Shown: piece by piece, positions 1 to 64,000 of the stretch
How the letters are laid out: every line of letters begins with the position of its first letter
Position numbering within the stretch: position 1 is the stretch's first letter
Assembly: GCA_035505215.1 (NCBI GenBank)
Contig: DATJQY010000015.1
Coordinates: 160,387-224,386 of the forward strand
Source: Solirubrobacteraceae bacterium
Lineage (GTDB): Bacteria; Actinomycetota; Thermoleophilia; Solirubrobacterales; Solirubrobacteraceae
Reading direction: 5' to 3'
Length of the DNA stretch: 64,000 bases
The notes under the pieces: generated by a model
Database searches by the model: none
Told to the model about the DNA's origin: nothing
What the model saw: the letters and a program-made list of their open reading frames with translations, nothing else
Made by a program: the position numbers and the translations under genes

Positions 1-146
1 CGTATCGATCTACTCAGTAGCCCCAAATGACACTGGAACACAAGACGGTCCCCGTCATGGGAGCCACCTCGAGCATCGGGCGAGCTGTCGCGCCTGACGT
101 CCCGAGGCTGACGCCGTGAGCCATCTTTGGAGACTGGAGGAAGCAG

Positions 147-443
147 ATGAGCACCCCATACGCCTTTGTCGTCCGCCTCGTGGCCAAACCAGAAAAAGCC
201 GCCGCCGTAGCTGAGCTGCTAGGAGGCGCGCTGCCGCTCGCCCAAGCGGAGCCCGGCACCGTCGCCTGGTACGCGGCCAGAACCTCCGACACAACCTTCT
301 GGATCTTCGACACGTTCGCCAGCGAGGACGCTCGGCAGGCACATGTTGCAGGCCCGATCGCGGCCCTGCTCGTGGAGAAGGCCGACGAGCTGTTCGCGGA
401 GCCGCCCGAGATACTTCCAGCAGACGTGCTGGCCGCCAAATAG
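147..443 (+). CDS. Antibiotic biosynthesis monooxygenase (ABM)-family protein
   Basis: 98 aa with the ABM pattern (RLVAKPEK...EPGT..W...F.IFDTF.SE.ARQAH). RBS-like GGAGG upstream. Confidence 0.85.
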   Translation: MSTPYAFVVRLVAKPEKAAAVAELLGGALPLAQAEPGTVAWYAARTSDTTFWIFDTFASEDARQAHVAGPIAALLVEKADELFAEPPEILPADVLAAK

Positions 444-688
444 TCAAACGCTGTCAAGCCCACCAATTCACCCGTCGAGAGACGGACAGCCACCACTGGC
501 GCTTTTGTTACCGGCAACGGCCGTTCGAAACTTGCGCCTCGGCGACAACGGGGGCCTCAGCCAGCGGTACGCCGGACGAGCGCTCCTCGATAACGCGATC
601 GTGTCGTGCCGGCCGTGACTCAGACGGCGCGGAGGGGCGCACAACCACTGGCGCTGAACCCAGATCTTTTCGTCGTCATGGTGGAGCA

Positions 689-1414
689 ATGAGTCGAGTT
701 CCGGACGCGTACTCTGGGCTTATGGCGAAGCTTGACGCGCTCCTCGCGGAGCAGGTCAGTTACTACAGTGCGCGCGCGCCGGAGTACCTCGAGGACGCTG
801 CTGTGGAAGGGGTCACGCCGGAGACCCAGAGCGCGGCTTCTCGGGCGTTCGTGGCGGCCCTCGATGCCGCCGCACCGTTGGGGGACGTGCTGGAACTGGC
901 CTGCGGGCCCGGAACGTTCACCCGTGAACTCGCCGAGCGCGCCACGTCGGTCACTGCACTTGACGCCTCACCCGAGATGCTAGAGATCGCTGTTGCTCGC
1001 ATCGCGCCGCGCACAAACGTGCGCTTCTCCCGGACTGACCTGTTTGCGTGGGCTCCAGATCGTCGTTATGACTTTGTGTTCTTCGGCTTCTGGCTCTCGC
1101 ATGTGCCAGCGGAGCGATTCGAGTCGTTCTGGTCCGCGGTTGCCAGCGCATTGACGCCCGGCGGCAGGGTGATGTTCTTCGACGACGGCCACCGGACCGC
1201 CGAGGAGCTGGTAGAGGGACCGGGCTCCGCGACGATCGAGCGCCGCTTGCGCGACGGACGCCGCTTCCGCGCCGTGAAGGTGGCGCGTGAGCCGGTGTCG
1301 CTTGAACGAACGCTGTGCGAGCTGGGTTGGGAGATCGAGGTCCGCCCGCTGGCGGGGCCGTTCTTCGTGGGACTCGGTGGGCGCGCCCGCCGTCGGGCGG
1401 AAGACCCGCTTTGA
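689..1414 (+). CDS. Class I SAM-dependent methyltransferase
   Basis: Motif I VLELACGPG, followed by VTALDASPEML and YDFVFFGFWLSH. The start could instead be the ATG at 722. Confidence 0.85.
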   Translation: MSRVPDAYSGLMAKLDALLAEQVSYYSARAPEYLEDAAVEGVTPETQSAASRAFVAALDAAAPLGDVLELACGPGTFTRELAERATSVTALDASPEMLEIAVARIAPRTNVRFSRTDLFAWAPDRRYDFVFFGFWLSHVPAERFESFWSAVASALTPGGRVMFFDDGHRTAEELVEGPGSATIERRLRDGRRFRAVKVAREPVSLERTLCELGWEIEVRPLAGPFFVGLGGRARRRAEDPL

Positions 1415-1653
1415 CGTCACCACCGCCGGCAACGCCGGCACGCTCGCTCCACGCAAGCTCGCATCCGTCCACGCCATCCGTGCGGACAGCGGCGCGCGGC
1501 TCCAGAGGCGACAGACCCCTCCGACAGCGAAGGCCGCCTTTGGCGATTGCGGGTGCTCGCTGACCGGCTGTTCCGCCCTCCTTTGATGCCAGAGATGGCG
1601 GAGGCGTCGCGCGCTCCGATGGGCGATCATCGCAGTACCTGCTCGGGCTGATC

Positions 1654-2805
1654 GTGGCTGATTGGAGACCAATGAGCGGTGGCGGAGAAACTGAATCGCA
1701 GCCAGACGCCGAGGACGGTGCCTCGATGGAGCCGTCCGACACGGACCTGCTGATCGACTACCTGGAGGAGCGAGGCGCCACGGCGGATGAGCTGGCTGAT
1801 GCGGTCGCAACGGGGTCGCTGGGTGCGCTGGCACTTGAGCTGGCCCTCCGGGGCGCGGGCGAGCTTTTGCCGTTCGAAGAGGCTGCCAGCACTGCTGGTC
1901 TCGATGTGGAAGCTGCCCGCGAGCTTTGGTGCGCACTTGGATTCCCGGATCCCAAGCACCGGCAACTGCGCGTTACCCCAAAGCAGATCCAAACGCTCCG
2001 CCTGCTAGCGGAAATGAGCGGGCCCCTGGGGGCCGAGACCGGACTGCAGCTGGCGCGCGTGATGGGAAGCTCGATGGCGCAGCTGGCCGAGGCGATCGTC
2101 GTCGCCTTCCGAGTAAAGGTGGAGATGCCGCGACGCGACCACGGGGAGCCTTATTCCGAGGTGGTGCGGGACTACTCGCAGACGGCCTCGATCGTCCTTC
2201 CGGCCCTGGCGGACGCGCTCGGCGAGGTTCTGACCGAACACCTACTGTCGGTGTCGAGATCGAACTGGGCGCTTGATGAGCGCCGAGCCGCTGTAACGCG
2301 TGAGCTGGGCATCGGCTTCGCCGATCTGGTCGAGTACACGCGCGTCAGCAGACTCTGGGAGCCCGCCGAGCTGGCCTCGGCGATCGCCCGCTTCGAAGCT
2401 CTTGTGCGCGAAGTCCTGACGCGGTATCCGGCACGCGTAGTGAAGCTGATCGGCGACGAGATCATGTTTGCCGTCGATGACGTCAGCCGTGCGGCCGACC
2501 TAGTGCGCGAGCTGATCGAAGAGCTCGCGGCTGACCGGCAGCTTCCTCCGGTGCGCGTCGGGCTAGCCGCTGGGCGGGTCGTCTCCTATCAGGGTGACTA
2601 CTACGGAGATGTCGTCAATCTTGCCGCCCGATTGGTCAAGGCCGCCGACCCAAGAGCCGCGCTCGTCTCCGGGCCGAGCATGAAAAAGGCGACGTCCTCA
2701 CGCGACCTGGAGATGGTCGAAATGCCAGTGCTCAAGGGGTACGAGGGTGCGGTGCGCGTATACAAGCTCCTCAGCCGCAAGCCTTCGAACGAGACCGAGC
2801 CGTAG
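1654..2805 (+). CDS. Class III adenylate/guanylate cyclase with N-terminal regulatory region
   Basis: GFADLVEYT, VKLIGDEIM and DYYGDVVNLAARL: metal-binding Asp residues, ATP-specifying K/D and transition-state N/R are all present. Start uncertain (1654, 1672 or 1726). Confidence 0.9.
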   Translation: MADWRPMSGGGETESQPDAEDGASMEPSDTDLLIDYLEERGATADELADAVATGSLGALALELALRGAGELLPFEEAASTAGLDVEAARELWCALGFPDPKHRQLRVTPKQIQTLRLLAEMSGPLGAETGLQLARVMGSSMAQLAEAIVVAFRVKVEMPRRDHGEPYSEVVRDYSQTASIVLPALADALGEVLTEHLLSVSRSNWALDERRAAVTRELGIGFADLVEYTRVSRLWEPAELASAIARFEALVREVLTRYPARVVKLIGDEIMFAVDDVSRAADLVRELIEELAADRQLPPVRVGLAAGRVVSYQGDYYGDVVNLAARLVKAADPRAALVSGPSMKKATSSRDLEMVEMPVLKGYEGAVRVYKLLSRKPSNETEP

Positions 2806-2831
2806 AGAACCTCGTGACGCGCGCTCGAGTG

Positions 2832-3365
2832 CTACTGGCCGCCGGCCTGGCGAGGCGCGCCCGCGTCTGGTCCGTCCTCGCCCGGATGCTCACGCACGAG
2901 GAAGTCTTCGATCTCGGCCACGCGATCGCGAGAACGCTCCGCCACGGCCAAGAGGTCGCTCATCGTGGCGACCTCCTCGATCTGCTCGCTGACAAACCAC
3001 TGGAGGAACTGCTCGGCGGCGAAGTCACGCTCGTCACGGGCGGTCCCCGCCAGCGCGTTGATCTGCTCTGACACCTCGCGCTCTTGTCTAAGCGCGAGCG
3101 CCACCGGCTCCACCACGTCCCCGAACCTGGTGCGCGGCGCGGCGATCCCGGGCGTGGTGACTTCGGCGCCCGTGTCCAGCAGATACTGGATCATCATCAT
3201 CGCGTGCCCGCGCTCCTCCAGCGCCTGGCGATAGAAGAACCCAGCCAACTGCGGGAGCGTCTGGGTTTCGTAATACACCGCGCACGCAACGTACTGCTGG
3301 TGGGCCGCGAACTCGTTGGCGATCTGCTCGTTGAGCTTGGTCGCAAAAACGCCGGCATCAGCCAT
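2832..3365 (-). CDS. ftnA: Non-heme ferritin
   Basis: NEQIANEF..QY, EERGHAM, EREV and EQIEE give the ferroxidase-centre pattern of bacterial ferritins. Confidence 0.9.
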   Translation of the reverse strand: MADAGVFATKLNEQIANEFAAHQQYVACAVYYETQTLPQLAGFFYRQALEERGHAMMMIQYLLDTGAEVTTPGIAAPRTRFGDVVEPVALALRQEREVSEQINALAGTARDERDFAAEQFLQWFVSEQIEEVATMSDLLAVAERSRDRVAEIEDFLVREHPGEDGPDAGAPRQAGGQ

Positions 3366-3382
3366 GCGCGCCGCAGCCTAAC

Positions 3383-3403
3383 AGAGGTTAGGGTGCCCTA
3401 ACC
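3383..3403. promoter_or_regulatory. Probable IdeR/DtxR iron box upstream of ferritin
   Basis: AGAGGTTAGGGTGCCCTAA matches 14/19 positions of TWAGGTWAGSCTWACCTWA and contains the palindrome GGTTAGGG-TG-CCCTAACC. It lies ~20 bp upstream of the ferritin ATG. Confidence 0.6.
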
Positions 3404-4891
3404 CGCGGCGGGTGGCGGCGGCAGCCCGGCCGGACCCTTGAGGGCGACGACCTGGTCGGTGCCCGGAAGGAGCAGCAGGCCATCGCCGACGGACGGCGTC
3501 GGGAAATGGTTGGCATGGCCGCCGAACGGGATCGCGACGACCTCCTTGCCGTTGGCCGGGTTGAGGCCGTACACGTTGTCGCCTTGAATCGTCCAGACCA
3601 GTCCGTCGGCGATGATCGGTCCGCCCGCGGCGCCGTCGTTATCGGTCCACAGCTGCTTCAGGTACGGAGCCTTCCGCGAAATCCTCATAGCCGTCACGCC
3701 GTTCGGGCACGGTATGTAGACGACCGAGCCCTGCACCGCGTGGCCTCCATCCGGGTCGCCACTGCACACCGAACGGGACGCGACCTCGCCTTCCTCGCCG
3801 CCGAGATGTCCCTGACGCAAGAGATATCCGATGTCGGTCTTGCCGACCTGGAACACGAAACCGTGCACGAGCGCGGGATCCCCGGTCCCCAGGTCGAGGT
3901 CGTCGGCGCTGAGCCGCTGCCAGTCCCGGGGGTAGAAGAGCGACTTCAGGTGCATCGTCGGCGAGAGCTCGAGTACCGCGTCGCTGTCGTCATATGGCTG
4001 ACGGGGGCCGAGGTCGTAGCCGTCGGCGCTCGCCACGTAGACGTTCCCGTGAGGATCGACGACCGGAGAGCTGCCGCCCATCCACACCGCCCCGCGATCG
4101 CGGCCGCTGCCGATCTGGAAGTAGTGGAGCCGTCCTCCCCGCTCTGGAATCGAGACGACGTAGCCGTGGGCCGGGCCGTTGGGGCCAGGGCAGTCGCCCG
4201 TGTTCTGACCGTAGGCGATGACCACGAAACCGTGGTCGAGCGCCAGTCCCGGGCGCTGCAGCTGCGCGAGCTGGTCCTCGCCGGCGTTTGGCATCGCTCG
4301 CTCGTCCAGCTCAACCTTGCCGGTGAACAGATTGAGCCCGAAGAGACGGTGCGACGCTTCGACGCCACGCGAGGCCGACGGGCCGCGGATCAGCGTGTCC
4401 GCGTCGACGAATATCTCGTTGCGCTGCAAGTCGATCACGGGCGTGCCCGTGATCCCGACCTCGGGCGAGATGTCGCCGCAGGGCAGGTCATCGGATGGCA
4501 CAGGGCTCGCCAGGTGGCGTGACCAGAGGATCCGCCCGCTGCGTGCCGCCAGCGCGTAGACGGTGTCGTGCTCGGTCGCCGCGATCACGCGGCCATCGGC
4601 GACGAGCGGCTCGCCGTAGAGCTCGCCGTCAAGGCTCGGGGAGGTCCAAGCGTGCCGGGAAGGCAGCAGCTTGGTCGACGCCGCGTGGACTCCGGTCGCC
4701 TCGGCGTCCCCGTGGTAGGTGGTCCAGTTCGTACCAAAGCCGGAGGCCCGCGACGTGGGCCTCGATTTCGCTGGCCCGGCGCTCGGGCTTCCCGCTTTCG
4801 GCGCCGTCGAGCCGGCCAGGGAAGACCCACAGCCAAAGCAGCCGAGCGACGCGACCGTCATGACAGCGGCCAGTCGAGCCTGTCGCCTCAT
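3398..4891 (-). CDS. Secreted PQQ-binding-like beta-propeller lipoprotein
   Basis: Start reassigned to MRRQARL (4891) ahead of a signal/lipobox (SLGCFGC). Repeated beta-propeller motifs (VYALAARSGRILW, VYGLNPANG). Confidence 0.75.
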   Translation of the reverse strand: MRRQARLAAVMTVASLGCFGCGSSLAGSTAPKAGSPSAGPAKSRPTSRASGFGTNWTTYHGDAEATGVHAASTKLLPSRHAWTSPSLDGELYGEPLVADGRVIAATEHDTVYALAARSGRILWSRHLASPVPSDDLPCGDISPEVGITGTPVIDLQRNEIFVDADTLIRGPSASRGVEASHRLFGLNLFTGKVELDERAMPNAGEDQLAQLQRPGLALDHGFVVIAYGQNTGDCPGPNGPAHGYVVSIPERGGRLHYFQIGSGRDRGAVWMGGSSPVVDPHGNVYVASADGYDLGPRQPYDDSDAVLELSPTMHLKSLFYPRDWQRLSADDLDLGTGDPALVHGFVFQVGKTDIGYLLRQGHLGGEEGEVASRSVCSGDPDGGHAVQGSVVYIPCPNGVTAMRISRKAPYLKQLWTDNDGAAGGPIIADGLVWTIQGDNVYGLNPANGKEVVAIPFGGHANHFPTPSVGDGLLLLPGTDQVVALKGPAGLPPPPAAG

Positions 4892-4951
4892 CGCGCAACC
4901 TGAGCAGCTACCACCGTGGGCCGAGTGTAAGCGCCGCCGCGCGGCGTTGAC

Positions 4952-5587
4952 TTGATCGGAGTGGGTCCTACGATGGTGCTCGTGACGCCAGGCCGTCGCT
5001 CGGCTCCCTTGTTCGCGGTTGCGCTGAGCGCGATCGTGGCGGGATGCGGCTCCGCTCACCGACCTCCGGTGAGGCCTCACGCGGCAACCGAACGGCCCGG
5101 AGCGGTCCAGGTCCCCCAGACGATCCCGGCGCCAGCGCCGACGAGGATCCCGGCCCCGGCCGCCGCCGTGGCCGTCATCAAGGCGTGGTCTAACGCCCTG
5201 CGGCGCGGCGACATCGCCGGGGCCGCGCGGTACTTCGCGCTGCCGAGTGTGATGATCAACGGACCGGACGCGAACGGCAACGGCGTCCTCATCCGGATCG
5301 ACAGCCGGGCCAGCGCGAGAGCCGCCAACGTGACCCTCCCCTGCGGCGCCAGGTTCATCTCGGCCGATCAGCGCGGCCGCTACGTCAACGCGCTGTTTCG
5401 CCTGACCAACCGGCCCGGACCGGGAGGGGGCTGCGGCACCGGGGCGGGACAGACTGCTCGCACCAACTTCGTGATCAGCGCGGGACGGATCGTCGAGTGG
5501 ATCCGCGCCCCTGACGATCCGGGCGACAATCCCGGGACGACGCCCGCCCCGCTGCCGGGCGGACAGGGATCGGGTCCAGCCGTCTGA
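4952..5587 (+). CDS. Hypothetical lipoprotein (possible NTF2/SnoaL-like fold)
   Basis: Lipobox IVAGC, Pro-rich linker, then WSNALRRGD...AARYFALP...FVISAGRIVEW, a pattern typical of NTF2-like folds. Confidence 0.6.
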   Translation: MIGVGPTMVLVTPGRRSAPLFAVALSAIVAGCGSAHRPPVRPHAATERPGAVQVPQTIPAPAPTRIPAPAAAVAVIKAWSNALRRGDIAGAARYFALPSVMINGPDANGNGVLIRIDSRASARAANVTLPCGARFISADQRGRYVNALFRLTNRPGPGGGCGTGAGQTARTNFVISAGRIVEWIRAPDDPGDNPGTTPAPLPGGQGSGPAV

Positions 5588-5596
5588 GTCGGCCGC

Positions 5597-8446
5597 CTAG
5601 CCGCTGACCGAGACCGTCACCCCGTTTTCGCGCTGGGCATCCGGGCTGAGGTCCGCCGTTGCGTGGACGACCGAGTTGGTCTCAGGCGCCCAGCTCGGCG
5701 GGGTGACGATGAACCGCGTTCTCGCCGCCTTGGACGGCCTCAGGTTGTAGAAGGTCGCTGGCCCAAGCGCCCGGACCCTCCATCCCTCCGGCACCTGGAG
5801 CGAGAGGCGGACCACGCGGAGCGTCTCATTGCCTCCGCGCGTCAGCCGCACCGTGAACCGTGATCCACGGCCCGGGCTGACCTGCTTGGCTCCGCGGACT
5901 AGGACCTGGCGGGCGGCCGGGGTTTGCGTGATCGCAAACGAGCCGCGCAGCGGCAGGTTGGCCAGCGCCGAGGAGTCGCCGAGGTACACCTGATAGGTGC
6001 CGAGGCTCTGGGTCCATCCCTTGGCGGACTGATCCCACCACCACGTGTCCTGTGGGGTGATCGTGAAGTGGACCTCCGCCGAGCGGCCCGGCGCCAGCGC
6101 GACCTTCTGGAAGTCGACCAGCTGGCGCGGCGGCTCGCCCGCGCTGGCGGGATCGCCGAGGTAGAGCTGGGCGACGTCCGCGCCCGCCGTGGAGCCGACG
6201 TTCTTGATCGTGGCCGAGACAACGGTGTCGTAGACGCCGCCAGCCCCGGTCCGCTCGATGCGCAGATGGCTGAAGGCGAACTTCGTGTACGACAGCCCGA
6301 ACCCGAACGGGAACAGCGGCGTCAGATTCTTGGCCTCATACCAGCGGTAACCCACATCGAGGCCCTCGGAGTAGAGCACCTGCCCGTTGACCCCGGGGAA
6401 CTGGGCCGGGGTCGAGGCCGGCACCTGGGCCAGGCTGGTCGGGAAGGTCACCGGGAGGTGGCCGCTCGGATCCACCTTGCCGAACAGCACGTCGGCCAGC
6501 GAGGTGCCGTTGGACTGGCCGGGATACCAGGCGTCGACGACCGAAGCCGCCTGGCTCAGCCAGGGCATTGCGACCGGTGCCCCAGCGTCGATCACCACCA
6601 CCGTGTGCGGGTTGGCCGCCGCGACGTCGGAGATCAGCTCGTCCTGCGCGGAGGGCAGGTTGAGGCTGGGCCGGTCGGTCGCCTCGGACTCGGTGTCATC
6701 GGAGACGACGACCACCGCCTTCGCAGCCGACTTGGCCGCGCTCACCGCCGCGGCGAGCCCCGGGGCGAGGAACGACGGGGTGCCCCAGCTCAAGTTGCTC
6801 GACTCGCCCCCGCCGCTGATCGAGAGCGTGTACTTCTGGCCGGCGGTCAGGTCGATCGCGGCGGAGAAGGTACTCACGGGTGGCGTGCCGGGGTTGACGA
6901 TCAGCGGCTGCCCGTTGACCGACAGCGTGTCCGGCGTGTAGCACTGGCACTGGTTGGTGAACGCGAGCACATACGTGCCCGTCTCCGGCGCGGTCAGGGT
7001 GCCGGTGTAGCTCCCGCCGAACGGCGTCCCGCCCGCGGGATAGGCCGGTGACAGGGCCGAGGCGGGGATCGCCGGCAGGGCGGTATCGGTCGGTAGCCCC
7101 TGCGTGTAGCTGACGTGCGTCCCCGGGCCGGCGGCTGCCTGCAGCCCCTGGAGCGGGGTGACGGTCGAGGACGGGACCACGTACGCGCTACCGCCGCCGC
7201 CGTTGGTCGGCGAGGCCGAGGCGGACGGTCCGATCACGGCGACGTCCCCGGCGCTCTTGGCCGACAGGGGCAGCGTGCCGCGGAGGTTCTGGAGCAGCAC
7301 GGTCCCGCCGTCGGCCACCTGGTTGCCGAGCGTTTGATGGGCGGGCGTGGTGACCGTGGCGGTCGGGGTGGCGGGGCGCTGGAGCTTGAACAGGTTGAAG
7401 CGGAACATCTCGGTCAGCATCCGCTGGACCATCGTGTTGAGCACCGAGCGCGGGATCGCCCCGGTCTCCACGGCCGTCTGGAGCGGCGTCCCGAAGTAGG
7501 TGTTGAACGGCTGCTCCTGGTCGGTTCCGTCCTGCGCCCCGGAGGTGCTGTGGAGCGCGCCGTAGTCGGAGGTCACGAAGCCCGGGAAGTCCCACAGGTC
7601 CCTCAGGGTCGTCGTTTCCAGGTACGGGTTCTGGCAGCTGTAGTTGCCGTTGACCGTGGAGTACGCGCACATCACCGAGGAGGCGTTGGCCTTGGTCACC
7701 GCCGCGTCGAAGGCCGGCATGTAGATCTCGTGCAGCACCCGGTCGCTGACGATCACGTTGTCAGCCTCGGTATTGCGGTTGGTCTCCTGGTTATAGGCGT
7801 CGAAGTGCTTGACCTGCGACATCTCGCCCGTGCTCTGGACGCCGTCGATCTCGTCGGTGGCCAGCGCCGAGTCCAGGAACGGGTCTTCGGTGAACGCCTC
7901 AAAGGACCGGCCCCAGCGCGGGTCGCGATCGATGTTGACGGTCGGCCCCAGATTGACGTCCGCGCCCTTGCCGAGCTCCTCGGAGCCGATCACCTGGCCG
8001 TACCGGTAGGCGAGCGAGTTATCCCAGCTCGCGGCGACGTCGACCCCGGCCGGCAACTGGGTCACCCCCGTCAGCTCGTCGGCGACGCCCGCGGGTCCAT
8101 CCTCCTCGCCGAGCTTCGGAATGCACAGGCCGGCGAGGGGATTGCCTGGCGCACTGCCCGGCATCCAGAACACATACGGGTTGGGCGAGGGATTCGGACC
8201 CTCATTGGTGGTGCCGTGGCCCGCGACCAGGAAGTCCTCCTGGGCGATGCTCATCTGGCTCATCAGCTGCGCCACGCGCTGAGCAATCGGCGCGTTCGAT
8301 GTGACCCACGGACACGAGGTGTCCGCCTTCGCCCCGGGCGCCAGAACGCCCGTGAGCACAATGGCCGCTAGGGCACCAGCCAGGCGCCACCGCGCGCCAA
8401 ATCGAAGGGAGGGCCGAACCGAAGACAGAGCAGACATTCCCGCCAC
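5597..8446 (-). CDS. Secreted GH3 beta-glucosidase with PA14-like insert, Fn3-like domain and C-terminal Ig-like domain
   Basis: Signal peptide, RDPRWGRSFE, VKHF, nucleophile motif FVTSDY, WYPGQ..G..LADVLFG, FPFGFGLSYT. Confidence 0.93.
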   Translation of the reverse strand: MAGMSALSSVRPSLRFGARWRLAGALAAIVLTGVLAPGAKADTSCPWVTSNAPIAQRVAQLMSQMSIAQEDFLVAGHGTTNEGPNPSPNPYVFWMPGSAPGNPLAGLCIPKLGEEDGPAGVADELTGVTQLPAGVDVAASWDNSLAYRYGQVIGSEELGKGADVNLGPTVNIDRDPRWGRSFEAFTEDPFLDSALATDEIDGVQSTGEMSQVKHFDAYNQETNRNTEADNVIVSDRVLHEIYMPAFDAAVTKANASSVMCAYSTVNGNYSCQNPYLETTTLRDLWDFPGFVTSDYGALHSTSGAQDGTDQEQPFNTYFGTPLQTAVETGAIPRSVLNTMVQRMLTEMFRFNLFKLQRPATPTATVTTPAHQTLGNQVADGGTVLLQNLRGTLPLSAKSAGDVAVIGPSASASPTNGGGGSAYVVPSSTVTPLQGLQAAAGPGTHVSYTQGLPTDTALPAIPASALSPAYPAGGTPFGGSYTGTLTAPETGTYVLAFTNQCQCYTPDTLSVNGQPLIVNPGTPPVSTFSAAIDLTAGQKYTLSISGGGESSNLSWGTPSFLAPGLAAAVSAAKSAAKAVVVVSDDTESEATDRPSLNLPSAQDELISDVAAANPHTVVVIDAGAPVAMPWLSQAASVVDAWYPGQSNGTSLADVLFGKVDPSGHLPVTFPTSLAQVPASTPAQFPGVNGQVLYSEGLDVGYRWYEAKNLTPLFPFGFGLSYTKFAFSHLRIERTGAGGVYDTVVSATIKNVGSTAGADVAQLYLGDPASAGEPPRQLVDFQKVALAPGRSAEVHFTITPQDTWWWDQSAKGWTQSLGTYQVYLGDSSALANLPLRGSFAITQTPAARQVLVRGAKQVSPGRGSRFTVRLTRGGNETLRVVRLSLQVPEGWRVRALGPATFYNLRPSKAARTRFIVTPPSWAPETNSVVHATADLSPDAQRENGVTVSVSG

Positions 8447-8519
8447 CTCGCGTGAGACGTGTAAGCCCGGCCTAAGTTCAGACGGTTCCCCCGCGCCGAG
8501 CGGCGTAAACCGAATCCCG

Positions 8520-9776
8520 CTAGCTGGCCACGGCCGCCGGGATCACGTCGGTGCGCTCCCGTGCGGAGGCGCGCCGCGCCTGAGGCCGTCGCCTAAGGTG
8601 CATCGCGGTAGCCACCGCGAGCCCGAGCGGGACCTGCACCCAGAAGCTGATGATCCGATAGACCAGCACCGCGGTCACGGCCGTGGTCGCGTGCATGCCG
8701 TAGGCGACGAGCAGGACCGAGAGCGTCCCCTCCACGACGCCCACCCCGCCTGGGGTGATGGGAAGGTTTTCCGCGACCTGGCCGACGGCGTAGACAGCCA
8801 GGAGCGCCGACCAGGGAACATGGCCGCCCGCCGCCAGGATCGCCGCCGCCAGACAGGCGCAGTCCGTGATCCAGTTACCGAGCGCGGCACCGGCCGCTGG
8901 GAGGAGCGCACGGGGTCCCGGTGCCCAGCGTGGCCAGTGCACGCGCCGGCTGAACACTGCCAGCCCCCCCAGCACCACCACCGCGGCGGCGATCAGCGCC
9001 ACCGCGACCCGGAACGGCGCGGCCGGCCCGTGGTCGCCGGCGAGCTCGACACCGATTGCCAGAAGCAGGACGAGCACGGCCGAGACAACCACCAGCATCG
9101 AGACCAGCACACGGACGGCTGTGCCCCGACCGACACCGCGTCGGCGCAGTTGATCGAAAGAGAAGGTCGCCGCCAGGGCCTGCCCTGCCGGAATCGACAC
9201 CGACAGCGCGTTGCTGGCGAGGCTCAGCGCGATCATCGAACGCAGCGTCAACCTCGCTCCGCGAGCGCGTAGCAGCACCCAGCCAAGCGACGCGAAGGAG
9301 ATCGTTGAAAGCGCCTCGGCATAGACCGCCAACCTCACGTAGCGCCAATGCAGATGGGCGAGCTGGCCGATGGCGTCGGTCACGGTGTCCCATTGGCCCG
9401 AGATCGAGACGAAGGCGACCACGATCAGGATCGGAGCGAGAAGCCACTGGGCCCGGAGGAGCCACTTGCGATGGCTGGTTCTGGGGCGCTCCCGTTCGTC
9501 CTCCCGCCAGGGCACGGCGACAGGGTCGGATCGTCCCCCTTTGCGCAGCTGCCAGACGGCCAGGAGCGGGAAGATCACCGCGGCGGCGATCTCCACCCCC
9601 AAGCGGATCCACGATCGCCCCGCGACCCCGGTTGATGCGAGGCGAAAGCCGGTGACGGCCAGGTTCGCCGCGGCCACAAACGCAAGCGTGCACAGGGCCG
9701 CCGTCGACCACCGCATCGTCCCCACTTCGCCGCTGGCCTGGTCCGCCTCCATGGCGACATCCCACCAAAGCAGCAC
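8520..9776 (-). CDS. Lysylphosphatidylglycerol synthase TM-domain (YbhN/UPF0104, flippase-like) membrane protein
   Basis: Multi-pass membrane protein with LPITPGGVGVVEG and AVLVYRIISFW, hallmarks of LPG_synthase_TM. Confidence 0.85.
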   Translation of the reverse strand: MLLWWDVAMEADQASGEVGTMRWSTAALCTLAFVAAANLAVTGFRLASTGVAGRSWIRLGVEIAAAVIFPLLAVWQLRKGGRSDPVAVPWREDERERPRTSHRKWLLRAQWLLAPILIVVAFVSISGQWDTVTDAIGQLAHLHWRYVRLAVYAEALSTISFASLGWVLLRARGARLTLRSMIALSLASNALSVSIPAGQALAATFSFDQLRRRGVGRGTAVRVLVSMLVVVSAVLVLLLAIGVELAGDHGPAAPFRVAVALIAAAVVVLGGLAVFSRRVHWPRWAPGPRALLPAAGAALGNWITDCACLAAAILAAGGHVPWSALLAVYAVGQVAENLPITPGGVGVVEGTLSVLLVAYGMHATTAVTAVLVYRIISFWVQVPLGLAVATAMHLRRRPQARRASARERTDVIPAAVAS

Positions 9777-9828
9777 GAGCTACCTCTAACGGTCCGCGAA
9801 GAACACCTGAAGGAGCATTACGTCGGAT

Positions 9829-12084
9829 TTACGGCAGTGAGTTGATGACGCCCTCCGCGCTCCCCACCACGGTCAGGCCAGCGGCGACCAGCGGTGCCCC
9901 CGTGTCCTCCAGGCACTCGGCGTCGAGCGCAGGGGAGTCCGAGCCGGTCGCCGGCGCCGGCCCAACCCGTCGGCCGGTCGTAAGTCTCCGCCGGAGGGCG
10001 AAGTGGAGATGAATCGGCAACGAGCGCGAAGAGTCACCCACATACACCTGGTAGGTCCCCTTGGCCGCCGTCCAGACCCCGTTCCAGAAGGAGAGCTGGC
10101 GCGGGGTCAGCGTGAAGGTGACCCGGGTCTTGTGGCGGGCGCGGACGGTGACCCGTTTGAAGGCCTCGAGCTGGCGCGGCGGCTCGCCGGCGGCGGCGGG
10201 ATCTCCCACGTAGAGCTGCACCACGTCCGATCCCGCACGCCGGCCGACATTGCGGACGAGGACGCTGACCGTGACCCGGCCCTTCTTGGTCGGGCGCGAG
10301 AGGTGGGCCTTGCTGAAGCGGAACGACGTGTACGAGAGCCCGAACCCGAACGGGAAGAGCGGCGTCTCCTTGTTCTCGTCGAAGTAGCGGTAGCCGACGA
10401 AGATGCCCTCGTTGAACTTCTGCTCCCCCACCCCTGGCCAGTCGGTCGGAGAGCCGGCCGGCTCCTGGGAGAGCGAGACCGGGAAGGTGACCGGGAGCTT
10501 GCCCCCCGGATCGACGTCGCCGAACAGGACCGCCGCGATCGCGGTGCCGTCGCCCTGGCCGGGATACCAGGCCTCGAGCACGCCGGCCACGCTGCTCAGC
10601 CACGGCATCGTCACCGCACTGCCGGTGTTGAGGACCACGATCGTGTGCGGGTTCGCGGCCGCGACGTCCTCGATCAGCGTGTTCTCCTGCGCGGGCAGAT
10701 CGATGCTCGGAAGATCCTCTCCCTCGCTCTCCTGAAGGTCGACGAACACGATCGCGACCGAGGCGGACTTGGCCGCCGATGCGGCCGAGCTGGGGTCAGA
10801 GCCGTCGTTGTAGACGACGCTAGCTCCGTGGGCCCGGGCGACGATGCCCTGGTAGGGCGTCACGACCGACGGGGCGACGACGCTCGCGCTACCCCCGCCG
10901 CCGGTGTAGGCGCCAGAGCCGGCGTCGGCGCCGATCACCGCGATCGAGTGCGTGGTGGCCGGCTTCAGCGGCAGCAGTGAGCCCGCGTTCTTGAGCAGGA
11001 CGGTCGAATCCTCGGCCACCTTCACCGCGGTGGCGGCGTGGGCCGGCGTTGTCACCACGTCGCCCGGCGCGCCGGTGACCGGGTGGCTGAAAACGTGGAA
11101 GCGGAACATCTCGGTGAGGATCCGGGAGACCATGCCGTTGAGCGTCGCCTGGGAGACGGCGCCGTCCTGGAGCCCTTCCTGCAGCCCGGTCGTGTAGTAG
11201 CAGCCGTCGGGCATCTGCATGTCGAGGCCCGCGTCCGCCGAGGGGGCGGCGCTCTTGGTGGCAAACCAGTCCGAGGTGACGAAGCCGGTGAAGCCGAACT
11301 CGCTATCCAGTACCTGGGCGAGCAGATAACCGTCCTGACACGCCGGCACCCCGTTCACCTCGTTGTAGGAGCACATCGCCGACGCCACGTGCGCCTGCTG
11401 GATCGCGTCCTGAAACGGCGGCAGGTAGATCTCCTGGAGCGCTCGCTCGGAGACAATCGAGTTAGAGGCCGGGCTGTCGCGCGCCGTCTCCTCCGCGTAG
11501 GCCGCGAGGTGCTTGACCTGCGCCATCACGCCCTGGCCCTGGACGCCGTCGATGTAGCCGTCGCCGATCGCGCCCTGCAACAGCGGATCCTCGCCGTAGG
11601 TCTCAAACGCCCGGCCCCAGCGCGGGTCGCGGACGATGTTGACGGTCGGGCCGAGGTCGACGTTCGCGCCCTTGCCGCGCTGCTCGGCGCCCACCACTGC
11701 CCCGTACTGCGCGGCCAGCTTCGGATCCCACGTGGCCGCCAGCGCGACGGGGGCCGGGAGCTGCGTGACCCCGGTCATGCTGTCGCCCGATCCGGCCGGG
11801 CCATCCTCGAGGTTGAGCGCGGGGACGCACAGGGACGGGATCGGCGTCGTCTGGCCGGCGTAGACGGGTCCCATCTCCGCCACCGGGCCGCTGGTCAGGC
11901 CCGAGAGCAGGTCGAGCTTGTCCGACTGCGACATCTGGGCCAGCAACTGCTTCACGCGGGCCGCGATCGGGGCCTTCGAGGTCACCCAGGGGCAGCCGGC
12001 GGCGTTGGCGGCCGCGGGCACAAGTGCGGCTGCGGCTAAGAGCGCCGCCAGCCCCGCTATGCCGACGAGCAGCTTCCCGCGCAT
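9829..12084 (-). CDS. Secreted GH3 beta-glucosidase (paralogue without PA14-like insert)
   Basis: Start reassigned to MRGKLLVG (12084, signal peptide). RDPRWGRAFE, FVTSDW, WYPGQ, FPFGFGLSYT. Confidence 0.93.
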   Translation of the reverse strand: MRGKLLVGIAGLAALLAAAALVPAAANAAGCPWVTSKAPIAARVKQLLAQMSQSDKLDLLSGLTSGPVAEMGPVYAGQTTPIPSLCVPALNLEDGPAGSGDSMTGVTQLPAPVALAATWDPKLAAQYGAVVGAEQRGKGANVDLGPTVNIVRDPRWGRAFETYGEDPLLQGAIGDGYIDGVQGQGVMAQVKHLAAYAEETARDSPASNSIVSERALQEIYLPPFQDAIQQAHVASAMCSYNEVNGVPACQDGYLLAQVLDSEFGFTGFVTSDWFATKSAAPSADAGLDMQMPDGCYYTTGLQEGLQDGAVSQATLNGMVSRILTEMFRFHVFSHPVTGAPGDVVTTPAHAATAVKVAEDSTVLLKNAGSLLPLKPATTHSIAVIGADAGSGAYTGGGGSASVVAPSVVTPYQGIVARAHGASVVYNDGSDPSSAASAAKSASVAIVFVDLQESEGEDLPSIDLPAQENTLIEDVAAANPHTIVVLNTGSAVTMPWLSSVAGVLEAWYPGQGDGTAIAAVLFGDVDPGGKLPVTFPVSLSQEPAGSPTDWPGVGEQKFNEGIFVGYRYFDENKETPLFPFGFGLSYTSFRFSKAHLSRPTKKGRVTVSVLVRNVGRRAGSDVVQLYVGDPAAAGEPPRQLEAFKRVTVRARHKTRVTFTLTPRQLSFWNGVWTAAKGTYQVYVGDSSRSLPIHLHFALRRRLTTGRRVGPAPATGSDSPALDAECLEDTGAPLVAAGLTVVGSAEGVINSLP

Positions 12085-12149
12085 CCCTGGATCACCGGGC
12101 GAAGATCTTATGGAGTCACCCCGGCGCCCGCTCCAGCACCACCCGGTTC

Positions 12150-13055
12150 CTAACTGCCCCCGCGCTCTTGGGCGAGGGCATCCAGCGCCCGCGCCAGCCA
12201 GGTCGGCGCCTCCTGCTCCCACAGGGTCACGCTGTGACCGCCGGGATACTCGGCGAAGACGTGACGGATGTGCTGCTTGCGCAAGGCCCCGTTGAAGGCG
12301 AGGTTGTCCGAGGCAAAGCGGGTGTCCTGGTTACCGACGTAGAAGCCGATGAACGCCGGGTCGCGGGCCAGCGACCGGGCGAGGACCGCGCCCCGGGGGG
12401 CGCGAGCGGCCGCGTTGGCCGCCGCGGAGCCGAGGTTGAGGATGTGCAGGCCGCTCGGGTCCGTGGCCTCGAAGTAGCCGCTCCAGGACTCGATGGCCCC
12501 GAAGGTGTCGAGATGGCGCAGACCGATGTTCATAGCGCCAAAACCGCCGGCCGAGAAGCCGATCAGCGCTCGGCCTGAGCGCTTGGCGATGGTGAGGAAG
12601 TGCGTGTCGATGCATCGGGTCAGGTCGCGGGAAAACGCCTGGGGCCAGTTCTCGGTGGGCCCAACGTCGAGGTACTCCGGGTCGCTGTTCTCCGTGCGCG
12701 CTCCCTGGGGGGCGACGACGATCGCCGGGCGCGATCCGCTGGCCACGACGTTGGCCACGAAGCCGCTCTCGGTATACGTCTGCGGTCCGGCGGGAAGTCC
12801 GTGCAGGAGATAGATGACCGGGAAGCGCTGCGTGGTCTCTCCGTATCCCGCGGGGAGGTAGACGAGCGCCGGCAGCTTTCCCCCCAGCGAGGGTGAGGAA
12901 CAGGTCATCGACACCGTGCTCGGAGCCGCCGACGCGTGGGCGACGGGTCGCGGCGAGACCGCACGCCGGCGATGCCCGCGCCGCACCAGAGCGGCGTGCG
13001 CAATCGAGACACCCAGGATCAACAGGAGCGCAAACGAAACAGCGGGGGCACGCAC
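12150..13055 (-). CDS. Secreted alpha/beta-hydrolase (putative esterase, Ag85/Fes-like family)
   Basis: YLPAGY...FPVIYLLHG, nucleophile GFSAGG, C-terminal PGGH. N-terminal signal peptide. Confidence 0.85.
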   Translation of the reverse strand: MRAPAVSFALLLILGVSIAHAALVRRGHRRRAVSPRPVAHASAAPSTVSMTCSSPSLGGKLPALVYLPAGYGETTQRFPVIYLLHGLPAGPQTYTESGFVANVVASGSRPAIVVAPQGARTENSDPEYLDVGPTENWPQAFSRDLTRCIDTHFLTIAKRSGRALIGFSAGGFGAMNIGLRHLDTFGAIESWSGYFEATDPSGLHILNLGSAAANAAARAPRGAVLARSLARDPAFIGFYVGNQDTRFASDNLAFNGALRKQHIRHVFAEYPGGHSVTLWEQEAPTWLARALDALAQERGGS

Positions 13056-13081
13056 CCTCGCTCACGGTAGCGGCGAGCCGG

Positions 13082-15532
13082 TCAAGGTCGTGTAAGCAGC
13101 TCACCATCCTGCAAGCGCGCGTGCAGGCCGCCGAACGGCGGCCGAACCGCGCGCTGGGCTATCCGCAGCCAACCATGCACCATCCCCGGCAGCGCGGCCC
13201 CGGCGGCCAAGAGCACGCCCTCGAACCACGCGCCGGAACCCGGGACCCGGTCGGCGAGCACGGCGCTCAGCCGGAGGTTCCGCGCCAGGGCAAATGACGC
13301 CTCGGAGGCGAACAGCACCAGCAACAGCCCGAACCCAGCCACGACCACCACGCGGGCCGACGGCCGGACGCGGATCAGGACCAGCCCCAAGACGACTCCG
13401 GCGAGCAGCCAGGCGGCCGCCACCCGGGCCAGCGGCTGGCCGTCAAACCCCGCCAGCTGGAGCAGCGGGAGGGCGTCGCCGAGCCGCGGGCCGGCGGCCA
13501 GCCAGCCCAGGCCGCGCAGGCCGTAGAGCAGGCCGGTCCCGGTCAGGACGGCAAAGATCACCGCGAAGCCGACCCCAACGCTCGCCACCACCCCGCGGAG
13601 CAGCGCCGCCAGCGATCCCCAGCCACCGCGGAAGGCCCGCCGCCAGTCCACCGAGGCGCCCGACTCCGCCCCGGCCAGAACCGGCACGCACGCGAGCACG
13701 ATCGCGATCGCGAGCAGATGGAGGCCGGTGATGAGCGGGCGTGAGCCGAGCGACTCGCCGAACGCAGCCAGCCCGAACACGAGCGCAGTGAGAGTGGCGA
13801 GGCCCGTCATCAGCGAGATGGAGCTGATCGCGTTTGACCGGCGCAGCGCCGCCTGGAAGGCGAGGAAACCGACGAACGTCATCCCGGCGGCGACCAGAGT
13901 CCAGCCGGTGAAGAGACTCGACGTGCCGTGCGCGCGTACGCCCAGCGATACGGCTTTGATGGCCGCGTCGGCCACGCCGTAGAAGAGTCCGGCCGCGATC
14001 GCCTTCCCCGCTCCTCCGTGGTTGTAGATGACCGCTCCGCCCGCCACCGCCGCCGCGCTCGCCCAGACGAGCGCCGCGGTCGCGATCCCGCCGCCCGGCC
14101 GTGGCACGCCGATGGGGAGCAGGGCCAGGCTGGCCGCCATGGCCACGACCGCGATCACCTGAAGCCGGGGCACCCGGTAGCCGAAGATCCCTGCCCCGAG
14201 CGGAACCGAGAGGGCCAGCCCCCCGGCCGCGAAGGCCTGAACGAGCGACAGGGGAGCCAGGGCCACCGCGACGATCTGGACCAGGAAGCCGAGCCACCCG
14301 AGCCCCTGCCCGGCCAGCCAGGTGCGGCTGCGCAGCGCCCCGAGCCACGCCCGCAGGCCGTCGCCGCTGCCTCGCACGAGGCCCCGCTGCTGGAGCATGA
14401 AGCCGAGGTTGATGAGTGCTGCCGAGCCGATGGCGAGCAGCAGCCCGAGCCACGCCGAAGCCGGCAGTCCGCCGCCCCGCGGCGCCAACCCCGCGCGCGC
14501 GCCAGGCCGACCCGCGTCGAAGCGGCGCGCCGGCGCCGGGAGCGCGTGCCGCTCCGGCCCCGAGCCGGCCAGCCGGGTAGCGGCAGCAAGTCTGGAGACG
14601 GATGGCGGCAGCGGGTGGCTCACCATCCTCGAGGCCCGCAGCATCATCGAATCGACCTGGTCGTACCAGACCTCCCAGTCGTGACCCCCGGGGAACAGGT
14701 TGTAGGTGGCGATGGCTCCGCTGCGCCGCAGGGCGCGGGCCATGGCGCCGATCCTGCGGCCGTCGGGGTCGTGGCGCCCGGTGAACATGTACACCCGCAG
14801 CGGATAGCGCTCCAGCGCCCGGCGCAGCCGCGTAGTCTGCGCGTACTCCAGCGGGCTGTTATAGGCCAGCGCCGCGCCGCTCGCGTCACGGAAGACAGCG
14901 CTGAACTTCCGCGTCTGGATGTAGTACCCGGACCAGGACTGGACGTTCTCAAACACCTCCGGGTGATGGAGCGCGATGTTCAGGGCGCCGTAGGCGCCGG
15001 CGGAATAGCCCGCGATTACGCGAGCGCTGCGAGACGGGATGGCCGAGAAGCGGGTGTCGACGTCGCGGACGACGTTGAGCACGTAGCTTTCGAAATGTCC
15101 CGCCGGCGTGTTGGCCCACTCGGAATCCGAGAACGAGCTGCTGATGCGGCCGTCGGGCATCACGAGCAGCATCGGGCGCAGCTGGTGCTCGCTGATCCGG
15201 TTGGCCAGCCGCACGTCGAGGCCGACAACGCTGATGAAGTCCCTGGGGCTTCCCGGCGCGCCGTGGAGCAGGTAGTAGACCGGATAGCGCTGAGCCCGGC
15301 TGTAGCCGCCCGGGAGGTAGACGAGGTAGTCGGCCATCCGGTGGAGCGCCCGGGAGTAGAAATGCACCGTCTCCAGACGTCCGGGGCGCGCATGTGGGAA
15401 CCGCTTGACCGGCGCGAACCCCCGGTGCACCCAATACGCCTGACCGTAGCTGTAGGTCCCGATCAGCCCGGCGGCAACCGTGCCCGCGATCACGAGGATC
15501 GCCAGCAGGCGCCAGAAAATTCGGCGGCGCAT
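13082..15532 (-). CDS. Fusion: exported esterase domain + DMT/NIPA-like membrane domain + additional membrane domain
   Basis: Start reassigned to MRRRIFW (15532). YPVYYLLHG, GYSAGA and PGGHDW, then a linker, a DMT-like region (ALAPLSLVQ) and further hydrophobic helices in one frame. Confidence 0.75.
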   Translation of the reverse strand: MRRRIFWRLLAILVIAGTVAAGLIGTYSYGQAYWVHRGFAPVKRFPHARPGRLETVHFYSRALHRMADYLVYLPGGYSRAQRYPVYYLLHGAPGSPRDFISVVGLDVRLANRISEHQLRPMLLVMPDGRISSSFSDSEWANTPAGHFESYVLNVVRDVDTRFSAIPSRSARVIAGYSAGAYGALNIALHHPEVFENVQSWSGYYIQTRKFSAVFRDASGAALAYNSPLEYAQTTRLRRALERYPLRVYMFTGRHDPDGRRIGAMARALRRSGAIATYNLFPGGHDWEVWYDQVDSMMLRASRMVSHPLPPSVSRLAAATRLAGSGPERHALPAPARRFDAGRPGARAGLAPRGGGLPASAWLGLLLAIGSAALINLGFMLQQRGLVRGSGDGLRAWLGALRSRTWLAGQGLGWLGFLVQIVAVALAPLSLVQAFAAGGLALSVPLGAGIFGYRVPRLQVIAVVAMAASLALLPIGVPRPGGGIATAALVWASAAAVAGGAVIYNHGGAGKAIAAGLFYGVADAAIKAVSLGVRAHGTSSLFTGWTLVAAGMTFVGFLAFQAALRRSNAISSISLMTGLATLTALVFGLAAFGESLGSRPLITGLHLLAIAIVLACVPVLAGAESGASVDWRRAFRGGWGSLAALLRGVVASVGVGFAVIFAVLTGTGLLYGLRGLGWLAAGPRLGDALPLLQLAGFDGQPLARVAAAWLLAGVVLGLVLIRVRPSARVVVVAGFGLLLVLFASEASFALARNLRLSAVLADRVPGSGAWFEGVLLAAGAALPGMVHGWLRIAQRAVRPPFGGLHARLQDGELLTRP

Positions 15533-15537
15533 CCGGG

Positions 15538-16848
15538 TCACCGCCCGGAGACGTAGGCCCGGACCGAGGAGGGCACGGGCTCGGAGCGCGGCGCGCTGAC
15601 CGGCGGCACTGGCCGCCTCGAGTCCCAGCGCCGCCCCAGATAGCCCTCGGCCTGGAGCACGCGATAAATGGTTCTCGGGAGGGCACGGCGCGATGGATAG
15701 ACGAGGTAGCGGGGGCGCCACTGGGGGGCGAACTTGTCGTTGAAGCGGATGAGGCGCTCCATCTGAAAGCGCCGGCCCAGAACGGCAGTCGCGATCCCGA
15801 TCGCGCCTCGGCGCAGCCAACCTCCCGACGCTCTGCCGCGAATCACGTGCGCCAGCCCGGCGTAGTTGAGGCTGACCTCGCTGACGCCGCGCTCACGCGC
15901 CACCTCGATGGCGCGGCACACGAGCGCCTCGTTGAGCCCGTTGGGGTTCTCCCCCACCCGGCGCATCGTGGCCAGCGACAGCTTGCCGCGGTGCGCGACG
16001 AAGTGCATCGCCGCGGTCAGGGCTCCCTCGGGCGAGCGCGCAAGCAGGTAGAGGTCGCGGGGGCGGATCCCCGCCTCGTACGGCCCCATGCTCATGGCGA
16101 AGCCGAGCAGGCGCGGCCGCTGAGCGCGCCAGCGGGTCTCGAGCGCCTCGATCTCGGCCTCGGTCACCAGGTCGATGTCGATCCCGTCGAAGGCGACGAT
16201 TTGCCAGCCGCGACGCTCTACGCGGTGGACCGACTGGCGCAGCTTGCGCACCGGCCGCCCGTCGAGGCTGAAGTTCTCCGGGCGGACCACCGCTTCCTCG
16301 CCGACGCACATCGAGCGCAGGCCGAGCCGGTGGTAGGTCTGGAGCTGAGCCTCTGACGCGCCGTAGACGGCGACGTCCCAGCCATGAGCGCGGGCCGTGT
16401 CGAGGAACCTCGCCGCGACCGCCGGAGCCGCCCCGGCCGGCGCGACCGGATCACCCGAGACGACCGCCGTGCGACCGAAGACCCGGTAGCTGATGACACC
16501 GCCGGCGGCGAAGGCATAGGCCTTGTCGGGCCTCACGATGAAGGGCGAGATCGAGTCCTCCCCGTAGCGGTCGACAAGGTGCCGGGCGGCGGCGAGCTCG
16601 TCGTGGGAATCGTGCCGCCTGGCTGCGCCAGCGAGCGAAGCCGAGGCGCGCCGCCGGCTCAGCGCCAACGCGGTTAGGCCACCGAGCGCGAGCGCGTCAG
16701 CGCCCAGGCCGAGGGCCAACAGGACGTCGCCGGACCCGCCCGGCAATAGCGAGGCCAGGAGCGACCACGCCGCCAGCGCCAGACAGCCGATCAGGACGAT
16801 TGATCGCGCGCGCCGTTTCCGGAGGGCGATGAGAAGGAAGCGTGACAC
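15538..16848 (-). CDS. Phosphatidylglycerol lysyltransferase-domain protein (DUF2156, MprF C-terminal-like)
   Basis: Two N-terminal TM helices, then VVSGDPV, GEEAVV..FSLDGR..RKLRQ, MRR..PNGL.E.L and F..KF.P.W.PRYLVY. Confidence 0.88.
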   Translation of the reverse strand: MSRFLLIALRKRRARSIVLIGCLALAAWSLLASLLPGGSGDVLLALGLGADALALGGLTALALSRRRASASLAGAARRHDSHDELAAARHLVDRYGEDSISPFIVRPDKAYAFAAGGVISYRVFGRTAVVSGDPVAPAGAAPAVAARFLDTARAHGWDVAVYGASEAQLQTYHRLGLRSMCVGEEAVVRPENFSLDGRPVRKLRQSVHRVERRGWQIVAFDGIDIDLVTEAEIEALETRWRAQRPRLLGFAMSMGPYEAGIRPRDLYLLARSPEGALTAAMHFVAHRGKLSLATMRRVGENPNGLNEALVCRAIEVARERGVSEVSLNYAGLAHVIRGRASGGWLRRGAIGIATAVLGRRFQMERLIRFNDKFAPQWRPRYLVYPSRRALPRTIYRVLQAEGYLGRRWDSRRPVPPVSAPRSEPVPSSVRAYVSGR

Positions 16849-16872
16849 CCCAGGGAAAATCTCGCTCGCATG

Positions 16873-16911
16873 CCTGAGGCCGGGCCGGGAGAAGCCTGAG
16901 AATTTCCTGAG
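16873..16911 (-). promoter_or_regulatory. Probable OmpR/PhoP-family direct-repeat site upstream of the DUF2156 gene
   Basis: CCTGAG at 16873, 16895 and 16906 (22- and 11-bp spacing). A near-identical 17-mer lies upstream of the response regulator at 19182-19198. Confidence 0.6.
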
Positions 16912-16923
16912 TCCGCGGGGCGG

Positions 16924-18462
16924 CTAGCGACGCCCGGCCGTCTCGGCCGAGGCCGATGTGCCGCGGTCGGCCGCGTCGGGCGCGGGGGCCCCAGGCGGAG
17001 CGGCCGGGAGCCTCACCGTGAAGAGCGCGCCGCCGGTGGGGCGATTGGCCGCCTGCACGGTGCCGTCGTGGGCCTCGACGATCGCGTGCACGATCGAGAG
17101 GCCGAGGCCCGATCCACCGTCGTCGCGGGTCCTCCCCGCCTCGGCACGCCAGAAGCGCTCAAACACCTGCTCCTCGGCGTCCACGGGCAGCCCGAGTCCG
17201 TGATCGCGCACCTCGAGCACGGCCTGCGGACCCTCACGGGAGACGGAAACCTCGACCGGGGTGTCCGGGGGCGTGTGGGTGACGGCGTTGCTCAAGAGGT
17301 TGTTCAGGACCTGACGCAGGCCGTCCGGGTCGCCGAGCACCTCGACGGCATCGGCGCTGGTCAGCGAGATCGGGCGCCCGGGCGCCGCGGCGCGGGCATC
17401 GGCGACGGCCCCGACGACGAGTTCGCCCATGTCGACTGGCACCCGGCGAGATTTCGGGAGTTCGTCCAGCCGCGCCAGGGCCAGCAGGTCTTCGACGAGC
17501 ACGCCCATCCGGGCGGCCTCGGACTCGATCCGCGACATGGCCCGCTCAAGGAGCTCGGGATTGCGCGCCGGACCCAATCGGAACAGCTCCGCGTAGCCCC
17601 GGATCGAGGCCAGCGGAGTCCGCAGCTCATGCGAGGCGTCGAGCAGGAATTGGCGCTGGCGCTCTTCGCTGCGCGCCCGCCCGGCGAACGCGTCCTCGAT
17701 CCGCACGAGCATCCGGTTGAGCGACAGACCCAGACGACCGATCTCGGTGCGGGTCGTCGACGGGGTGACCCGCCGCGATAGGTCTCCTTCGCTGATCTCG
17801 TTGGCCACTCGGCTCATCGCGTCCAGCGGGCGGAGAGCGAGGCGGATGACCACCCACCCGAGCCCGGTCAGCGCGATCAGAACAGCCGCCACGACGATCA
17901 CCTCGACGAGGACCAGGCGGTCGAGCGCCTCATCGGTGTCCCGGAGGGGAATCGCCACCGCGACCGCGCCGGCTCCCGAGTCGAGCGGCACGACGGCGAC
18001 GCGGAAGCGGATCTTGGACTTGGGTATCGAGGCGACGGTGTAGAGCTTGGGCGTCCCGGACGACTGGGCCGCCTGCAGGACACGAGCGGGAATCGCCGGC
18101 CGCACCCGGGTGCGCGTGTCGTAGCTCGTGAGGATCGGACCCCGGAGGACGTTCCCGGTCGGGCCGACGAACTCCCCGAAGGCGCCCGAGGGGACGAATC
18201 CGACCAGGCCCTTGCGGTACTGGGACGAGACGGCGTGCACGTCGCGCGTCAGGTGACGGACCTTCGGGCTGACGGTCAGGAGCCGAGCGTCGAGGCCCAG
18301 GGCGTAGGTCATCGGCGCCGCCGCCGCCTCGACGCTCTGATCGGCGCGGCCGTAGAGGTAGGAACGCTGCTCGTAGTAGATGGCAAAGGCCGAGAGCACG
18401 AGCGCAGTGGCGATGAGCAGCAGGATGCTCATGAGCAGCCGGGTCCTCAGCGACATGGTCAT
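16924..18462 (-). CDS. HAMP-domain sensor histidine kinase
   Basis: Two TM helices, HAMP, H-box ASHELRTPL, N-box NLLSNA, G boxes DHGLG and GSGLGL. ATGA overlap with the response regulator. Confidence 0.95.
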   Translation of the reverse strand: MTMSLRTRLLMSILLLIATALVLSAFAIYYEQRSYLYGRADQSVEAAAAPMTYALGLDARLLTVSPKVRHLTRDVHAVSSQYRKGLVGFVPSGAFGEFVGPTGNVLRGPILTSYDTRTRVRPAIPARVLQAAQSSGTPKLYTVASIPKSKIRFRVAVVPLDSGAGAVAVAIPLRDTDEALDRLVLVEVIVVAAVLIALTGLGWVVIRLALRPLDAMSRVANEISEGDLSRRVTPSTTRTEIGRLGLSLNRMLVRIEDAFAGRARSEERQRQFLLDASHELRTPLASIRGYAELFRLGPARNPELLERAMSRIESEAARMGVLVEDLLALARLDELPKSRRVPVDMGELVVGAVADARAAAPGRPISLTSADAVEVLGDPDGLRQVLNNLLSNAVTHTPPDTPVEVSVSREGPQAVLEVRDHGLGLPVDAEEQVFERFWRAEAGRTRDDGGSGLGLSIVHAIVEAHDGTVQAANRPTGGALFTVRLPAAPPGAPAPDAADRGTSASAETAGRR

Positions 18463-19160
18463 GTCCTTGGCAGCCGCAACGAGTAACCCACCCCGCGAAT
18501 TGTGTGAAGCAGTGGCGGCCCGTCGGCGTCGATCTTCTTGCGCAGGTAGCTCACGTACGTCTCCAGCACGCGGGCGTCACCGGCGAAGTCGTAGCTCCAC
18601 ACCCGTTCCAGAAGCTGCTGCCGGGTGAGGACGCGCCGCGGGTTGGTCATGAAGTAGTGCAGCAGTCGGAACTCGGTCGCCGTGAGCTCGATCGGCCGCC
18701 CCGCCCGTGAGACCTCACGTGTCTCCTCGTCGAGTTCGAGATCCTCGAAGGTCAGCCGGCCGCTGAACTCCGCGCCGGCGCCGTTGCGACGGACCACGTT
18801 GCGCAGCCGCGCCATCAGCTCCTCGAGGCTGAAGGGCTTGGTGACGTAGTCGCCACCCCCCGCGGTGAGACCCCACACCTTGTCGGTCGTGGCGTCACGC
18901 GCGGTCAGGAACAGGATCGGCACGTCAACCCGCTCGGCGGCGAGCCGCCTCGCCACCTCAAAGCCGTCGATGTCGGGGAGCATGACGTCGAGGACGAGGA
19001 CGTTCGGATGCCAATCGCGCACGCTGGCCAGCGCCCCCGCGCCGCTGTCGGCCTGCGCGACCTCGAAGCCGTTGTGACGCAGCGCCATCGACACGAAGTC
19101 GACGATGTTCGGTTCGTCGTCGACCACCAGCACGCGCACCGGACCATCAGTGTCGCTCAC
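18459..19160 (-). CDS. OmpR/PhoP-family response regulator
   Basis: VLVVDDE, LDVMLP (phospho-Asp), FLTARD, KPFS and a winged-helix C-terminus (TIRGVGY). Confidence 0.96.
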   Translation of the reverse strand: MSDTDGPVRVLVVDDEPNIVDFVSMALRHNGFEVAQADSGAGALASVRDWHPNVLVLDVMLPDIDGFEVARRLAAERVDVPILFLTARDATTDKVWGLTAGGGDYVTKPFSLEELMARLRNVVRRNGAGAEFSGRLTFEDLELDEETREVSRAGRPIELTATEFRLLHYFMTNPRRVLTRQQLLERVWSYDFAGDARVLETYVSYLRKKIDADGPPLLHTIRGVGYSLRLPRT

Positions 19161-19181
19161 ATGATCATTATCGAGCCCGAA

Positions 19182-19198
19182 TCTGAGGATTTCCTGTG
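19182..19198 (-). promoter_or_regulatory. Probable autoregulatory direct-repeat site upstream of the response regulator
   Basis: TCTGAG-GATTT-CCTGTG versus CCTGAG-AATTT-CCTGAG at 16895-16911. It sits just upstream of a GATAAT -10 element (minus strand) located 6 nt before the GTG start. Confidence 0.55.
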
Positions 19199-19211
19199 GA
19201 TCTGGGGTGCC

Positions 19212-20114
19212 CTAGAGGGTGGTGCGACAGGAGGCAGATCCGACCTTCACCTGCACGGGCTCGCCGGAGACCGAGCGTGGGGCTTTGAAGTAGACGTCGG
19301 CGTAGCCGGAGCTGTCGGTGCGCCAGATCGCCGAGCGCCCCGAGCTGTCGCTGACCGTCACCGTCTGGCTGGGCTGGTTGGAGTGGACGTAGACGTCGAA
19401 GTCGCCGTAGGCGCTCGAGTACGAGGCGGTGGCCGAGCAGTGAGCGGCGGATGACGAGGCCGTGGTCGGTGCCGGCGCGCGGGCGGCGAGCGCCACCCAG
19501 TTGGCGGCGATCGCGCGTTGCGCGTCGGCGAGCGTCATCTGCCCGTCGCACACCTTCTGGTTGAGCTCGTCCTCGACCGCGTCCTTGGGGTTCGGCGACG
19601 CGCCCGGCTCGGGCCATAGGTTCCTGGGGTCGTTGACCGCGCCGCCCAGCTCGAGCGGGACGAGGTGGTCGTACTCGTAGCCGCTCATGGGGCCACCATC
19701 GCCGTAAGCGGCCAAGCTCCGCGCCTTCTCGGTCTCGGTGACCTGTTCAGGCGGGCGGACGGTCGAGGTCCAGCCTTTCACGCAAATCGTCTGGTGGATG
19801 TTGGCCTGGGTGATCGCCGGATCGAGCGCGCCCGGGGTGCAGTGCGGATCGGGGCGGGAGTAGGGGCCGGTGCCCATCGCGTGGCAGGCGCCGGGCGGAG
19901 GCTGGGCCTGGACGCGTTGGGCGGATGCGGTCGAGTAGGCGAGGCCGTTCGTGGCCGTCCGCTGGCGTTCTGAGCGGCCGTGGGGCGCGTCGGTTGACGG
20001 CGCCTGTGCCGTGGTCGCAGGTGCGGTGCCGGCGGTGCTGCTTGGCGCGGCCTGGCCGCAGCCCGCCAGCGTGAGCGCGGCAAGCGCGATGAGCAGCGTG
20101 CGACGGCTTGTCAC
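19212..20114 (-). CDS. Lipoprotein with HNH-like (His-Me finger) motif and C-terminal beta-rich domain
   Basis: Start reassigned to GTG 20114 (lipobox LAGC). YEYDHLVPLELGG...RNLWP. Confidence 0.7.
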   Translation of the reverse strand: MTSRRTLLIALAALTLAGCGQAAPSSTAGTAPATTAQAPSTDAPHGRSERQRTATNGLAYSTASAQRVQAQPPPGACHAMGTGPYSRPDPHCTPGALDPAITQANIHQTICVKGWTSTVRPPEQVTETEKARSLAAYGDGGPMSGYEYDHLVPLELGGAVNDPRNLWPEPGASPNPKDAVEDELNQKVCDGQMTLADAQRAIAANWVALAARAPAPTTASSSAAHCSATASYSSAYGDFDVYVHSNQPSQTVTVSDSSGRSAIWRTDSSGYADVYFKAPRSVSGEPVQVKVGSASCRTTL

Positions 20115-20162
20115 GCGCGCGAAGATAGGTGGAGCGACGAGCTCAGAGAACGGAGGAGAGTC

Positions 20163-20678
20163 ATGGCTAGTAGCGACGTTGGCGGGGGAACGGTAGTCAT
20201 CGCCTACGACGGCTCGCCCGCGTCCCGCCAGGCGATCGTTGATTCGGCCAAGCTCGTCGGCTCGTGCCGCATCCTCGTCGTCACTGTGTGGGAGGAGGGG
20301 CTGGCGTACACGGCGCCGATCCTGGCGCCGACCGACGGCCTGGGGGTCAGGCCGATGGTCGACCCGGAGACGGCAAGGGAGCTCGATAGCGCCGTCCACG
20401 AGCACGCGAACCGCGTCTCGACCGAGGGGGCCACGCTGGCGCAATCGCTCGGGCTGGAGGCGGAACCACTCGCCCTGCCGGACGAGGGCAGCGCGGCCAG
20501 GACGATCCTCAGGCTGGCGCGTGAGCGGGACGCCCTGGCGATCGTCGTCGGCTCACGTGGCCTGGGCGGTATCCGAGCCCGGATCGAAGGCAGCACGTCG
20601 AAGGATCTCTTGAAGCACTCCCCCTGCCCGGTCCTCGTCGTGCACGAGGTCGAGGACAAGGACGACGCTGCCGAGTAA
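20163..20678 (+). CDS. Universal stress protein
   Basis: VVIAYDGS, IVVGSRGLGG, GSTS..LL.HSPCPVLVV. Confidence 0.93.
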   Translation: MASSDVGGGTVVIAYDGSPASRQAIVDSAKLVGSCRILVVTVWEEGLAYTAPILAPTDGLGVRPMVDPETARELDSAVHEHANRVSTEGATLAQSLGLEAEPLALPDEGSAARTILRLARERDALAIVVGSRGLGGIRARIEGSTSKDLLKHSPCPVLVVHEVEDKDDAAE

Positions 20679-20743
20679 GGATCGCCAGCGAGGGATCAGA
20701 GGCGCCGGATTGCCAATCGCCGGCACCCACGCTTGGCCTACGA

Positions 20744-20960
20744 CGTGGACTCGCGAGCCCCTGATCGTGTCGACACGCGGTCGCCCGAGGACAGGACCGG
20801 CGGCGGCGACCCGCCGAAGCCCTGCTTTCACCTGAGCTGCTCGCTCACTATCGAGGCCAGCAAGCCAGCGGTCGAACGTAGCCGTCCTCACCACCGCCCA
20901 CGACGCACCTGACCCGCGGCGAGGCGGCTCCGGTTCAGCCAAAGATGCGAGCTTGGCCAT
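20744..20960 (-). pseudogene. Truncated RelE/ParE-superfamily (phage Gp49-like) toxin fragment
   Basis: WAVVRTATFDRWLAGL...GPVLGRPRVDTIRGSRVH resembles the N-terminal half of Gp49-like RelE toxins. The expected KELR/RVLFAFD/LLV.GDK half is absent and the frame runs into the usp 3' end. Confidence 0.6.
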
Positions 20961-21267
20961 CCCCGTCCCCGGCGTCCATCCGCTGGCGCAGTGCCACCGC
21001 GAGACGTAGGTGTTCGAGAACGCGATCGCACGCCATCGCGAGCAGCTCGGTGGCGCGTTCCAGGTCCTGGGGATCCGCACTTTCCACCGCCGTGCGAATC
21101 GTGCCGACGAGCATCTCGATGACGACGGCGGCCGTGTCCTCGCCCGGAAACGCGTCCTCAGGAAGGTCCTCAATGAGATCCGACGCAACTCCGAACAGCA
21201 TCGATCCGGCGCGGAGGATCCCGATGGTGAATTCCTCGACCTGATCGGTCGCTTCGCTAGACGCCAT
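20935..21267 (-). CDS. Hypothetical acidic alpha-helical protein
   Basis: 110-aa ORF with protein-like composition; it overlaps the start of the toxin-like fragment. Confidence 0.6.
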   Translation of the reverse strand: MASSEATDQVEEFTIGILRAGSMLFGVASDLIEDLPEDAFPGEDTAAVVIEMLVGTIRTAVESADPQDLERATELLAMACDRVLEHLRLAVALRQRMDAGDGDGQARIFG

Positions 21268-21445
21268 GTGGGTAAGAGCATCTGGCGCCCGAGTTCCACC
21301 CCCGGTGGGTGTTCCAACTTAGTTACAAATCGAGGCCGCCCAGCGGTCTGCCGCGGTCGATCTCAGGACCCGCCACAGGACCTGGGCGAGAAACGCCCCG
21401 TATGTTCCCGTTTCTCGACCAGCTCGCGCCCAGGCTGACCGGACC

Positions 21446-22219
21446 TCAGCGCGCGTCCCACTGAAACCAGGCGATACCCACCCCGCCGAACGCGACGACG
21501 TAGCCGAAGCAGGCCGCCAGCGCCTCGGTGTCCTGGGTGCTCCAGCCGTGCACGCCGAGGACGCCGGCGAACAGGGTCATGACCACCCCCACCGGGCTCC
21601 AGCGCGCGATGTCTCCCCAGGTAGTGCCCAGGGCACCGCTCTGGCCGAGCGTGCCCAGCAGGATCAGGATGGCGAGCAGTACCCGCGCCACCGCCTGGAC
21701 GGTGTCGGCTGAGCGGACCAACCCGACCAGAGCCTGGGCGATGCTCAGGAACACGGCTCCCCCCAGCTCGGCCACGAGCAGCGCCAGGAGGTACTGACCG
21801 AACGAGAGCGAGAGGTTGTGGATCCGGCCGCCCACGATGACCACGAACAGCGACAGGATCAGGTTGGCCACCGCCTGGATGGCCAGGCGGCTGGTCATGA
21901 TCGTCCAGGTGGGGGCGGGGGTGACCCGCAAGCGCTGGAAGACGCCCTTCTCGCGGTCGCGCGCGACGGTCAGGGCGTAGCCGACGATCGAGGTGGCGGC
22001 CAGTCCGTAGGCGATGGCCAGGCCGACGATGTACACCGCCCCGCCGAACTTGTGGCTCGCCTTGACCCCGTTGGTGCTGAGGAGCAGGAACAGCGGCAGC
22101 AGCGCACTGACGACCAGCGCCCGGCGGTGCTTGAGAAAGACCTGGAAGTCCGCCCGGAAGAGCGACCTGAACACGACCGACAGCGGCGGCGGCGCGGACG
22201 AGCGTTCGAGGCTAGTCAC
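21446..22219 (-). CDS. ABC-2 type exporter permease
   Basis: Six hydrophobic segments and REKGVFQRLRVTP. Start reassigned to GTG 22219, which overlaps the ATPase stop. Confidence 0.9.
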   Translation of the reverse strand: MTSLERSSAPPPLSVVFRSLFRADFQVFLKHRRALVVSALLPLFLLLSTNGVKASHKFGGAVYIVGLAIAYGLAATSIVGYALTVARDREKGVFQRLRVTPAPTWTIMTSRLAIQAVANLILSLFVVIVGGRIHNLSLSFGQYLLALLVAELGGAVFLSIAQALVGLVRSADTVQAVARVLLAILILLGTLGQSGALGTTWGDIARWSPVGVVMTLFAGVLGVHGWSTQDTEALAACFGYVVAFGGVGIAWFQWDAR

Positions 22220-23132
22220 GGACCTCGCTCCCGGTGAGTCCAATGAATACGTCTTCCAGTGTGACCGCGCCGTGCGCGACGGCGCGCACCCGCGGATCGT
22301 CCTTGTGCTTCTCGATCAAATTGCGCGGCGTCTCCGCGGTCAGCAGCGTGCCGTGGTCGATGATGGCGACGCGGTCGCACACCGCCTGGGCCTCCTCCAT
22401 CGAGTGCGTGGTCAGGAGGATGCTGCCGCCCTCCTGGCGCAGATGCTCGATCCGCCCCCACAGCTGTCGGCGAGACTGCGGATCGAGGCCCGCCGTCGGC
22501 TCGTCGAGGAGGAGCAGAACGGGATCGTGAATCACCGCGATCTGCAGGGATAGGCGCTGCTGCTGCCCGCCTGAGAGCTGCTTGAACGGCTTATCGGCCT
22601 CGGCGCCCAGCCCCGTCTCCCGCAGCTTTCCCGTGACCTCCTCATCGGACAACCTCACCCCGTAGAGCCCGGCATAGAGCTCGATGATCTGATTGATCGT
22701 CAGTTCAGCCTGGAAGCTCGTCGCCTGGAGCTGCACCCCCATCCGCGCCTTGGCTGGCCCCGGATCACGGCGGATATCCATGCCGTCGACGAGCACGGTT
22801 CCGGTCCGAGGCTTGAGCAGGCCCTCGACCGCGCTCAGCGTGCTCGTCTTGCCAGCTCCGTTCGGACCCAGGAGACCGAAGATCTCCCCCCGCGCGATCC
22901 GGAAGCTGACCTCCGAGACGGCCACCTTGGCCCCGTAGGCGACGGTCAGGCCCTGGACCTCGAGGACCGCGTCGGTCGCCGCGTCGGGCGTTGGCGGCTG
23001 CGGGCGAGGGGTCGGCGGCACGGCCGGCGCCGGGGGCTGCGGGCGCAGCAGCAGCGTCCCGTCGCCCTGCTCTTCGGCGATGAGGTAGGTCTCCTCGTGC
23101 TCGCCCCGAATCACGCGCACCGTCTCGGGCAC
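22212..23132 (-). CDS. ABC transporter ATP-binding protein with extra N-terminal domain
   Basis: Walker A GPNGAGKT, signature LSGGQ, Walker B LLLDEP, H-loop TTH. Confidence 0.93.
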   Translation of the reverse strand: MPETVRVIRGEHEETYLIAEEQGDGTLLLRPQPPAPAVPPTPRPQPPTPDAATDAVLEVQGLTVAYGAKVAVSEVSFRIARGEIFGLLGPNGAGKTSTLSAVEGLLKPRTGTVLVDGMDIRRDPGPAKARMGVQLQATSFQAELTINQIIELYAGLYGVRLSDEEVTGKLRETGLGAEADKPFKQLSGGQQQRLSLQIAVIHDPVLLLLDEPTAGLDPQSRRQLWGRIEHLRQEGGSILLTTHSMEEAQAVCDRVAIIDHGTLLTAETPRNLIEKHKDDPRVRAVAHGAVTLEDVFIGLTGSEVRD

Positions 23133-23275
23133 TTATCGGACGGTACTGTCCCCCCAGGACCGATGCCGCGACCCCCTATCGCCCGCAGACTCATCCGCGC
23201 CGTGAGGTGGGCGGATCGCTGGGTGTCTGCCGCCGGGCGCAACTGCTGCGTGGGGCGCTCCCAGGAGCGCGCGCC

Positions 23276-24556
23276 GTGGACCCCCAAAGACAAGCTGACG
23301 CGCTCGCCGCGCTGAGCAGCTTCCCGCTGCTGGAGGCGATCTTCGGGCGCCGGTCGCGGCGCTTTCCGCTCGGCGGCGAGATCCCCGACGGGCCCCTTAC
23401 CTACAAATCCAAGCACGAGCATCTCCCCCTCTCCGAGCTCGAGACGCTCCTGATCCTGGCCGTGATGACGGGCACGACGGGCTGGCACTACGGGATCACG
23501 CGCCACGCCCGCTACGCCCCCGCGCTGGCCAACTACAACGCCGCCGCCGCGGGCCGCACCTTCCCCTCGGCGGCGGGCTTTCACACCTCGGAGCTCTTCT
23601 TCACCGACGACTCCGGGCTCTACTTCCTCCCCACCCGCGACGCCGGGGCGCTCGTCGATCCGGCCACCGAGGAGGTGACGGTGGAGCTGATGCTCGCGCG
23701 CCACCGCGACCGCGTGCAAAAGCTGTCGGGCACGCGCCTCCACCTCCCGCGTGAGGAGCCCTACCTCGAGGGCCACAACACGTGGATCGCCAACGAGCCC
23801 GGCTCGCTGCTCGCGATCCCGATCGCCGACATCGCCCAGCACCACATCGCCAACCTGTGCTTCTTCACCCAGAACGGCTACTGCCTCTACGACGACATCA
23901 ACCAGCGCCCGATCCCCGGAATCGAGGCGTTCGGCGATCTGGTCGACCTCGAGGCGCCGGTCCCGCTGTCCTTCGTCGAGCAGTACTCGCTCACCGAGGC
24001 CTCGGCCGAGCTCATGACCTCCAGCTACAACGGCGCCCTGCTGCTCCAGGCCATGGGGCTTGGCGGATGGTCGTTTGACGGCATCGAGCACATGGCACTG
24101 CTCGGAGCCTCGGGGAACCCCGAGGTCCCGGGCCTCGGCTTCCGCTACGACACCGACGAGCGCTGGGGCACCCCGAACCCCACCGGGCGGACCGACGGAA
24201 CCTTCCACGCCTTCTGCCCGCCCCACTTCCCGACCATGGCCGCCGCGGTCGACGCCTTCTGCGAGCGCAAGTTCGGCCCCGGCGGCCCGTATCACCCGGA
24301 CACGCCGGGGCCGTGGCAGGACTCGCGCCGGGTCCGCGCCGCCGCCGAGCCCCACGACGAACGCTTCCGCGCCTGCGTGACCCTCCAGTGCCAGTACACG
24401 CTCGAGACCTGGGGCAAGTTCCCGGGCACGGTGCCGAGCGTGTGGGTGATGAACTTCCTCCAGGCCCAGCACATCGACCTCGAGTTCTACGACCACCACT
24501 TCCGCCCCGGGGCCTACCTCGACACCCACCGCCGGCACATGGAGGTCTGGCACTAA
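23276..24556 (+). CDS. Nitroreductase/SagB-like fold protein of unknown function
   Basis: RRSRRF, GRTFPSAAG and LLLQAMGLGGW resemble FMN-binding motifs of the nitroreductase superfamily. GTG start follows AGGAG. Confidence 0.55.
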   Translation: MDPQRQADALAALSSFPLLEAIFGRRSRRFPLGGEIPDGPLTYKSKHEHLPLSELETLLILAVMTGTTGWHYGITRHARYAPALANYNAAAAGRTFPSAAGFHTSELFFTDDSGLYFLPTRDAGALVDPATEEVTVELMLARHRDRVQKLSGTRLHLPREEPYLEGHNTWIANEPGSLLAIPIADIAQHHIANLCFFTQNGYCLYDDINQRPIPGIEAFGDLVDLEAPVPLSFVEQYSLTEASAELMTSSYNGALLLQAMGLGGWSFDGIEHMALLGASGNPEVPGLGFRYDTDERWGTPNPTGRTDGTFHAFCPPHFPTMAAAVDAFCERKFGPGGPYHPDTPGPWQDSRRVRAAAEPHDERFRACVTLQCQYTLETWGKFPGTVPSVWVMNFLQAQHIDLEFYDHHFRPGAYLDTHRRHMEVWH

Positions 24557-24557
24557 A

Positions 24558-24662
24558 AAAGTGCGCCTCGTGTGCGGCCCGCGATCGAGACGCACGTTTG
24601 GGTCCTATAGAGCACACAACGTGCGCCCGAATCCCCACCCGTGAGCGAGACGCACGTTTTTT
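24558..24662. repeat. Two REP-like hairpin units in 60-bp tandem
   Basis: GTGCGCC at 24561 and 24621; CGAGACGCACGTTT at 24586 and 24646. Each unit has complementary arms. Confidence 0.75.
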
Positions 24663-24669
24663 CAGGGAA

Positions 24670-24741
24670 GGCCGGGCCGCATGCGGCCCGGCCCCGCCCG
24701 GTGCATGCACCGGGCGGCGGGGGCGCGCATGCGCGCCCCCG
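24670..24741. repeat. Array of three abutting perfect 24-bp palindromes centred on GCATGC
   Basis: GGCCGGGCCGCATGCGGCCCGGCC | CCGCCCGGTGCATGCACCGGGCGG | CGGGGGCGCGCATGCGCGCCCCCG, checked base by base. Confidence 0.95.
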
Positions 24742-24756
24742 AACACCACGATGCGC

Positions 24757-26346
24757 TCAGACCGTGTCGAGCCCCTGGTTGATCATCCGGCCCACGGTCT
24801 CGTACTTGGCCCGGTCGTTGCGCTTGAGATAGAAGGCGTAGCCGAGCCCACCGAGGAAGATCAGCAGGTCGGCCCAGCACAGCCACTTGGCGTAGCTGTA
24901 GCCCGAGCCCAGGAAGCTCAGGTGCTTGATGGCCAGGTAGAGGACGATGGCCTGGCTGACCAACGAGAGCAACGGCGCGCTGATCGTCGTCCACCAGTGG
25001 TGCTCCTCCTTGTGGTGGGTGCGGAAGTAGTTCCAGATGGCCAGCGAGACCAGCGCCTGGATGGCCAGGATCGAGACCACGCCCATGACGGCCATCAGGC
25101 CGTAGACCTGGAGATAGCCGACCGAGTCCGCCGAGCCGAGCTTCGGGTCGACGGCCGCGAACAGCGCGAAGGCGAGCAGGATCAGCGCCGCGATGACCGA
25201 CTGCGTCGTCGAGGCGATGTGGGCGCTCTTCCACTTGTGGTGGGTCCGGCCCAGCGCCGCGGGCAGGATCCGCTCGCGCCCGAGCGAGTACATGTAGCGC
25301 GCCGTCGTGTTGTGGAAGGCCATCCCGCAGGCGAACGAGCCCGTGATGATGAACCAGCTCAGGCACCCCTGCAGGAACGCGCCGGCGAAGTGATGCGCGG
25401 GCAGGAAGAAGAAGTTCGCGGCGTTGTTCTGGGCCACCGACGCCGCGGCGTCAACCGAGTGGTAGCCGCTGAGGCCGGCCCACGAGGTGATCGTGTAGAA
25501 GATCATGAGCCCGATCACCGAGATGTACAGCGCCCGGGGGACGTTCTTTCTGGGGTTTCTCGACTCCTCCCCGTAGTTGGGGGCCATCTCCCAGCCGACC
25601 CAGGACCAGAAGGCGAAGAAGAGGCCGATCGACCAGGCTCCGGCCGCGATCGTGGCGCCGGCGACGTGGCCGCCAGGATAGCTCTTGAACGCGTTGGCCG
25701 GGTTGATGGCGGCGGCGCTGACGTTATGGGAGGCCTGGGTGAAGATGACGATGTCGAACACCAACAGGGTGAGGACCTCGCACAGCAGCGCGATCCCGAG
25801 GATGCGGGCCGAGATCCGGACGTCGAAGTAGGTCAGGGCCGCGATCAGCGCGATCATGAAGAACCCGCACCAGTACCACTGGATGTTGACTCCGTAGTGG
25901 TGGAGTTTCAGCTGGGCGAAGTAGGCGAACCCGCCCACCAGCGAGACCTCAAACACGCTGTAGGCGGACACCATCAGCAACCCGCTGGCCATCCCCAGCT
26001 CGCGGTTCAGGCCGTGGCTGATGAAGCTGTAGAAGCCGCCCGCCGTGGTCACCTTGCGCGACATGGCGACATAGCCCACCCCGAAGATGGTGAGCACGAC
26101 CCCGGCCACGATGAAGCCGGCGGGCGTCCCGAGCCCGTTCCCGTAGCCAACCGAGATCGGCGTGTTGAACAGCATGGCCGAGATCGGCGCCGATCCCGTG
26201 ACGGTGAGAAACAGCACACCGACCAGACCCACCGCCCCGGCGCGCAGCTTGTGGATGTCCTCGCGCTGGCCAACGTCGATGCTCTCCACCACGGGGAGCA
26301 TCCCCTCGTGGTGCTCTCCCACCCCGCCTGGACTGATTGTGCTCAC
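24757..26346 (-). CDS. APC-family amino acid/amine permease
   Basis: About 12 TM segments, GSAP in TM1, GGFYSFISHGL, YGEESRNPRKNVPRA. RBS GGAGGAG before the GTG start. Confidence 0.92.
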   Translation of the reverse strand: MSTISPGGVGEHHEGMLPVVESIDVGQREDIHKLRAGAVGLVGVLFLTVTGSAPISAMLFNTPISVGYGNGLGTPAGFIVAGVVLTIFGVGYVAMSRKVTTAGGFYSFISHGLNRELGMASGLLMVSAYSVFEVSLVGGFAYFAQLKLHHYGVNIQWYWCGFFMIALIAALTYFDVRISARILGIALLCEVLTLLVFDIVIFTQASHNVSAAAINPANAFKSYPGGHVAGATIAAGAWSIGLFFAFWSWVGWEMAPNYGEESRNPRKNVPRALYISVIGLMIFYTITSWAGLSGYHSVDAAASVAQNNAANFFFLPAHHFAGAFLQGCLSWFIITGSFACGMAFHNTTARYMYSLGRERILPAALGRTHHKWKSAHIASTTQSVIAALILLAFALFAAVDPKLGSADSVGYLQVYGLMAVMGVVSILAIQALVSLAIWNYFRTHHKEEHHWWTTISAPLLSLVSQAIVLYLAIKHLSFLGSGYSYAKWLCWADLLIFLGGLGYAFYLKRNDRAKYETVGRMINQGLDTV

Positions 26347-26362
26347 CTTGGTCTCCTCCGTG

Positions 26363-26827
26363 TTACGTGGTCACTGACACCGCGTGTTTGTCGCTTGAGT
26401 TGCCACTGTCCGTCCCGTCCAGAACCGCCACGAGCACCCGCTCGACGGCGGCATTCCATTCGCTCTGCCGAAGGCGGACCTTGGCCGGCCTGAGCGTCCG
26501 CGGCTCGACGTCCGAATAATCAGTTCGGGCCAGCCGGTCAAAGGACGCGATGGCCCGGATCACGATCCCGTAGTCGTGGGCGCCGACGAAGCTCCCGATC
26601 CAGTCCCCGGGTCGCCCCTCGTCGGCGAAGATGCCCTCGCGCACGCCCTCCCAGTAGGCGTGCTGGAACAGGCAGCCGGCGATTCCGCGCTTGACCCAGC
26701 ACCCAGCCGTGAGCTCGTGCTCGCCCCGGCCGAGCCCGCGCAGGCTCAGCTGGAGCAGTTTCCGGCCCTGCTCGGATGCGGCCAGGTCGGCCAGGTCCTC
26801 ACGTAGGCGCTGCTCTTCGGCGGTCAT
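26363..26827 (-). CDS. Hypothetical protein
   Basis: 154-aa ORF lying co-oriented between the TIM-barrel and permease genes (53- and 17-bp gaps). GC.....GCLFQHAYW motif. Confidence 0.65.
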   Translation of the reverse strand: MTAEEQRLREDLADLAASEQGRKLLQLSLRGLGRGEHELTAGCWVKRGIAGCLFQHAYWEGVREGIFADEGRPGDWIGSFVGAHDYGIVIRAIASFDRLARTDYSDVEPRTLRPAKVRLRQSEWNAAVERVLVAVLDGTDSGNSSDKHAVSVTT

Positions 26828-26879
26828 GTCGTCACCTCGTTGGTTGGGTACATCAGAGAGGACGCCTCCACCGCCGATT

Positions 26880-27554
26880 TCATGCCTTGACTCCGCCGGC
26901 TGCCTCGAGGCCGTAGCGGAGCTGCTCCGCGAGCGATCCGTCGGGAACCAGCTTTCCGTCGAGCGCCGCGGTGCCGATCGTGAACGCCCACACGCCGCGC
27001 TCGGCCAGGGCCCGGATCCGCTCCGCCGAGTCGACCGAGCCGGCAGCGATCACCGGCAGCGCGGTCGCCCCGACGACGGCCTCGACGAGCGCGTCGACAT
27101 CGCCGTCGTAGCGGTAGGCGAGCAGGTTGATCCCGGCCACGCCGAGCTGCTCGACCCGCCGGGCGTCGTCCGTGATCTCCTGGAGCGTCCCGCGCAGCAG
27201 GCACGGGTGGTCGATCACACGCCCGATGTAGGGGAAGAACTGGAGCTCGGTGCCCGCGATGATCTCCTGCACCGGCTCGACCAGCGTGCCCCCGATCAGA
27301 TAGTCGGGGCCGATCTCCGCCGCCACGCGAGCGGACTCAAGCGTCGCCGCCTCGGTCTCGGAGACCACCTCGAGATAGCTCGTGTGCCCGTTGGCGCGGA
27401 TGTCGTCCATGAGCCGCGTGAGCTCGTCGCGCGGGAGCCCCAGGTCCTTGCAGCCCACGTGGCTGATGCCACTCGCGGCCACCGACTCATACACGGCTCG
27501 TGCGTCGGCAATCGTCCGGTCATCCCGGGTCAGCATGAAAATGAACTCGGTCAG
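26880..27554 (-). CDS. Ribulose-phosphate-binding-type TIM-barrel enzyme of unknown function
   Basis: FIFMLT..D, HVGCKD, YLEVVS, PVIAAGSV and AFTIGTA (C-terminal phosphate-binding loops). Start uncertain (27554 or 27536). Confidence 0.65.
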   Translation of the reverse strand: MTEFIFMLTRDDRTIADARAVYESVAASGISHVGCKDLGLPRDELTRLMDDIRANGHTSYLEVVSETEAATLESARVAAEIGPDYLIGGTLVEPVQEIIAGTELQFFPYIGRVIDHPCLLRGTLQEITDDARRVEQLGVAGINLLAYRYDGDVDALVEAVVGATALPVIAAGSVDSAERIRALAERGVWAFTIGTAALDGKLVPDGSLAEQLRYGLEAAGGVKA

Positions 27555-27565
27555 CTCACACCCCA

Positions 27566-27580
27566 AGTTGTCCGACAACT
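27566..27580. promoter_or_regulatory. Palindromic operator candidate (GntR-type)
   Basis: AGTTGTC-C-GACAACT, perfect 7-bp arms, between divergent operons, one of which encodes a GntR regulator. Confidence 0.6.
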
Positions 27581-27639
27581 ACGCTATCTTAGCCTGAGGA
27601 GTTCGGGGCCGTCAACGGCAGTTTTAAGGAGAGAGAGGG

Positions 27640-28698
27640 ATGCGCGCAGCGATCTGGGACGGCCCGGGGGCGATGAGCGTCGGGGAGGTCCCCGACGCCA
27701 CCTGTCCCGGGGACGGCGTGCTGCTGCGCGTCACCGCATGCGGGATCTGCGGCACCGATGTGCGCGCCTTCTTCAATGGCGACCGCCGGATCTCGCCGCC
27801 CTGGGTCCTCGGGCACGAGATCAGCGGCGAGCTGATCGAGATCGGCCCCGAGGCCTCGCGTGAGCTGGAGACGATGGGCCTCAAGCTCGGCGACCACGTG
27901 CACTGCATCTCGACCCTGTGGTGCGGGGCCTGTCGCATGTGCCGGACCGGGAACGAGCACCTGTGCGTCCGCCACGAGCTGATGGGCTTCGACTACCAGG
28001 GTGCCTACGCCGAGCTCGTGGCCATCCCCCAGATCGCGCTCAAGAACCTGTTCGCGATCCCCGGCGGGCTCTCCGATGCCGAGGCCACCTTCACCGATCC
28101 CCTGTCCGACGCGATCTGCGGCCACAAGGACATCGGCGTGGGCCTCGATGACACGGTCGTGGTGATCGGAGCCGGGCCGGTGGGGACCGCGCACGCCGCG
28201 ATTTCGCGCTTGGAGGGGGCGGGGCGGGTCATGCTTTTGGAGTCGGCGCGCGACCGGCTGGAGCTGGCGCGGGAGATCCTCGGCGACGAGCGGCTCGATT
28301 ACGTCGACGTCTCCAATGGGGACGGGACGGCGGCGGTCCGCGCGGCCACGGACGAGATCGGCGCCGATGTGGTGATCGTCGCCTGCTCGAGCGGCGCCGC
28401 CCAGGAGCAGGCGATGGACATGGCCGCCCCGCGGGGACGCGTCCTCTTCTTCGGCGGGCTGCCCAAGGGGACGACCCACATCCAGTTCCCGTCCAACATC
28501 CTCCACTACGGCGAGGTCCAGGTCCACGGCTCCTACGCCTCGCGCCACCGCGACCAGGTCCACGCGCTGGACATGCTGGCCGACGACGTCGGCGGGCTGC
28601 GGGGGGTGATCTCCGACGTGGTCGACCTCGAGGGCGCGCCCGAGGCGTTCAACCGGATTCGCTCAGGGGGCGTGCTGAAGATCGTCGTGGAGCCCTGA
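27640..28698 (+). CDS. Zn-dependent (MDR) polyol/alcohol dehydrogenase
   Basis: CGICGTD, GHE, structural Zn motif C..C..C.......C, GAGPVG. Confidence 0.93.
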   Translation: MRAAIWDGPGAMSVGEVPDATCPGDGVLLRVTACGICGTDVRAFFNGDRRISPPWVLGHEISGELIEIGPEASRELETMGLKLGDHVHCISTLWCGACRMCRTGNEHLCVRHELMGFDYQGAYAELVAIPQIALKNLFAIPGGLSDAEATFTDPLSDAICGHKDIGVGLDDTVVVIGAGPVGTAHAAISRLEGAGRVMLLESARDRLELAREILGDERLDYVDVSNGDGTAAVRAATDEIGADVVIVACSSGAAQEQAMDMAAPRGRVLFFGGLPKGTTHIQFPSNILHYGEVQVHGSYASRHRDQVHALDMLADDVGGLRGVISDVVDLEGAPEAFNRIRSGGVLKIVVEP

Positions 28699-28707
28699 GT
28701 TCCTGAG

Positions 28708-29436
28708 ATGGCCACCTCGAGCCGTGAATCGCTCCGCCACCGGATCGCCGAGACGCTGCGCGAGCGGCTGGTGCGCGGCGAGTTCTCCGCCGGGTCACGC
28801 CTCCCCAGCGAGCCCAAGCTGGCGCGCAGCCTTGGGGTGTCGCGGAGTTCCCTGCGCGGCGCCATCGCCATGCTCGAGACCGACGGCCTGCTCCAGCGGA
28901 TGCACGGCTCGGGCACCTACGTCGCCGAGCGCCCGGTCCTGCGCAACGACCTGAGCCGGAACTTCGGGGTCTCGGAGATGATCGCCGCCGCCGGCCTCGA
29001 CCCCGGGACGGTGGACGAGCGGGCGGCCAGCGAGGGGGCGCCCGAGGACGTCGCCGCCGCCTTCGGGATCGAACCGGGCACGCCGCTCAGCGTGCTGCGC
29101 CGCGTGCGCACGGCCAACGGGCGCCGCGTCGTCGTCAGCACCGACTGGTGCCGGCAGGAGGTGCTCGATCCGTCTGATTTGTCCGCCCTCGGCGAGGGCT
29201 CGGTCTACGCCGCGCTGGCCGAGCAGGGGTTGCCGATCCATCATGGCGTGGCCTCGATCTCCCCCGCGCTGGCCCCGGCCTCGCTTGCCCGGCTGCTCGA
29301 GGTGCCGGCGCGCTCGCTGCTCCTGACGCTGTTTCAGGTCGACAGCACCGTGCTCGGCGAGGTCGCGCTCGTGTCGATCGAGCACCACCTGGCCAACGCC
29401 TTTGAGGTCAGCGTCTACCGGCGGGGCCCCGCCTGA
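28708..29436 (+). CDS. GntR-family regulator (HutC/UTRA subfamily)
   Basis: RLPSEPKLARSLGVSRSSLR..GSGTYV and a UTRA-like C-terminus. Confidence 0.92.
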   Translation: MATSSRESLRHRIAETLRERLVRGEFSAGSRLPSEPKLARSLGVSRSSLRGAIAMLETDGLLQRMHGSGTYVAERPVLRNDLSRNFGVSEMIAAAGLDPGTVDERAASEGAPEDVAAAFGIEPGTPLSVLRRVRTANGRRVVVSTDWCRQEVLDPSDLSALGEGSVYAALAEQGLPIHHGVASISPALAPASLARLLEVPARSLLLTLFQVDSTVLGEVALVSIEHHLANAFEVSVYRRGPA

Positions 29437-29444
29437 GGAGCTCC

Positions 29445-30953
29445 GTGAGCGACGAGCTGGTCGTGGGCGTCGACGTCGGCTCGCAGGGCACCTGCGCCCA
29501 GGCGATCGCGCCCGACGGCGCCACGGCGGCGATTTCCTACGTCCCCCACTCCCTGTCCTATCCGTATCCCGGCTGGGCCGAGCAGGATCCGACCGAGTGG
29601 CTGGGCGCCGTCGCGCAGGCGCTCGGCGAGGTGCGCCGCGCCGCGGCGCCGGCGCCGCTGCGGGCGATCGCCTTCGGGTCCCAGCTCGACGGGCTCGTGG
29701 CGACAGACGCCGACGGGGACCCGGTCGGGCCGGCGCTCATCTGGATGGACCGGCGCGCCGGGGCGGAGTGCGCTGAGGCGGCTGACCGGATCGATCCCGC
29801 CCGCCTGCGCGAGCTGACCGGGTGCAATCTCGACCCCGGCCACGTGGCGGCGAAGATGGCCTGGCATCGCCGGCACCGGGGCGCCGAGCACGCCTCGGCG
29901 CGCTGGCTTCTGCTCCCGGGCTCGTTCGTCGCCTGGCGCGCGGCCGGCGAGCTCGCGGTCGACCCCTCCAACGCCTCCTCGTCGATGCTCCTCGAGCTGG
30001 CCAGCGGCGCTTGGTCGCCGCTCGCCTGCGCGGCCTTCGAGGTCGAGCCGGAGATGCTGGCCCCGATCCGGGGGGCCCACGAGGTCCTCGGACCCGTGGC
30101 GCCGTGGCTGCGCGAGGCGGCCGGGCTCGACGCCTCGACGCTCGTCGTCCTCGGCTGCGGCGATGAGATGGCGGCCACGCTGGGGGCGGGGGTGAACGAG
30201 CCGGGGTCGGTGTGCGATGTGCTCGGGACGGCCGAGCCGGTGTGCGCCGTGGTCGCCGAGCCGGCCCTCGACCCCGGGCAGGTGACCGAGGCGCACCCGC
30301 ACGCGAGCCCCGGGCAGTGGCTGCTCGAGAACCCGGGCTGGCTCTCCGGGGGCGCCTATCGCTGGTTTCGCGACGAGCTCGGATCCTCGGAGTCGGCGCG
30401 GGCCGCCGCGACGGGGGCCGACGTCTACCAGGTGCTGAACGACGGGGCGGCGGGCGTGCCACCGGGGGCGGGCGGCGTTTTGTGGCTCCCGGCGCTGGCC
30501 GGGGCCACCGCGCCGGAGTGGAACGCTTCCGCGCGCGCCGCCTGGTTCGGGTTGACCTCGGCGCATGGCCGGCCGCACCTGGCGCGGGCTCTGCTGGAGG
30601 GGAACGCGTTCGCGCTGCGTGACGTCGTCGACGCGATGTGCGAGGCGGGGCTCGAGCCGACCGAGCTCGTGTGCGTGGCCGGCGGGGCGCGGGGGGACTT
30701 GCTTTTGCAGATCCGGGCCGATGTCACGGGCCTGCCGGTGACCCGGCCTGAGGACGTCGAGACGACGGCCCGGGGCGCCGCGATGCTCGCCGCCGCCGGC
30801 GCCGGGGTGTATCCCGATGTCGCCTCGGCGGTTCTTGCCATGGCGAGCCCGCGGCGAGAGGCGGTGCTTCCTGATCCGGAGCGCCAGGCCGTGTACGCCG
30901 AGGCGTATGGGCGCTACCGGCAGCTCTATGCGGCGCTACGGCCGCTGTTTTGA
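29445..30953 (+). CDS. FGGY-family carbohydrate kinase (xylulokinase-like)
   Basis: VGVDVGSQG, WAEQDP, ALIWMD.R, LEGNAF, AGGARG, ARGAAMLAAAGAG. Confidence 0.92.
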   Translation: MSDELVVGVDVGSQGTCAQAIAPDGATAAISYVPHSLSYPYPGWAEQDPTEWLGAVAQALGEVRRAAAPAPLRAIAFGSQLDGLVATDADGDPVGPALIWMDRRAGAECAEAADRIDPARLRELTGCNLDPGHVAAKMAWHRRHRGAEHASARWLLLPGSFVAWRAAGELAVDPSNASSSMLLELASGAWSPLACAAFEVEPEMLAPIRGAHEVLGPVAPWLREAAGLDASTLVVLGCGDEMAATLGAGVNEPGSVCDVLGTAEPVCAVVAEPALDPGQVTEAHPHASPGQWLLENPGWLSGGAYRWFRDELGSSESARAAATGADVYQVLNDGAAGVPPGAGGVLWLPALAGATAPEWNASARAAWFGLTSAHGRPHLARALLEGNAFALRDVVDAMCEAGLEPTELVCVAGGARGDLLLQIRADVTGLPVTRPEDVETTARGAAMLAAAGAGVYPDVASAVLAMASPRREAVLPDPERQAVYAEAYGRYRQLYAALRPLF

Positions 30954-31468
30954 GCGAGCCTTCGCGCCACCTAACTCGCCTTCGCCAGCACCGCGCGTGT
31001 TACACGGAACGGGTATCCGCTCCGTGGGGTGTGGCGGCAAGCGGTTGACGTCCGCCGGGGCCGAGAGGGGCGCTGTCGTGAGGCGGGGCCGCCGCGCGCC
31101 GCCCGGAGGCCTGCCGGCTCTCGCGCGGCAGCAGCCATATCGCTACAAAGCTCGCTTCGTTGCCCGCGCTCATTAGCGAAATGGTCGCCAGGGCGGCCAA
31201 AACGCTAATCAGCGCCGAACGCCGAGCACGCTCATGCGCGAAATGGTCGCTCCCGAGCCGTCACTCAACGACCTCGCTCGGATGAGCCCGCCCCGCCCCA
31301 CCTCCCCACAACACGAACTCTCCAGGTCGCCCAACGCCCCCAACTCGTGGCGAGAAAGCGGGATACCCGTTACACGAATGCCGCCTTCGCGACGTTGATT
31401 TCGCGGGACGACAGAAACGTCACACGGATCGCCGCGCGGCAGATGCGTGTCGCGGTGGGCGCTGTCCC
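30954..31468. repeat. REP/BIME-like intergenic mosaic between convergent genes
   Basis: 22-mer CGCTCATnnGCGAAATGGTCGC at 31167 and 31229 (20/22 identical), each opening a hairpin. Imperfect inverted repeat AACGGGTATCCGC (31008) / GCGGGATACCCGTT (31358). Confidence 0.55.
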
Positions 31469-32845
31469 CTACGTGGTCGACACATAGACGTTCTTCAGCT
31501 CGGTGTAGTGCTCCAGCGCGTGGGGGCCGAGCTCGCGCCCGATCCCCGACTGCTTGAAGCCGCCGAACGGGGTCGTGACCCGGACCGAGGTGTTGGAGTT
31601 GACCGACAGGGTTCCCGCCTCCAGCGCGCGGGCGACGCGGAGCGCCCGGGCGCCGTTGCTGGTCCAGATCGAGCCGCTGAGGCCGTAGATCGTGTCGTTG
31701 GCCAGCCGGATCGCCTGCTCCTCATCCTCGAACGGGATCACCGCCGCGACGGGCCCGAAGATCTCCTCGCGGGCGGCGCGGTCCTCGTTGGAGACCGGGC
31801 AGAGCACGGTAGGGGCAAACCAGAAGCCGGCGCCGTCGGGGGCGCTCCCGCGGATCGCCACCGGGGCATCGGCGTCGACGAAGGAGGCCACCTTCTCACG
31901 CTGGTCGGCGGTGATCAACGGGCCCATCTGGGTCTCCTCGTCGAGCGGGTCGCCCACCCGGAGGGCGTCGATCGCGTCCTCGAGCGAGGACATGAAGCGA
32001 TCGAGCACCGAGCGCTCGACGAGGATCCGGCTGCGCGCGCAGCAGTCCTGGCCGGCGTTCCCGAACACGGCCAGCGGCGCCGCCGCGGCGGCGCGCTCGA
32101 GGTCGGCGTCGGCGAAGATCAGGTTGGCCGACTTGCCCCCCAGCTCAAGCGTGATCCGCTTGATCTGCTGCGAGGCGAGCGCGCCGATCCGCCGCCCGAC
32201 CGCGGTCGAGCCGGTGAACGCGACCTTGGCCACGTCGGGATGCTCGACCAGGCGTTCGCCGACCACCCGTCCGGGCCCGACGACGACGTTCAGCACGCCC
32301 TCGGGGAGCCCCGCCTCAAGCGCGATCTGCTCGAGCTCGATCGCGGTGAGCGGGGTCAGCTCGGCCGGCTTCAGCACGATCGTGTTGCCGGCGGCCAGCG
32401 CCGGCGCGACCTTCCAGCAGGCGATCGGGAGGGGGAAGTTCCAGGGCACGATCATCCCGACCACGCCGAGGGGCTCGCGGAAGGTCAGGTCGACCCCACC
32501 GGCCACGGGGATCGTGTCCCCGAGCAGCCGCTCGGGCGCGCCGGCGTAGTAGCGGAAGGTCTCGACCACCATCCCCACCTCGCCGCGGGCATCGCCGATC
32601 GGCTTGCCCACGTTACGCGCCTCGAGCACGGCGAGGTCCTCGGACCGGGCCTCGATCGCGTCGGCCAGCCGGAGCAGCAGCGCCGCCCGGTCGCCGGGGG
32701 TGACCTCGCGCCAGGCGGGGAAGGCGGCCTTGGCGCGGGCGACGGCCGCGTCGGTCTCCTCGGCACCGGCGTGCGGGAACTCGGCCAGCACCTCCTCGGT
32801 CGCCGGCTCCACGACCTTCAACATCGTCTCGCTGCTCGTTGCCAC
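31469..32845 (-). CDS. Aldehyde dehydrogenase (aminobutyraldehyde dehydrogenase-like)
   Basis: PWNFP, FTGS, LELGGKS, catalytic Cys in GQDCCA, EEIFGP, PFGGFKQSG. Confidence 0.95.
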   Translation of the reverse strand: MATSSETMLKVVEPATEEVLAEFPHAGAEETDAAVARAKAAFPAWREVTPGDRAALLLRLADAIEARSEDLAVLEARNVGKPIGDARGEVGMVVETFRYYAGAPERLLGDTIPVAGGVDLTFREPLGVVGMIVPWNFPLPIACWKVAPALAAGNTIVLKPAELTPLTAIELEQIALEAGLPEGVLNVVVGPGRVVGERLVEHPDVAKVAFTGSTAVGRRIGALASQQIKRITLELGGKSANLIFADADLERAAAAAPLAVFGNAGQDCCARSRILVERSVLDRFMSSLEDAIDALRVGDPLDEETQMGPLITADQREKVASFVDADAPVAIRGSAPDGAGFWFAPTVLCPVSNEDRAAREEIFGPVAAVIPFEDEEQAIRLANDTIYGLSGSIWTSNGARALRVARALEAGTLSVNSNTSVRVTTPFGGFKQSGIGRELGPHALEHYTELKNVYVSTT

Positions 32846-32891
32846 CGCGGACCCTCCTCTACGCTCGGCTGCTCGACATCGGCCAACTCTA

Positions 32892-32907
32892 CTGGTATAA
32901 GGACCAG
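32892..32907. promoter_or_regulatory. Inverted repeat overlapping a probable -10 element (FadR-type operator candidate)
   Basis: CTGGT-ATAAGG-ACCAG in the 64-bp divergent gap. TATAAG lies 8 nt before ATG 32910. Confidence 0.4.
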
Positions 32908-32909
32908 AA

Positions 32910-34286
32910 ATGAGACCTTTTAGTGAGGGGGCGGCGGTCGTCGATGTCGCGGACAGCCACGTGCTGGCCCCCGAGTTCGATCGGCGCTATCCGATGATCG
33001 TCTCCGGCGACGGCGTGTGGGTGCAGGACGCGGGCGGGCGGCGCTATCTCGATGCGATGAGCGGCGGTTCGATGGCGCTGACCCTGGGGCACGGGCGCCA
33101 GGACCTGATCGAGGCCGCCCGGGCGCAGGCCCAGAAGCTCGCCTTCCTGCACAACGAGCGGCTGACCAACCCGGCCCAGGAGCAGCTGGCCGCGGAGCTG
33201 ACCGCGGTCGCACCGGCAGGGCTGGAGCGCGTTCACTTCGTCACCGGGGGCGCCGAGGCCAACGAGTGCGCGCTCCGGATGGCCCGGAGCTACCACGTCG
33301 AGCGCGGCGAGCCCGGCCGCTGGATCGTCGTCTCCCCCGCCCAGGCCTACCACGGGCCGACGATGGCGACGCTCGCCCTCACCGGCCGGGCCGGCCTCAA
33401 GGGCCCGCTCACCCCCTACCTGCACGAGCTGCCCCACATCCCGCCCAGCACCTGGCGGTTTGACCCCACGGGGGAGGAGGCGCTGGCCGCGCTCGACCGG
33501 GTGCTCGAGCAGGCCGGCCCCGAGAACGTGGCCGCCTTCTTCTGCGAGGCCATCAGCGCCGCCGCGCTCCCCGCCTACACCCCACCGAAGCGCTTCTGGG
33601 AGGGGCTGGCCGAGCGCCGCGAGCGCCATGGCTTCCTCATCTGCTTTGACGAGGTCGTGACCGGGATGGGGCGCACCGGCAGCTGGTTCGCCGCCGATCG
33701 GCTGCCCTTCGTCCCCGACGTGATCGCCACCGCCAAGGGGCTCGGCGCGGGTTACGCGGCGATCGGAGCCACGATCTGCCACGAGCGCGTGTATGAGGCG
33801 GTGGCGGCGGGATCACGGAAGTTCTCCCTCGGCCACACCTGGGACGGGGCGCCGCTCCCCTGCGCGGTCGGGATCGCGGTGATCGACGCGCTCCGCCGCG
33901 AGGGCCTGATCGAGCGGGTCGATCGCCGCGGTGCGCAACTGCGGGCCGAGCTGGCCCAGGCGCTCCAGGACGTGGACATGGTGCGCGAGGTGCGCGGCCA
34001 CGGCTTCCTGCTCGGGATCGAGTACGTCGACCCCCGCGACGGCGAGTCGTTCCTGCCCGCCGAGCTCGGGGTGGCGGGTCGGATCGACGACGCCGCGCTC
34101 GAGGCCGGGCTGGTGATCCTCTCGACGCAGCCCACGGGCGACGGCTACGCCGGCGACCAGAGCCTGTTCGCGCCGCCCTTCACCACCTCCGATGAGGAGC
34201 TCGACGAGATGGTGACCCGCTTTGTGGAGGTGGTGCGCCAGGTGGCGGCCGGCGTCGAGCGCGAGCTGATGGTGCCCGCGCCGTGA
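32910..34286 (+). CDS. Class III PLP aminotransferase (paralogue 1)
   Basis: YLDAMSG, GGAEANE, YHG, FDEVVTGMGRTG, PLP-Lys in AKGLGAGY. Confidence 0.93.
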   Translation: MRPFSEGAAVVDVADSHVLAPEFDRRYPMIVSGDGVWVQDAGGRRYLDAMSGGSMALTLGHGRQDLIEAARAQAQKLAFLHNERLTNPAQEQLAAELTAVAPAGLERVHFVTGGAEANECALRMARSYHVERGEPGRWIVVSPAQAYHGPTMATLALTGRAGLKGPLTPYLHELPHIPPSTWRFDPTGEEALAALDRVLEQAGPENVAAFFCEAISAAALPAYTPPKRFWEGLAERRERHGFLICFDEVVTGMGRTGSWFAADRLPFVPDVIATAKGLGAGYAAIGATICHERVYEAVAAGSRKFSLGHTWDGAPLPCAVGIAVIDALRREGLIERVDRRGAQLRAELAQALQDVDMVREVRGHGFLLGIEYVDPRDGESFLPAELGVAGRIDDAALEAGLVILSTQPTGDGYAGDQSLFAPPFTTSDEELDEMVTRFVEVVRQVAAGVERELMVPAP

Positions 34287-34978
34287 CCCTCCGCGCCCTC
34301 GTCGTCCAGCACGAGCAGCCGACCCCGGGCGGCTACGTCCACCAGTGGCTCCAGGAGCGCGGCGCCGACCAGGACACCTACCGGATCGACGTCGAGGAGC
34401 GCGAGGTCGACCCCCGCGACTACGGGATGATCGTCTCGCTCGGGTCCGAGTTCGCCGCCTTCGATGACTCGATTCCGTGGCTGGAGCGGGAGAAGCGGCT
34501 GCTGCTGGCGGCCACGGAGGCCGACGTTCCGGTGCTCGGCATCTGCTTCGGCGGCCAGTTGCTGGCCCGGCTGCTCGGGGGCCGTTCCTACCGCGGCGAA
34601 GTAGCCGAGATCGGATGGCTGCCCGTGCGCAGCCGCGAGACCGCGCTGGTTCCAAACGGGCCGTGGTTTCAGTGGCACTTCGATACCTTCACCGCCCCCC
34701 CGGGTGCGTCGCTGATCGCCGACAGCCCCGCCGGTCCGCAGGCCTTCACGCTCGGCCGCAGCCTCGGGCTCCAGTTCCATCCCGAGGTGACCCCGGAGAT
34801 CATGGACTCGTGGGTCGCGGTGTACCGGCACGAGCTCGACCAGGAGGGCGTCGACCCCGACCGCCTGCTCGAGGAGACCTACGAGCGCGCCGGCGAGACC
34901 CGGGCCGCGGCCTGGCGCCTGTTCGACGGCTTCCTGGCCCGGGCTCAGGAGCTCGAGGGGGCCGTGCGTGGCGGTTGA
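34283..34978 (+). CDS. Type 1 glutamine amidotransferase-like protein
   Basis: GICFGGQ (Cys) and QFHPE (His-Glu) triad. GTGA overlap with the upstream gene. Confidence 0.92.
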   Translation: MTLRALVVQHEQPTPGGYVHQWLQERGADQDTYRIDVEEREVDPRDYGMIVSLGSEFAAFDDSIPWLEREKRLLLAATEADVPVLGICFGGQLLARLLGGRSYRGEVAEIGWLPVRSRETALVPNGPWFQWHFDTFTAPPGASLIADSPAGPQAFTLGRSLGLQFHPEVTPEIMDSWVAVYRHELDQEGVDPDRLLEETYERAGETRAAAWRLFDGFLARAQELEGAVRGG

Positions 34979-35711
34979 GCCGAACGTGGGCTTCGCCCCC
35001 GTCCAGCAGGTGCGCGCCCACGAGTACGTGGCCGAGCAGGTGCGCCGCCATATCGCCCTGCGGCTGATCGCCCCGGGCGAGTCGCTCCCCCCTGAGCGTG
35101 AGCTCGCCGTCACCTTTGGGGTCGGCCGGCCGACCATCCAGCACGCCCTGCGCCTGCTCGAGGCCGACCGCCTGGTCGAGGCCCGGCGCGGCCGCCACGG
35201 CGGTACCTTCGTCTCCGAGCCCGAGGCGGACACCGACGCGATGGACGAGCTCCTGGCGCGGGTGGCCCGCGCGCGCGAGGAACTCGAGGAGGTGCTGGCC
35301 TATCGCCGGGTGATCGAGCCCCGCGTGGCCCGGGAGGCGGCGCGCACGCGCCGGCGCGTGGATCTGACGGCGATGTCACGTGCCATCGCCGGCATGGCCG
35401 AGGCGGTCAGCGAGCCCGACTACATGCGCCACGACACCGAGTTTCATCTCGCCGTCGCGCGCGCCGCCCGCAACCGGTTCCTGCTCGGTGCGATCGAGGA
35501 CGTGCGGCTGCGCCTCAACGACGTCATGAGCCTCCTGCCGGAGTCCGACACCTGGCACCGCCGGCTGGGGGGCGAGCACGAGGCGATCCTGAGCGCGATC
35601 GAGGCCCGCGATGCCGACGCCGCCGAGCACGCGATGGATCTCCACGTGGCCGCCAGTGAGCTGAGTGTGAAGGCGCTGATGACGGCGATCCGGAGGAGGC
35701 CGGCGACGTGA
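34968..35711 (+). CDS. GntR/FadR-family regulator (FCD domain)
   Basis: LPPERELA..FGVGRPTI..AL, GRHGGTFV, D.EFH.A.A, EH.AI..AI...D. Confidence 0.92.
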   Translation: MAVEPNVGFAPVQQVRAHEYVAEQVRRHIALRLIAPGESLPPERELAVTFGVGRPTIQHALRLLEADRLVEARRGRHGGTFVSEPEADTDAMDELLARVARAREELEEVLAYRRVIEPRVAREAARTRRRVDLTAMSRAIAGMAEAVSEPDYMRHDTEFHLAVARAARNRFLLGAIEDVRLRLNDVMSLLPESDTWHRRLGGEHEAILSAIEARDADAAEHAMDLHVAASELSVKALMTAIRRRPAT

Positions 35712-37057
35712 TCACCGCCGAGGAGACTCACGTCTTCCCCCGCTTCCTCGACCTGGCCTACCCCAACGTCGAGCGGGGCCAGGGCGTACGGCTCTACACG
35801 AGCGACGGCTTCGAGGTGCTCGACGCCTGCTCGGGGGGCGCGATGGTGGCGTGCCTGGGCCACGGCGATGAGTCGATCGTCGAGGCCGCCCGCGCCCAGG
35901 CGGAGCGGATCTCCTATGTCTATAACCACCACTTCACCAATGAGCCGCAGGAGCTCCTGGCCGACCGGCTGATCGAGCTGACGGCGCCCGAGATGGCGCG
36001 CGTGCGCTTCGTCTCCGGCGGCTCTGAGGCCAACGAGACGGCGCTCCGCCTGATCCGCCAGTACCACGTCGACCGGGGCGAGGCGGGTCGGTGGCGGATC
36101 ATCTCGCCCGCCCAGGCCTACCACGGGGCGCTGTTCGGGGCGCTCGCGCTGACCGGCCGCCCGAGCCTCCAGCGCCCCTACGGCGAATACCTCCCCGATC
36201 ACCTGCACATCGCGCCGGCGACGTGGCGCTTTGATCCCTCGGGGCAGGCGGCGCTCGAGGAGCTCGACCGCCTGCTTAAGGCGGCGGGCCCGGAGACCGT
36301 GGCCGCCTTCATGTGCGAGCCGGTGAGCGCGGCGGCGCTGCCCGGCTACACCCCGCCGGAGAGCTTCTGGCAGGGGCTCGAGGCCCGCCGCCGCGAGCAC
36401 GGCTTCCTGATCTGCTTCGACGAGGTGGTCACCGGGATGGGCCGGACGGGGAGTTGGTTCGCCTCCCAGCAGGTGCCGATCGAGCCCGACGTGGTCACGG
36501 GGGGCAAGGGCCTCGGCGCCGGCTACGCGCCGCTGGCCGCGACCCTGTGCACGGCTGAGGTGTTCGATGCGCTGGCCGCCGGCTCGCGGAACTTCGAGCA
36601 CGGCCACACCTGGGACGGGGCGCCGCTCCCCTGCGCGGTCGGGCTGGCGGTGCTCGATGCGTTAGTTGAGCGCGGCCTGCTCGAGCGCGTCCGCGGCCGG
36701 GGCCCATCGCTGCGCGAGGAGCTCGAGCAGGCGCTGGCCGGCTTCGAGATCGTCCGCGAGGTGCGCGGCCGGGGCTTCCTGCTCGGGGTCGAGTTCGTCG
36801 ACCCCCGCGACGGCGAGTCGCTCCTGCCCGACGAGCTCGACGCCGCCGCGCTGATCGACGACACGGCGTTTGAGCACGGCGTGCTCGTCACCTCGTCACA
36901 CTCGACCGCCGACGGCTTCACCGGAGATCAGACCCTGCTCGCCCCGGCCTTCATCGCCACCGACGCCGAGCTCGGTGAGATGGTCGAGCGCTTCGCCGCC
37001 GCGGTGGCCGACGTCGAGCGGGCCGTCAAGTCCTCGCTCGCGGGGGCGTCGGCGTGA
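35708..37057 (+). CDS. Class III PLP aminotransferase (paralogue 2)
   Basis: LDACSG, GGSEANE, YHG, FDEVVTGMGRTG, GKGLGAGY. Visibly colinear with paralogue 1. Confidence 0.93.
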   Translation: MITAEETHVFPRFLDLAYPNVERGQGVRLYTSDGFEVLDACSGGAMVACLGHGDESIVEAARAQAERISYVYNHHFTNEPQELLADRLIELTAPEMARVRFVSGGSEANETALRLIRQYHVDRGEAGRWRIISPAQAYHGALFGALALTGRPSLQRPYGEYLPDHLHIAPATWRFDPSGQAALEELDRLLKAAGPETVAAFMCEPVSAAALPGYTPPESFWQGLEARRREHGFLICFDEVVTGMGRTGSWFASQQVPIEPDVVTGGKGLGAGYAPLAATLCTAEVFDALAAGSRNFEHGHTWDGAPLPCAVGLAVLDALVERGLLERVRGRGPSLREELEQALAGFEIVREVRGRGFLLGVEFVDPRDGESLLPDELDAAALIDDTAFEHGVLVTSSHSTADGFTGDQTLLAPAFIATDAELGEMVERFAAAVADVERAVKSSLAGASA

Positions 37058-38385
37058 CCTCGCTCTCCGACCTCCCGCGCGCCAGCGGCGCCGGCGGCGG
37101 AGCGCCCGCCGCGGGTGAGTTCGTGCTCCTGGGCATGCCCGACGTCAACGGCTCGGTCCGCGGCAAGGCGCTCCGACCGGACGCGTTCGAGGCCGCAGTC
37201 GAGGGCGGCGCGGTGATGACCGACCTGCTCCTGGCGCTCGACCCGACGGATACTCCGATCACCGACTACGAGCGCTTCGGGATCCGCTCGGGGGCGGGCG
37301 ACCTCGTCGTCCAGCCCGATCTCGCCACCCTGCGCGAGCTCTCCTGGCTGCCGGGATGGCGCATCTGCCTGTGCACTCCGGCGTGGCCGGACGGCAGCCG
37401 CTGCGAGCTGTCCTCACGTGAGACGCTCCGGGGCGCGCTGGAGCAGATTGCCGCCCAGGGCTACGAGACGATGGCCGCCTTCGAGTACGAGGTGCGGCTG
37501 CGCGACGGCGATGACGCGCCCCTGTCCAGCGGGCTCAGCTACAGCCTGAGCGAGATCTCCCGCTTCGAGCGCTTCGTGGCCCAGCTCGTTCCGGCGCTCG
37601 AGGCGCTCGGGGTCGAGCTCTCGGCCGTCCACACCGAGGCCGGGCCGGGGCTGCTCGAGCTGAACCTCGCCGCCCGAGAGGGCCTGCGCGCCGCCGACGA
37701 TGCCGTGTTCGTCAAGCTCGCAGTCCGGGAGGTCGCCGCCTCGATGGGGCTGCACGCGAGCTTTCTGGCCAAGACCAAGCCGGGCGAGGAGGGCTCGAGC
37801 GGGCACGTCCACCTGTCGTGCTGGGCCGACGGCGTGAACGCGTTCGGCGCCGGCGAGTCCGACGAGCTGCCGGCACCGTTCAGCGCCGCGATCGCGGGCG
37901 TGCTTGAGCACCTGGGGGCCGCGTCGCTGATGCTGTGTCCGACGATCAACTCCTACAAGCGGCTCGTCCCGGGCTGGTTCGCGCCCGTGAACGTGAGCTG
38001 GGGGCTCGAGAACCGCTCCTGCGCCGTGCGGGCGATCCGGGGGGCGCGGCCCGAACGGTGGCGGATCGAGTGCCGGCGCCCCGGCGCCGACGCCAATCCG
38101 TATCTGGCCCTGGCCGCGCTGGCCGTGTCGGCGGCCGACGGGATGGCCCGTGGCGCCACGCCGCCGGCGCCGATCGAGGGTGACGCCTCGGAGCGCACCG
38201 ACCTGCCGGCGCTGCCGGGGTCGCTCGAGTCCGCGCTGATCGCCTTCGACCGCGACGAAGGCTTCCGCCGCCTGATCGGCGAGACGTTCTGCGACTACTA
38301 CCGGACCTCGCGCGCCTGGGAGCTCGCGGCCTGGCGGGAGTCGGTCAGCGACTGGGAGCGCGAGCGCTACGAACGTGCCGTCTGA
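37054..38385 (+). CDS. Glutamine synthetase-like gamma-glutamyl-amine ligase (1)
   Basis: D.NG..RGK, EYE, HTEAGPG.LE, GSSGHVH, NSYKRL, WGLENRS, ECRRPGADANPY. Confidence 0.92.
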   Translation: MTSLSDLPRASGAGGGAPAAGEFVLLGMPDVNGSVRGKALRPDAFEAAVEGGAVMTDLLLALDPTDTPITDYERFGIRSGAGDLVVQPDLATLRELSWLPGWRICLCTPAWPDGSRCELSSRETLRGALEQIAAQGYETMAAFEYEVRLRDGDDAPLSSGLSYSLSEISRFERFVAQLVPALEALGVELSAVHTEAGPGLLELNLAAREGLRAADDAVFVKLAVREVAASMGLHASFLAKTKPGEEGSSGHVHLSCWADGVNAFGAGESDELPAPFSAAIAGVLEHLGAASLMLCPTINSYKRLVPGWFAPVNVSWGLENRSCAVRAIRGARPERWRIECRRPGADANPYLALAALAVSAADGMARGATPPAPIEGDASERTDLPALPGSLESALIAFDRDEGFRRLIGETFCDYYRTSRAWELAAWRESVSDWERERYERAV

Positions 38386-39097
38386 GCCGGTGATCGGAAT
38401 CTGTGCCGTGCGCGAACAGGCGCGCTGGGCGTTCTGGGATCAGCCGGCGCACCTGGTGGCGGACTCCTACGTCGCCTCGGTGCAGCGCACCGGCGCGGTC
38501 GCCGTGCTCCTGCCGGTCGACTCCCGCGCCCCGGTCGAACTGCTCGAGCGGATCGACGCGCTCCTGCTCATCGGCGGCGCCGACATCGAGCCCGCGCTCT
38601 ACGGCGAGCCGCGGGCTCCGGAGACCGAGGCCACCTACCCGGAGCGCGACGAGTTCGAGATCGCCTTGCTCTTGGGGGCGCTGGCCCGCGAGCTTCCGGT
38701 TCTGGGCGTGTGCCGCGGCATGCAGATCCTCAACGTCGCCCTCGGCGGCACGCTTCAGCAGAGCCTCGGCGCTGAGGACGGCAACCATCCTCACCGCAAG
38801 GCGCTCGGGAGCTTCGAGGGCACCGACCACGTGGTCCAGCTCGAGCCCGGGTCGCTCGCGGCCCAGGCGGCGGGCGAGGAGCGACACGTTGCCCGCTGTC
38901 ATCACCATCAGGCCGTGGGTCGGCTCGGCGACGGGCTCGTGGTCACCGGGCGCTCGGCCGACGGGGTGATCGAGGCGATCGAGACCAGCTCGGGCGGCTG
39001 GACGCTCGGCGTCCAGTGGCACCCCGAGGCCGACGAGCGCAGCCGCCTGTTTCACGCCCTCCACGCTGCGGCGGAGCGCTATGCCCTGGTCAAGTGA
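38375..39097 (+). CDS. Gamma-glutamyl-gamma-aminobutyrate hydrolase family (PuuD/peptidase C26)
   Basis: LLLIGGADIEP.LYG, RDEFE, GVCRGMQ..NV..GGTL.Q, HHHQ, GVQWHPE. Confidence 0.92.
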   Translation: MPSEPVIGICAVREQARWAFWDQPAHLVADSYVASVQRTGAVAVLLPVDSRAPVELLERIDALLLIGGADIEPALYGEPRAPETEATYPERDEFEIALLLGALARELPVLGVCRGMQILNVALGGTLQQSLGAEDGNHPHRKALGSFEGTDHVVQLEPGSLAAQAAGEERHVARCHHHQAVGRLGDGLVVTGRSADGVIEAIETSSGGWTLGVQWHPEADERSRLFHALHAAAERYALVK

Positions 39098-39863
39098 GGT
39101 GGTGAGCGCCGTCGCGGAGGCCCAGCAGAAGGACAACCTGTGCGGGCCGTTTCACGCCGCCCGGATCCTCCGCGAGGCCGGCGGGGCGGACGATCCCCTC
39201 GACCAGGATCTGGTTGCCCTGCACGCGGGGACGGAGCTTCCCGAGCGCGAGCTCGGGCCGCAGGTGCCGCCCGGCGCGGTGAACCGCCGCGACTATCGGT
39301 TCGAGCTTCCACGGGTTGACGAGTCGCGGGCGGGCACCTCGGCCGCGGGCTTGGCGGCGGCGATCGCCGAGCTCTCGGGCGGCCGCCTGCGCTGCGTGCC
39401 GGCGAGCGGGGACTGGAGCGCGAGCGTGGTGGAGCAGATGGTCCTCCGCGGTCGCTCTTTGGACGCGCGGCTCCTGGCCAACCTCCAGACCGGCCTGCTG
39501 TGGGGGAGCCGGCCGCCCATCGAGTCACTGCTATCGGTACTGGCGGGAGACGAGCCCGGCGACGGGGCGCCGGCGGCGGAGTGGGACGTCGGGCACTTCG
39601 TCGAACTCGTCCAGGTGGTGCGCGGTCACGGCGGAGCGCTCGTGATCGTCCGGGACTCATATCCGTCGCTGGGGTGGAACGGGGTGCATCTCCAGCCCCC
39701 CGCGGCGCTGGCCGCCGCCCTGCTCCGGGGCGACGGACGGGGCGGCGGGATCCTGGCCGTGGCCGTCCCGGAGGCGGTCCCGGCGGTGGAGGAACTGATC
39801 GCCGGGCTTGGGCTGGCCAGCCAGATGTGGGATAACTGCACGGGAGGAGAGACACCGAGATGA
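39081..39863 (+). CDS. Hypothetical papain-fold (C39/phytochelatin-synthase-like) Cys-His-Asp protein
   Basis: QQKDNLCG near the N-terminus, GHFVEL and VIVRDSY downstream. Overlaps both neighbouring genes. Confidence 0.55.
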   Translation: MPWSSEVVSAVAEAQQKDNLCGPFHAARILREAGGADDPLDQDLVALHAGTELPERELGPQVPPGAVNRRDYRFELPRVDESRAGTSAAGLAAAIAELSGGRLRCVPASGDWSASVVEQMVLRGRSLDARLLANLQTGLLWGSRPPIESLLSVLAGDEPGDGAPAAEWDVGHFVELVQVVRGHGGALVIVRDSYPSLGWNGVHLQPPAALAAALLRGDGRGGGILAVAVPEAVPAVEELIAGLGLASQMWDNCTGGETPR

Positions 39864-41203
39864 CCATCGCCGAAGAGCAGTCGGCCAGCGCCGAGGAGGT
39901 CCTGTCCACCTGGCGCGAGCAGGGAATCCGCAACGTCCGCTTCGAGCTCCCGGACATGCACGGCGAGAGCCGCTCCAAGCTCGTACCGATCGAGCACGCG
40001 CCGCGCTTCGCCGCCGATGGGCTGAACATGTACGGCGGGACGGTCGTGCTCGACACTCGCTCCGACGTCGTCCCGGGGACGCTCTACAACGAGGAGATCG
40101 GGTACGCCGACCAGCGCCTGAAGCCCGATCCGAGCACCGCCGCGATCGTCCCCTGGGCCAAGGCCACAGGGCGGATGATCTGCGATGCCTTCTGGGATGA
40201 CGGCACCCCCCTGGGGGCGGCGCCCCGGCAGGTCTTCCGGCGGGTGCTGACCCGCTGCCGGGAGCTCGGCTACGAGCCGCTGATCGGCGTCGAGCCCGAG
40301 TTCTACCTGCTCGACGCGCAGACCAAGGAGCCCCTGTTTGAGGGCTACCACATCTTCAACACGGTGCGGAACACGTGGGTACCGGCGATCGAGCGGATCG
40401 TCGCCGAGACGCGCCAGTTCGGGATCGACATCATCACCGCCAACTGCGAGTACGCCGGCTCCCAATGGGAGATCGTGTTCGGCCCCTCGAGCGGCCTGGC
40501 CGGCCCCGACGCCGCCTTCAGCTTCAAGAACGCGGCCAAGGAGCTGGCTCACCAGGAGGGGCTGCTCGCCACCTTCATGTCGAAGCCGTTCGAGGACTCG
40601 GCCGGTTGCGGCGCCCACAACCACATCGGGCTGCTCCACCGCGAGGGTGGCGAGAACGCCATGTCCGACGACGCCCACGAATGGGGCCTCTCGCCCGTCG
40701 GCCGGAGCTTCATCGCCGGCCAGCTCCGCCACGCGCGCTCGATCTACACCCTGCTCGCCCCCACGATCAACTGCCTGAAGCGGCGCCGGACCCATACCTT
40801 CTCTCCCACCAACGTCTCCTGGGGGCTCGAGGACCGCAGCGCCTTCATTCGCGTCAAGGGCGGCGACGTCAAGAACAAGCACGTCGAGAACCGCGCGCCG
40901 ACGGGGCTCTCGAACCCGTACCTGGCCAGCGCCGGGCTGCTCGGCGCCGGGCTGCTCGGGATCGCCGACGAGCTAGAGCTGGAAGCGCCGGCCCAGCGCC
41001 CGGCCGAGGAGGACGAGTCCAAGCCGAAGCTGCCCACCACGGTCGAGGAGTCGCTCTCAGCCCTTGAGGCCGACGCCAAGATCGTCGACATGCTGGGCCA
41101 GGAGTTCGTCACCGCCTACGCCGCGATGCGTCGCTACGAGCTCCAGCGCTTCGCCGATCACGTCACCGACTGGGAGCGCGAGGAGTACCTCGAGCTGCAC
41201 TGA
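39860..41203 (+). CDS. Glutamine synthetase-like gamma-glutamyl-amine ligase (2)
   Basis: DMHG.SRSK, EPEFY, EYAGSQWE, SKPF...AGCGAHNH, NCLKR, WGLEDRS, ENR.P...NPY. Confidence 0.93.
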   Translation: MTIAEEQSASAEEVLSTWREQGIRNVRFELPDMHGESRSKLVPIEHAPRFAADGLNMYGGTVVLDTRSDVVPGTLYNEEIGYADQRLKPDPSTAAIVPWAKATGRMICDAFWDDGTPLGAAPRQVFRRVLTRCRELGYEPLIGVEPEFYLLDAQTKEPLFEGYHIFNTVRNTWVPAIERIVAETRQFGIDIITANCEYAGSQWEIVFGPSSGLAGPDAAFSFKNAAKELAHQEGLLATFMSKPFEDSAGCGAHNHIGLLHREGGENAMSDDAHEWGLSPVGRSFIAGQLRHARSIYTLLAPTINCLKRRRTHTFSPTNVSWGLEDRSAFIRVKGGDVKNKHVENRAPTGLSNPYLASAGLLGAGLLGIADELELEAPAQRPAEEDESKPKLPTTVEESLSALEADAKIVDMLGQEFVTAYAAMRRYELQRFADHVTDWEREEYLELH

Positions 41204-41215
41204 GCCGGGCCCCGC

Positions 41216-41986
41216 TCAGGGCTCGGTCAAGTACGCGGCGGTGATTCCGCCGTCGACCAGGAACTCGGTCCCCGTCACCCAGGCCGCGTCATCGCTGGCC
41301 AGATACAGCGCCGCCTTGGCGATGTCCTGCGGCTCGCCGAACCGGCCGGCCGGAATGTGGTTGAGCCGGTTGGCGCGCTTCTGGGCGTCCGAGATCAGAT
41401 ACTCGAACAGCGGGGTGCGGACGGGTCCGGGGCAGATCGCGTTGGCGCGGATGCCGTGGCGCGCGTACTGCACCGCGATCTCCCGCGTCATCGCGAGCAC
41501 GCCGCCCTTGCTCGTCGTGTAGGCGATCTGAGGCGCGGCGGCGCCCATCAGGGCCACGAACGAGGCGATGTTGATGAGCGACCCCGTCCCGTCGGTGTCC
41601 AGCATCAGCGGCACGGCGTGCCGGCAGGACAGGAACACCCCGGTGAGATTGACCGCGATGACCTGGTCCCAGACCTTAAGCGGGGTCTCGGTCACCCCCT
41701 CATCGCGGGGATCCATGATCCCTGCGTTGTGGACGCTGATATCGAGCCGGCCGTGGGTGCTCCGGACGGCTTCGAAGACCTCCCGCGTCGAGGCGTCCTG
41801 TGAGACGTCACCGGCGACGAACGTCGCCTCCGGGCCGATCTCCGAGACCGTGCGCTCACCGGCCGCGGCGTCGATGTCATTGACCACGACCTGGGCTCCC
41901 TCGGCGGCGAACAGGATCGCCATCTCCTTGCCGAGCCCCGAGCCGGCGCCGGTGATCAGGGCGACCTTCCCATCGAGACGAGGCAT
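41216..41986 (-). CDS. Short-chain dehydrogenase/reductase
   Basis: TGAGSGLG, NAG, S, YTTSK, ANAICPG. Resembles the SDR that accompanies actinobacterial glnA4 clusters. Confidence 0.93.
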   Translation of the reverse strand: MPRLDGKVALITGAGSGLGKEMAILFAAEGAQVVVNDIDAAAGERTVSEIGPEATFVAGDVSQDASTREVFEAVRSTHGRLDISVHNAGIMDPRDEGVTETPLKVWDQVIAVNLTGVFLSCRHAVPLMLDTDGTGSLINIASFVALMGAAAPQIAYTTSKGGVLAMTREIAVQYARHGIRANAICPGPVRTPLFEYLISDAQKRANRLNHIPAGRFGEPQDIAKAALYLASDDAAWVTGTEFLVDGGITAAYLTEP

Positions 41987-42016
41987 AGGCGGATCCTATG
42001 TGAGGGCTGATTCCCC

Positions 42017-42325
42017 CTAGGTTCGAACGAGACGGCGATCCGCGTAGGCGGCGAGCTCACGCTCGAACTCCGGCCACCACTCGGGCTCGAGGTCGGGCGG
42101 AGAGGTGGGCGGCGTCGGGCCGCCGGCGGGGCCTCGCCGTCCTCCACCCCAGTCGGAGTCAGGTGAATCGTCCCCGCGACGGCGCTCGGAGGCTGCCGCC
42201 AGCCACAGAGCCACACATGCGGCGAGGATGACCACGCCGATCACCGCGTAGGCCAGCCAGCCGGGAGAACTGACTATGTCCGAGACCCGGCGGACGCCGA
42301 TGCCGATTGCGTAGCTCATGATCAA
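42017..42325 (-). CDS. Small single-pass membrane hypothetical protein
   Basis: One TM helix, a Gly/Pro-rich linker and C-terminal WWPEFERELAAY. Start uncertain. Confidence 0.55.
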   Translation of the reverse strand: MIMSYAIGIGVRRVSDIVSSPGWLAYAVIGVVILAACVALWLAAASERRRGDDSPDSDWGGGRRGPAGGPTPPTSPPDLEPEWWPEFERELAAYADRRLVRT

Positions 42326-42682
42326 GAAACTGCAGATATCACGGGGCGGCTGAGACCGACGGGGCCCGCGTGCCTCTCTGAGCTTCCCCGCCCGTTCACG
42401 CCCGAAACGGACTTGCTAGTGGCGGGGTGGGTGGCAGCACGTCGAATGGCGGCGTTGAAGCATGCAACATGCCCGGTCACCGTCGTACATGGGGCGAACG
42501 AAGGCACAACGAAGGCGAGGCGATCGATCACTTCGTGCGCCGCGGCACCGCTGGGCATGACCCCCAGGGCGGGCCGTCGTTTCTGAATATCCGCGAATGG
42601 TGGACATGACGCACCGCGCCGAGTAGGGTCGGCTGAGCAGGCGGCCCGGGAGGGCATGCGAGGGGAGTGAGGTGGTGGCGCG

Positions 42683-44923
42683 ATGTTGACCAGTGGGATC
42701 CGTAGGCACGGGTCGTTCTCTGAGGGATCACGCCTGGCGCGAGGCCGGCTCCTGGGTTGTTTGGGGGCAAGCTTGGTGCTCGCGCTCGTGCTCGCGCCGG
42801 GCGCCGTTGCGGCCCGGGGGCACGATCACGGCTGGGGGCACCCGCGTCTCACTCTGGTCTCCGTGTCCAACCCGCGCCCGGAACTGGTCAGCGGCGGCGA
42901 AGTGCTGGTGCGAGCCGATCTCGGCAAGGGGGTCGACCCCGCCGATGTGCGGATCTCCTCGAATGGCCAGGACGTCACGTCCAGCTTCCAGCGGCAGCCC
43001 GACGGGAGCCTGCTCGGGCTGGTCACCGGCCTGGCGATCGGTCCTAACCGGCTCGTCGCTTCCGTGGGCCGACGCTTCGCCTCGTCGCTTGACGTCGTTG
43101 ACCACTCGGTCAACGGGCCGGTCTTCTCCGGCAAGCAACAGCTTCCGTTCGTCTGCCAGACGACGACCTTCGGGCTCGCGGCCTCGAGCCCGCCTGACTG
43201 CTTCGCACCGACGGTCGTCTCGTACGTGTACAAGAACACCTCCGGGGCGTTCGTGCCGCTGGCCGATCCCGCGAGCGTTCCGGCTGATGCGGCGACGGCG
43301 ACGGTGAATGGGCAGAGCGTGCCGTATGTCGTGCGGATTGAGACCGGAGTGATCGACCGGGCCGTCTACCAGATGGCGGCCCTGTACGACGGGCAGGCCC
43401 CATCCCCGCTAAAGCCCGACACGAGCTGGAACGGCAAGCTCATCTACACCTTCGGTGGCGGCTGCAACTCCGGCTACACCCAGGGCACCGCGACGGGCGG
43501 GGTGCTCGACGATCAGTTCCTCTCGCTGGGTTACGCCGTGGCGTCATCGACCCTCAACGTGCTCGACCAAGATTGCTCGACAATCATCTCGGCCGAGGCC
43601 GCGATGATGGTGAAGGAGCACTTCATCGACACCTACGGGCCGACGCAGTTCACCATCGGCTGGGGCGGCTCAGGCGGCGCGATTCAGCAGTACGAGATCG
43701 CTGATTCCTATCCCGGGATCCTGGACGGCATCGTCCCGAGCATCTCGTTCCCCGACCCGCTGACCACCGCGGGGCCGGTCACCGACTGCAGGCTGCTCGA
43801 CTCGTTCTTCGCCGGGCCGGGATCGTCGTTCACGACCGCGGAGAAGACCGCCATCGCCGGCTACAACGACTACACCACCTGCGTGTCCTGGGATGACACG
43901 TTCGCGAACCGGGCGACCGCCACCGGCAGCTGCAACCCGGCGATCATCCCACCCGCCGAGCAGTGGAGCCCGTCGAACCCGGGCGGGATCATCTGCAACT
44001 CCGACGAGCAGATCGTCAACCAGCTCGGGGTCGATCCCACCACCGGCTTCCCCAACAGCCCGCTTGACAATGTCGGCGTGCAATATGGGCTTGCCGCTCT
44101 GAACTCGGGGGCCATCACGCCGGCTCAGTTCGCCACCCTCAACGCGGACATCGGCGGGATGAACTACGCCGGCGCGCCGGTTCCGCAGCGAACCGAGGCG
44201 AGCTTGAAGGCACTGCGTGCTGTCTACGCCGACGACCTGGTCAACAGCGGGTCACTCGGGCTGCGCACGACACCCGTCATCGACCAGCGCCTCGACCTCG
44301 ATTTCCTCGGCTTCGGAAACGACATCCACACCACCGACTGGTCGTTCATCATCCGCGCCCGGATGCTCGGGGCCAACGGGACCGACGGCAACCAGGTGAT
44401 CATCGAGACCGAGCCCACGGCGGCGGAGATCGGCGCGGCCGACACCTACGAACTGGCGGAAATGGACGCCTGGCTGACCAACATCGAGAACGATCATTCG
44501 CATCGCGACGCCCAGCAGAAGGTCCTCGACGACAGGCCGTCCGGGTTGAGTGACGGCTGCTACCTGTCGGCTACCGACCTCTTGAACCAGACCCTCACCG
44601 ACCCGGGTACCGGGCAGTGCGGCACCGTCTACCCGGTGGCTTCGAACCCCCGTCTGGTGGCCGGGGAGCCACTGTCGATGCCCGCCCTGAAGTGCGGCCT
44701 GAAGCCGCTGAACTTCCGCGATTACTCGGTGAGCTTCACCGCGGCCGAACAGGCCGAACTCCGCCAGGCCTTCCCCACCGGGGTCTGCGACTACAACCGA
44801 CCGGGGGTCGGCGTTCAGCGGCCGATCGCCAGCTGGCTCAGCTACGGTGACAACCCCGATGCCGTCATCGGTCCGTTCCCGCTGCCACCGCCGCCGAGCA
44901 CCCGAGCCTGGGCGGCTAGATAG
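42683..44923 (+). CDS. Secreted tannase-like alpha/beta hydrolase (DUF6351-like)
   Basis: Signal peptide, SNPRPELVSGG, WNGKLIYTFGGGC, nucleophile-elbow GWGGSGG. Family name recalled from memory. Confidence 0.7.
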   Translation: MLTSGIRRHGSFSEGSRLARGRLLGCLGASLVLALVLAPGAVAARGHDHGWGHPRLTLVSVSNPRPELVSGGEVLVRADLGKGVDPADVRISSNGQDVTSSFQRQPDGSLLGLVTGLAIGPNRLVASVGRRFASSLDVVDHSVNGPVFSGKQQLPFVCQTTTFGLAASSPPDCFAPTVVSYVYKNTSGAFVPLADPASVPADAATATVNGQSVPYVVRIETGVIDRAVYQMAALYDGQAPSPLKPDTSWNGKLIYTFGGGCNSGYTQGTATGGVLDDQFLSLGYAVASSTLNVLDQDCSTIISAEAAMMVKEHFIDTYGPTQFTIGWGGSGGAIQQYEIADSYPGILDGIVPSISFPDPLTTAGPVTDCRLLDSFFAGPGSSFTTAEKTAIAGYNDYTTCVSWDDTFANRATATGSCNPAIIPPAEQWSPSNPGGIICNSDEQIVNQLGVDPTTGFPNSPLDNVGVQYGLAALNSGAITPAQFATLNADIGGMNYAGAPVPQRTEASLKALRAVYADDLVNSGSLGLRTTPVIDQRLDLDFLGFGNDIHTTDWSFIIRARMLGANGTDGNQVIIETEPTAAEIGAADTYELAEMDAWLTNIENDHSHRDAQQKVLDDRPSGLSDGCYLSATDLLNQTLTDPGTGQCGTVYPVASNPRLVAGEPLSMPALKCGLKPLNFRDYSVSFTAAEQAELRQAFPTGVCDYNRPGVGVQRPIASWLSYGDNPDAVIGPFPLPPPPSTRAWAAR

Positions 44924-45180
44924 ATCGGGCGTGGGCAACTTCCGCGGACGGTCGAGATGAGCGGCCGCGGCAATCGGAACGTAGACGAGCGGGTGATCCC
45001 CTACCAGTTGCGCGAACTCCGGGGGTATCGCGTGGACAGCCGGAGGAGACACCTCGATCGCGTCATCGACGCGCCCGATCCTGCGTCTGCTGACCGAGAA
45101 CGGTGATGTGCCGATATTGACGCCGGGGAACCGGGGGTTACAGGCCGACCGACGCGATCCCCCCGGTTGGCGGGGGCGAG

Positions 45181-45207
45181 AACGACAAAGGCCACCGTGC
45201 GGTGGCC
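45181..45207 (-). terminator. Intrinsic terminator downstream of tRNA-fMet
   Basis: Hairpin GGCCACCG-CA-CGGTGGCC followed by TTTGTCGTT on the minus strand. Confidence 0.6.
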
Positions 45208-45271
45208 CTTGAGGTCTCGGTCGGCCGGTGTGCCGGGCGGTTAGCCCGTCCGTACGCCTTGTCGGCCGGGA

Positions 45272-45345
<74 letters not shown>

Positions 45346-45356
45346 GTGGACGCACG

Positions 45357-45385
45357 ATTTTAGCGCTCGTGTGAAGAAGTTGGAA
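45357..45385 (-). promoter_or_regulatory. Sigma70-type promoter of tRNA-fMet
   Basis: TTCCAA-17 bp-TAAAAT on the minus strand, ending 11 nt before the tRNA 5' end. Confidence 0.65.
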
Positions 45386-45431
45386 CAACCGAGTCTTGTT
45401 TCGTAGCAGGGCCTGGCTGCACCATGCGGGC

Positions 45432-45704
45432 ATGGCCACACTGCGTGAGAAGATCGCCGCCGAACAGAGCGCCCGCGCCATGCTCGACGACCACGGGCTG
45501 CCCCAGCCCGACGAGGTCGAGTATGGCTACACCTGCATCCGGCTCCTCTGGCACGAGGAGAAGGCGTGCATGATCGTCCAGATCGACGAGCCGCCGCCGG
45601 GCTGGGTGTTCGCCGAGGACCTGCCTCCCGAGGCGCTGCCGAACAAGGTGCGCCTCGACGACAACGACGACGACGATGACGACGCCTACGACGACGCCTA
45701 CTGA
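45432..45704 (+). CDS. Small acidic hypothetical protein
   Basis: MATLREKIAAE...PDEVEYGYTCIRLLW with an Asp-rich tail. Start reassigned to ATG 45432. Confidence 0.65.
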   Translation: MATLREKIAAEQSARAMLDDHGLPQPDEVEYGYTCIRLLWHEEKACMIVQIDEPPPGWVFAEDLPPEALPNKVRLDDNDDDDDDAYDDAY

Positions 45705-45758
45705 CTCGCCGGCGCTCCATCCGTCGCCTCGACCGTCGATCGACCCTACGATCCCGCG

Positions 45759-47150
45759 ATGGCCAGAGCCGGGACTGGGCAGAGCGGCTGGCGCGTCGCG
45801 CCGGCGTCTACGCTGCCCCGGCTCAGATCGCACCTAACGAGGGTTCCGACAAGCGTCTGGATCTGGCTGGCGATCGCACTGGCGCTCCGGGTGCTGCTGG
45901 TGGCGCTGACCTGGCACACGAAGCTCACGCTCGACCCCAGCGATTTCAACCGCAGCGCCGCCTCGATCGCCGGCGGCCACGGCTATCCACCCACCAATCG
46001 AGCCCCGGGCGGGGGACCGAGTGCGTTTCGGCCACCCGCCTACCCCTTCCTCCTGGCCGCCGTCTACGTGTTCGCCGGACACCCGGACCCGGCGGCCGGA
46101 CGGCTGGTGGGAGCCTGTCTGGGCCTCGCATCGGTCGCCCTGATCACGCTGATCGCGTTTCGCCTCTGGGGCCGGCGCGTGGCCATGGTCGCCCTCGGGA
46201 TCGCGGCCGTCGCCCCTCCGCTGGTTGTGCTGAGCACGGCATTGATCTCCGAGGCGCTGGTCGTTCCGCTGATTCTGGCGGCGGTGCTGGCGGCCCTGGA
46301 GGCCCGGACGAGCCCCCGACCGATCCGGTGGGCGATCCTCACCGGGGTGCTCGTCGGCCTGGCCGCGCTCACGCGGACGAACGCCCTCATCCTGCTGATC
46401 CCGTTTGCGCTCGCGTTCCTCCCGCATACCGCGTGGCGCCGGCCGAGGAGCTGGGTCGCGCCGGCGGTGGTGATCCTCGCCGCCGGGCTGACGATCGCGC
46501 CATGGACGATTCGCAACGCGGTCGTGTTCGGTCGGTTCATCCCGATATCGGACGAGAGCGGCTACACGCTGGCCGGAACCTATAACCAGGTCTCACGCGC
46601 CAGCACGCGCTTTCCCGCCAACTGGATCGAGGCCGAGCACGGTGCCTCACCTGAATACGCGCGGATCCTGCAGACCGCGCGGCGGGAACGCTGGAACGAG
46701 CCGACGTACGGAAGTCACCTCCAGGCCCAGGCCTTCCAGGAAATCGCAAGCCATCCGGCCTACGTGCTCAAGGTGGCCTACTGGAACGCCATCCGCATGT
46801 TCGACGTGGCGGAGATCCGCTTGGCGCGCAACAACCTGGCCAACACCGACATTCCGCTCGCCCCGGCGCTGGCGCTCATGAACTCGGCGCCGTTGCTCGA
46901 GGTGCTGGCGCTGGGCGGCCTCCTCATCCGAGCCGCGCGGCGGGTGCCGAGGTGGTTCTGGCTCGTCCCGCTGAGCCTTCTGACCACCCTTTTCGTGAGC
47001 GGATTCATCCGCTTCCGTGCCCCGATCGATCCGTTCCTGGTCATGCTGGCGGCGCTGTTCTTGACCGACATCTGGGAGTCGATGTTCCGAGGGCGCAGCC
47101 GCCAGGGCGCCGCCACCGGAGGGGCCGGGGCCTACTCGGCCGGCTCGTAG
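45759..47150 (+). CDS. GT39/ArnT-like (GT-C) membrane glycosyltransferase
   Basis: Multi-pass protein with D...F...A, FRPPAYP, ISEAL, LTR.N and PWTIRN. Confidence 0.8.
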   Translation: MARAGTGQSGWRVAPASTLPRLRSHLTRVPTSVWIWLAIALALRVLLVALTWHTKLTLDPSDFNRSAASIAGGHGYPPTNRAPGGGPSAFRPPAYPFLLAAVYVFAGHPDPAAGRLVGACLGLASVALITLIAFRLWGRRVAMVALGIAAVAPPLVVLSTALISEALVVPLILAAVLAALEARTSPRPIRWAILTGVLVGLAALTRTNALILLIPFALAFLPHTAWRRPRSWVAPAVVILAAGLTIAPWTIRNAVVFGRFIPISDESGYTLAGTYNQVSRASTRFPANWIEAEHGASPEYARILQTARRERWNEPTYGSHLQAQAFQEIASHPAYVLKVAYWNAIRMFDVAEIRLARNNLANTDIPLAPALALMNSAPLLEVLALGGLLIRAARRVPRWFWLVPLSLLTTLFVSGFIRFRAPIDPFLVMLAALFLTDIWESMFRGRSRQGAATGGAGAYSAGS

Positions 47151-47488
47151 CCGGCCAGCACCGCGTCGAGCAGCCCGGGGAAGCGGGCCTCGATGTCGTC
47201 GCGGCGCAAAGAGTTCACGCGCTTGGTCCCCGCGACCCGCTGGCGGATCAGGCCAGATTCACGCAGCACCCGGAAGTGGTGCGTGCAGGTCGACTTGACG
47301 ATCGGCAGGTTGAAGCTGTTGCACGTCCGCTCCCCCCCGCCGGCGGCCAGCTCGACCACGATGCGCAGGCGCATCGGGTCGCTCAGCGCGTGCAGGATCT
47401 CGGCCAGAGTCAGCGCATCCCGAGGTGGATGCTCGAGCGGCGCAATCTCCTCGGCCCCCGCCGCGCTGTGTACCGAAAACGTCTCCAT
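47132..47488 (-). CDS. ArsR/SmtB-family regulator
   Basis: LHALSDPMRLRIV, KST.THHFRVLRESGLI. RBS GGAGGAG before ATG 47488. Confidence 0.9.
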   Translation of the reverse strand: METFSVHSAAGAEEIAPLEHPPRDALTLAEILHALSDPMRLRIVVELAAGGGERTCNSFNLPIVKSTCTHHFRVLRESGLIRQRVAGTKRVNSLRRDDIEARFPGLLDAVLAGYEPAE

Positions 47489-47501
47489 TACTCCTCCCAT
47501 T

Positions 47502-47549
47502 GTACGACGCCCATCGAACTTTTGCTACGATGTTCGATAGTCATCGTAC
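47502..47549. promoter_or_regulatory. Paired pseudo-palindromic operator candidates between ArsR and MFS
   Basis: GTACGAC-GCCC-ATCGAAC (47502-47519) and GTTCGAT-AGTC-ATCGTAC (47532-47549) are inverted copies of one motif. Confidence 0.65.
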
Positions 47550-47566
47550 TCGATCTGAGGAGGCTT

Positions 47567-49141
47567 ATGGCGACGGAGACAACCACTGAACGTCAAGGCA
47601 GGCAACGGTCCCGCCGGCCCGCGGCCGGCGCGTGCCCGGCGGAGCGGAGCGTCCGGCCGGCTCAGGGCGCGGCACCCGCCGAGCCCGAGCATCGCCACCT
47701 CAGGGCCACCCTCATCCTGGCCTGCCTGGCCCAGTTCATGGTCATCCTCGATGTCTCCGTCGTCAACGTCGCGCTGCCGTCGATCGGCAACGCGCTCCAC
47801 TTCTCCGAGACCGACCTGCAGTGGGTGGTCAACGCCTACACGGTGACCTTCGGCGGCTTCCTCCTCCTCGGCGGGCGCGCCGCCGACCTGTTGGGACGCC
47901 GCCGAGTCTTCGTGGCCGGGCTCACGCTGTTCGCCCTCACCTCGCTCGTCTGCGGGGTGGCTGACTCGCGGGTCACGCTGATCGCGGCCCGGGCGGTCCA
48001 GGGGCTATCGGCCGCGGTGATCGCCCCCGCCTCGCTGTCGATCCTCACCCACACGTTCCGGGAAGGCGCGGCGCGCAACCGCGCCGTCGGGATCTGGGGC
48101 GCCATGGGTGGCGCCGGCGGCGCCGCCGGCGTCCTCTTGGGCGGGATCCTCACCCAGGCGCTCAGCTGGCGCTGGATCTTCTTCATCAACCTGCCCATCG
48201 GCCTGGGCGCCGCGCTCCTGACCCAGTACTACGTGGCCGCGCTGCGCGACACGAGCCAGAGGCGCAGCTTCGACCTGCGGGGCGCCGTCTCGGCCACGCT
48301 CGGTCTGACCCTGCTCGTGCTCGGGATCGTCCGCACCGGGACGATCGGGTGGGGCTCGCCGCAGACGATCGCCACGCTGGCCGTCGGCGTCATCCTCGTC
48401 GGCCTGTTCCTGGCCATCGAGGGCAGGTTTGCCAGCGCGCCCCTGATGCCGCTGCGGATCTTCAAGTCGAGGACGCTCACGGCCGCGAACCTGATCGTCT
48501 TCACGATCGGCGCCGCGTCCTTTGCCATGTGGTACTTCCTCACCCTCTATCTCCAGGAGGTGCAGGACTTCTCGCCGCTGAGAACCGGCCTGACGTTCCT
48601 GCCCATGACGCTCTCGATCATCGCGGGATCGACGATCGCCTCACGCCTGGTCGGCCGCGTCGGGTATAAGCGCCTACTCGTCTTCGGGATGGCGCTCCAG
48701 GCCATCGGCCTCCTGCTCCTCAATGGCATCTCGGCCGGGGGGACCTACGCGGGCGAGCTGCTCATCCCCTCGCTGCTCGTGGCCTTCGGCATCGGCCTCG
48801 CCTTCGTCTCAGGCACCATCGCCGCCGTGAGCGGAGTCCCCTCGCACGAGGCCGGGCTCGCCTCGGGGATCGTCAACACCGCGCGCATGGTCGGAGGCGC
48901 CCTGGGGCTCGCGGTGCTGGCCGCGGTGGCCACGAGCAAGACCAACGAGCAGGTCAAGGCGGCCGGCGCCCACGCCTCGCCGCACATCCTGCACGTGGCC
49001 CTGACCAGCGGCTTCGAGCTCGCGTTCGTGGTCGCCGGCGTGTTTGCCGCCGCCGGGGCGGCGGTCGCGCTCTTCGGCCTGCCCTCGATCTCCCCCCGCC
49101 GCGCCACGGCCCAGCAGGAAGTAGCCGTCGAGAGCGCATAA
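47567..49141 (+). CDS. MFS efflux transporter, DHA2 (EmrB/QacA) family
   Basis: D.SVVNVALP.I, GGRAADLLGRRR, WRWIFFIN.PIG, about 14 TM. RBS GAGGAGG before ATG 47567. Confidence 0.93.
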   Translation: MATETTTERQGRQRSRRPAAGACPAERSVRPAQGAAPAEPEHRHLRATLILACLAQFMVILDVSVVNVALPSIGNALHFSETDLQWVVNAYTVTFGGFLLLGGRAADLLGRRRVFVAGLTLFALTSLVCGVADSRVTLIAARAVQGLSAAVIAPASLSILTHTFREGAARNRAVGIWGAMGGAGGAAGVLLGGILTQALSWRWIFFINLPIGLGAALLTQYYVAALRDTSQRRSFDLRGAVSATLGLTLLVLGIVRTGTIGWGSPQTIATLAVGVILVGLFLAIEGRFASAPLMPLRIFKSRTLTAANLIVFTIGAASFAMWYFLTLYLQEVQDFSPLRTGLTFLPMTLSIIAGSTIASRLVGRVGYKRLLVFGMALQAIGLLLLNGISAGGTYAGELLIPSLLVAFGIGLAFVSGTIAAVSGVPSHEAGLASGIVNTARMVGGALGLAVLAAVATSKTNEQVKAAGAHASPHILHVALTSGFELAFVVAGVFAAAGAAVALFGLPSISPRRATAQQEVAVESA

Positions 49142-49189
49142 GCGCTCGGGCGCCTTGCACGGGCGCGGGATCGGCGAGAATCCCCGCCC

Positions 49190-50122
49190 GTGGCCCGCTG
49201 CTTCGTCACCCGAGAGCTCCCCGGACCCGCGCTGGGGCGGCTGCGGGAGGTGCATCAGGTGGAGGTGTGGCGGGAGCGCGTGCCGCCGAGCTACGAGGAG
49301 CTGCTCGAGCACGTCCGGGAGGCCGAGGGACTGCTCAGCCTCCTCTCTGACCGCGTCGACGCCGAGCTGATCGCGGCCGCGTCGCACCTGCAGGCGATCT
49401 CCAACTACGCCGTCGGCTACGACAACATCGACCTGGAGGCGGCCGCCGCGCGCGGCATCCCGGTGGGTAACACGCCGGACGTGCTCACCGACGCCACGGC
49501 CGATCTCGCCTTCGCGCTCCTGCTCGCCGCCGCCCGGCGCCTGCCCGAGGGGATCGAGGAGGTCAGAGCCGGCGAATCGCAGACCTGGGAGCCGGCCCAC
49601 AACCTCGGCACCGACGTCCACGGGGCGACGCTGGGGATCATCGGGTTCGGGCGGATCGGCCAGGCCGTGGCGCGCCGGGCCAAGGGCTTCGACATGCCCG
49701 TGCTCCACACCGGCGCCAGCAGCAGCGCTGAAGAGCTGGCCGACCTCCTCGAACGCTCTGACTTCGTCTCCCTGCACGTGCCGCTCACGCCGGAGACCCA
49801 CCACCTGATCGACGCCGCCGCGCTCCAGCGGATGAAGCCGACGGCGATCCTCGTCAACACCGCTCGGGGCGGGGTGGTCGACCAGGAAGCCCTCCGCCGA
49901 GCCCTCCACGACGGCGTCATCGGCGGCGCGGCGCTCGACGTCACCGACCCCGAGCCGCTCCCTCCCGACGACCCGCTGCTCAGCGCGCCCCACCTGATCG
50001 TCGTGCCCCACATCGGCTCGGCCACCCGCCACACGCGCGAGCGGATGGCCGACCTGGCCGTGGACAACCTGCTCGCGGCGCTGGCCGGCGAGCCGATGCC
50101 CCATCAGGTGGCGGTCGGATGA
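49190..50122 (+). CDS. D-isomer-specific 2-hydroxyacid dehydrogenase (glyoxylate reductase-like)
   Basis: AVGYDNID, NTPDVL, GFGRIG, NTARG, LDVTDPEP, PHIGSA. Confidence 0.93.
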   Translation: MARCFVTRELPGPALGRLREVHQVEVWRERVPPSYEELLEHVREAEGLLSLLSDRVDAELIAAASHLQAISNYAVGYDNIDLEAAAARGIPVGNTPDVLTDATADLAFALLLAAARRLPEGIEEVRAGESQTWEPAHNLGTDVHGATLGIIGFGRIGQAVARRAKGFDMPVLHTGASSSAEELADLLERSDFVSLHVPLTPETHHLIDAAALQRMKPTAILVNTARGGVVDQEALRRALHDGVIGGAALDVTDPEPLPPDDPLLSAPHLIVVPHIGSATRHTRERMADLAVDNLLAALAGEPMPHQVAVG

Positions 50123-51045
50123 CCCGGATCGCGGTCGTCGACATCGGCACCAACTCCACCCGGCTGCTCGTGTGCGACCGCGAGGGCGATCAGATCACCG
50201 ATGAGCTCGAGCGTGAGTCGAGCGTGACCCGGCTCGGCGCGGGCGTCGACGCCGACGGCCGGCTGGCCGAGGCGTCGATGGACCGCGTCTACGCCACCCT
50301 CGATAAGTACAGGGAGCTGATCGACGGCCGTGACGCCCAGGTCAAGATCGCCGTCCTCACCAGCGCGGTCAGGGACGCCGCCAACGGGCGGGAGTTCGCC
50401 GACACCGTCGCGGCGCGCTACGGGCTTACGCCCCACGTGCTGAGCGGGGACGAGGAGGCAGAGCTCACCTTCCTGGGCGCGATGAGCGAGCGCGACCCGG
50501 CCGACGAAACGCCCACGGTGGTGGTCGACATCGGCGGCGGCTCGACCGAGGTCGTGATCGGGCGCGGGCGCCAAGCGACGTTTCACGTCTCGACCCAGGC
50601 GGGCGTCGTGCGCCAGACCGAGCGCCACATCCACGACGATCCCCCGACCGAGGAGGAGCTCGACGAGACCCGCGCGGACGTGCGCGAGACGCTAGGTCAG
50701 GGGGTGCCCGAGGAGCAGCGCCAAGCGGTCGAGCACGCGATCGCGGTCGCCGGCACGGCGACCTCGCTCGGGGCCATCGCCCAGGAGCTCGAGCCCTACG
50801 ACCCGGAGAAGGTGCACGGCTACCGGCTGACCCGATCCGAGTGCGAGGAGATCCTGAAGCGGCTGGCCGCGATTCCGCTGGACGAGCGCCGCCAGGTCCC
50901 GGGGCTCCATCCCGACCGGGCGCCGACGATCGTCGCCGGCGTGATCATCCTGACCGAGGTGCTCCGGCTGTTCGGGCTCAACGAGGTCGAGGTCTCAGAG
51001 CACGACATCCTGCGCGGGGCCGCGCTCGGACTGGTCGACGGCTAG
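50119..51045 (+). CDS. ppx: Ppx/GppA-family phosphatase
   Basis: VDIGTNSTRL, TSAVRDA.N, EA.LTFLG, DIGGGSTE, R...I.AG. Confidence 0.92.
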   Translation: MTRIAVVDIGTNSTRLLVCDREGDQITDELERESSVTRLGAGVDADGRLAEASMDRVYATLDKYRELIDGRDAQVKIAVLTSAVRDAANGREFADTVAARYGLTPHVLSGDEEAELTFLGAMSERDPADETPTVVVDIGGGSTEVVIGRGRQATFHVSTQAGVVRQTERHIHDDPPTEEELDETRADVRETLGQGVPEEQRQAVEHAIAVAGTATSLGAIAQELEPYDPEKVHGYRLTRSECEEILKRLAAIPLDERRQVPGLHPDRAPTIVAGVIILTEVLRLFGLNEVEVSEHDILRGAALGLVDG

Positions 51046-51549
51046 CCCGGCGCCTGGCCGGCGGCGCCGAGGCGGAGGCGGATGTCCGCGCACTCAGCGC
51101 ACACCTCGTCCGGGACCAGGCCGGCCCGCATGAGCAGGGCGAAGATCCGGCAGCCCAGGCAGTAGGCGAAGATCGACTCGAGCCCGGAGGCGATGACGAG
51201 CAGGCCAAGCAGGACATCGGCCGCGGTGTGATGGCCGAGGATCAGCCCGACCACGAGGGCGGCGGTTGAGATCACCGCGCCCATGCCCTGGGCGAAGCGC
51301 TTGGGCGGTCCCGGGGCCGGCTTACGCGGGCCCAGCCGGGGCGCGAGGACGTTCTGCGCCGTCCAACCCAGAGGGCTCAGCGTGGGCCCGGTCAGAACCC
51401 CGGGCCCAGAAGCCGTAGGCGAGCGGGATGAGCAGCCAGTAAGCCCCGGTAACCAGCGTTGTCACCGCGAGAACGAAGACAACGGCCGCCACCGTGCGGG
51501 CGGCCTTCTCGTTGACCGGATTGGGAAAGGAGAAGAGCCCGCGGGCCAT
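51042..51549 (-). pseudogene. DUF4395-family membrane protein interrupted by a +1 frameshift
   Basis: FSFPNPVNE.AAR in one frame and LTGPTLSPLG...PGPPKRFAQGMG...LES..AYCLGC in another. One extra G in the run at 51398-51401. May be a sequencing error. Confidence 0.75.
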
Positions 51550-51680
51550 CAAAATCCATCTTAGTCTGTCGGGTTTCAGGCCTTCTCGCTGCGGAGATTC
51601 TTACGAACCGGTGGCGGAAAACCCCCGTGGCTACAGGTTTATCCGGAATCTGGACTTTTGAAGGTCTGAATAAGTTCCTC

Positions 51681-51710
51681 TTGACAGCGGCGGTGCGTTC
51701 CTGTCATTAT
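51681..51710 (+). promoter_or_regulatory. Sigma70-type promoter with overlapping inverted repeat
   Basis: TTGACA-18 bp-CATTAT, with TGACAG-N13-CTGTCA overlapping. No ORF follows. Confidence 0.6.
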
Positions 51711-51713
51711 TCC

Positions 51714-51887
51714 GACGGGGCAAGCTTTGCTAGCCCCACACATAGGCTCGGGCGAAGCCGCAGACATCGGCGCCTCCCGCCGTCCGAGCCAATCTAACCG
51801 GCCCTTTCTGGCACGTACCCCTGCCCGTCCCGATTGGGCCAAACCTGGATCGGAAGCCGCCCGCTGAAATGCGGGCGGTTTTCGTTG
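51714..51887 (+). ncRNA. Candidate ~170-nt small RNA
   Basis: Bounded by the promoter above and an intrinsic terminator; several complementary stems; no plausible ORF. Confidence 0.55.
51854..51887 (+). terminator. Intrinsic terminator
   Basis: GCCGCCCGC-TGAAAT-GCGGGCGGT followed by TTTCGTT. Confidence 0.75.
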
Positions 51888-52151
51888 TGCGGTGGCGGGC
51901 GGTTTGCCTTATCGGTGGGGCGATGCCGCGCCGGCGACCCTTACTCGCCGACCGCCGTCCTTGAGCCGATGGCGCCGAGGCGAGCGATGGGCGGGAAGGG
52001 TCGCCCCGGGGCCGGGAAGCAGCGTGCGCTCGCGGACCCAATCCGCCAATCACCGCCCGATGTGGGCTCGCGCGGCAGCCAGGGTCCGTTTTCCGGACCC
52101 TACGTGCCGAGGAGCGGCGCAAAGCGGAGTAGTTGGCGAGTTAGGTCCGGC

Positions 52152-52270
52152 CGCCAGCGCCGCCGCGAACCGAGGGCCGCCAGCGCCCCCGCGAACCGAG
52201 CAACGCCAGCGCCCCCGCGAACCGAGCAACGCCAGCGCCGCCGCGAACCGAGCAACGCCAGCGCCGCCGC
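52152..52270. repeat. 26-bp tandem repeat (4 full copies + 1 partial)
   Basis: Consensus CGCCAGCGCC(G/C)CCGCGAACCGAGCAA at 52152, 52178, 52204, 52230 and partial at 52256. No spacers. Confidence 0.93.
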
Positions 52271-52278
52271 CCGCCGAG

Positions 52279-53946
52279 CTAGGCCAGATTCGACCGCCGC
52301 GGGTAGGCCACGCTCGGGTCGGTGAGCACGTTCACCAGCGACGGCTGACCCGAGGCCAAGGCCCGCTCCAGGGCCGGTCGGAGCTCGTCCGCCGTCTGGA
52401 CGAATTCGCCGTGACACCCGAGCGCCTCGGCCACCCGGTCATAGCGGGTGCCCGGGCGCAGGTCGGCGACGACCGAGTAGCCGTAGAGCGCCTCCATCGG
52501 GTGCTTTTCGAGGGCCCAGATGCCGTTGTTGCCCATCACCGCCATCACCGCCACGCCGTGGCGGGCGAGGGTGTCGAGCTCCATGCCGGAGAAGCCGAAG
52601 GCGCCGTCGCCGAGGAGCAGCACGACCTGCCGGTCGGGGCGGGCCAGCTTCGCCGCCAGGGCATAGCCCATGCCCGATCCCAGGCACCCGAACGGTCCCG
52701 GATCGACCCAACACCCGGGCTGGAAGCAGTCGATGACCCGCCCGGCGTAGGAGACGAAGTCGCCGCCGTCGCCAACCACGATCGCGTCACGGTCGAGCAG
52801 CCGGGCCAGCTCGCCGTAGATCCGCATCGGATGCAGCGGCGCCCGCGGATCCGACAGCTCGCCCCGCTCACCCTCCCGGCGCTCGGTCTCCAGGCGACGC
52901 AAGGACGCGATCCACTCGTTGCGCAAATCGGCCACGTCCGCTTCCGGGGACCGCGCCGCGTCTCGCAGCGCGTCGAGCGTGGCCGGGAGCGCGCCGTAGA
53001 GCTCGGCGGCCAGCGTCCGCGGATAGCGCCGGTCGGGTTCGGCCGCCTCGATCGCGACGACGTCGGCGTCCGGGGCGAAGACGGCGCCGAAGCCGAGGCG
53101 GAAGTCGAGCGGGACCCCGATCACGAGCGCCAGGTCGGCGCCCGCGAGGCCCGTGCTCCGCGCGCGGGAGAAGAAGAGCTCGTGATCGGCGGCCAGGCAG
53201 CCGCGGGCCAGGCCGTTGAGGAACACGGGGATCCGGAGCTCCTCGGCGAGCACCCGCAGCGCGTTCTCCCCATGGCCCCAGTAGAGCCCGGTCCCGGCCA
53301 TGATGACCGGGCGCTCCGCCTCGGCCAGAAGGGCGGCCGCGCGCGACAGGTCCGGTCCGGACGCCCCGTCACCGCGCCACGGCTCGGGCGGCGGGGGCGC
53401 CGCGGCCAGCGGCTCGGCGCCTTCCATGAACACCTGATCGAGTGGGAAGTCGACGAACGCCGGTCCCGAGGGCGGGGACAGCGCCGCCCGCACCGCGACG
53501 TCGAGCAGCCCGGGGATCTCGTCGGTGAGCACGGCGGTGGTGGCGATCTTGGCCAGCGGACGGACGATCGGGACGTGGTCGATCTCCTGGAGTGAGCCCT
53601 GACCCCAGCGCTGCTGGGGAGCCCGGCCGCCGAGGACGAGCAGCGGGGACTGGTTGAGCGAGGCGGCGGCGATAGCGCTCATCCCGTTCATCACGCCGGG
53701 ACCGGCGGTCAGCGCGCAGGCGCCGAGCTGGCGCGTCACCTTGGCCCATCCCTCGGCGGCGAAGGCCGCCGTCTGCTCGTGGCGAACGTCGATCAGCCGG
53801 ATCCCCTCGGCGCGGGCGCCATCGTAGATCGAGAACAGGTGACCGCCGGAGAGGGTGAACAGGGTGGTGATGCCGTGCTCATGCAACCGCCGCGCCACCA
53901 GCCGTCCGCCGTGAAGCCGGGTCCCGGCCTCCGTTTCGGTGTCCAC
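52279..53946 (-). CDS. Acetolactate synthase-like ThDP enzyme (IlvG/2-hydroxyacyl-CoA lyase-like)
   Basis: DVRHEQ.A.F.AEG, TAGPG, ThDP motif GDGAF...NN. No regulatory small subunit nearby. Start GTG 53946 lies 7 nt after TAGCGT. Confidence 0.88.
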
Positions 53947-54025
53947 GACCAAGACGCTAACACTGCGCTTAGGCTCGGCAGTAGGATCGAGACGTTCTCA
54001 CGACTGCGAGCAGGAGGTTCACGAG

Positions 54026-54208
54026 GTGCAGCTTTCCGTTGCCACACCTTCGCCGGACCATCTCGAGTTCGACGAGCTCTGCTCCGAGGTGGAAGATTTC
54101 GAGCCGCTGCCGACGCTGACGGCGGAGCCGCTCGAGCGCCAACCGGAGGGCGAGGAGACGACCCCGCTCGACGGGCAGATCCTGGCCGGGCTCGTCTCGC
54201 CCTGCTGA
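54026..54208 (+). CDS. 60-aa acidic hypothetical peptide
   Basis: AGGAGG lies 8 nt before GTG. MQLSVATPSPDHLEFDELCSEVEDFEP...LDGQILAGLVSPC. Confidence 0.55.
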   Translation: MQLSVATPSPDHLEFDELCSEVEDFEPLPTLTAEPLERQPEGEETTPLDGQILAGLVSPC

Positions 54209-54454
54209 TCGCCTGCCGGCGCGGCTAACGCCCCGGATGGGCGATTTCGGGGGCCGGCGCGGTCCCCTGCCTATCTAGATCTCTTTTCCAATCGGCCCCT
54301 TTTGCCCGTTCTTCGGGGCAATTTGCAGGGAAATTGCTTTATGCCGATTGGATGTTGCAAACCCACGTACAGCGGGAAGTATCTAAAACTGGACGATCGC
54401 GAGAGGACGTCCAGGAAGACGGACTTATCCAGGTAGAAAAACAGGGGAGGCGTA

Positions 54455-55141
54455 ATGCCTAACGTTCCACCCCCGAAACGGCACCCGTATGACCAATGGT
54501 CACCGGATGCTCGGGCGCTGGACTTGGTGGGCGACAAGTGGACGCTACTGATCGTCCGCGATCTCGCCGCCGGGCCAAGGCGCTTCGTCGAGCTCCAGCG
54601 GGTCCTGCCGGGGATTTCCACTGAGCAGTTACGAAGCCGACTGAATCGCATGGTCGCGGACGAGATGCTGACCCGGAAGCGGTATCGCGAGGTGCCGCCG
54701 CGGGTCGAATATGAGTTGACCGAGCGCGCGCGCGAGCTGATGCCCGTGCTGGGCGAGCTGGCGCGGTGGGGCTATGAATGGGCCTGGGGGCCGCCCCGCG
54801 ACTCAGAGACGGTCGACGTGAGCGCGATCTTCCGGCTCGCGCCGGGGCTGATTCCCGCCAACGGCTCGAGCGGCACGGTCGAGTTCGCCGTCGATGAGGG
54901 CGAATTCCGCCTGTCCTACTGCTGCGCGGTCTCCTCGGTCGGCGTCGTCGTCGAGGAGCGCGAGCCGCGCCAGCCCGACGCCCGCGTCACGGGCACCCGC
55001 TCGGACTGGGTCAAGGCGCTCCTGCCCGAGCACGACCGCGACGGCCTCGAGATCACCGGCGACCGGCCGCTGGCCGAGAAGCTCTTGGCCCACCTGGTCG
55101 CCGAGGGCCGGACCAACCACCGCTCGCGCGCGCTGGCCTAA
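54455..55141 (+). CDS. HxlR-family winged-helix regulator with C-terminal SCP2-like extension
   Basis: ARALDLVGDKWTLLIVRDL..GPRRF.EL...LPGIS, PPRVEYELT. RBS GGGGAGG. Confidence 0.9.
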   Translation: MPNVPPPKRHPYDQWSPDARALDLVGDKWTLLIVRDLAAGPRRFVELQRVLPGISTEQLRSRLNRMVADEMLTRKRYREVPPRVEYELTERARELMPVLGELARWGYEWAWGPPRDSETVDVSAIFRLAPGLIPANGSSGTVEFAVDEGEFRLSYCCAVSSVGVVVEEREPRQPDARVTGTRSDWVKALLPEHDRDGLEITGDRPLAEKLLAHLVAEGRTNHRSRALA

Positions 55142-55143
55142 AG

Positions 55144-55215
55144 CCCACCCGCGCATGCGCGGGTGGCCCGGCCGGTGCATGCACCGGCCGGAGGGGCGGC
55201 GCATGCGCCGCCCCT
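55144..55215. repeat. Second array of three 24-bp-period palindromes centred on GCATGC
   Basis: (C)CCACCCGCGCATGCGCGGGTGG(C) | CCGGCCGGTGCATGCACCGGCCGG | AGGGGCGGCGCATGCGCCGCCCCT. Confidence 0.95.
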
Positions 55216-55217
55216 TA

Positions 55218-56681
55218 CTACTTACTCGAGTACGTCGCCGAGTTGATCGGCGGCACCTTGTACTGGGTGCTTGAGCCGGGGAGCGTGGGCTGGGTCCAGC
55301 AGGCCGGGTGCCCACCGGCGGCGGCGTCGGTCGAGCCGTGGGCGCCGCCGGTGTTGCGGCAGTCCCAGGCCGCCAGGCCCCAGTCGCCCGGGAAGGTCCC
55401 GCCGGCGTTGAAGATCTGGCTCAGCCAGAGCGATGACGGGTACACGTTGCCGCGGTTGTCGGTATCCCGGTTCGGGGCCAGGGATAGGGTCTCCGGGCCG
55501 CTCGGGCCGAACTGGCGCAGGTAGTGGCCGGTGCCGTTGCCGCCGAAGGTGGTGGTGCGGGCGAAGAAGCTGGCCCCGCCGTCGGTGATGAAGTCCGAGG
55601 TGAGCTGCTGGTGTCCGCCGATCCAGTCGAGGATCGGGTTGAGCTGCTCCAGGAACGGTCCCAGCTGATCGAGCATCGTGTTCGGCCCGAGGCCCTTGAT
55701 GATCCGCTCGGTCGCCGGCAGCCCCGTCGAGGAGGCCGTGACCAGCGGCCCCAGCTTGACGAACAGCGTCCTCAGGCTGGGCGCGAGCTGGTTGACCGCG
55801 GTCAGCGTCGGCTTCAGCTTCTGGGCCACCGGAATCAGGTTGCGGATCACCGGGTCGGCGTTGGCGGAGAAGGTCTTCAGATCGGCCATCGTCAGCCGCG
55901 ACTGGGTGAGGAAGGTCGGGAAGATGTGGAACACGTCGGCCAGGGCGACGTTGTTCCGGGCCAGCTCTCCGAACGTCGTGTCGCCCGCGGTGATCAGGTT
56001 GCGCAGGGCGGCCGGATCCTGGTTCAGGGCCGCGAACGTGGTGCCGCCGTTCTGGACCAGGGAGACGACGGCGGTGTGCTGGATGTTCAGCACCTGGAGC
56101 AGCTGGGTGAAGTTGATCGCGAACGGCGGCAGGTTGCCCAGGACGTCGTTGAGGTTCTGGTCGTTGCCCGTGACCGCCTGGGCGATCGACTGCTGCCAGG
56201 AGCGGAAGGCGGCGCGCGTGGTGGGGTCGAAGGTGTCGAAGATCTGATTCAGCTGGGTGGCGGGCACCACCTGGGTATTGGGCAGGCGGCCGCCGTCGGC
56301 CAGCGGTGGCGAGTGCGGCGTCCCCGGAGTCAACTGGACGTAGGTCTCGCCGAGGATCGTCTTCTCACGCAGGATGGCCTGGGTGTTCTTGCGCAGCGGC
56401 GCGTACTGGTTGTCGATCTGGATCGTGGCCAGCGTGCGGTTGTCCTTGGCGTCGCGCTGGGTCTCCACGACCTTGCCCACCGAGACCCCGGCGATGCGGA
56501 CGTCGGCCTGGTTGGCCAGGTCATAGGCGCTGGGGAAGGCGATCTCGACGCGGTAGCCCTGGGGGTTGAACGGCATCGTCCCGCCGAAGGACAGCCACAG
56601 GAAGAGCAGCAGCCCCACGCAGGAGAGCGCGAACAGGACCATCGTGGCGATGCGGGATACAGGAGGGCTGTCGGTTGCCAT
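55218..56681 (-). CDS. MCE/MlaD-family protein
   Basis: N-terminal TM, ADVRIAGVSVGKV, A.LR.KT.LGE.YVQL.PG, long helical region. Confidence 0.9.
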   Translation of the reverse strand: MATDSPPVSRIATMVLFALSCVGLLLFLWLSFGGTMPFNPQGYRVEIAFPSAYDLANQADVRIAGVSVGKVVETQRDAKDNRTLATIQIDNQYAPLRKNTQAILREKTILGETYVQLTPGTPHSPPLADGGRLPNTQVVPATQLNQIFDTFDPTTRAAFRSWQQSIAQAVTGNDQNLNDVLGNLPPFAINFTQLLQVLNIQHTAVVSLVQNGGTTFAALNQDPAALRNLITAGDTTFGELARNNVALADVFHIFPTFLTQSRLTMADLKTFSANADPVIRNLIPVAQKLKPTLTAVNQLAPSLRTLFVKLGPLVTASSTGLPATERIIKGLGPNTMLDQLGPFLEQLNPILDWIGGHQQLTSDFITDGGASFFARTTTFGGNGTGHYLRQFGPSGPETLSLAPNRDTDNRGNVYPSSLWLSQIFNAGGTFPGDWGLAAWDCRNTGGAHGSTDAAAGGHPACWTQPTLPGSSTQYKVPPINSATYSSK

Positions 56682-58129
56682 CAGTTGGTGGGGAGCTTGG
56701 GATAGAAGAGTTGCTTGGCCGAGTCGGGGCTCTCGAGCGTCGAGGCCGCGGGAGCCCCCGATTGCGTGACCAGGTTCGGGTGCTCCTGGGTGTAGCGCGC
56801 GTAGGCGGCGCGGTTGGCCGCGGCCTGGGTCGGGCAGATCGTGTTGCTGGTCAGGATCCCGGTCAGGTTGAGCACCGACTCAGAGCCGGGGACGTTATTG
56901 ACGACCTGGCTCAGCGAGGCGCAGCTGGCCTGAATGAAGAGCTGGCGGAAGTCGCCGTTGGCGTCCTGGGTCGAGAACACGGTGCGCGCGTTGTGGTCGG
57001 CCCAGGCCAGCCACCACAGATACCCGTGCTGCCCGCCGCTTGGGTAGTAGCCGAGCTGGTTGAACAGGTGGTTGAGCACCGTGAACACCTTGGACAGGTT
57101 GGGGGTCGCGGCGGCCAGGTTCTGCGCGGCCGGGCGCAGGTTGTAGATGAGCGGCTTGGCCGCGGTCACGAAGGGTCGGATCTGGTTGCGGAGCACCGGA
57201 GTGATCGGCTTGGCCAGCGCCGCGGTGGCCGCGTTGGCAGCCGGGATCGCGCTCACGGCGGGAATCAGGTTCCGCGTCGCCGGGGCCACGATGTCGGCGA
57301 ACTTCTGCACCTTCTGGAGCGTCGTCGTCGTCTGCTGGAGGGTTCCGGGCAGATCCGCCACCGCCTGGCTCACGTTCCCGTTGGCGCTGGCCCAGGCCTG
57401 GAAGACCTTGGAGCTTGAGTCGACGAGCTGGACGATCTGCCCCTGCTTGACCGCCAGGGCGGCGTTCAGCACGTTCAGCGAGTGGATCAGCGAGCGCAGC
57501 GCGGCCCCCCGCTCGGCGACGACCGAGTTGAGCTCGGCCAGCGAGCGGTGGGTGGGCAAGAAGCGCTTGAGGATCTCGGCCAGCTCGCCGCCACCGGGCG
57601 CCTTCAGGCCCGCGCCGGCGCCGTTGACGAGCAGATCGAGGTAGGCCCGCGTGTCGGCGTCGAGCGAGGCCAAAATCTCGTCCGGGTTGACGACCGGGTT
57701 GGTGTTGGAGATGGGGATCGTGTAATTGGCCGGGGCAACCGGGGCGTGGCTGCCCCCGGGCGGAGGCTGAAGCTCGATGAACATGTCGTCGAGCCCGGTC
57801 CGCGGCCGCACCAGCGCCGTCCAGTCCTCGTGGATCAGGTGCCGGTACTTGGTGTCGATGTCCAGCTGGACGAGGGCCATCCCGTCCTGGAGCTTGACCT
57901 GGCCGATGTCCCCGACCTGGACGCCGGATACGCGCACGGTCTGGCCCTGCCCCGGAGTCAGCGCCTGCCCGGTCGAGAACTCGGCGTTGAGCTTGTACTG
58001 CGATGTCCCGATGAACGGCAGCTGGAGGCGCTCGTGGCTGAGCACGTAGCCGGAGACGACCACGGCCAGGATGACCAGCACGAGGATGGCGATGAAGTCC
58101 GTGAGGTGGTTGCGGATCGCGCGCTTCAT
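56681..58129 (-). CDS. MCE/MlaD-family protein
   Basis: N-terminal TM, VRVSGVQVGDI, RPRTGL.D.FIELQP. Confidence 0.9.
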   Translation of the reverse strand: MKRAIRNHLTDFIAILVLVILAVVVSGYVLSHERLQLPFIGTSQYKLNAEFSTGQALTPGQGQTVRVSGVQVGDIGQVKLQDGMALVQLDIDTKYRHLIHEDWTALVRPRTGLDDMFIELQPPPGGSHAPVAPANYTIPISNTNPVVNPDEILASLDADTRAYLDLLVNGAGAGLKAPGGGELAEILKRFLPTHRSLAELNSVVAERGAALRSLIHSLNVLNAALAVKQGQIVQLVDSSSKVFQAWASANGNVSQAVADLPGTLQQTTTTLQKVQKFADIVAPATRNLIPAVSAIPAANAATAALAKPITPVLRNQIRPFVTAAKPLIYNLRPAAQNLAAATPNLSKVFTVLNHLFNQLGYYPSGGQHGYLWWLAWADHNARTVFSTQDANGDFRQLFIQASCASLSQVVNNVPGSESVLNLTGILTSNTICPTQAAANRAAYARYTQEHPNLVTQSGAPAASTLESPDSAKQLFYPKLPTN

Positions 58130-58132
58130 GAC

Positions 58133-59803
58133 TTACCTGATCCCCGGGATCGACTTGGTGATCCGTGTCCCCAGACCGGCCTGCTTGTCCTGGTCCTCGA
58201 GCTGGCCGAGCTCGATCAGGCCGGCGCTGTCCTTGCGGGCCAGCGCGGCGGGGGCGCTGGTGCTCGTGGCCAGGGGCTGCGGGGCGGCGCCCTGCGGCGC
58301 GCTCAGGTCGGTGATCTGCTGCTGGCTCTCGCAGGGGACGTTCGGCTCGAGCGGCGGACGTGAAACCGGCGCCGGTGCCCCATCGCCGCTCGAGTGCAGC
58401 GGCGGGGTCACGGGCTGGCTGCCCTGGATCGGGTTGAGCGCAGTCCCGAAGAGGCCCGGCGACAGCGAATAGGTGAACGTCCCGCCGGTGAGAAAGACCC
58501 GGACGTAGGGGCCGTTGGCGTCGAAGTTACGTGACTCGCCGGCCAGGCCCGGGAGGTAGTCGACGCCCTCGACGTACACCGGCTGCGGCGGGAAGCCGTT
58601 CTTGGCGTTGAAGTTCGGGTCGTTGATGGAGAGACGACTCCAGGGGAGGATGACCTTGACCTGGCAATTCGAGGCCGGCCTGACCTCGTTCTTCATGAAC
58701 GGGATCGACTCCTGATCGAGCTTGGCCAGGGCCGGGATCGTCTTGGCCAGGTTGGCCGTGAGGCCGCAGTTGGCCAGGTTCGTCACGCCACGTGGGCATC
58801 CACCGAGCTCGGAGGGCGCGACGAGCTTCCGGAGCTGGGTGAAGAAGGGCAGGCTGGCGTCGATCATGGGCCCGGTCGACTGCACGCCGGGGATCAGCGC
58901 CTTGGCGAACTGGCGGAGCGGACCGGGGGCGCAGTTGGGCCCCTGGGAACCGGAGCACAGGTCGCTCTGCAGGGCGTTCAGCGCCGGGATCGCCACCTGG
59001 AGGGTGCGCGGGAGCTCGGCCACGGCGGCCTGGAGGGCCTGGTTCTCCCGGGCGAAGGCGCCCGCAGTGGTGTTGAAGTTGGTGACCAGGCTCTTGAGGT
59101 TCTGGGGGTGGGTGTCAAGCGCGCCGTTGACCGTGCCGCCGTAGTTGATCCAGTCGCTGAGGTCGTGCGGCTGCTCGCCCAGGGTGTCGTGGGCGACCTC
59201 CGAGCCGTACTCGTAGGCGGGCAGCCAGTACTGGATCGACTTGTTGTAGTCAGGACCGGATGTCTTGACCGCATAGCCGTACTGCTGGAGCAGCGTCTGG
59301 AGGTTCGAGCGCGTGTTCAGCTGCAGGGAGTCGAGCAGCTGGTCGAACTGCACCGGCTCGGTTCCTTGCTGGATCGGGAAGACCCAGCCGGTCGGGGCCA
59401 CCGGTGCCTCCGGGCTGCCCGGGCTGATGTCGACGAAGAAGTTGCCCTCGAGGAAGATCCGGGGCCGGATCCAGAAGGTGGCGTCCTTATGGATGGGCAG
59501 CCCGTTGCCCTGGATCGTCATCGTCACGTCGGCGGCCGAGCACTGGGCGTTGGGTCCGCTCTGGGCCGTGGTCTTGCAGCCGGTCACCGGCGAGACGCTC
59601 TGGACCTTGCCCACGTTGATCCCGGCGATCCGGACCAGCGAATCCGGATGGAGCTGGTTGGCGTTGGAGAAGATGGCGTGGATCGTGTAAGGGTTGGCGA
59701 ACGGGTTGGCGAACTTCGTCACCGCGCCGTAGCAGATCAGGGCGAGGACGACGATCCCGATCAGGCCGGCCTTGAAGGTGGTCATGCCTCCGCGCTTACG
59801 CAT
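58133..59803 (-). CDS. MCE/MlaD-family protein
   Basis: N-terminal TM, S.VRIAGINVGKV, IRPRIFLEGNFFVD.SPG. Confidence 0.9.
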   Translation of the reverse strand: MRKRGGMTTFKAGLIGIVVLALICYGAVTKFANPFANPYTIHAIFSNANQLHPDSLVRIAGINVGKVQSVSPVTGCKTTAQSGPNAQCSAADVTMTIQGNGLPIHKDATFWIRPRIFLEGNFFVDISPGSPEAPVAPTGWVFPIQQGTEPVQFDQLLDSLQLNTRSNLQTLLQQYGYAVKTSGPDYNKSIQYWLPAYEYGSEVAHDTLGEQPHDLSDWINYGGTVNGALDTHPQNLKSLVTNFNTTAGAFARENQALQAAVAELPRTLQVAIPALNALQSDLCSGSQGPNCAPGPLRQFAKALIPGVQSTGPMIDASLPFFTQLRKLVAPSELGGCPRGVTNLANCGLTANLAKTIPALAKLDQESIPFMKNEVRPASNCQVKVILPWSRLSINDPNFNAKNGFPPQPVYVEGVDYLPGLAGESRNFDANGPYVRVFLTGGTFTYSLSPGLFGTALNPIQGSQPVTPPLHSSGDGAPAPVSRPPLEPNVPCESQQQITDLSAPQGAAPQPLATSTSAPAALARKDSAGLIELGQLEDQDKQAGLGTRITKSIPGIR

Positions 59804-61320
59804 CAGGGATTCGCCGCCACGTAGGTCGTCTGGGGGCCGGTGCTCGGATTGCGGGTCCAGGTCTCACCCGGCGGGACGCGGGAGAGGCCGGTCCAGGTGG
59901 GGCCCTGGTCGCCCGGCGTGTGCTGGTCGGTATCGAGGTCGCGGTTCTTGGGATCGAGATGGTTGAGCTGCTTGGGATAGCCGCGCTGCCCGGCCTCGCA
60001 GTCGGCGTTGCCCTGGTTGTCCACCGCGCCCGCGTAGGCCGGGCCGTGCAGGTATTCGGGCTGCTGCCCGGGCGGGACGCCCTCACCGTCGGCGGGCCCG
60101 GCGGCGGGGAGCGTGCCAACGCTGTCCTGCTGCTGGTTGGCGAAGTTGAGCAGCGCCCGCTGGGCCATGCCGAAGTTCGTCTGCTCGGAGACGAGGTCGG
60201 CGATCTCCACCCACATGTAGTTCCAGGCGTTGCACACCGTCACGTACGGGCCCAGGTAGCGGATCGTCGGGTCGAGCGTGTTGACCGTCGAGGCCAGTCC
60301 GTTGACGGCGACGTTGGTCCCCGGATCACGGGCCAGCGAACCGAGCGAGGTGAGGACGCCTTCGAGCTTCTGGTTCATCGACGGGGTGCGCGGGAGCACC
60401 TTTACGCCGGCCTCGAGCGCCGGGTTGACGTTGGGGAGCGCGTCGCGCAGCTCGGCCGTGGCCGGTCCCATGTAATCCGCGAAGGTCGTCAGATCGGACA
60501 GGAACGGCTGCTGCACCTTGAGCGACGCGGTCGAGACATCGAGCGTGGGCGGGGACTGGCTGATCGTCTGTTCCAGATCCCGCGGGTTCTGCGAGATGGC
60601 GGCAAACGTCGTCGCCTGGTCGGTGAACAGCTTGGAGTTGGTCTGGGCGACGGGCGAGATCGTGGAGAAGAACCCGTTCAGGGCACCGAGGAACCGGGTC
60701 AGCTGGGTGTGGGGATCGGACAGGTAGGCGGCCACCGGGCGCAGGTTTCCGAACAGCGAGGGCAGGCTGGCGATCGTGTCGTTGAGCGACGATCCCCGCC
60801 CCGTCAGCACGTCGCCATAACCGGCCAGGTTCTCCTGCACCGCCGGCCGCGTCTTGGCGTCGAACATGTCGTTGATGTCGTCGAACTGCACCGGCACCGT
60901 CGTGTGCGACGCCGGCATGACGCCGCCGTCCGCGTACACCTTGCTCGAGTGCCCGTAGTTCAGCTCGACGTACTTGAGGCCGAGCAGCGAACGGGGGAGG
61001 ATGGTCGCCGTCGAGTCGACCGGAACCTTGCCCTGGCTCTCGTTCAGCTGCAGGGTCACCTCCGCCCCCACGGTGCCGTTCGAGAGCTCGATCGGATGCA
61101 TATCCGAGACCAGGCCGATCCGGTAGCTGCCCTGGAGGACGTCGTTGCCCGGCACCAGCGCGGCACCGCTGGGGAATTCGACCTTGAGCTCGCGGGTGGG
61201 CACGAAGGGCAGCCCCGTGTCGGCGTTGTAGGCCAGGAACACGGCCACGATCGCCACGAGCACGGTGACCGCCCCGATCAGCACCGGGTTGGCGAAGGCG
61301 GGTTGCGAGGTCTTCCTCAT
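59803..61320 (-). CDS. MCE/MlaD-family protein
   Basis: N-terminal TM, GNDV..G..RIG.V, I.PRSLLGLKYVEL..G. Confidence 0.9.
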   Translation of the reverse strand: MRKTSQPAFANPVLIGAVTVLVAIVAVFLAYNADTGLPFVPTRELKVEFPSGAALVPGNDVLQGSYRIGLVSDMHPIELSNGTVGAEVTLQLNESQGKVPVDSTATILPRSLLGLKYVELNYGHSSKVYADGGVMPASHTTVPVQFDDINDMFDAKTRPAVQENLAGYGDVLTGRGSSLNDTIASLPSLFGNLRPVAAYLSDPHTQLTRFLGALNGFFSTISPVAQTNSKLFTDQATTFAAISQNPRDLEQTISQSPPTLDVSTASLKVQQPFLSDLTTFADYMGPATAELRDALPNVNPALEAGVKVLPRTPSMNQKLEGVLTSLGSLARDPGTNVAVNGLASTVNTLDPTIRYLGPYVTVCNAWNYMWVEIADLVSEQTNFGMAQRALLNFANQQQDSVGTLPAAGPADGEGVPPGQQPEYLHGPAYAGAVDNQGNADCEAGQRGYPKQLNHLDPKNRDLDTDQHTPGDQGPTWTGLSRVPPGETWTRNPSTGPQTTYVAANP

Positions 61321-61356
61321 GGCGAGAGCAGGTTCTTCCTCATGGCGAGAGCAGGT
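61311..61356. repeat. Exact 23-bp tandem duplication of an Mce stop/start junction
   Basis: TCTTCCTCATGGCGAGAGCAGGT at 61311-61333 and 61334-61356. Confidence 0.93.
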
Positions 61357-63280
61357 AGTTGAGGAGCTGCTGGGTCTGGGCGCCGGAGCTCGAGTTCCCG
61401 GTCTGGCTGCTTCCCGTGGCCGAGGCGGCCGTGTTTGCCGCGGTGCTGGTGGCCTTGGTCGCCGTCGAGGCGGCGCCGGTGGCTCCGCTCAGCTGCGAGA
61501 CGATCTGGCTCACGGTCTGGTTGAGGCCGGGCGATCCCGACCCGCTCGAGCCGCCTCCGCCCCCTCCCGCGGCGGTGGAGACCGGAGCGCTCGACTTGGC
61601 ACTCTTCTTGTCGTTGGGTAGATCGGCGGACGTGCTCGAGCTGAGCTTGCAGGCGCTCGTCTTGGGGCCGGTGTAGTGGGTCCCGTAGCCCTCGACCGGG
61701 GCGCCGCCGGGGTCGGCGACGCAGGCGCTCGGGTCGCTCGGGTCGGTCTCGTTGACGCCGGGCTGGTTGGGACCGAGGAACGCGTAGCAGGTGCGCGGGT
61801 TGGCGCCGGTGAACGTGTTGAGGTTGCCGCCGGACTGCACGTAGCTGGCGATGTTGTTGGCGATCGACTGCGGCGTGGCGTAGGGGCTGCACTGCGAGCT
61901 TGCGAATCCGTCGACGGCCAGCTCGTGGCCGTAGGTGCTGAAGGTGTTGATCGCGTTGGTGATGTTGAAGACGTACTCGAGGAGCCCCTGGAGCCCGGTG
62001 TAGCCGGTTCCGCCCGGGCTGCGCTGATCGGTCTCCACCGGACCGTCGCCGACCAGGCCGCCGCCGTAGTTGATCGGCTTCGAGGCGTCCAGGGCCTGGA
62101 GGGTGATGGCCAGGTTCTGACCCAGCTCAGGCAGGCAGTTCTCGCTGAAGCCGCTGCTCTTGCCCGCCTTGTCGATGGCCATGTTCTGGCTCAGGCAGGT
62201 CGACGAGCCGGTGAACTGGCGCAGCGCCTGGACCGTGGGCAGGGCCGCCTTCACCGCCGGGGTGCCGACGCTCGAGGCCGAGCCGAGCGAGGCGCCACCG
62301 CCCGGACAGGAGGTCACGCCCGACTCGCCGCACCCGAGCGACACCGCGGACTGCTGGGAGAACGGCACCAGCTTGTGGAAGAAGGTGTTGAGGTTGGAGG
62401 AGGCCTCGTTGAGGTTGGTGAACACGGTGTCCTGGGCGTCGGCAGCCGCGCCCAGCTTCTGCATGGCCGGGCGCAGCTGCTGCAGGAAGGCAGGCAGCTT
62501 GTTCCAGGTGGCGGCGATGCAGTTGGCCTGGGTCGAGCCGGCGCAGTTGGAGTTGGCGGCCGAGCTGGCCGAATCGGTGGCCGTGTCGTTGGCCTCGACG
62601 ATGAAGCGCTGCACCTGCTTGTCGTTCTTGGCCAGGGCCGTGATCACGTTGTTGGCGCTGACGTTGAGATCGCGGATCGTCTTGGCGTCGCCGGCCAGCA
62701 GCGAGAGCAGAGCGTCGGTCTCGGCCAGGGCCGGATCGCCGCGCTGGAGCGCGGTCTCCAGATCCTGCGAGCGCGCGGCCACGGCGGCGCCGAGCTCGTT
62801 GATGATGAGCGAGAAGCGCTCCCGGTAGGGCAGGCGCATGATGTTCTGGACCAGGTCGGCGGGGATCGTCGACTGGGTCTGGCTGACCGGAATCGTGGCG
62901 CCCTGCTTGAGCGTCGGCCCCGAGGTACCGGGGTTGGGGCAGTCGAGGAAGTACTCGCCGATCAGTGACTGGGGGCGGGACTGGCAGAAGGCGTTGTGAT
63001 GGAAGGCGCCGAAGCCCTTCTCGTTCACCGTGACGGTGATCAGGGCGTCGAGCGGACTCTGGCACTGCTTGTCGTGCTCGGCCGCACAGAGGTCGATGTC
63101 GGTGATCTTCCCCACCGTGGCCCCCGCCACCTTGAAGTCAGACCCGGTGACGAGACCGAAGGCGTTATTGAGCTCGATCTTGTACGTCGCCCCGGTGTTG
63201 GCGCTCTTTGACCCGAGGGCGACGAACAGGAAGCCGGCGGCGGCGAGCAGCACGGCGGCGGTGCCGATGATGCGTCTCAT
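61340..63280 (-). CDS. MCE/MlaD-family protein (long, Cys-rich insertions)
   Basis: Start reassigned to MRRIIG (63280, ATGA overlap). [27 protein letters not shown]. Confidence 0.9.
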
Positions 63281-64000
63281 TGCCCGGTCGGCACCTCGCT
63301 CTGGTTGCACGGGAAGCCAGACTCGACCTGGGTCGCGCTGCTGCCCGGATCGGTCGGTCCCCGCTCCATCGAGCCGGGACAGCGGTCGCCCTGGCCGGTG
63401 GTCAGGACGCTGTTGGCGAAGCCCTGGCGGCCGGTGGCGTCGGTGAGCAGGTTGCTCAACGGGTTTGAGCCGAGGATGTTCAGCGCGCCGTTCTGAATCG
63501 AGCCAATACCCACCACCGGGGCGATCCGGCTCACGGCGCCGTTGGCGTCGTAGACGCCAGGATGCGAGTAGCCCTCGAACCAGCCGGTGAGGTCGACGGC
63601 GTAGGGCCGGGCCACGGCCAGCTCAGGCACGGACTGGTTGAAGGCCTCGGTGGAGACGGGGAAGGCGCCCTGGCGGTAGGCGCCGTCGGCGTAGACGAGC
63701 GGCTCACCGAACTCACCGCCGACGGTGGCCTGGGCGAGCGGAACCGACAGATGGTTCAGATCGATCAGGTCGTTGCCGGGACCGGGCTTGGAGATCACGC
63801 CACTCAGGTTCTTGACCGTGGGAACTGCGTCCACGGCCAGCGGCTCGAGCTGCTGCAGGAGCGCGTAGAGCTTGCCTCGCGGGTAGCCGGGCGCCGGATT
63901 GGCCACCGACTTGGTGGCGTTGACCAGGTTCGTCAAATCGACGAGCGAGTTGCGCAGGTTGACGAACGTGGTGTTGGCCAGGCGCATGAAGGGCGGGAGG
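63277..64000 (-). CDS. MCE-family protein, C-terminal part (5' end outside window)
   Basis: The frame is open to the window edge; Mce-type C-terminus (ARPY.VDL.GWF, YDANG...R). Its stop overlaps the next ATG. Confidence 0.75.
   Translation of the reverse strand, partial: LPPFMRLANTTFVNLRNSLVDLTNLVNATKSVANPAPGYPRGKLYALLQQLEPLAVDAVPTVKNLSGVISKPGPGNDLIDLNHLSVPLAQATVGGEFGEPLVYADGAYRQGAFPVSTEAFNQSVPELAVARPYAVDLTGWFEGYSHPGVYDANGAVSRIAPVVGIGSIQNGALNILGSNPLSNLLTDATGRQGFANSVLTTGQGDRCPGSMERGPTDPGSSATQVESGFPCNQSEVPTGQ

Follow-up and report, generated by a model that had tools for sequence, protein, structure and literature searches.

Judged by sequence comparison, five of eight co-oriented genes in this DNA are a conserved unit specific to Solirubrobacterales, whose probable task is to make membrane lipids decorated with amino acids, to move them and to trim them; a pair of GH3 genes and a PF03706 gene beside it are unlinked neighbours. 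The window, i.e. the whole stretch of DNA analysed, comprises 64,000 nt from a Solirubrobacteraceae bacterium (GCA_035505215.1 DATJQY010000015.1:160387-224386). The functional unit (window 12150-19198) consists of a response regulator and a histidine kinase (RR-HK) and the operon DUF2156-EstTM-Est2. Est2 is a stand-alone esterase, and EstTM joins an esterase, a 9-TM DMT/NIPA-like domain and a 4-TM module in one protein. For product and mechanism alike, we infer tRNA-dependent aminoacylation of lipids of the actinobacterial AlaDAGS-PesT type, in a variant peculiar to this lineage. To this explanation as a whole we assign a probability of about 0.6.

Gene content and conservation of the locus

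All eight minus-strand ORFs named in the initial annotation were confirmed by Pfam and NCBIfam, with the domains given there (Table 1). The genes are spaced by -4 to 75 nt. A scan of positions 5000-20000 detected no sigma-70-like promoter and no T-rich terminator, a result that is weakly informative at 70% G+C.

Table 1. Positions of genes, protein domains and operator-like repeats in the window.
Feature	Position	Strand	Remarks
GH3a, secreted family-3 glycosidase (neighbour)	5597..8446	-	GH3 N + C, PA14 insert, Fn3-like, NEW3, signal peptide
Stand-alone PF03706 (YbhN/UPF0104, "flippase-like", LPG_synthase_TM) membrane protein (neighbour)	8520..9776	-	E=1.6e-23
GH3b, secreted family-3 glycosidase (neighbour)	9829..12084	-	ORF listed 9829-12222
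Est2, second PF00756 esterase, 301 aa, N-terminal signal/anchor	12150..13055	-	Pfam E=7.7e-22
EstTM, 816-aa fusion, whole gene	13082..15532	-	ORF listed 13082-15820
EstTM 4-TM module, residues ~630-816	13085..13645	-	conserved loop GPxxxDxLPLLQLAGxDxQPL
EstTM DMT/NIPA-like 9-TM domain, residues ~356-625	13658..14467	-	NCBIfam DMT_1 NF038012, Pfam NIPA (sub-threshold matches)
EstTM PF00756 (CE1/esterase-D-like) serine esterase domain, residues ~50-305	14618..15385	-	Pfam E=2.5e-19
EstTM signal anchor, residues 1-36	15425-15532	-	
DUF2156 / LPG_synthase_C aminoacyl-tRNA-dependent transferase, 436 aa	15538..16848	-	PF09924, E=6.8e-56
Operator-like direct repeat CTCAGGAAATTCTCAG, 75-nt HK-DUF2156 gap	16896..16911	-	PWM score 31.9, genome's best
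Sensor histidine kinase (HK), 512 aa	16924..18462	-	HAMP + HisKA + HATPase_c
OmpR/PhoB-family response regulator (RR), 233 aa	18459..19160	-	Pfam Response_reg + Trans_reg_C
Operator-like direct repeat CACAGGAAATCCTCAG, upstream of RR gene	19183..19198	-	PWM score 25.1, genome's second-best

Conservation was surveyed in 80 EstTM-carrying Solirubrobacterales genomes of different species; every module-carrying genome is a metagenome-assembled genome. In 75 of the 80 loci the gene immediately upstream of EstTM, on the same strand, is a DUF2156 orthologue (53-68% identity); in four more the orthologue lies elsewhere in the locus, and a contig end truncates the remaining one. DUF2156 and EstTM are co-located, and DUF2156 adjoins a PF00756 esterase, in 79/80 loci. 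In the window the gap is 5 nt, measured from the DUF2156 stop to the likely EstTM start, an ATG at 15532 that gives a protein of 816 aa. The linkage of the unit's genes spans ~80 Solirubrobacterales species and the flanks vary between them; the DUF2156-EstTM pairing was also found with wholly different flanks. A window-type DUF2156 is present in 11 genomes of the genus; in 10 of them its locus also holds a strong orthologue of the membrane part of EstTM, and in the eleventh the locus is contig-cut. Est2 orthologues (at least 50% identity) are present in 42/80 loci, with N-termini of the signal-anchor type (MHRRR/MKRRR-like, then a hydrophobic stretch).

Related arrangements were found further afield. 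At a locus from another genus (L155), the esterase, the 4-TM module, DUF2156 and the DMT-like part each have a gene of their own; the four run in one direction, with RR-HK behind them. At L154, a locus from a different family of the class, DUF2156 adjoins a stand-alone gene for the DMT-like part. Two loci of another actinobacterial family (L144, L145) carry a tight operon in which a PF00756 esterase is followed by TM+DUF2156 and then by PF03706. When this type of esterase was compared with the window's genome, EstTM and Est2 matched best (6e-43 and 7e-33); the next paralogue was at 4e-8.

Proteins of the unit and their regulation

The DUF2156 protein contains a full-length PF09924 domain (profile positions 2-298 of 298), which is counted toward a predicted catalytic competence, and contains no PF03706 domain according to Pfam. 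Its best NCBIfam match is LysX (5e-60) and MprF matches at 2e-41, both below the equivalog cut-offs. In the PDB it aligns with L-PGS (4v36) over residues 94-399 (E=3.6e-25). As in enzymes of the aaPGS/MprF type, the LPG_synthase_C (tandem GNAT) domain is joined to a membrane anchor. The anchor of the window protein has two hydrophobic N-terminal helices (residues 17-35 and 42-60), in line with the initial count of 2 TM, whereas that count does not extend to the orthologues, which have 3-6. The closest orthologue shares 73% identity across residues 1-436. At the cytoplasmic face, the membrane-anchored enzyme would load the amino acid of an aminoacyl-tRNA onto a lipid of the membrane, either diacylglycerol or phosphatidylglycerol; its relatives AlaDAGS, LysX and MprF do likewise. 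LysX forms Lys-DAG (PMC10580965).

EstTM has the order signal anchor, PF00756 esterase, 9-TM DMT/NIPA-like domain, 4-TM module. Its family comprises 321 homologues; those that are named, and all 80 fetched loci, carry the label Solirubrobacterales/-aceae or just uncultured Actinomycetota/Actinomycetes. Residues S177 (GYSAG), D255 and H284 (GGHDW) are invariant across 63 sequences and were assigned here as a putative catalytic triad. Foldseek with the AF2 model (mean pLDDT 79 for EstTM) placed the esterase domain closest to feruloyl esterases of family CE1 (TM-score ~0.76, E~5e-10). In EstTM, the fold match, the GxSxG nucleophile and the Asp/His residues agree with a PF00756/CE1-like serine esterase of the alpha/beta-hydrolase fold; Est2 is placed in PF00756 by its Pfam match. 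Arg residues abound in the stretch that links the esterase to the first TM helix, a feature that alone would argue for a cytoplasmic location.

The assignment of the 9-TM domain to DMT rests on sub-threshold sequence matches. The NCBIfam profile DMT_1 (NF038012) matched 17/17 EstTM family members, with a best value of 1.2e-11 over profile positions 2-272 of 276, all below the cut-off; the window EstTM reached 22 bits, under the 50-bit cut-off. Pfam NIPA matched 12/17 members (best 7e-7). A Foldseek search of the PDB with a TM-only AF2 model (pLDDT 75.6) gave a best E of 0.07 and TM-scores of at most 0.2, and not one of the top 50 matches was a DMT entry, the method being weak for divergent all-helical membrane proteins. 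Genomes of the order commonly encode free-standing DMT-like paralogues of ~290 aa (28-40% identity). The 4-TM module has no Pfam match. Its family forms 195 clusters among 1.84 billion proteins and is mainly free-standing (150-210 aa); in the 80 loci the module is fused in 34 and a separate opposite-strand gene in 36. Two observations speak for the proposed topology with the esterase outside: positive charges cluster in the EstTM loops opposite the esterase side (manual count, AF2 helix boundaries), and in long variants one extra TM is inserted ahead of an added C-terminal esterase or PF00144 domain.

Because the DUF2156 enzyme lacks the MprF flippase domain, we propose the membrane domains of EstTM as movers of the aminoacyl-lipid: with the 9-TM domain and the 4-TM module, EstTM would bring it to the outer leaflet, its esterase being fused to a candidate translocator that may stand in for the MprF flippase. 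Outside, the aminoacyl ester would be acted on by the esterase domain of EstTM, by Est2 and, in some species, by a further esterase or PF00144 domain. The outcome may be hydrolysis (homeostasis, as for AhyD, VirJ/AcvB and ErdH) or transfer of the amino acid to a second acceptor, the latter being one of two roles proposed for PesT.

The genes of the two-component system overlap by 4 bp. In the kinase, two TM helices surround an extracytoplasmic loop of ~150 aa and precede the HAMP, HisKA and HATPase_c domains. The direct-repeat box CTCAGGnnnTTCTCAG precedes both the RR and the DUF2156 genes, and across the 3.76 Mb of the genome the PWM finds strong sites at these two places only. The repeat in the HK-DUF2156 gap is followed, 22 nt downstream, by a third CTCAGG. 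Loci bearing the two-component system conserve the box at both positions. It is kept upstream of the RR gene in, e.g., L061, L063, L067, L100, L103, L106 and L112, and between HK and DUF2156 in all of these and in L073, L082, L102 and L119. A receiver and winged-helix regulator, a HisKA/HATPase kinase and the box CTCAGGnnnnnCTCAG at an 11-bp period fit the OmpR/PhoB type, the box being a putative binding site. The kinase would sense an envelope signal, and the OmpR-type regulator would activate its own operon and the DUF2156 operon. RR orthologues (69-91% identity) adjoin the module in 18/80 loci and in L162. As the orthologous two-component system is adjacent in only these 18 of the 80 EstTM loci, regulation differs among species.

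Alternative readings

The initial annotation had joined all eight genes into one system, a split MprF composed of DUF2156 and a PF03706 flippase, with a glycolipid or glycan acceptor and with esterases and GH3 enzymes removing the product. Co-orientation, gaps of at most 75 nt (52-73 nt where they bear on co-transcription of the GH3 genes in this strain), the lack of a detected terminator, the identity of PF03706 with the flippase domain of MprF and the true split order of esterase, DUF2156 and PF03706 in L144 and L145 all speak for it. Both GH3 proteins, which are paralogous (49-53%), carry the N- and C-terminal GH3 domains and an Fn3-like domain of glycoside hydrolase family 3; no NCBIfam equivalog cut-off was reached. 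The likely start of GH3b, an ATG at 12084, gives a signal peptide, and relatives align from residues 5-26. However, a GH3 gene was found in 1/80 EstTM loci, and in the three relatives examined (G005, G007, G018) the GH3 homologues are separated from the module, being either on other contigs or at a distance of 143 kb. A PF03706 gene was likewise found in 1/80 loci, as a weak 47-bit match at the locus edge. The window gene is one of nine PF03706 paralogues in the genome, its protein has no orthologue at E<=1e-30 among 40 relatives, and its closest homologues (49-67% identity) stand in unrelated contexts. PF03706 is thus neither fused to DUF2156, as in a bifunctional MprF, nor conserved beside it, and in the PWM scan of the genome neither the GH3 genes nor the PF03706 gene showed an operator box in front of them. 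For lack of co-location the eight-gene system is largely refuted, and we regard it as highly improbable. What stands of the earlier interpretation is DUF2156 with two esterases under two-component control, borne out by co-location in 79/80 genomes and by the shared OmpR-type box. The split-off flippase finds no support in these comparisons, the GH3 genes fall outside the system, and the idea of a glycolipid or glycan acceptor thereby loses its support. GH3-PF03706-GH3 are strain-specific neighbours, which at most may be read through.

Two further readings concern the function of the conserved unit itself. The family PF00756 includes the antigen-85 mycolyltransferases, and the exported esterases may be transacylases, with the aminoacyl-lipid as carrier to a second outside acceptor (PG or a wall/surface polymer), by analogy with mycolyl transfer by PF00756 enzymes, with Dlt D-alanylation and with model (i) for PesT. 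In one of its two proposed roles, PesT is an Ala-DAG-to-PG transferase (PMC6103681). The number of exported acyl-enzyme hydrolase domains, 2-3 per locus including PF00144 fusions, suggests a role beyond simple turnover, and the fusion of an esterase to a putative translocator suggests channelling. However, the nearest structural matches are hydrolytic CE1/esterase-D enzymes, with antigen 85 outside the Foldseek top 50, the other characterised aaPGS partners AhyD, VirJ and ErdH are hydrolases (PMC6103681, PMC7334510), and the conserved unit encodes no acceptor candidate. We consider such a transfer function unlikely, albeit worth keeping in mind. Members of the DMT superfamily are mostly small-molecule transporters, the annotation of NIPA, the nearest Pfam family, is that of a Mg2+ transporter, and the common free-standing DMT-like paralogues are unlinked to DUF2156. 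The DMT/NIPA-like domain might accordingly carry a small solute (an ion, amino acid or other metabolite), or the DUF2156 product might not be a membrane lipid. This appears improbable, because the domain stays tied to DUF2156 through fusion, fission and rearrangement, the membrane partner of DUF2156 in the related operon of another family is the flippase-like PF03706 gene, the DUF2156 protein is membrane-anchored, and the DUF2156 enzymes described in PMC6103681, PMC7334510 and PMC10580965 all act on membrane lipids. We prefer a unit that makes, moves and trims aminoacylated lipids.

Relation to known systems

Corynebacterium AlaDAGS-PesT combines a DUF2156 enzyme and a "putative esterase" in one operon (PMC6103681, PMC10580965). 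The system of C. glutamicum (Smith et al. 2015, Mol Microbiol 98:681, as outlined in these papers) yields alanyl-diacylglycerol, plus Ala-PG when PesT is present. AlaDAGS, as depicted there, resembles the window protein: both are MprF homologues from actinobacteria whose TM anchor is short and which lack the long flippase domain. The AlaDAGS operon likewise contains a putative esterase, proposed as hydrolase or transferase. In Actinomycetota genomes with a PF00756 esterase followed by DUF2156, this esterase finds its best matches in the window's genome in EstTM and Est2. Several features set the present unit apart from those descriptions. Its first esterase forms one protein with the 9-TM DMT/NIPA-like domain and the 4-TM module, the transferase gene comes first, and behind EstTM there is another exported esterase; part of the lineage has its own two-component system beside the unit, with a conserved operator; and the DUF2156 anchor has 2 TM helices versus 6 in AlaDAGS. 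The combination, initially taken as new, is therefore known as far as the DUF2156-esterase operon is concerned (PMC6103681). In the literature searched, no paper links MprF/DUF2156 with Thermoleophilia, so that the esterase-transporter fusion appears undescribed in it.

With MprF (S. aureus; Rhizobium tropici LpiA; PDB 6lvf, 7duw) the unit shares a homologous PF09924 catalytic domain (PDB E 1e-20 to 1e-25) and the need for the product to reach the outer leaflet. It differs in having neither a fused PF03706 domain nor a conserved PF03706 neighbour; its conserved membrane partners are the DMT/NIPA-like domain and the 4-TM module. [quoted passage not shown] It handles a different lipid than proposed for EstTM and may serve as a precedent for DMT-superfamily translocation by analogy only.

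A DUF2156 gene adjoins a Ser-hydrolase gene also in RakPGS-AhyD (Enterococcus), A-PGS-PA0919/VirJ and LpiA-AcvB (proteobacteria) and ErdS-ErdH (fungi); AhyD and VirJ are described in PMC6103681. The bacterial hydrolases of these pairs are exported (PMC6103681, PMC7334510), and secretion signals on aminoacyl-lipid hydrolases have been reported (PMC7334510). In contrast to those pairs, the hydrolases here are PF00756/CE1-like, sometimes with PF00144 in addition, 2-3 hydrolase domains occur per locus, and one hydrolase is integral to a 14-TM membrane protein. In its proposed regulation, the unit resembles the control of mprF and dltABCD by GraRS/ApsRS in Staphylococcus aureus, where aminoacylation of lipids is turned on by a two-component system that senses the envelope (PMC6103681). 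Unlike GraRS/ApsRS, the system described here has no other strong operator site in the genome and is encoded beside its target.

A conserved five-gene unit within a longer co-oriented cluster

Eight co-oriented ORFs were found on the minus strand of the window (~70% G+C) between 5597 and 19160. Every domain named in the initial annotation was recovered by Pfam and NCBIfam, confirming its list of genes. Two start codons were corrected. EstTM most likely begins at the ATG at 15532, 5 nt past the DUF2156 stop, giving a protein of 816 aa, and GH3b most likely begins at the ATG at 12084, which provides it with a signal peptide. Beyond the cluster, one flank encodes a PQQ-repeat protein and ferritin, the other an ABC-2 permease and unknown proteins. 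Promoter and terminator scans as well as intergenic folding gave signals no better than shuffled controls, so operon boundaries were not definable from sequence.

Coordinates of the cluster genes, the 4-TM module and the repeat boxes (window positions)
Feature	Position	Strand	Description
RR	18459-19160	minus	OmpR-type response regulator (Pfam, NCBIfam)
HK	16924-18462	minus	histidine kinase; HAMP, HisKA, HATPase_c
DUF2156	15538-16848	minus	transferase; LPG_synthase_C E=7e-56, full-length profile; two N-terminal hydrophobic helices
EstTM	13082-15532	minus	PF00756 esterase fused to large membrane region
4-TM module of EstTM	13085-13645
Est2	12150-13055	minus	PF00756 esterase
GH3b	9829-12084	minus	GH3 glycosidase
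PF03706 gene	8520-9776	minus	LPG_synthase_TM
GH3a	5597-8446	minus	GH3 glycosidase with PA14 and NEW3 domains
Repeat box	16896-16911		CTCAGGAAATTCTCAG
Repeat box	19183-19198		CACAGGAAATCCTCAG

The genome of the window (G000; 3.76 Mb, 34 contigs, the window being C15:160387-224386) was compared with 36 other genomes of the genus. DUF2156 of the window type was present in 11 of these (56-66% identity), and a second paralogue type (37-41% identity) in most of the 36. The eight window proteins were used as queries against the 11 orthologous loci. Wherever downstream sequence was available, DUF2156 was followed by EstTM and further esterases, and RR and HK were adjacent in some loci. GH3a, GH3b and the PF03706 protein were absent from all 11 loci, and no other window gene was syntenic there. 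Of the 11 genomes, 10 have strong orthologues of the EstTM membrane part at the DUF2156 locus, and in the remaining one the contig breaks off within EstTM.

When 185,579 species genomes were searched with an EstTM alignment, 123 relatives were obtained, of which the best 80 loci were tallied. All 80 belong to metagenome-assembled genomes, with no cultured carrier of the module among them, and are labelled Solirubrobacterales, Solirubrobacteraceae or merely uncultured Actinomycetota/Actinomycetes. A DUF2156 orthologue lies immediately upstream of EstTM on the same strand in 75/80 loci and is separated from it by an extra esterase or a two-component system in four more; one locus is truncated by a contig end. 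Est2 orthologues were found in 42 loci and orthologous RR and HK in 18, and any GH3 or any PF03706 match (47 bits) in one locus each. Gene contexts with precomputed Pfam annotation showed the DUF2156-EstTM pair in very different surroundings. The closest relative carries precisely RR-HK-DUF2156-EstTM-Est2 (91%, 81%, 73%, 77% and 80% identity, respectively).

One carrier, locus L107 (PMOY01000269.1), comes from the permafrost MAG palsa_465, and most others are Danish soil MAGs with 'MFD' labels; the source organism of the window is accordingly taken to be an uncultured member of Solirubrobacteraceae from soil. Genome G015 has two copies of the module, one of which (G015:C13:370690-371858, L051:5871-6856) has DUF2156 in two overlapping matches with an in-frame TGA, possibly a pseudogene or an assembly error. 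In one species (L056/L057:1004-5319), an NRPS-like AMP-binding and PP-binding protein (1267 aa) and a phosphopantetheinyl transferase are encoded just upstream of Est2-DUF2156-EstTM.

The initial annotation had treated all eight genes as one system, with the PF03706 protein as the flippase part of a split MprF, the GH3 glycosidases as further members and a glycolipid or surface glycan as possible acceptor. Two genes of G000 encode DUF2156 and nine separate ones encode PF03706 (YbhN/UPF0104 'flippase-like') proteins; DUF2156 is fused to none of the nine. No orthologue of the window PF03706 protein was detected in 40 relatives at E<=1e-30. Its closest homologues among 5.8 billion proteins (49-67% identity) adjoin transcription regulators, MlaD-like genes, ABC transporters or VTT-domain genes, and never DUF2156, an esterase or GH3. 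On conservation (nine paralogues, a single match in the 80 loci, unrelated contexts) this gene was rejected as the split flippase partner. GH3a and GH3b are paralogues (49-53% identical), and no GH3 homologue in other genus members exceeds 53% identity. Where their position was checked (genomes G005, G007 and G018), these homologues are on other contigs or 143 kb away from the DUF2156 module; from this and the single GH3-bearing locus, the glycosidases were rejected as members of the system. Since PF03706 and GH3 are unlinked in relatives, the eight-gene cluster is a conserved five-gene unit with three strain-specific neighbours. Co-location of orthologues in other genomes applies to the parts of RR-HK-DUF2156-EstTM-Est2 but not to the GH3 and PF03706 genes. 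With these wrongly included, the idea of a glycolipid acceptor falls as well. The operon call was over-extended, and annotation of the system should leave out the co-oriented GH3 and PF03706 genes.

The second DUF2156 paralogue of G000 (G000:C12:64434-65477; L052:12432-14153, minus) belongs to the type that most genomes of the genus have. The protein is 573 aa long, includes a ~230-aa TM region and shares 38% identity with the window copy. A hydrolase or flippase partner was rejected for this paralogue; MFS transporter and ATP synthase genes surround it, with no esterase, DMT-like or PF03706 gene next to it.

Repeat boxes and probable two-component control

One repeat box lies inside the 75-nt gap between HK and DUF2156, with a third CTCAGG 22 nt beyond it, and the other is located 22 nt upstream of the RR start. 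The repeat, with a period of 11 bp, is kept at both positions in 8 orthologous loci bearing two-component genes and at one position in 8 more. A weight matrix was built from the conserved sites and used to scan the whole G000 genome. The only two strong matches were the window sites (scores 31.9 and 25.1; next best 16.6), and no box was detected upstream of the GH3 or PF03706 genes. This pattern supports a dedicated, autoregulated two-component switch of the DUF2156 operon, with the boxes as predicted binding sites. The two-component control suggested initially is supported by the conserved boxes before RR and DUF2156.

Architecture and rearrangement of EstTM

In an alignment of 63 EstTM homologues (A1), the nucleophile motif G175/S177/G179, D255 and the GGHDW motif (H284) are invariant. 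An AlphaFold2 model based on A1 had a mean pLDDT of 79. Its esterase domain resembles CE1 feruloyl and acetyl-xylan esterases and esterase D (E~5e-10, TM-score ~0.76); a structural search with the full-length model returned esterase matches alone, and none for the membrane domain. For residues ~356-625, the NCBIfam model DMT_1 was matched along its whole length by 17/17 family members (best E 1.2e-11; window EstTM 22 bits, below the 50-bit cut-off), and Pfam NIPA by 12/17. A PDB fold search with a TM-only model (pLDDT 75.6) gave nothing significant (best E 0.07), so membership in the DMT superfamily is a putative, sequence-based assignment. The order holds many free-standing ~290-aa paralogues of this domain, which have nine hydrophobic helices and 28-40% identity; examples are G000:C6:133921-134847, G000:C33:116307-117185 and many in relatives. 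Of the two G000 copies, one has no Pfam match and the other a weak TMEM234 match. The 4-TM module makes up the final ~185 residues of EstTM and contains a strongly conserved loop, GPxxxDxLPLLQLAGxDxQPL. No Pfam family was found for it, and its relatives form a small family of 195 clusters in 1.84 billion proteins, mostly free-standing and of 150-210 aa.

The N-terminus of EstTM (MRRR and a hydrophobic helix) is a predicted signal anchor, and Est2 orthologues carry typical export signals. In a manual count with AF2 helix boundaries, the loops of the DMT-like domain contain 13 Arg/Lys opposite the esterase side versus 3 on the esterase side. The chain would thus pass from in to out at the anchor, place the esterase outside, return inwards through the nine helices and run in-to-in through the 4-TM module, whose conserved loop would face outwards. 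Only the Arg-rich linker that follows the esterase fits this topology poorly. Some homologues (P0070, P0074, P0077, P0079, P0086 and others; L053:8001-11609) carry a C-terminal addition, either a second PF00756 esterase (~1120-1170 aa in total) or a PF00144 beta-lactamase/DD-peptidase-like domain (~1200 aa). In 4/4 long variants examined, a single additional hydrophobic helix comes before the added domain, together with an Ala/Pro-rich linker. Should the 816-aa form end in the cytoplasm, this helix would be needed to put the added domain on the esterase side.

Across the best 80 loci, the 4-TM module is fused in 34, a separate opposite-strand gene in 36, a separate same-strand match in 5 and not found in 5. 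The opposite-strand gene (~150-230 aa) is placed between EstTM and Est2 (L045-L048; 36/80 of L058-L137). Programmed inversion of the module was rejected, as the flanking sequences hold no inverted matches other than short, imperfect, GC-rich ones; the two orientations seem to stem from an old rearrangement and not from a switch. In a sister genus (L155), esterase, 4-TM gene, DUF2156 (409 aa), DMT-like gene (306 aa), RR and HK are all co-directional. L154, from a different family of this class, has two DUF2156 paralogues together with esterases and a separate DMT-like gene. That these rearrangements retain the same four parts is strong evidence that the esterase, 4-TM, DUF2156 and DMT-like parts work together.

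A candidate translocase and its relation to known systems

From this genomic evidence we infer a sequence of steps. The transferase would aminoacylate a membrane lipid at the inner face, the membrane domains of EstTM would carry the product outward, the exported esterases would hydrolyse the amino acid off or transfer it, and the kinase would sense an envelope signal. The make-and-remove logic with two esterases, already part of the initial annotation, is retained; the initial interpretation survives in this and in two-component control, and is lost for GH3, PF03706 and the glycolipid acceptor. We tentatively propose, with a probability of about 0.35, that the 9-TM DMT/NIPA-like domain and the 4-TM 'LPLLQL-loop' module constitute a new aminoacyl-lipid translocase replacing the PF03706 flippase of MprF in Solirubrobacterales, within an esterase-fused make-flip-trim machine under a dedicated envelope-sensing two-component system. 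A single polypeptide would then both flip the aminoacyl-lipid and trim off or pass along its amino acid. The main rival readings disagree about the esterases, as hydrolases or transferases, and about the DMT-like domain, which may or may not handle lipid. Both activities have been proposed for the esterase PesT, as an Ala-DAG-to-PG transferase or as a hydrolase (PMC6103681). The retained association with DUF2156 favours a lipid substrate for the DMT-like domain.

Aminoacyl-lipid flipping and the function of PesT-type esterases are open questions in tRNA-dependent lipid aminoacylation (PMC6103681), and the module is a concrete, testable candidate for both. The natural gene fusion offers a testable answer, an esterase predicted to lie outside the membrane and covalently joined to a transporter-like domain. 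If the proposed translocase is real, aminoacyl-lipid translocators would comprise a second, unrelated class. Functions would also be assigned to a small orphan 4-TM family and to an under-annotated DMT/NIPA-like family, and abundant uncultured soil Thermoleophilia would be shown to remodel membrane charge under two-component control. A literature search found no paper linking MprF or DUF2156 to Thermoleophilia.

Among known systems, the Corynebacterium AlaDAGS, an actinobacterial MprF homologue, makes alanyl-diacylglycerol and is an operon-mate of the putative esterase PesT; the aminoacyl-PG hydrolases AhyD and VirJ are encoded by genes adjoining the synthase gene (PMC6103681). LysX makes lysyl-DAG, and AlaDAGS has six TM helices (PMC10580965). 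A fungal pair, ErdS-ErdH, has been described, and secretion signals were noted on bacterial aminoacyl-lipid hydrolases (PMC7334510). PF09924, the DUF2156 family, was present in 82/401 Actinomycetota genomes. Twenty gene contexts were examined; a PF00756-like esterase was nearby in 6 and a DMT-like part in 3, all three Thermoleophilia. In the Actinomycetota family 'f22' (L144, 3465-7254, and L145; G234, G145), a tight operon encodes a PF00756 esterase, a 583-aa TM+DUF2156 (LPG_synthase_C) protein and a separate 348-aa PF03706 protein. This is a true split MprF with a PesT-like esterase, the arrangement imagined for the window, in another lineage. Against G000, its esterase picks EstTM (6e-43) and Est2 (7e-33) far above the next paralogue (4e-8); the DUF2156-associated esterases are therefore one subfamily. 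The membrane partner of DUF2156 is a PF03706 gene in this family, whereas in Solirubrobacterales it is the DMT-like and 4-TM pair, and on this contrast we base the proposal of a non-orthologous displacement of the flippase. What remains is an AlaDAGS-PesT-like system, but with the esterase built into a 14-TM transporter-like protein.

What the first reader, a model, noticed from the sequence alone, without database searches (positions are those of the whole stretch)
24670..24741. Three abutting perfect 24-bp palindromes centred on GCATGC (locus A)
Seen: three loop-less palindromes of exactly 24 bp, end to end, between convergent genes. Arms differ between units, yet each is perfectly self-complementary, and the centres are exactly 24 bp apart (CGCATGCG, TGCATGCA, CGCATGCG). 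A second array 30 kb away keeps the period, the core order and the central CCGGTGCATGCACCGG while the outer arms differ. Inference: selection or a copying mechanism keeps symmetry, spacing and core rather than sequence. Options are a new REP-like family, a phased protein-binding or cruciform site, or a triple-hairpin bidirectional terminator/RNA-stabilising element. This fits no family I recognise.
Basis: partly seen in the sequence, partly recalled or inferred. Interest (0 to 1): 0.85.

Follow-up and report, generated by a model that had tools for sequence, protein, structure and literature searches.

The report
Dispersed, spaced CATG palindrome-array repeat
The three back-to-back perfect palindromes are one copy of an undescribed ~100-bp hairpin-array repeat that is scattered through the genomes of a group of uncultured soil actinobacteria, is gained and lost between species, and, unlike known bacterial repeats, was never found closer than about 15 kb to another copy.

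Summary
Window 24670-24741 is three abutting perfect 24-bp palindromes with GCATGC centres 24 bp apart, and 55144-55215 is a second copy. It is not a locus-specific device. The genome (an uncultured Solirubrobacteraceae MAG) holds 6 complete arrays, 4 arrays cut by contig ends and 1 solo unit. In relatives of the same genus a strict triple-CATG pattern finds 0 to 61 arrays.

The element is polar: an AT-rich flank, a GGCC-type unit, a CCGG-type unit, a CSGG-type unit, then RAC and a further AT-rich flank, about 95-100 bp in all. Orthologous sites in other species are often empty (11-53 nt). One copy sits in frame inside a gene. No target duplication, no Y1/RAYT transposase and no U-tract were found. 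Stems are 99.7% Watson-Crick, with changes on both arms.

The new result is spacing. Among about 110 neighbour gaps in five genomes, none is below 15 kb. In two dense genomes the mean gap is 34.6-34.7 kb (CV 0.32-0.41, against about 1 for random placement). Random insertion with a ~20-kb exclusion zone reproduces this.

Best reading: a new REP/BIME-like, copy-propagated hairpin-array element. The enzyme that spreads it and the cause of the exclusion are unknown.

The parts
24670..24693 (+). Locus A, unit A (GGCC-type): GGCCGGGCCGCATGCGGCCCGGCC, a perfect 24-bp palindrome
   Evidence: The same unit recurs at C12:203532 and C33:159618 of this genome and in other species.
24694..24717 (+). Locus A, unit B (CCGG-type, TGCATGCA centre): CCGCCCGGTGCATGCACCGGGCGG
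24718..24741 (+). Locus A, unit C (CGGG-type): CGGGGGCGCGCATGCGCGCCCCCG
   Evidence: The same unit occurs in G015, G018, G351 and others.
24742..24745 (+). 3' tag AACA that follows the C unit in nearly all oriented copies (consensus R-A/T-C-A)
   Evidence: Position counts over 25 G204 copies, G351 copies and the G000 copies.
55144..55215 (+). Locus B, the second copy of the element: CCCACCCGCGCATGCGCGGGTGGC / CCGGCCGGTGCATGCACCGGCCGG / AGGGGCGGCGCATGCGCCGCCCCT. It fills 72 of the 76 nt between the HxlR-family gene (+, ends 55141) and the MlaD-domain gene (-, ends 55218).
24556..24662 (+). Not part of the element: two copies, 60 bp apart, of a different dispersed repeat (AAACGTGCG..~20 nt..CGAGACGCACGTTTTTT). 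This is a hairpin followed by a T-run, i.e. terminator-like, lying between the + gene stop and the array.
23207..24556 (+). Upstream convergent gene (449 aa, no Pfam match)
   Evidence: Its orthologues flank the array site in other species.
24757..26346 (-). Convergent APC-family amino-acid permease gene. Its stop lies 15 nt from the array.

Best explanation
Locus A, and locus B 30.5 kb away, are two copies of a previously undescribed, polar, non-coding repeat element of Solirubrobacteraceae. The element has a GC-rich core of (usually) three abutting perfect palindromes, each centred on CATG. The unit types occur in fixed order (GGCC-type, CCGG-type, CSGG-type). The core is followed by RAC and bracketed by about 10-14 nt of AT-rich DNA, giving about 95-100 bp in all.

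Shown:
- It is a dispersed family whose copies are gained, lost and decay at individual sites between species.
- It is locally dispensable: orthologous junctions are often empty.
- It tolerates in-frame insertion into a gene.
- Copies within one genome resemble each other more than they resemble copies in other species.
- Every unit stays an exact Watson-Crick palindrome while the arm sequence changes on both sides.
- Copies keep a minimum distance along the chromosome.

Inferred:
- The element spreads by copying, as REP/BIME or MITE-like selfish DNA does, through a single-strand or cruciform hairpin intermediate. The enzyme is not an IS200/RAYT Y1 transposase and remains unidentified. The CATG hairpin tip and the RAC tag are the likely recognition or cleavage features.
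- Exact symmetry is probably kept at the DNA level. Candidates are hairpin-templated correction (quasipalindrome template switching) or a requirement for perfect hairpins on either strand. RNA-level selection is less likely, because G-T wobble is essentially absent.
- The ~20-kb exclusion between copies reflects either a target-immunity-like property of the insertion machinery or a fitness cost or instability of two copies within one supercoil-domain-sized stretch.
- Any effect on the 3' ends of the flanking mRNAs (a stable triple hairpin of about -64 to -79 kcal/mol) is a by-product, not the reason the element exists.
For: Family and copy number:
- This genome has 6 full arrays, 4 arrays at contig ends and 1 solo unit.
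- 189 of 346 species genomes of the genus match the pattern CATG-N20-CATG-N20-CATG, at 0-61 matches per genome. The reversed-pattern control gives mostly 0-1.

Polarity and flanks.

Empty orthologous sites: G000 has 15-52 nt where G204 has arrays. G204 has 11 and 40 nt where G351 and G244 have arrays.

Sites shared and diverged with arms changed on both sides: the locus A junction in L042, L018 and L023, and the C24/C29 junction in three species.

Decay: L023 keeps a single unit, and G244 keeps a remnant with a mutated centre.

In-frame intragenic copy: a FAD-oxidoreductase gene in G204. An ORF also reads through the array at G000 C20.

Symmetry: 1166 of 1170 stem cells are Watson-Crick, 1 is G-T, and 27 of 30 pair positions have 2 or more pair types.

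Spacing:
- G204: 34 arrays in 1.2 Mb, gaps 15.2-63.5 kb, mean 34.6 kb, CV 0.316. The null gives CV 0.97, with a lowest value of 0.55 in 20,000 simulations.
- G351: 30 gaps, mean 34.7 kb, CV 0.41, minimum 15.5 kb.
- G244, G309 and G194: minimum gaps 20, 19 and 31 kb.
- Random insertion with a 20-22-kb exclusion reproduces the CV and the largest gap.

No match in Rfam or in the searched literature.
Against: - No mobilising enzyme was found. Pfam Y1_Tnp is absent from 19 genomes, 10 of them array-bearing.
- There is no target-site duplication and no gene flanked by arrays of the REPtron kind.
- No near-identical IS copies occur in 1.2 Mb of the richest genome.
- Long persistence of arrays at some junctions with exact symmetry and the non-random spacing could instead mean a host function.
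- The covariation sample was chosen by near-perfect palindromy, so the 99.7% figure is partly circular.
- My gene calls in relatives are home-made (GC3-based) and cover only 79% of the DNA, so the context fractions are approximate.
Confidence: 0.72

Rival explanations
1. Chromosome-architecture element. The arrays are host-selected landmarks that must be spread at intervals of tens of kb. Candidates are cruciform-prone or protein-bound sites acting as supercoil-domain boundaries, strong gyrase or topoisomerase sites, or anchors for a nucleoid protein. The AT-rich flanks would help extrusion, and the CATG centre would suit a two-fold-symmetric enzyme that cuts with a 4-base stagger. This reading overlaps with the best explanation: a domesticated repeat could be both.
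For: - Spacing is far more even than random in two species that share few sites (mean 34.6 and 34.7 kb).
- No gap under 15 kb was seen in five genomes.
- Symmetry is at the DNA level, with almost no G-T.
- AT-rich flanks stand out in a 69% GC genome.
- From knowledge, not tested here: E. coli BIME-2 binds gyrase and REP325 has been tied to nucleoid condensation.
Against: - Density varies from 0 to about 100 arrays per genome within one genus, and the window's own genome has only about 10 in 3.76 Mb, with contigs of 270-480 kb that have none. An essential architectural role is therefore hard to sustain.
- A plain exclusion-plus-saturation model fits without any ruler.
- Arrays occur inside genes.
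- No binding protein is known.
Confidence: 0.2
2. Bidirectional transcription terminator or mRNA 3'-end stabiliser. The three stable hairpins exist to stop or protect transcripts from both convergent genes.
For: - Most copies start 1-20 nt after a stop codon.
- Both strands fold into three 10-bp GC hairpins with CAUG loops, at -77 and -79 kcal/mol (z about -5.7) for locus A and -64 and -65 kcal/mol for locus B.
- A need to work on both strands would explain strictly Watson-Crick stems.
Against: - No T-tract follows the hairpins in either direction. The conserved arrangement is T-rich, then hairpins, then A-rich, the inverse of a terminator.
- The organism has canonical hairpin-plus-T6 elements, and two of them precede the array at locus A.
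- Orthologous junctions with the same genes are empty and only 11-50 nt long in other species.
- Some copies lie between divergent genes, next to start codons or inside ORFs.
- Orientation relative to the upstream gene is random, 10 against 8.
- This reading explains neither the fixed polarity nor the exclusion spacing.
Confidence: 0.1
3. Recombination site. Each array is a res-like target of three dimer-sized subsites with a central AT, used by a site-specific recombinase. Pairs within one supercoil domain would be recombined and lost, which would create the exclusion zone.
For: - The three-subsite polar layout and the central AT dinucleotide.
- The exclusion range of about 15-20 kb is similar to supercoil-domain sizes measured with resolvase assays in Salmonella (from knowledge, not tested here).
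Against: - Arm sequences differ between units and copies, so a single sequence-specific recombinase is unlikely.
- Among the seven closest pairs in G204 (orientations read off by hand), 4 are inverted and 3 direct, so there is no orientation bias.
- Arrays are not enriched at synteny breakpoints: 8 of 23 against 31 of 129, p = 0.30.
- No candidate recombinase was sought or found.
Confidence: 0.05
4. Assembly or sequencing artefact.
For: Arrays break this short-read assembly: four contig ends stop inside arrays, and two contig ends (one of them in an array) carry poly-G. Reads could not be inspected.
Against: - The same element is found in hundreds of MAGs from different projects and technologies.
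- It occurs at orthologous junctions in independent assemblies.
- It shows species-specific unit types and decay products.
Confidence: 0.01

Closest known systems
REP sequences and their BIME clusters; REPINs (Enterobacteria, Pseudomonas, Stenotrophomonas)
   Same: Short GC-rich hairpin-forming palindromes in tens to hundreds of copies. They are mostly extragenic and lie just after genes. They cluster head to tail into composite elements built from a few unit types, differ between related species, and have been proposed as selfish non-autonomous DNA (PMC3116915, PMC3733652).
   Different: - REPs are imperfect palindromes with a loop and carry a GTAG (or CGTC) tag. These units are loop-less exact palindromes with a CATG centre and a 3' RAC tag after the last unit.
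- GTAG REPs travel with RAYT genes, which are flanked by REPs (REPtrons). No Y1 transposase is present here.
- REPIN doublets are reported to be randomly distributed in extragenic space (PMC3116915). These arrays exclude each other over about 15-20 kb.
CGTC-tagged REPs and Rickettsia palindromic elements (RPE)
   Same: A palindromic repeat family without a dedicated transposase that can sit in frame inside protein-coding genes (PMC3733652).
   Different: Different tag and sequence, a different phylum, single hairpins rather than arrays of exact palindromes, and no reported spacing rule.
[quoted passage not shown]
   Same: About 100 bp, non-coding, dispersed, with presence/absence between relatives and AT-rich insertion surroundings.
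   Different: MITEs have terminal inverted repeats derived from an IS and target-site duplications. Here there are no TIRs in that sense, no TSD and no parent IS.
Rho-independent (intrinsic) terminators, including tandem or U-less hairpin terminators described in actinobacteria
   Same: Stable GC hairpins directly after stop codons, sometimes between convergent genes.
   Different: No U-tract, fixed unit length, centre and polarity, shared sequence types across loci, dispensable at orthologous sites, and found inside genes and between divergent genes.
Transposon target immunity (Mu, Tn7, Tn3) and quasipalindrome template-switch correction (from knowledge; analogies for two properties only)
   Same: Target immunity: an existing copy discourages a new copy over kilobases to tens of kilobases, which with continued insertion gives even spacing. 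Template switching: it converts an imperfect palindrome into a perfect one, so a change in one arm is copied to the other.
   Different: No DDE transposase, target-selector ATPase or transposon ends are evident here. Neither mechanism was tested.

Membership tests
REP / BIME / REPIN | Short GC-rich extragenic palindromes in many dispersed copies, clustered into composite arrays | tested here: met
REP / BIME / REPIN | Conserved GTAG (or CGTC) tetranucleotide at one end of the stem (PMC3733652) | tested here: not met
   Units start with GGCC, CCGG or CSGG. The only conserved tag is RAC(A) after the last unit.
REP / BIME / REPIN | Associated RAYT (Y1 HUH transposase, Pfam PF01797), typically flanked by REPs | tested here: not met
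   0 of 19 genus genomes match, including 10 with arrays, while the control genomes match. No two arrays lie closer than 15 kb, so no gene is bracketed.
REP / BIME / REPIN | Random placement of the replicative unit in extragenic space (PMC3116915) | tested here: not met
   CV of gaps 0.32-0.41, no gap under 15 kb, P < 5e-5.
MITE | Terminal inverted repeats plus target-site duplication, with a related autonomous IS | tested here: not met
   Same-copy flank similarity equals other-copy similarity (longest common substring 3.96 against 4.15). No multicopy IS in 1.2 Mb of G204.
Intrinsic terminator | GC-rich hairpin followed directly by a U-tract | tested here: not met
   The scanner finds none at either locus. 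The oriented consensus has the T-rich tract before the hairpins and the A-rich tract after them.
Intrinsic terminator | Transcript 3' ends map to the element | not testable with these tools
Rfam RNA families | Match to any curated covariance model | tested here: not met
   No match at E <= 1 in window 23500-26000.
CATG/GCATGC methylation-linked motif (Dam/NlaIII-type D12 methyltransferase) | Presence of a D12-class N6-adenine methyltransferase in array-bearing genomes; depletion or excess of the site genome-wide | tested here: not met
   PF02086 is absent from all 10 array-bearing genomes tested and present in 1 genome without arrays. CATG occurs 9793 times against about 10838 expected, and GCATGC 769 times against about 1282. 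Other methyltransferase classes were not tested.
Rickettsia-type intragenic palindromic elements (behaviour only) | In-frame insertion that leaves the host ORF open | tested here: met
   In the G204 FAD-oxidoreductase...AKVIDRT[24 aa from the array]ITINTDRGEIR... aligns with the uninterrupted G000 sequence ...AKVEGRSAFAVHTDRGDIQ....

The most novel reading that the evidence does not exclude
The arrays obey a chromosomal spacing rule: an exclusion zone of about 20 kb which, at saturation, gives one array per about 35 kb in species that share few sites. This would be the first REP-like element that either carries its own target immunity without any recognisable transposon machinery, or has been recruited as a regularly spaced topological or architectural landmark of the nucleoid. 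Examples of the latter are cruciform or gyrase sites marking supercoil-domain-sized units. In either case the element reads out, or sets, a physical length scale of the bacterial chromosome.
Probability: 0.3. Interest if true: 0.9.

Novelty: new variant of a known kind. Interest (0 to 1): 0.74.

Why it matters
1. It adds a REP/BIME-like family from a barely studied, uncultured soil actinobacterial lineage. The family lacks the RAYT partner and the GTAG/CGTC tags that define the known super-families, so it bears on the open question of how such repeats spread.
2. Hundreds of exact palindromes whose arms change only in pairs, with almost no G-T, form a clean natural data set for DNA-level hairpin-templated symmetrisation as opposed to RNA-structure selection.
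3. The exclusion zone is not a known property of REP-type repeats. If it reflects supercoil-domain size, target immunity or recombinational instability, it offers a sequence-based handle on chromosome-scale organisation in bacteria that cannot yet be grown.
4. On the practical side, the arrays break short-read assemblies and can be mis-annotated as terminators or as peptide insertions in genes.

Tried and rejected
- Rfam scan of the locus: no match.
- Consensus terminator and promoter scans at both loci: none found.
- RAYT/IS200 Y1 transposase (PF01797): absent in 19 genomes.
- Dam/NlaIII-type D12 methyltransferase (PF02086): absent in array-rich genomes.
- Target-site duplication or flank inverted repeats: no signal above the other-copy control.
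- Orientation bias: none relative to the upstream gene (10 against 8). Only a weak trend relative to the replication direction (23 against 11).
- Enrichment at synteny breakpoints between G204 and this genome: not significant (odds ratio 1.7, p = 0.30).
- Parent IS or multicopy transposase in 1.2 Mb of G204: none.
- A fixed 35-kb ruler: not needed, because hard-core exclusion of 20-22 kb plus near-saturation fits. A 15-kb hard core alone does not fit (CV 0.51, P = 0.003).
- Presence outside the family-level clade: apparent hits in other families and classes are coding or direct tandem repeats, not arrays. Only one other genus of the same family (G549) has true arrays.
- Literature searches for a description of the family or of spaced REP-like repeats: nothing found.

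Full report
**1. The observation**

Window 24670-24741 reads GGCCGGGCCGCATGCGGCCCGGCC | CCGCCCGGTGCATGCACCGGGCGG | CGGGGGCGCGCATGCGCGCCCCCG. These are three exact, loop-less 24-bp palindromes, end to end, with centres 24 bp apart. The array lies between the stop of a 449-aa + strand gene (24556) and the stop of an APC permease on the - strand (24757).

A second array at 55144-55215 has the same period. It shares the central 16-mer CCGGTGCATGCACCGG, which occurs twice in the window against 0 expected in 100 shuffles. It fills 72 of the 76 nt between an HxlR-family gene and an MlaD-domain gene.

**2. It is a family, not a local device**

The window is C15:160387-224386 of a 3.76-Mb, 68.8% GC, 34-contig assembly.
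- Of 55 perfect palindromes in the genome with arms of 10 or more, 22 are centred on GCATGC, and arm length 12 is strongly over-represented.
- The 769 GCATGC sites are bimodal: 19 are perfect 12/12 palindromes, while the bulk score 3-8.
- A spacing of exactly 24 between GCATGC sites occurs 13 times.
- Complete 72-bp arrays lie at C12:203473, C15:185056 (locus A), C15:215530 (locus B), C15:279002, C20:149226 and C26:11977.
- Four contig ends (C16, C24, C29, C33) stop inside arrays, and one solo unit lies at C17:263996. The ends of C24 and C29 share a middle unit and probably join through one array. This was later borne out by synteny.
- No flank is shared between copies beyond short AT-rich stretches.

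**3. Organism and distribution**

Orthologues of the permease come from MAGs labelled Solirubrobacteraceae or Solirubrobacterales.
- The pattern CATG-N20-CATG-N20-CATG occurs in 189 of 346 species genomes of the same GTDB genus, at 0 to 61 hits per genome. The reversed-pattern control gives mostly 0-1.
- With a looser spacing, one 3.4-Mb genome gives 125 hits.
- In 301 genomes across the class, hits outside the genus are almost all coding or direct-repeat matches. One other genus of the same family (G549) has true arrays.
- The invariant centre is CATG. GCATGC, ACATGT and TCATGA all occur.
- Unit number is 2-5 (27 of 34 arrays have three) and unit length is 22-28 bp in relatives.

**4. Anatomy**

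When 25 copies from the array-rich relative G204 are oriented by unit type, a polar element appears. It has about 14 nt of AT-rich sequence ending in T's, then a GGCC-type unit, a CCGG-type unit and a C[C/G]GG-type unit, then R-A/T-C-A and about 8-10 nt of further AT-rich sequence.
- G351, whose units are different, shows the same order and the same AAC after the last unit.
- Most copies of this genome fit as well. Locus A is oriented on the + strand, with AACA at 24742-24745. Locus B is less typical: TAC follows its last unit.
- A filled/empty comparison (G244 against G204) shows the inserted block directly after a TAA stop: about 12 nt AT-rich, 71 nt of palindromes, then about 12 nt AT-rich.
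- The intragenic copy in G204 brings the same flanks.
- I found no target-site duplication.

**5. Gain, loss and decay**

G204:C2 (a 2.17-Mb contig, of which I fetched 1.2 Mb) is largely syntenic with this genome.
- At most orthologous junctions this genome has no array and only 15-52 nt between the same genes.
- Two sites are filled in both: locus A (G204 352428) and the C29/C24 junction (G204 1141384).
- The C29/C24 junction is also filled in G351. There the C unit is identical to that of this genome, the B unit differs by one paired change and the A unit by several paired changes. G204 carries its own consensus units at this site.
- At the locus A junction, L042 and L018 have triple arrays with different arms, L023 keeps one unit plus a stump, L039 has an array split by about 75 nt, and other species have ordinary hairpins.
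- G244 and G204 share 9 of 11 sites in a colinear 350 kb. Each also has sites the other lacks, and one G244 site holds a remnant unit with a mutated centre.

The arrays are therefore dispensable for the flanking genes. They turn over, and within a genome they resemble each other more than they resemble their orthologues.

**6. Context**

In G204, roughly 25 of 34 arrays begin 1-20 nt after a stop codon, in convergent or, more often, co-directional settings. Three lie between divergent genes and about four lie inside ORFs (my gene calls are GC3-based and approximate).
- In this genome, C15:279002 lies between the divergent starts of a zinc-ribbon gene and glycyl-tRNA synthetase. These two gene identities are my reading of the translated starts, not a tool result.
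- The C29 copy lies about 13 nt upstream of a start codon.
- One G204 copy is an in-frame insertion in a FAD-dependent oxidoreductase that is uninterrupted here.
- The C20 copy of this genome is read through by the upstream carboxyltransferase ORF.
- Orientation relative to the upstream gene is random (10 against 8). Relative to replication direction there is only a weak trend (23 against 11).

**7. Structure and symmetry**

Either strand of locus A folds as three 10-bp hairpins with CAUG loops, at -76.9 and -79.0 kcal/mol (z = -5.7 and -5.6). Locus B gives -63.9 and -65.0 kcal/mol.

Over 39 distinct arrays from four species, 1166 of 1170 stem positions are Watson-Crick, only one is G-T, and 27 of 30 pair positions show two or more pair types. 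The sample was selected for near-perfect units, so the percentage is inflated. The near-absence of G-T among variable pairs still argues for symmetry kept at the DNA level, or on both strands, rather than for selection on one RNA.

**8. Not a canonical terminator, not a RAYT-borne REP**
- No T-tract follows the hairpins, and the consensus is T-rich before and A-rich after.
- The organism has a separate dispersed hairpin-plus-T6 repeat, AAACGTGCG..CGAGACGCACGTTTTTT, at 7 or more loci. Two copies lie between the + gene and the array at locus A.
- Pfam Y1_Tnp is absent from 19 genomes of the genus, ten of them with arrays, while it is found in control genomes.
- A D12 methyltransferase is absent too.
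- The 1.2 Mb of G204 has no near-identical IS copies.
- Rfam has no match.
- I found no description in the searchable literature.
- Published REP super-families carry GTAG or CGTC tags (PMC3733652), and REPINs are reported as randomly placed in extragenic space (PMC3116915).

**9. The spacing rule (new here)**

- In G204:C2, 34 arrays in 1.2 Mb are separated by 15.2-63.5 kb, with mean 34.6 kb, sd 10.9 kb and CV 0.316.
- Choosing 34 sites at random among called gene 3' ends, or uniformly, gives a mean CV of 0.97 and never below 0.53 in 25,000 trials. No trial reached the observed minimum or maximum gap.
- G351 shares few sites with G204 and has different units. It gives 30 gaps with mean 34.7 kb, CV 0.41 and minimum 15.5 kb.
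- G244, G309 and G194 have minimum gaps of 20, 19 and 31 kb.
- In this genome the three C15 arrays are 30.5 and 63.5 kb apart.
- Random sequential insertion with a hard exclusion of 20-22 kb reproduces both the CV and the largest gap. A 15-kb hard core alone does not (CV 0.51, P = 0.003).

A soft exclusion zone of about 20 kb plus near-saturation is therefore sufficient, and no separate ruler is required. Arrays are not enriched at synteny breakpoints.

**10. Interpretation**

The weight of evidence puts locus A in a new REP/BIME-like family of copy-propagated hairpin arrays. The features that matter are dispersal, polarity with conserved ends, presence/absence at orthologous sites, genome-specific homogeneity, decay products and in-frame intragenic copies.

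Three things remain unknown.
- The enzyme that spreads the element. The CATG tip and the RAC tag are the obvious recognition candidates.
- The process that keeps each unit exactly symmetric. Template switching across the hairpin is the simplest known mechanism, but it is an inference.
- The cause of the exclusion zone. Candidates are target immunity, instability or cost of two copies within a supercoil-domain-sized distance, or a host role in chromosome organisation.

The terminator/stabiliser idea survives only as a side effect. The architectural idea is weakened by the 0 to about 100-fold variation in density within one genus and by this genome's own sparse set.

**11. Relation to earlier notes of this scan**

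Several follow-ups on other genomes had already described CATG-centred palindrome arrays in Solirubrobacterales as an undescribed REP/BIME-like family found after stop codons and in frame in genes. My results agree, and I re-derived those points independently here. No note mentions polarity, the RAC tag and AT-rich flanks, or the spacing rule.

**12. Limits**
- No reads or RNA data could be used.
- Gene calls in relatives are approximate.
- Positions in G351, G309, G194 and G244 come from pattern matches that miss irregular arrays. This can only inflate the gaps; it cannot create the absence of short ones.
- The spacing analysis rests on five genomes, two of which (G204 and G244) share most sites.

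Noticed in passing
window 24556-24662 (also C6:168159, C9:80636/80725, C10:72090/72180, C12:32499/32559, C15:78181, C34:96832/96922 of the genome): A second dispersed repeat, AAACGTGCG-(about 20 nt)-CGAGACGCACGTTTTTT. It is a hairpin followed by a T-run, usually in pairs 60 or 90 bp apart in direct or inverted orientation, so it looks like a family of terminators. A related motif (AAAACGTCRCACTCG) sits at the orthologous junction in another species (L030).
   Followed up: partly
genome contigs C16, C24, C29, C33 (3' ends); C27 and C33 ends: The short-read assembly breaks inside palindrome arrays at four contig ends. Two contig ends finish in poly-G, which looks like a two-colour sequencer artefact. 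Synteny with G204 and G351 indicates that C29 and C24 join through one array.
   Followed up: partly
genome C20:149226-149297 (outside the window): The array is read through by the - strand ORF of a carboxyltransferase (oxaloacetate decarboxylase alpha / pyruvate carboxylase B-like) gene. This gives it a 24-aa array-encoded stretch plus a 34-aa tail that overlaps the next gene's start.
   Followed up: partly
G204:C2:1125650-1125721 (loci L058-L117 concatenated): An array with its AT-rich flanks is inserted in frame in a FAD-dependent oxidoreductase gene. It replaces 9 codons by 32, and the ORF stays open.
   Followed up: yes
G204:C2:32184-32316 and L039 about 4600-4760: Two arrays are split between the first and second unit by an unrelated 75-85-nt insert, so there may be a preferred break or insertion point inside the element.
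   Followed up: no
G204:C2 1-1,200,000: No near-identical multicopy sequence (IS) of 150 bp or more was found; all internal repeats are 72-90% identical paralogues. The palindrome arrays are the dominant dispersed repeat of this small genome.
   Followed up: partly
The genome search tallies: Array-rich genomes are mostly the small ones of the genus (2.5-4 Mb). Most genomes of 5-10 Mb have 0-5 matches, with a few at 10-16.
   Followed up: no
G057:C170:11745, G075:C73:25456, G638:C12:222164: Direct tandem repeats with a 24-bp period that contain CATG, probably coding. They match the triple-CATG pattern but are unrelated to the palindrome arrays.
   Followed up: no

Follow-up and report, generated by a model that had tools for sequence, protein, structure and literature searches.

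A divergent papain-fold protein of the DUF6885 family accompanies GS-like ligases in amine-catabolic operons

The 260-residue protein encoded at positions 39081 to 39863 on the plus strand of the window (the whole 64,000-nucleotide stretch of Solirubrobacteraceae DNA analyzed here) belongs to the Pfam family DUF6885. The PF21819 profile, an AlphaFold2 model, and Foldseek searches place it as a divergent papain-fold thiol enzyme with a putative Cys21/His172/Asp192 triad and a putative oxyanion Gln16; the fold class is confirmed by profile comparison and predicted structure. DUF6885 is a rare family whose genes are nearly always linked to those of glutamine synthetase-like (GS-like) amine ligases, and from this context we infer its reaction: the enzyme probably acts on an amide bond, by cleavage or transfer, when amines are broken down.

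Translation of the gene bears out the three motifs that the earlier note had picked out. Around residues 15 to 22 the protein reads A-Q-Q-K-D-N-L-C-G, of which the segment Q16-K-D-N-L-C21-G22 (39126 to 39146) holds the putative oxyanion Gln (codon 39126 to 39128) and the putative nucleophile Cys (codon 39141 to 39143). Residues 171 to 174, G-H-F-V (39591 to 39602), include the putative general-base His172 (codon 39594 to 39596), and residues 188 to 194, V-I-V-R-D-S-Y (39642 to 39662), include the putative third triad residue, Asp192 (codon 39654 to 39656), exactly 20 residues past His172; all of these are on the plus strand. The Gln-to-Cys spacing is Q-x4-C when counted from the invariant Q16; Q15 would give an x5 spacing but is not conserved in the family. 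Neither a signal peptide nor a transmembrane segment was seen on inspection of the sequence. The TGA stop codon (39861 to 39863) overlaps the ATG of GS-like gene 2 (39860 to 39862) as ATGA, and a GGGAGGAG sequence is located approximately 10 nt 5′ of that ATG. Overlaps with both neighbors had been claimed previously. The downstream one stands, whereas the upstream one depends on the start codon, because the ATG at 39081 gives a 17-nt overlap with the PuuD-like gene (stop codon at 39095 to 39097) and the GTG at 39102, used in the database gene call (P0001, 253 amino acids), leaves a 4-nt gap.

The protein matches PF21819 with an E value of 2.5e-70 and 236.9 bits, against a gathering cutoff of 27, over profile positions 10 to 251 of 251, and the same profile matches all 60 aligned relatives. 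Among these 60 diverse members, Q16 is kept in 60/60, C21 in 59/60, G22 in 58/60, G171 in 59/60, H172 in 60/60, F173 in 55/60, D192 in 58/60 (Glu in the other two), and Y194 in 57/60. The motifs are thus not a chance occurrence, given the strength of the profile match and because conservation across the family peaks at the motif residues; the conservation of Cys, His, and Asp, which had been proposed as a test, is borne out by these counts. T86, N134, Y194, Q205, and R216 are the other near-invariant polar residues, and the set as a whole would suit a fixed, small polar ligand. The DUF6885 family has no solved structure, NCBIfam holds no model for the protein, and a literature search found no paper that mentions DUF6885. 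The one domain fusion found, to an EamA transporter, is possibly a gene-call artifact and is uninformative.

AlphaFold2 models were obtained for the protein (pLDDT 92.8) and for a homolog (pLDDT 97.7). In the former, C21 opens helix 21–32, H172 opens strand 171–181, and D192 follows strand 186–191, which is the papain-type layout, and the homolog's model has the same arrangement of Cys, His, and Asp on helix and strands. For both models the best 50 Foldseek matches are all clan-CA papain-fold enzymes, with 27 matches at E ≤ 1e-3 for the homolog; the similarity is at the level of the fold (TM scores of 0.4 to 0.7, 10 to 14% identity). The homolog's model matches the Nostoc phytochelatin synthase (PCS) Alr0975 (6tho) with an E value of 2.1e-4 and a TMq of 0.45, the highest among the PDB matches listed, and the C39 domain of PCAT1 (PDB 7n87) with a TMt of 0.70. 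Profile-profile comparison with hhalign aligned the family to Peptidase_C39_2 over 169 columns (P = 3.8e-4), with Q16, C21, H172, and D192 in catalytic columns, although Q16 is paired with the C39_2 Gln through a gap, the spacing being x4 in DUF6885 versus x5 in papain and C39. A comparison with BtrH_N (P = 7e-3) aligned Cys, His, and Asp plus a following "HLQP...AAL.R" segment, and one with the transglutaminase core (PF01841) found no similarity (P = 0.22). Sequence searches of the PDB, with the single sequence or a 60-sequence profile, returned nothing relevant, only spurious ornithine monooxygenase matches at E values of approximately 0.6.

The protein had been described previously as C39- or PCS-like. 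The papain fold and the resemblance to C39 and PCS stand, from Foldseek and hhalign, but membership of C39 or C83 does not, from the HMMs. The C39 HMM (PF03412) gave no match to the protein at E ≤ 1, and a Pfam scan of the 60 relatives (E ≤ 10) gave a single weak PF03412 match (E = 0.025) and no PCS match. PF13529 (C39_2) and PF05023 (PCS, C83) match neither the protein nor anything in the genome of the window, and a search of 151 genomes from the phylum and of the control genomes turned up no PF05023 member. There was likewise no match of the protein to PF14399 (BtrH_N) or, for PuuD-type class-I amidotransferases, to PF07722 or PF00117. Foldseek is the sole source of the likeness to PCS; that to C39_2 comes from profile-profile comparison as well. 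In a published classification, C39, C39_2, BtrH_N, C83, staphopain, and papain all fall into one group, "cluster I" (JBC 2023; PMC10318531).

The gene is embedded in a large operon on the plus strand, whose members are a class-III (omega) aminotransferase (32910 to 34286; PF00202, E = 6.9e-82), a class-I glutamine amidotransferase-like gene that is a candidate gamma-glutamyl amide hydrolase (34283 to 34978; PF00117, E = 4.7e-11), a GntR/FCD (FadR-type) regulator (34968 to 35711; PF07729 and PF00392), a second class-III (omega) aminotransferase (35708 to 37057; PF00202, E = 5e-82), GS-like ligase 1 (37054 to 38385; Gln-synt_C, E = 1e-83), a PuuD-like hydrolase of the class-I amidotransferase fold (Peptidase_C26; 38375 to 39097; PF07722, E = 2.4e-62), DUF6885 itself, and its conserved partner, GS-like ligase 2 (39860 to 41203; Gln-synt_C, E = 1e-81). 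The best NCBIfam match of ligase 1 is gamma-glutamylputrescine synthetase, below the cutoff, and ligase 2 is below every NCBIfam cutoff, those of GlnA and PuuA included; the genome has only five Gln-synt_C genes in 3.76 Mb. On the minus strand, an aldehyde dehydrogenase (aminobutyraldehyde/PuuC-like; 31469 to 32845; PF00171, E = 3.4e-174), with aminobutyraldehyde dehydrogenase as its best NCBIfam match, is divergently transcribed and conserved in 17 loci, and an SDR oxidoreductase (41216 to 41986; PF13561, E = 2.5e-66) converges with the operon and is found at the equivalent place in the most closely related loci.

The linkage to GS-like genes, a check that the earlier note had asked for, extends well beyond the window. 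In 63 of 72 related loci, the gene that directly follows DUF6885, in the same orientation, is GS-like, and 76 of 80 loci have a GS-like gene no more than 3 kb away. The 80 loci (363 genome loci in all) were gathered with a closer alignment and are biased toward motif-bearing relatives, a bias offset by six loci from a genome search and four very divergent members. In all four of the latter, which are approximately 25% identical and include one that is probably archaeal, the GS-like gene is directly upstream, and in this divergent clade the order is GS, DUF6885, M20. Two types of context recur: large amine-catabolic operons like that of the window (type A), in which the class-I glutamine amidotransferase-like gene is conserved, and trios of a GS-like ligase, DUF6885, and an M20D amidohydrolase (type B). 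The clades of the DUF6885 tree track the context type. The neighbors are always genes of amine or amino acid catabolism or uptake, including aminotransferases, aldehyde dehydrogenases, GATase/PuuD, M20D, flavin amine oxidases, APC permeases, and ABC importers. Two loci carry DUF6885 but no complete GS-like gene; of these, one adjoins amine oxidases and M20, and the other adjoins an open reading frame with a weak match to the glutamine synthetase N-terminal domain (E = 5.7e-5, below the cutoff). DUF6885 copies are 40 to 60% identical, while their partner ligases are only approximately 30% identical to each other, which suggests that DUF6885 recognizes the common gamma-glutamyl part of the ligase products.

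Among eight genomes with a GS2 ortholog (at least 61% identity), six keep the two aminotransferases, the GATase, GS1, and GS2 (AT1-GATase-AT2-GS1 plus GS2) and lack DUF6885 anywhere in the genome, so DUF6885 is an accessory part rather than an obligatory step after the ligase. Another candidate gamma-glutamyl hydrolase is present in every context (in type A, a GATase, PuuD, or both; in type B, M20D), which would make a plain hydrolase role for DUF6885 redundant; the role of DUF6885 may therefore be something other than that of a simple third hydrolase. Replacement of PuuD by DUF6885 was considered and rejected, since the PuuD-like gene, found in only some type A loci, comes and goes independently and stands alongside DUF6885 in the window and about 13 loci.

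The reading that we prefer, and hold tentatively at slightly less than an even chance, is that DUF6885, as an accessory partner in amine catabolism, takes the gamma-glutamylated product of the ligase as its substrate and is a thiol amidase or transamidase. Catalytic activity, the ligase product as substrate, and the bond cleaved are all things that we infer. The GS-like ligase would join glutamate to an amine with ATP, and DUF6885 would be a cytosolic enzyme with Cys21 as the nucleophile, His172 as the general base, Asp192 orienting it, and Gln16 in the oxyanion site. It would attack an amide bond of the gamma-glutamylated product through a Cys21 thioester, after which the acyl group would be released to water or handed to another amine. 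The attack could fall on the gamma-glutamyl amide or, in the manner of PCS, on a more distal amide, in which case the gamma-glutamyl group would be a recognition handle. PCS cuts the Cys-Gly bond of glutathione and not the gamma-glutamyl bond, so the bond suggested by the analogy with PCS is not the one that the earlier note implied.

Several characterized enzymes resemble parts of this arrangement. Alr0975 of Nostoc PCC 7120 (C83, PF05023) shares with DUF6885 the papain fold, the Gln/Cys/His/Asp arrangement, and a GHF-type His motif that precedes the Asp by approximately 20 residues. Alr0975 is cytosolic and acts on a small gamma-glutamyl compound via a thioester, and the title of the 6tho entry gives an acyl intermediate; however, it is only 14% identical to DUF6885, and PCS is not known to be linked to GS-like ligases. 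The best profile-profile match is to the C39 peptidases (PF03412, PF13529), through C39_2; these domains occur as fusions with ABC exporters and cleave double-glycine leaders, whereas DUF6885 is stand-alone, cytosolic, and found in amine-catabolic operons. Staphopains (C47; 1cv8, 1pxv, 8oig) are the top Foldseek matches of both models (E = 2.3e-3 for the protein and 2.4e-5 for the homolog, TMt of 0.51 to 0.61), but they are secreted proteases with propeptides and are 11 to 14% identical to DUF6885, which has in addition a beta-alpha-beta-alpha insert (residues ∼100 to 155) and a C-terminal beta-alpha unit. BtrH (PF14399), the butirosin ACP:aminoglycoside acyltransferase to which DUF6885 has the weak profile match given above, likewise has the papain fold and moves a gamma-glutamylated acyl group onto an amine (see also PMC10318531), although no ACP or aminoglycoside genes accompany DUF6885.

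Two further systems share the logic of the operon. By analogy, the pairing of an ATP-dependent amide ligase with a papain-superfamily Cys-His amidase may be compared to Escherichia coli Gss, which acts on polyamines and combines an ATP-dependent amide ligase with a CHAP amidase that reverses the conjugation; Gss is an ATP-grasp/CHAP fusion, whereas here the GS-fold ligase and the C39/PCS-like protein are encoded by separate genes. We know of no papain-fold component described for the E. coli PuuA/PuuD or Streptomyces coelicolor GlnA2/GlnA3/GlnA4 pathways. The operon logic of these pathways is that of the window: a GS-like gamma-glutamyl-amine ligase is combined with an oxidation or transamination step, an aldehyde dehydrogenase, and a glutamate-releasing amide hydrolase (PMC9397018, PMC5403932, PMC6529630). 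Their hydrolase has the class-I GATase fold (C26); in the window, C26 is the neighboring gene and DUF6885 is extra. The Haloferax glnA-2/glnA-3 cluster was tried as a characterized relative and rejected, as the Haloferax volcanii control genome lacks DUF6885; the Haloferax paper reports only a transporter between glnA-2 and glnA-3.

A somewhat unlikely alternative is that DUF6885 works before the ligase, releasing an amine from its N-acyl or peptidyl conjugate by hydrolysis, so that the GS-like ligase captures the freed amine. Examples of such conjugates are an acylated polyamine and an amino acid amide. The dependence is asymmetric, in that DUF6885 is hardly ever seen apart from a GS-like gene while GS2 operons exist without DUF6885, a pattern to be expected of an optional enzyme that broadens the range of substrates. 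The placement of the DUF6885 gene upstream of the ligase gene in most loci, the importers of peptide-like or amide-like solutes nearby (SBP_bac_5, Liv-type ABC, APC permease), and the co-occurrence of another amidase, M20D, which suits substrates with several amide bonds, agree with such a role. However, an enzyme that feeds the ligase should vary with the substrate, and DUF6885 is far more conserved than the ligases; moreover, the divergent clade has the ligase gene first, and no candidate conjugate was found.

An improbable alternative is that DUF6885 processes, de-modifies, or regulates the GS-like enzyme or another protein. Most of the enzymes nearest to it in structure are proteases (staphopain, C1, C39), and translational coupling to GS2 could serve the assembly of a stoichiometric complex. 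Against this, GS2 orthologs are colinear and 70 to 77% identical within one family whether or not DUF6885 is adjacent, DUF6885 also occurs with M20 and amine oxidases without a GS-like gene, and the many invariant polar residues around the putative triad suit a fixed small ligand. The linked GS2 copies have no specific extension or insert, and on this ground the processing of a GS2 propeptide was rejected. It is barely credible that DUF6885 is an ordinary C39 double-glycine leader peptidase or a true PCS, despite the Q...C/GH/D arrangement, the weak PF03412 match in 1 of 60 relatives, and the Foldseek matches to Alr0975 and PCAT1: PF03412, PF13529, PF05023, and PF14399 match neither the protein nor its genome copy, there is no ABC exporter fusion or bacteriocin gene, and the context is one of amine catabolism. 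The failed HMM membership effectively refutes that identity.

Gamma-glutamylation is the main bacterial route by which polyamines, ethanolamine, arylamines, and other amines are detoxified or used. To our knowledge, the described set of enzymes (GS-like ligase, oxidase or transaminase, aldehyde dehydrogenase, and class-I GATase hydrolase) is without a papain-fold enzyme, and a literature search found no description of a GS-like ligase paired with a papain-fold (C39, BtrH) protein. This chemistry would gain a new reaction, which could be reversal, transfer, or handle-directed cleavage, from a conserved thiol enzyme that accompanies GS-like ligases in several bacterial phyla and a probable archaeon, and a Pfam DUF would gain a function. 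In a bolder version of the preferred reading, which we consider distinctly unlikely, DUF6885 would represent a new class of thiol transamidases, akin to PCS, for which the gamma-glutamyl group serves as a handle: the ligase would attach gamma-glutamate as a tag to an amino-amide or peptide-like amine, DUF6885 would act on the next amide, by cleavage or transfer, via a gamma-Glu-X thioester, and M20D or a GATase hydrolase would remove the tag. If true, the genes would make up a "tag, cut, untag" module driven by ATP or, alternatively, a pathway to new gamma-glutamyl peptides, common to several bacterial phyla and probably to archaea too.

Translation of the ORF at 39081-39863 (+) yields a 260-aa protein in which all of the motifs claimed by the earlier note are present: Q16-K-D-N-L-C21-G22, G171-H172-F-V, and V-I-V-R-D192-S-Y, with a His-to-Asp distance of 20 residues where about 20 had been given. 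The reported overlap with the downstream GS-like gene also stands: the target stop codon and the ligase ATG, which is preceded by GGGAGGAG, share the ATGA at 39860-39863. The reported overlap with the upstream PuuD-like gene holds with the ATG start at 39081 (17 nt) and is lost in the database gene call, whose GTG start at 39102 puts a 4-nt gap between the two genes.

Over its full length, the protein belongs (E = 2.5e-70) to DUF6885 (PF21819), a family that Pfam already defines and to which no function, structure, or literature is attached; there was no NCBIfam model for the protein, no PDB relative by sequence or profile search, and no paper on DUF6885 in a literature search. The family is small (262 clusters at 50% identity among 1.84 billion representatives). 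It was found in 9/401 genomes of the phylum, whereas the sampled relatives from the same genus or family had no copy. The GTDB species genomes contained 363 loci, the taxa being Thermoleophilia (Solirubrobacterales, Gaiellales), Rubrobacteria, Acidimicrobiia, Dormibacterota, and Acidobacteriota, and one locus has the haloarchaeal-type neighbors OapB and OapC. Conservation of the putative catalytic residues, on which the earlier proposal had been made to depend, was evident in an alignment of 60 diverse members (25 to 60% identity): no substitution occurs at Q16 or H172, C21 is kept in 59 (one Ser), and D192 is kept in 58 (two Glu). G85, Q205, N134, W168, Y194, R216, and W250 are nearly invariant too. 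One 606-aa protein (P0187) carries an EamA transporter domain N-terminal to DUF6885, as either a real fusion or a gene-call artifact.

In the AlphaFold2 model of the window protein (pLDDT 92.8), C21 starts a helix, H172 starts a strand, and D192 ends the next strand. All 50 of the Foldseek matches listed from the PDB are papain-fold enzymes, including staphopain, Der p 1, cathepsins, bleomycin hydrolase, CtaG, and SpvD, and all are weak (best E = 2.3e-3). For a member 25% identical, a further model (pLDDT 97.7) gave 27 matches at E ≤ 1e-3, with C1-type enzymes and staphopain (2.4e-5) among them; Alr0975, the primitive phytochelatin synthase of Nostoc (E = 2.1e-4), had the highest TMq among the matches listed (0.45), and the C39 domain of PCAT1 reached a TMt of 0.70. 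In profile-profile comparisons, DUF6885 matched an actinobacterial Peptidase_C39_2 set (P = 3.8e-4), with Q, C, H, and D aligned colinearly; the values for BtrH_N and Transglut_core were P = 7e-3 and P = 0.22. The C39, C39_2, phytochelatin synthase (PCS), and BtrH_N HMMs did not match the target protein. The likeness claimed earlier is borne out in fold for PCS and in fold and profile for C39, and membership of C39 or C83 is ruled out; DUF6885 is a separate family inside "cluster I," a papain-like group defined in PMC10318531.

The surrounding genes form a gamma-glutamylation-type amine catabolic cluster. On the plus strand, a class III aminotransferase (32910-34286), a class I GATase-like protein (34283-34978), a GntR/FCD regulator (34968-35711), a second class III aminotransferase (35708-37057), GS-like ligase 1 (37054-38385), and a Peptidase_C26/PuuD-like hydrolase (38375-39097) precede the target gene, and GS-like ligase 2 (39860-41203) follows it; an aldehyde dehydrogenase gene (31469-32845) is divergent from the operon and an SDR gene (41216-41986) convergent with it. 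Both ligases fall under every NCBIfam cutoff, including those for GlnA and gamma-glutamylputrescine synthetase, and better GlnA candidates are located elsewhere in the genome. The operon (32910-41203) contains paralogous pairs: the aminotransferases are ∼57 to 59% identical to each other's orthologs, the ligases match at ∼30% identity, and two proteins have the class I GATase fold. Across phyla, both paralog sets are kept together. ORFs of 746 and 729 aa (42683-44923 and 46952-49141, both +) lie 3′ of the cluster, the former product having a hydrophobic, signal-peptide-like N-terminal segment.

The suggested co-occurrence with GS-like genes was confirmed in 80 related genome loci, 72 of which had enough downstream sequence: a GS-like gene starts within 700 nt downstream on the same strand in 63/72 and lies within 3 kb in 76/80, with contig ends cutting two of the four exceptions. 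In members ∼25% identical, a GS-like gene is directly upstream in 4/4. With five Gln-synt_C genes in 3.76 Mb, adjacency by chance in the window's genome would be ∼0.3%. At L010 (G164, 8804-10406), DUF6885 adjoins a 257-aa ORF that has no more than a weak Gln-synt_N_2 match (E = 5.7e-5) and could be the remnant of a ligase partner; phosphoglucose isomerase comes next.

Two contexts recur. In type A (38 loci), the window's operon recurs with or without PuuD and frequently with an APC permease and a divergent aldehyde dehydrogenase; type B (30 loci) groups DUF6885 with one GS-like ligase and one M20D amidohydrolase. Its Rubrobacter form runs permease, GS, DUF6885, GS, M20, (SDR), Amidohydro_2; the Amidohydro_2 gene after the GS-DUF6885-GS-M20 block (e.g., L074, L072, and L060) is reminiscent of the amidohydrolase and GS-like pairing of fungal FluG (PMC6478659). 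A divergent, probably archaeal clade has GS, DUF6885, M20, and then an ABC importer. The most divergent member (25% identity; L179, GCA_054002995.1, 4685-12861) shows this same order, the importer being of the Liv type, and is adjoined by OapB/OapC and GCHY-1 genes, which suggests an archaeal genome. The cluster at L014 (G154, 7978-13709) lacks a GS-like gene: a pair of flavin amine oxidase paralogs (4-nt overlap) precedes DUF6885, and genes for an M20D amidohydrolase and a regulator of the PucR type come after it. In the DUF6885 tree, clades track the context types, and the type A clade spans phyla, implying that the operon has been transferred.

In the reverse direction, a GS2 ortholog (at least 61% identity) was present in 8 of the same 401 genomes, of which just the window's genome and G287 contain DUF6885. 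The other six operons (L173 to L178, in G261, G196, G157, G088, G248, and G365) have AT1-GATase-AT2-GS1 and a divergently transcribed GS2, and the intergenic space is only 70 to 220 nt or is filled by a GAF-PucR regulator (∼680 to 820 aa, adjoining GS2 in 2/6). Dependence is therefore one-way: DUF6885 depends on GS-like ligases, the ligase pathway is independent of DUF6885, and the gene is dispensable.

No gamma-glutamylation pathway with a papain-fold component was found among those described in the literature. We tentatively favor action of DUF6885 on the gamma-glutamylated product of the ligase, its putative substrate, because conservation of the family far exceeds that of its partner ligases, because its many invariant polar residues would suit a fixed polar ligand, and because several of its structural or profile relatives (PCS and BtrH) use thioesters in handling gamma-glutamyl compounds. 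The asymmetric dependence would fit equally well with a feeder amidase whose step comes before that of the ligase, which we consider rather unlikely. A protein-level role is improbable given the unchanged GS2 sequences: the GS2 of G287 is 75 to 77% identical to same-family unlinked relatives and has no extra segment relative to them.

The reaction of DUF6885 is probably not the PuuD step itself, since its gene is dispensable and a different candidate for the terminal hydrolase, either GATase/PuuD or M20D, is on hand in each context. Likelier reactions would be reversal, transfer, or the cutting of a distal amide in the manner of PCS. It is firmly supported that DUF6885 is a conserved, predicted thiol enzyme of papain fold whose Gln/Cys/His/Asp set is intact and that it is linked in function to the GS-like gamma-glutamyl-amine ligases of amine catabolism.
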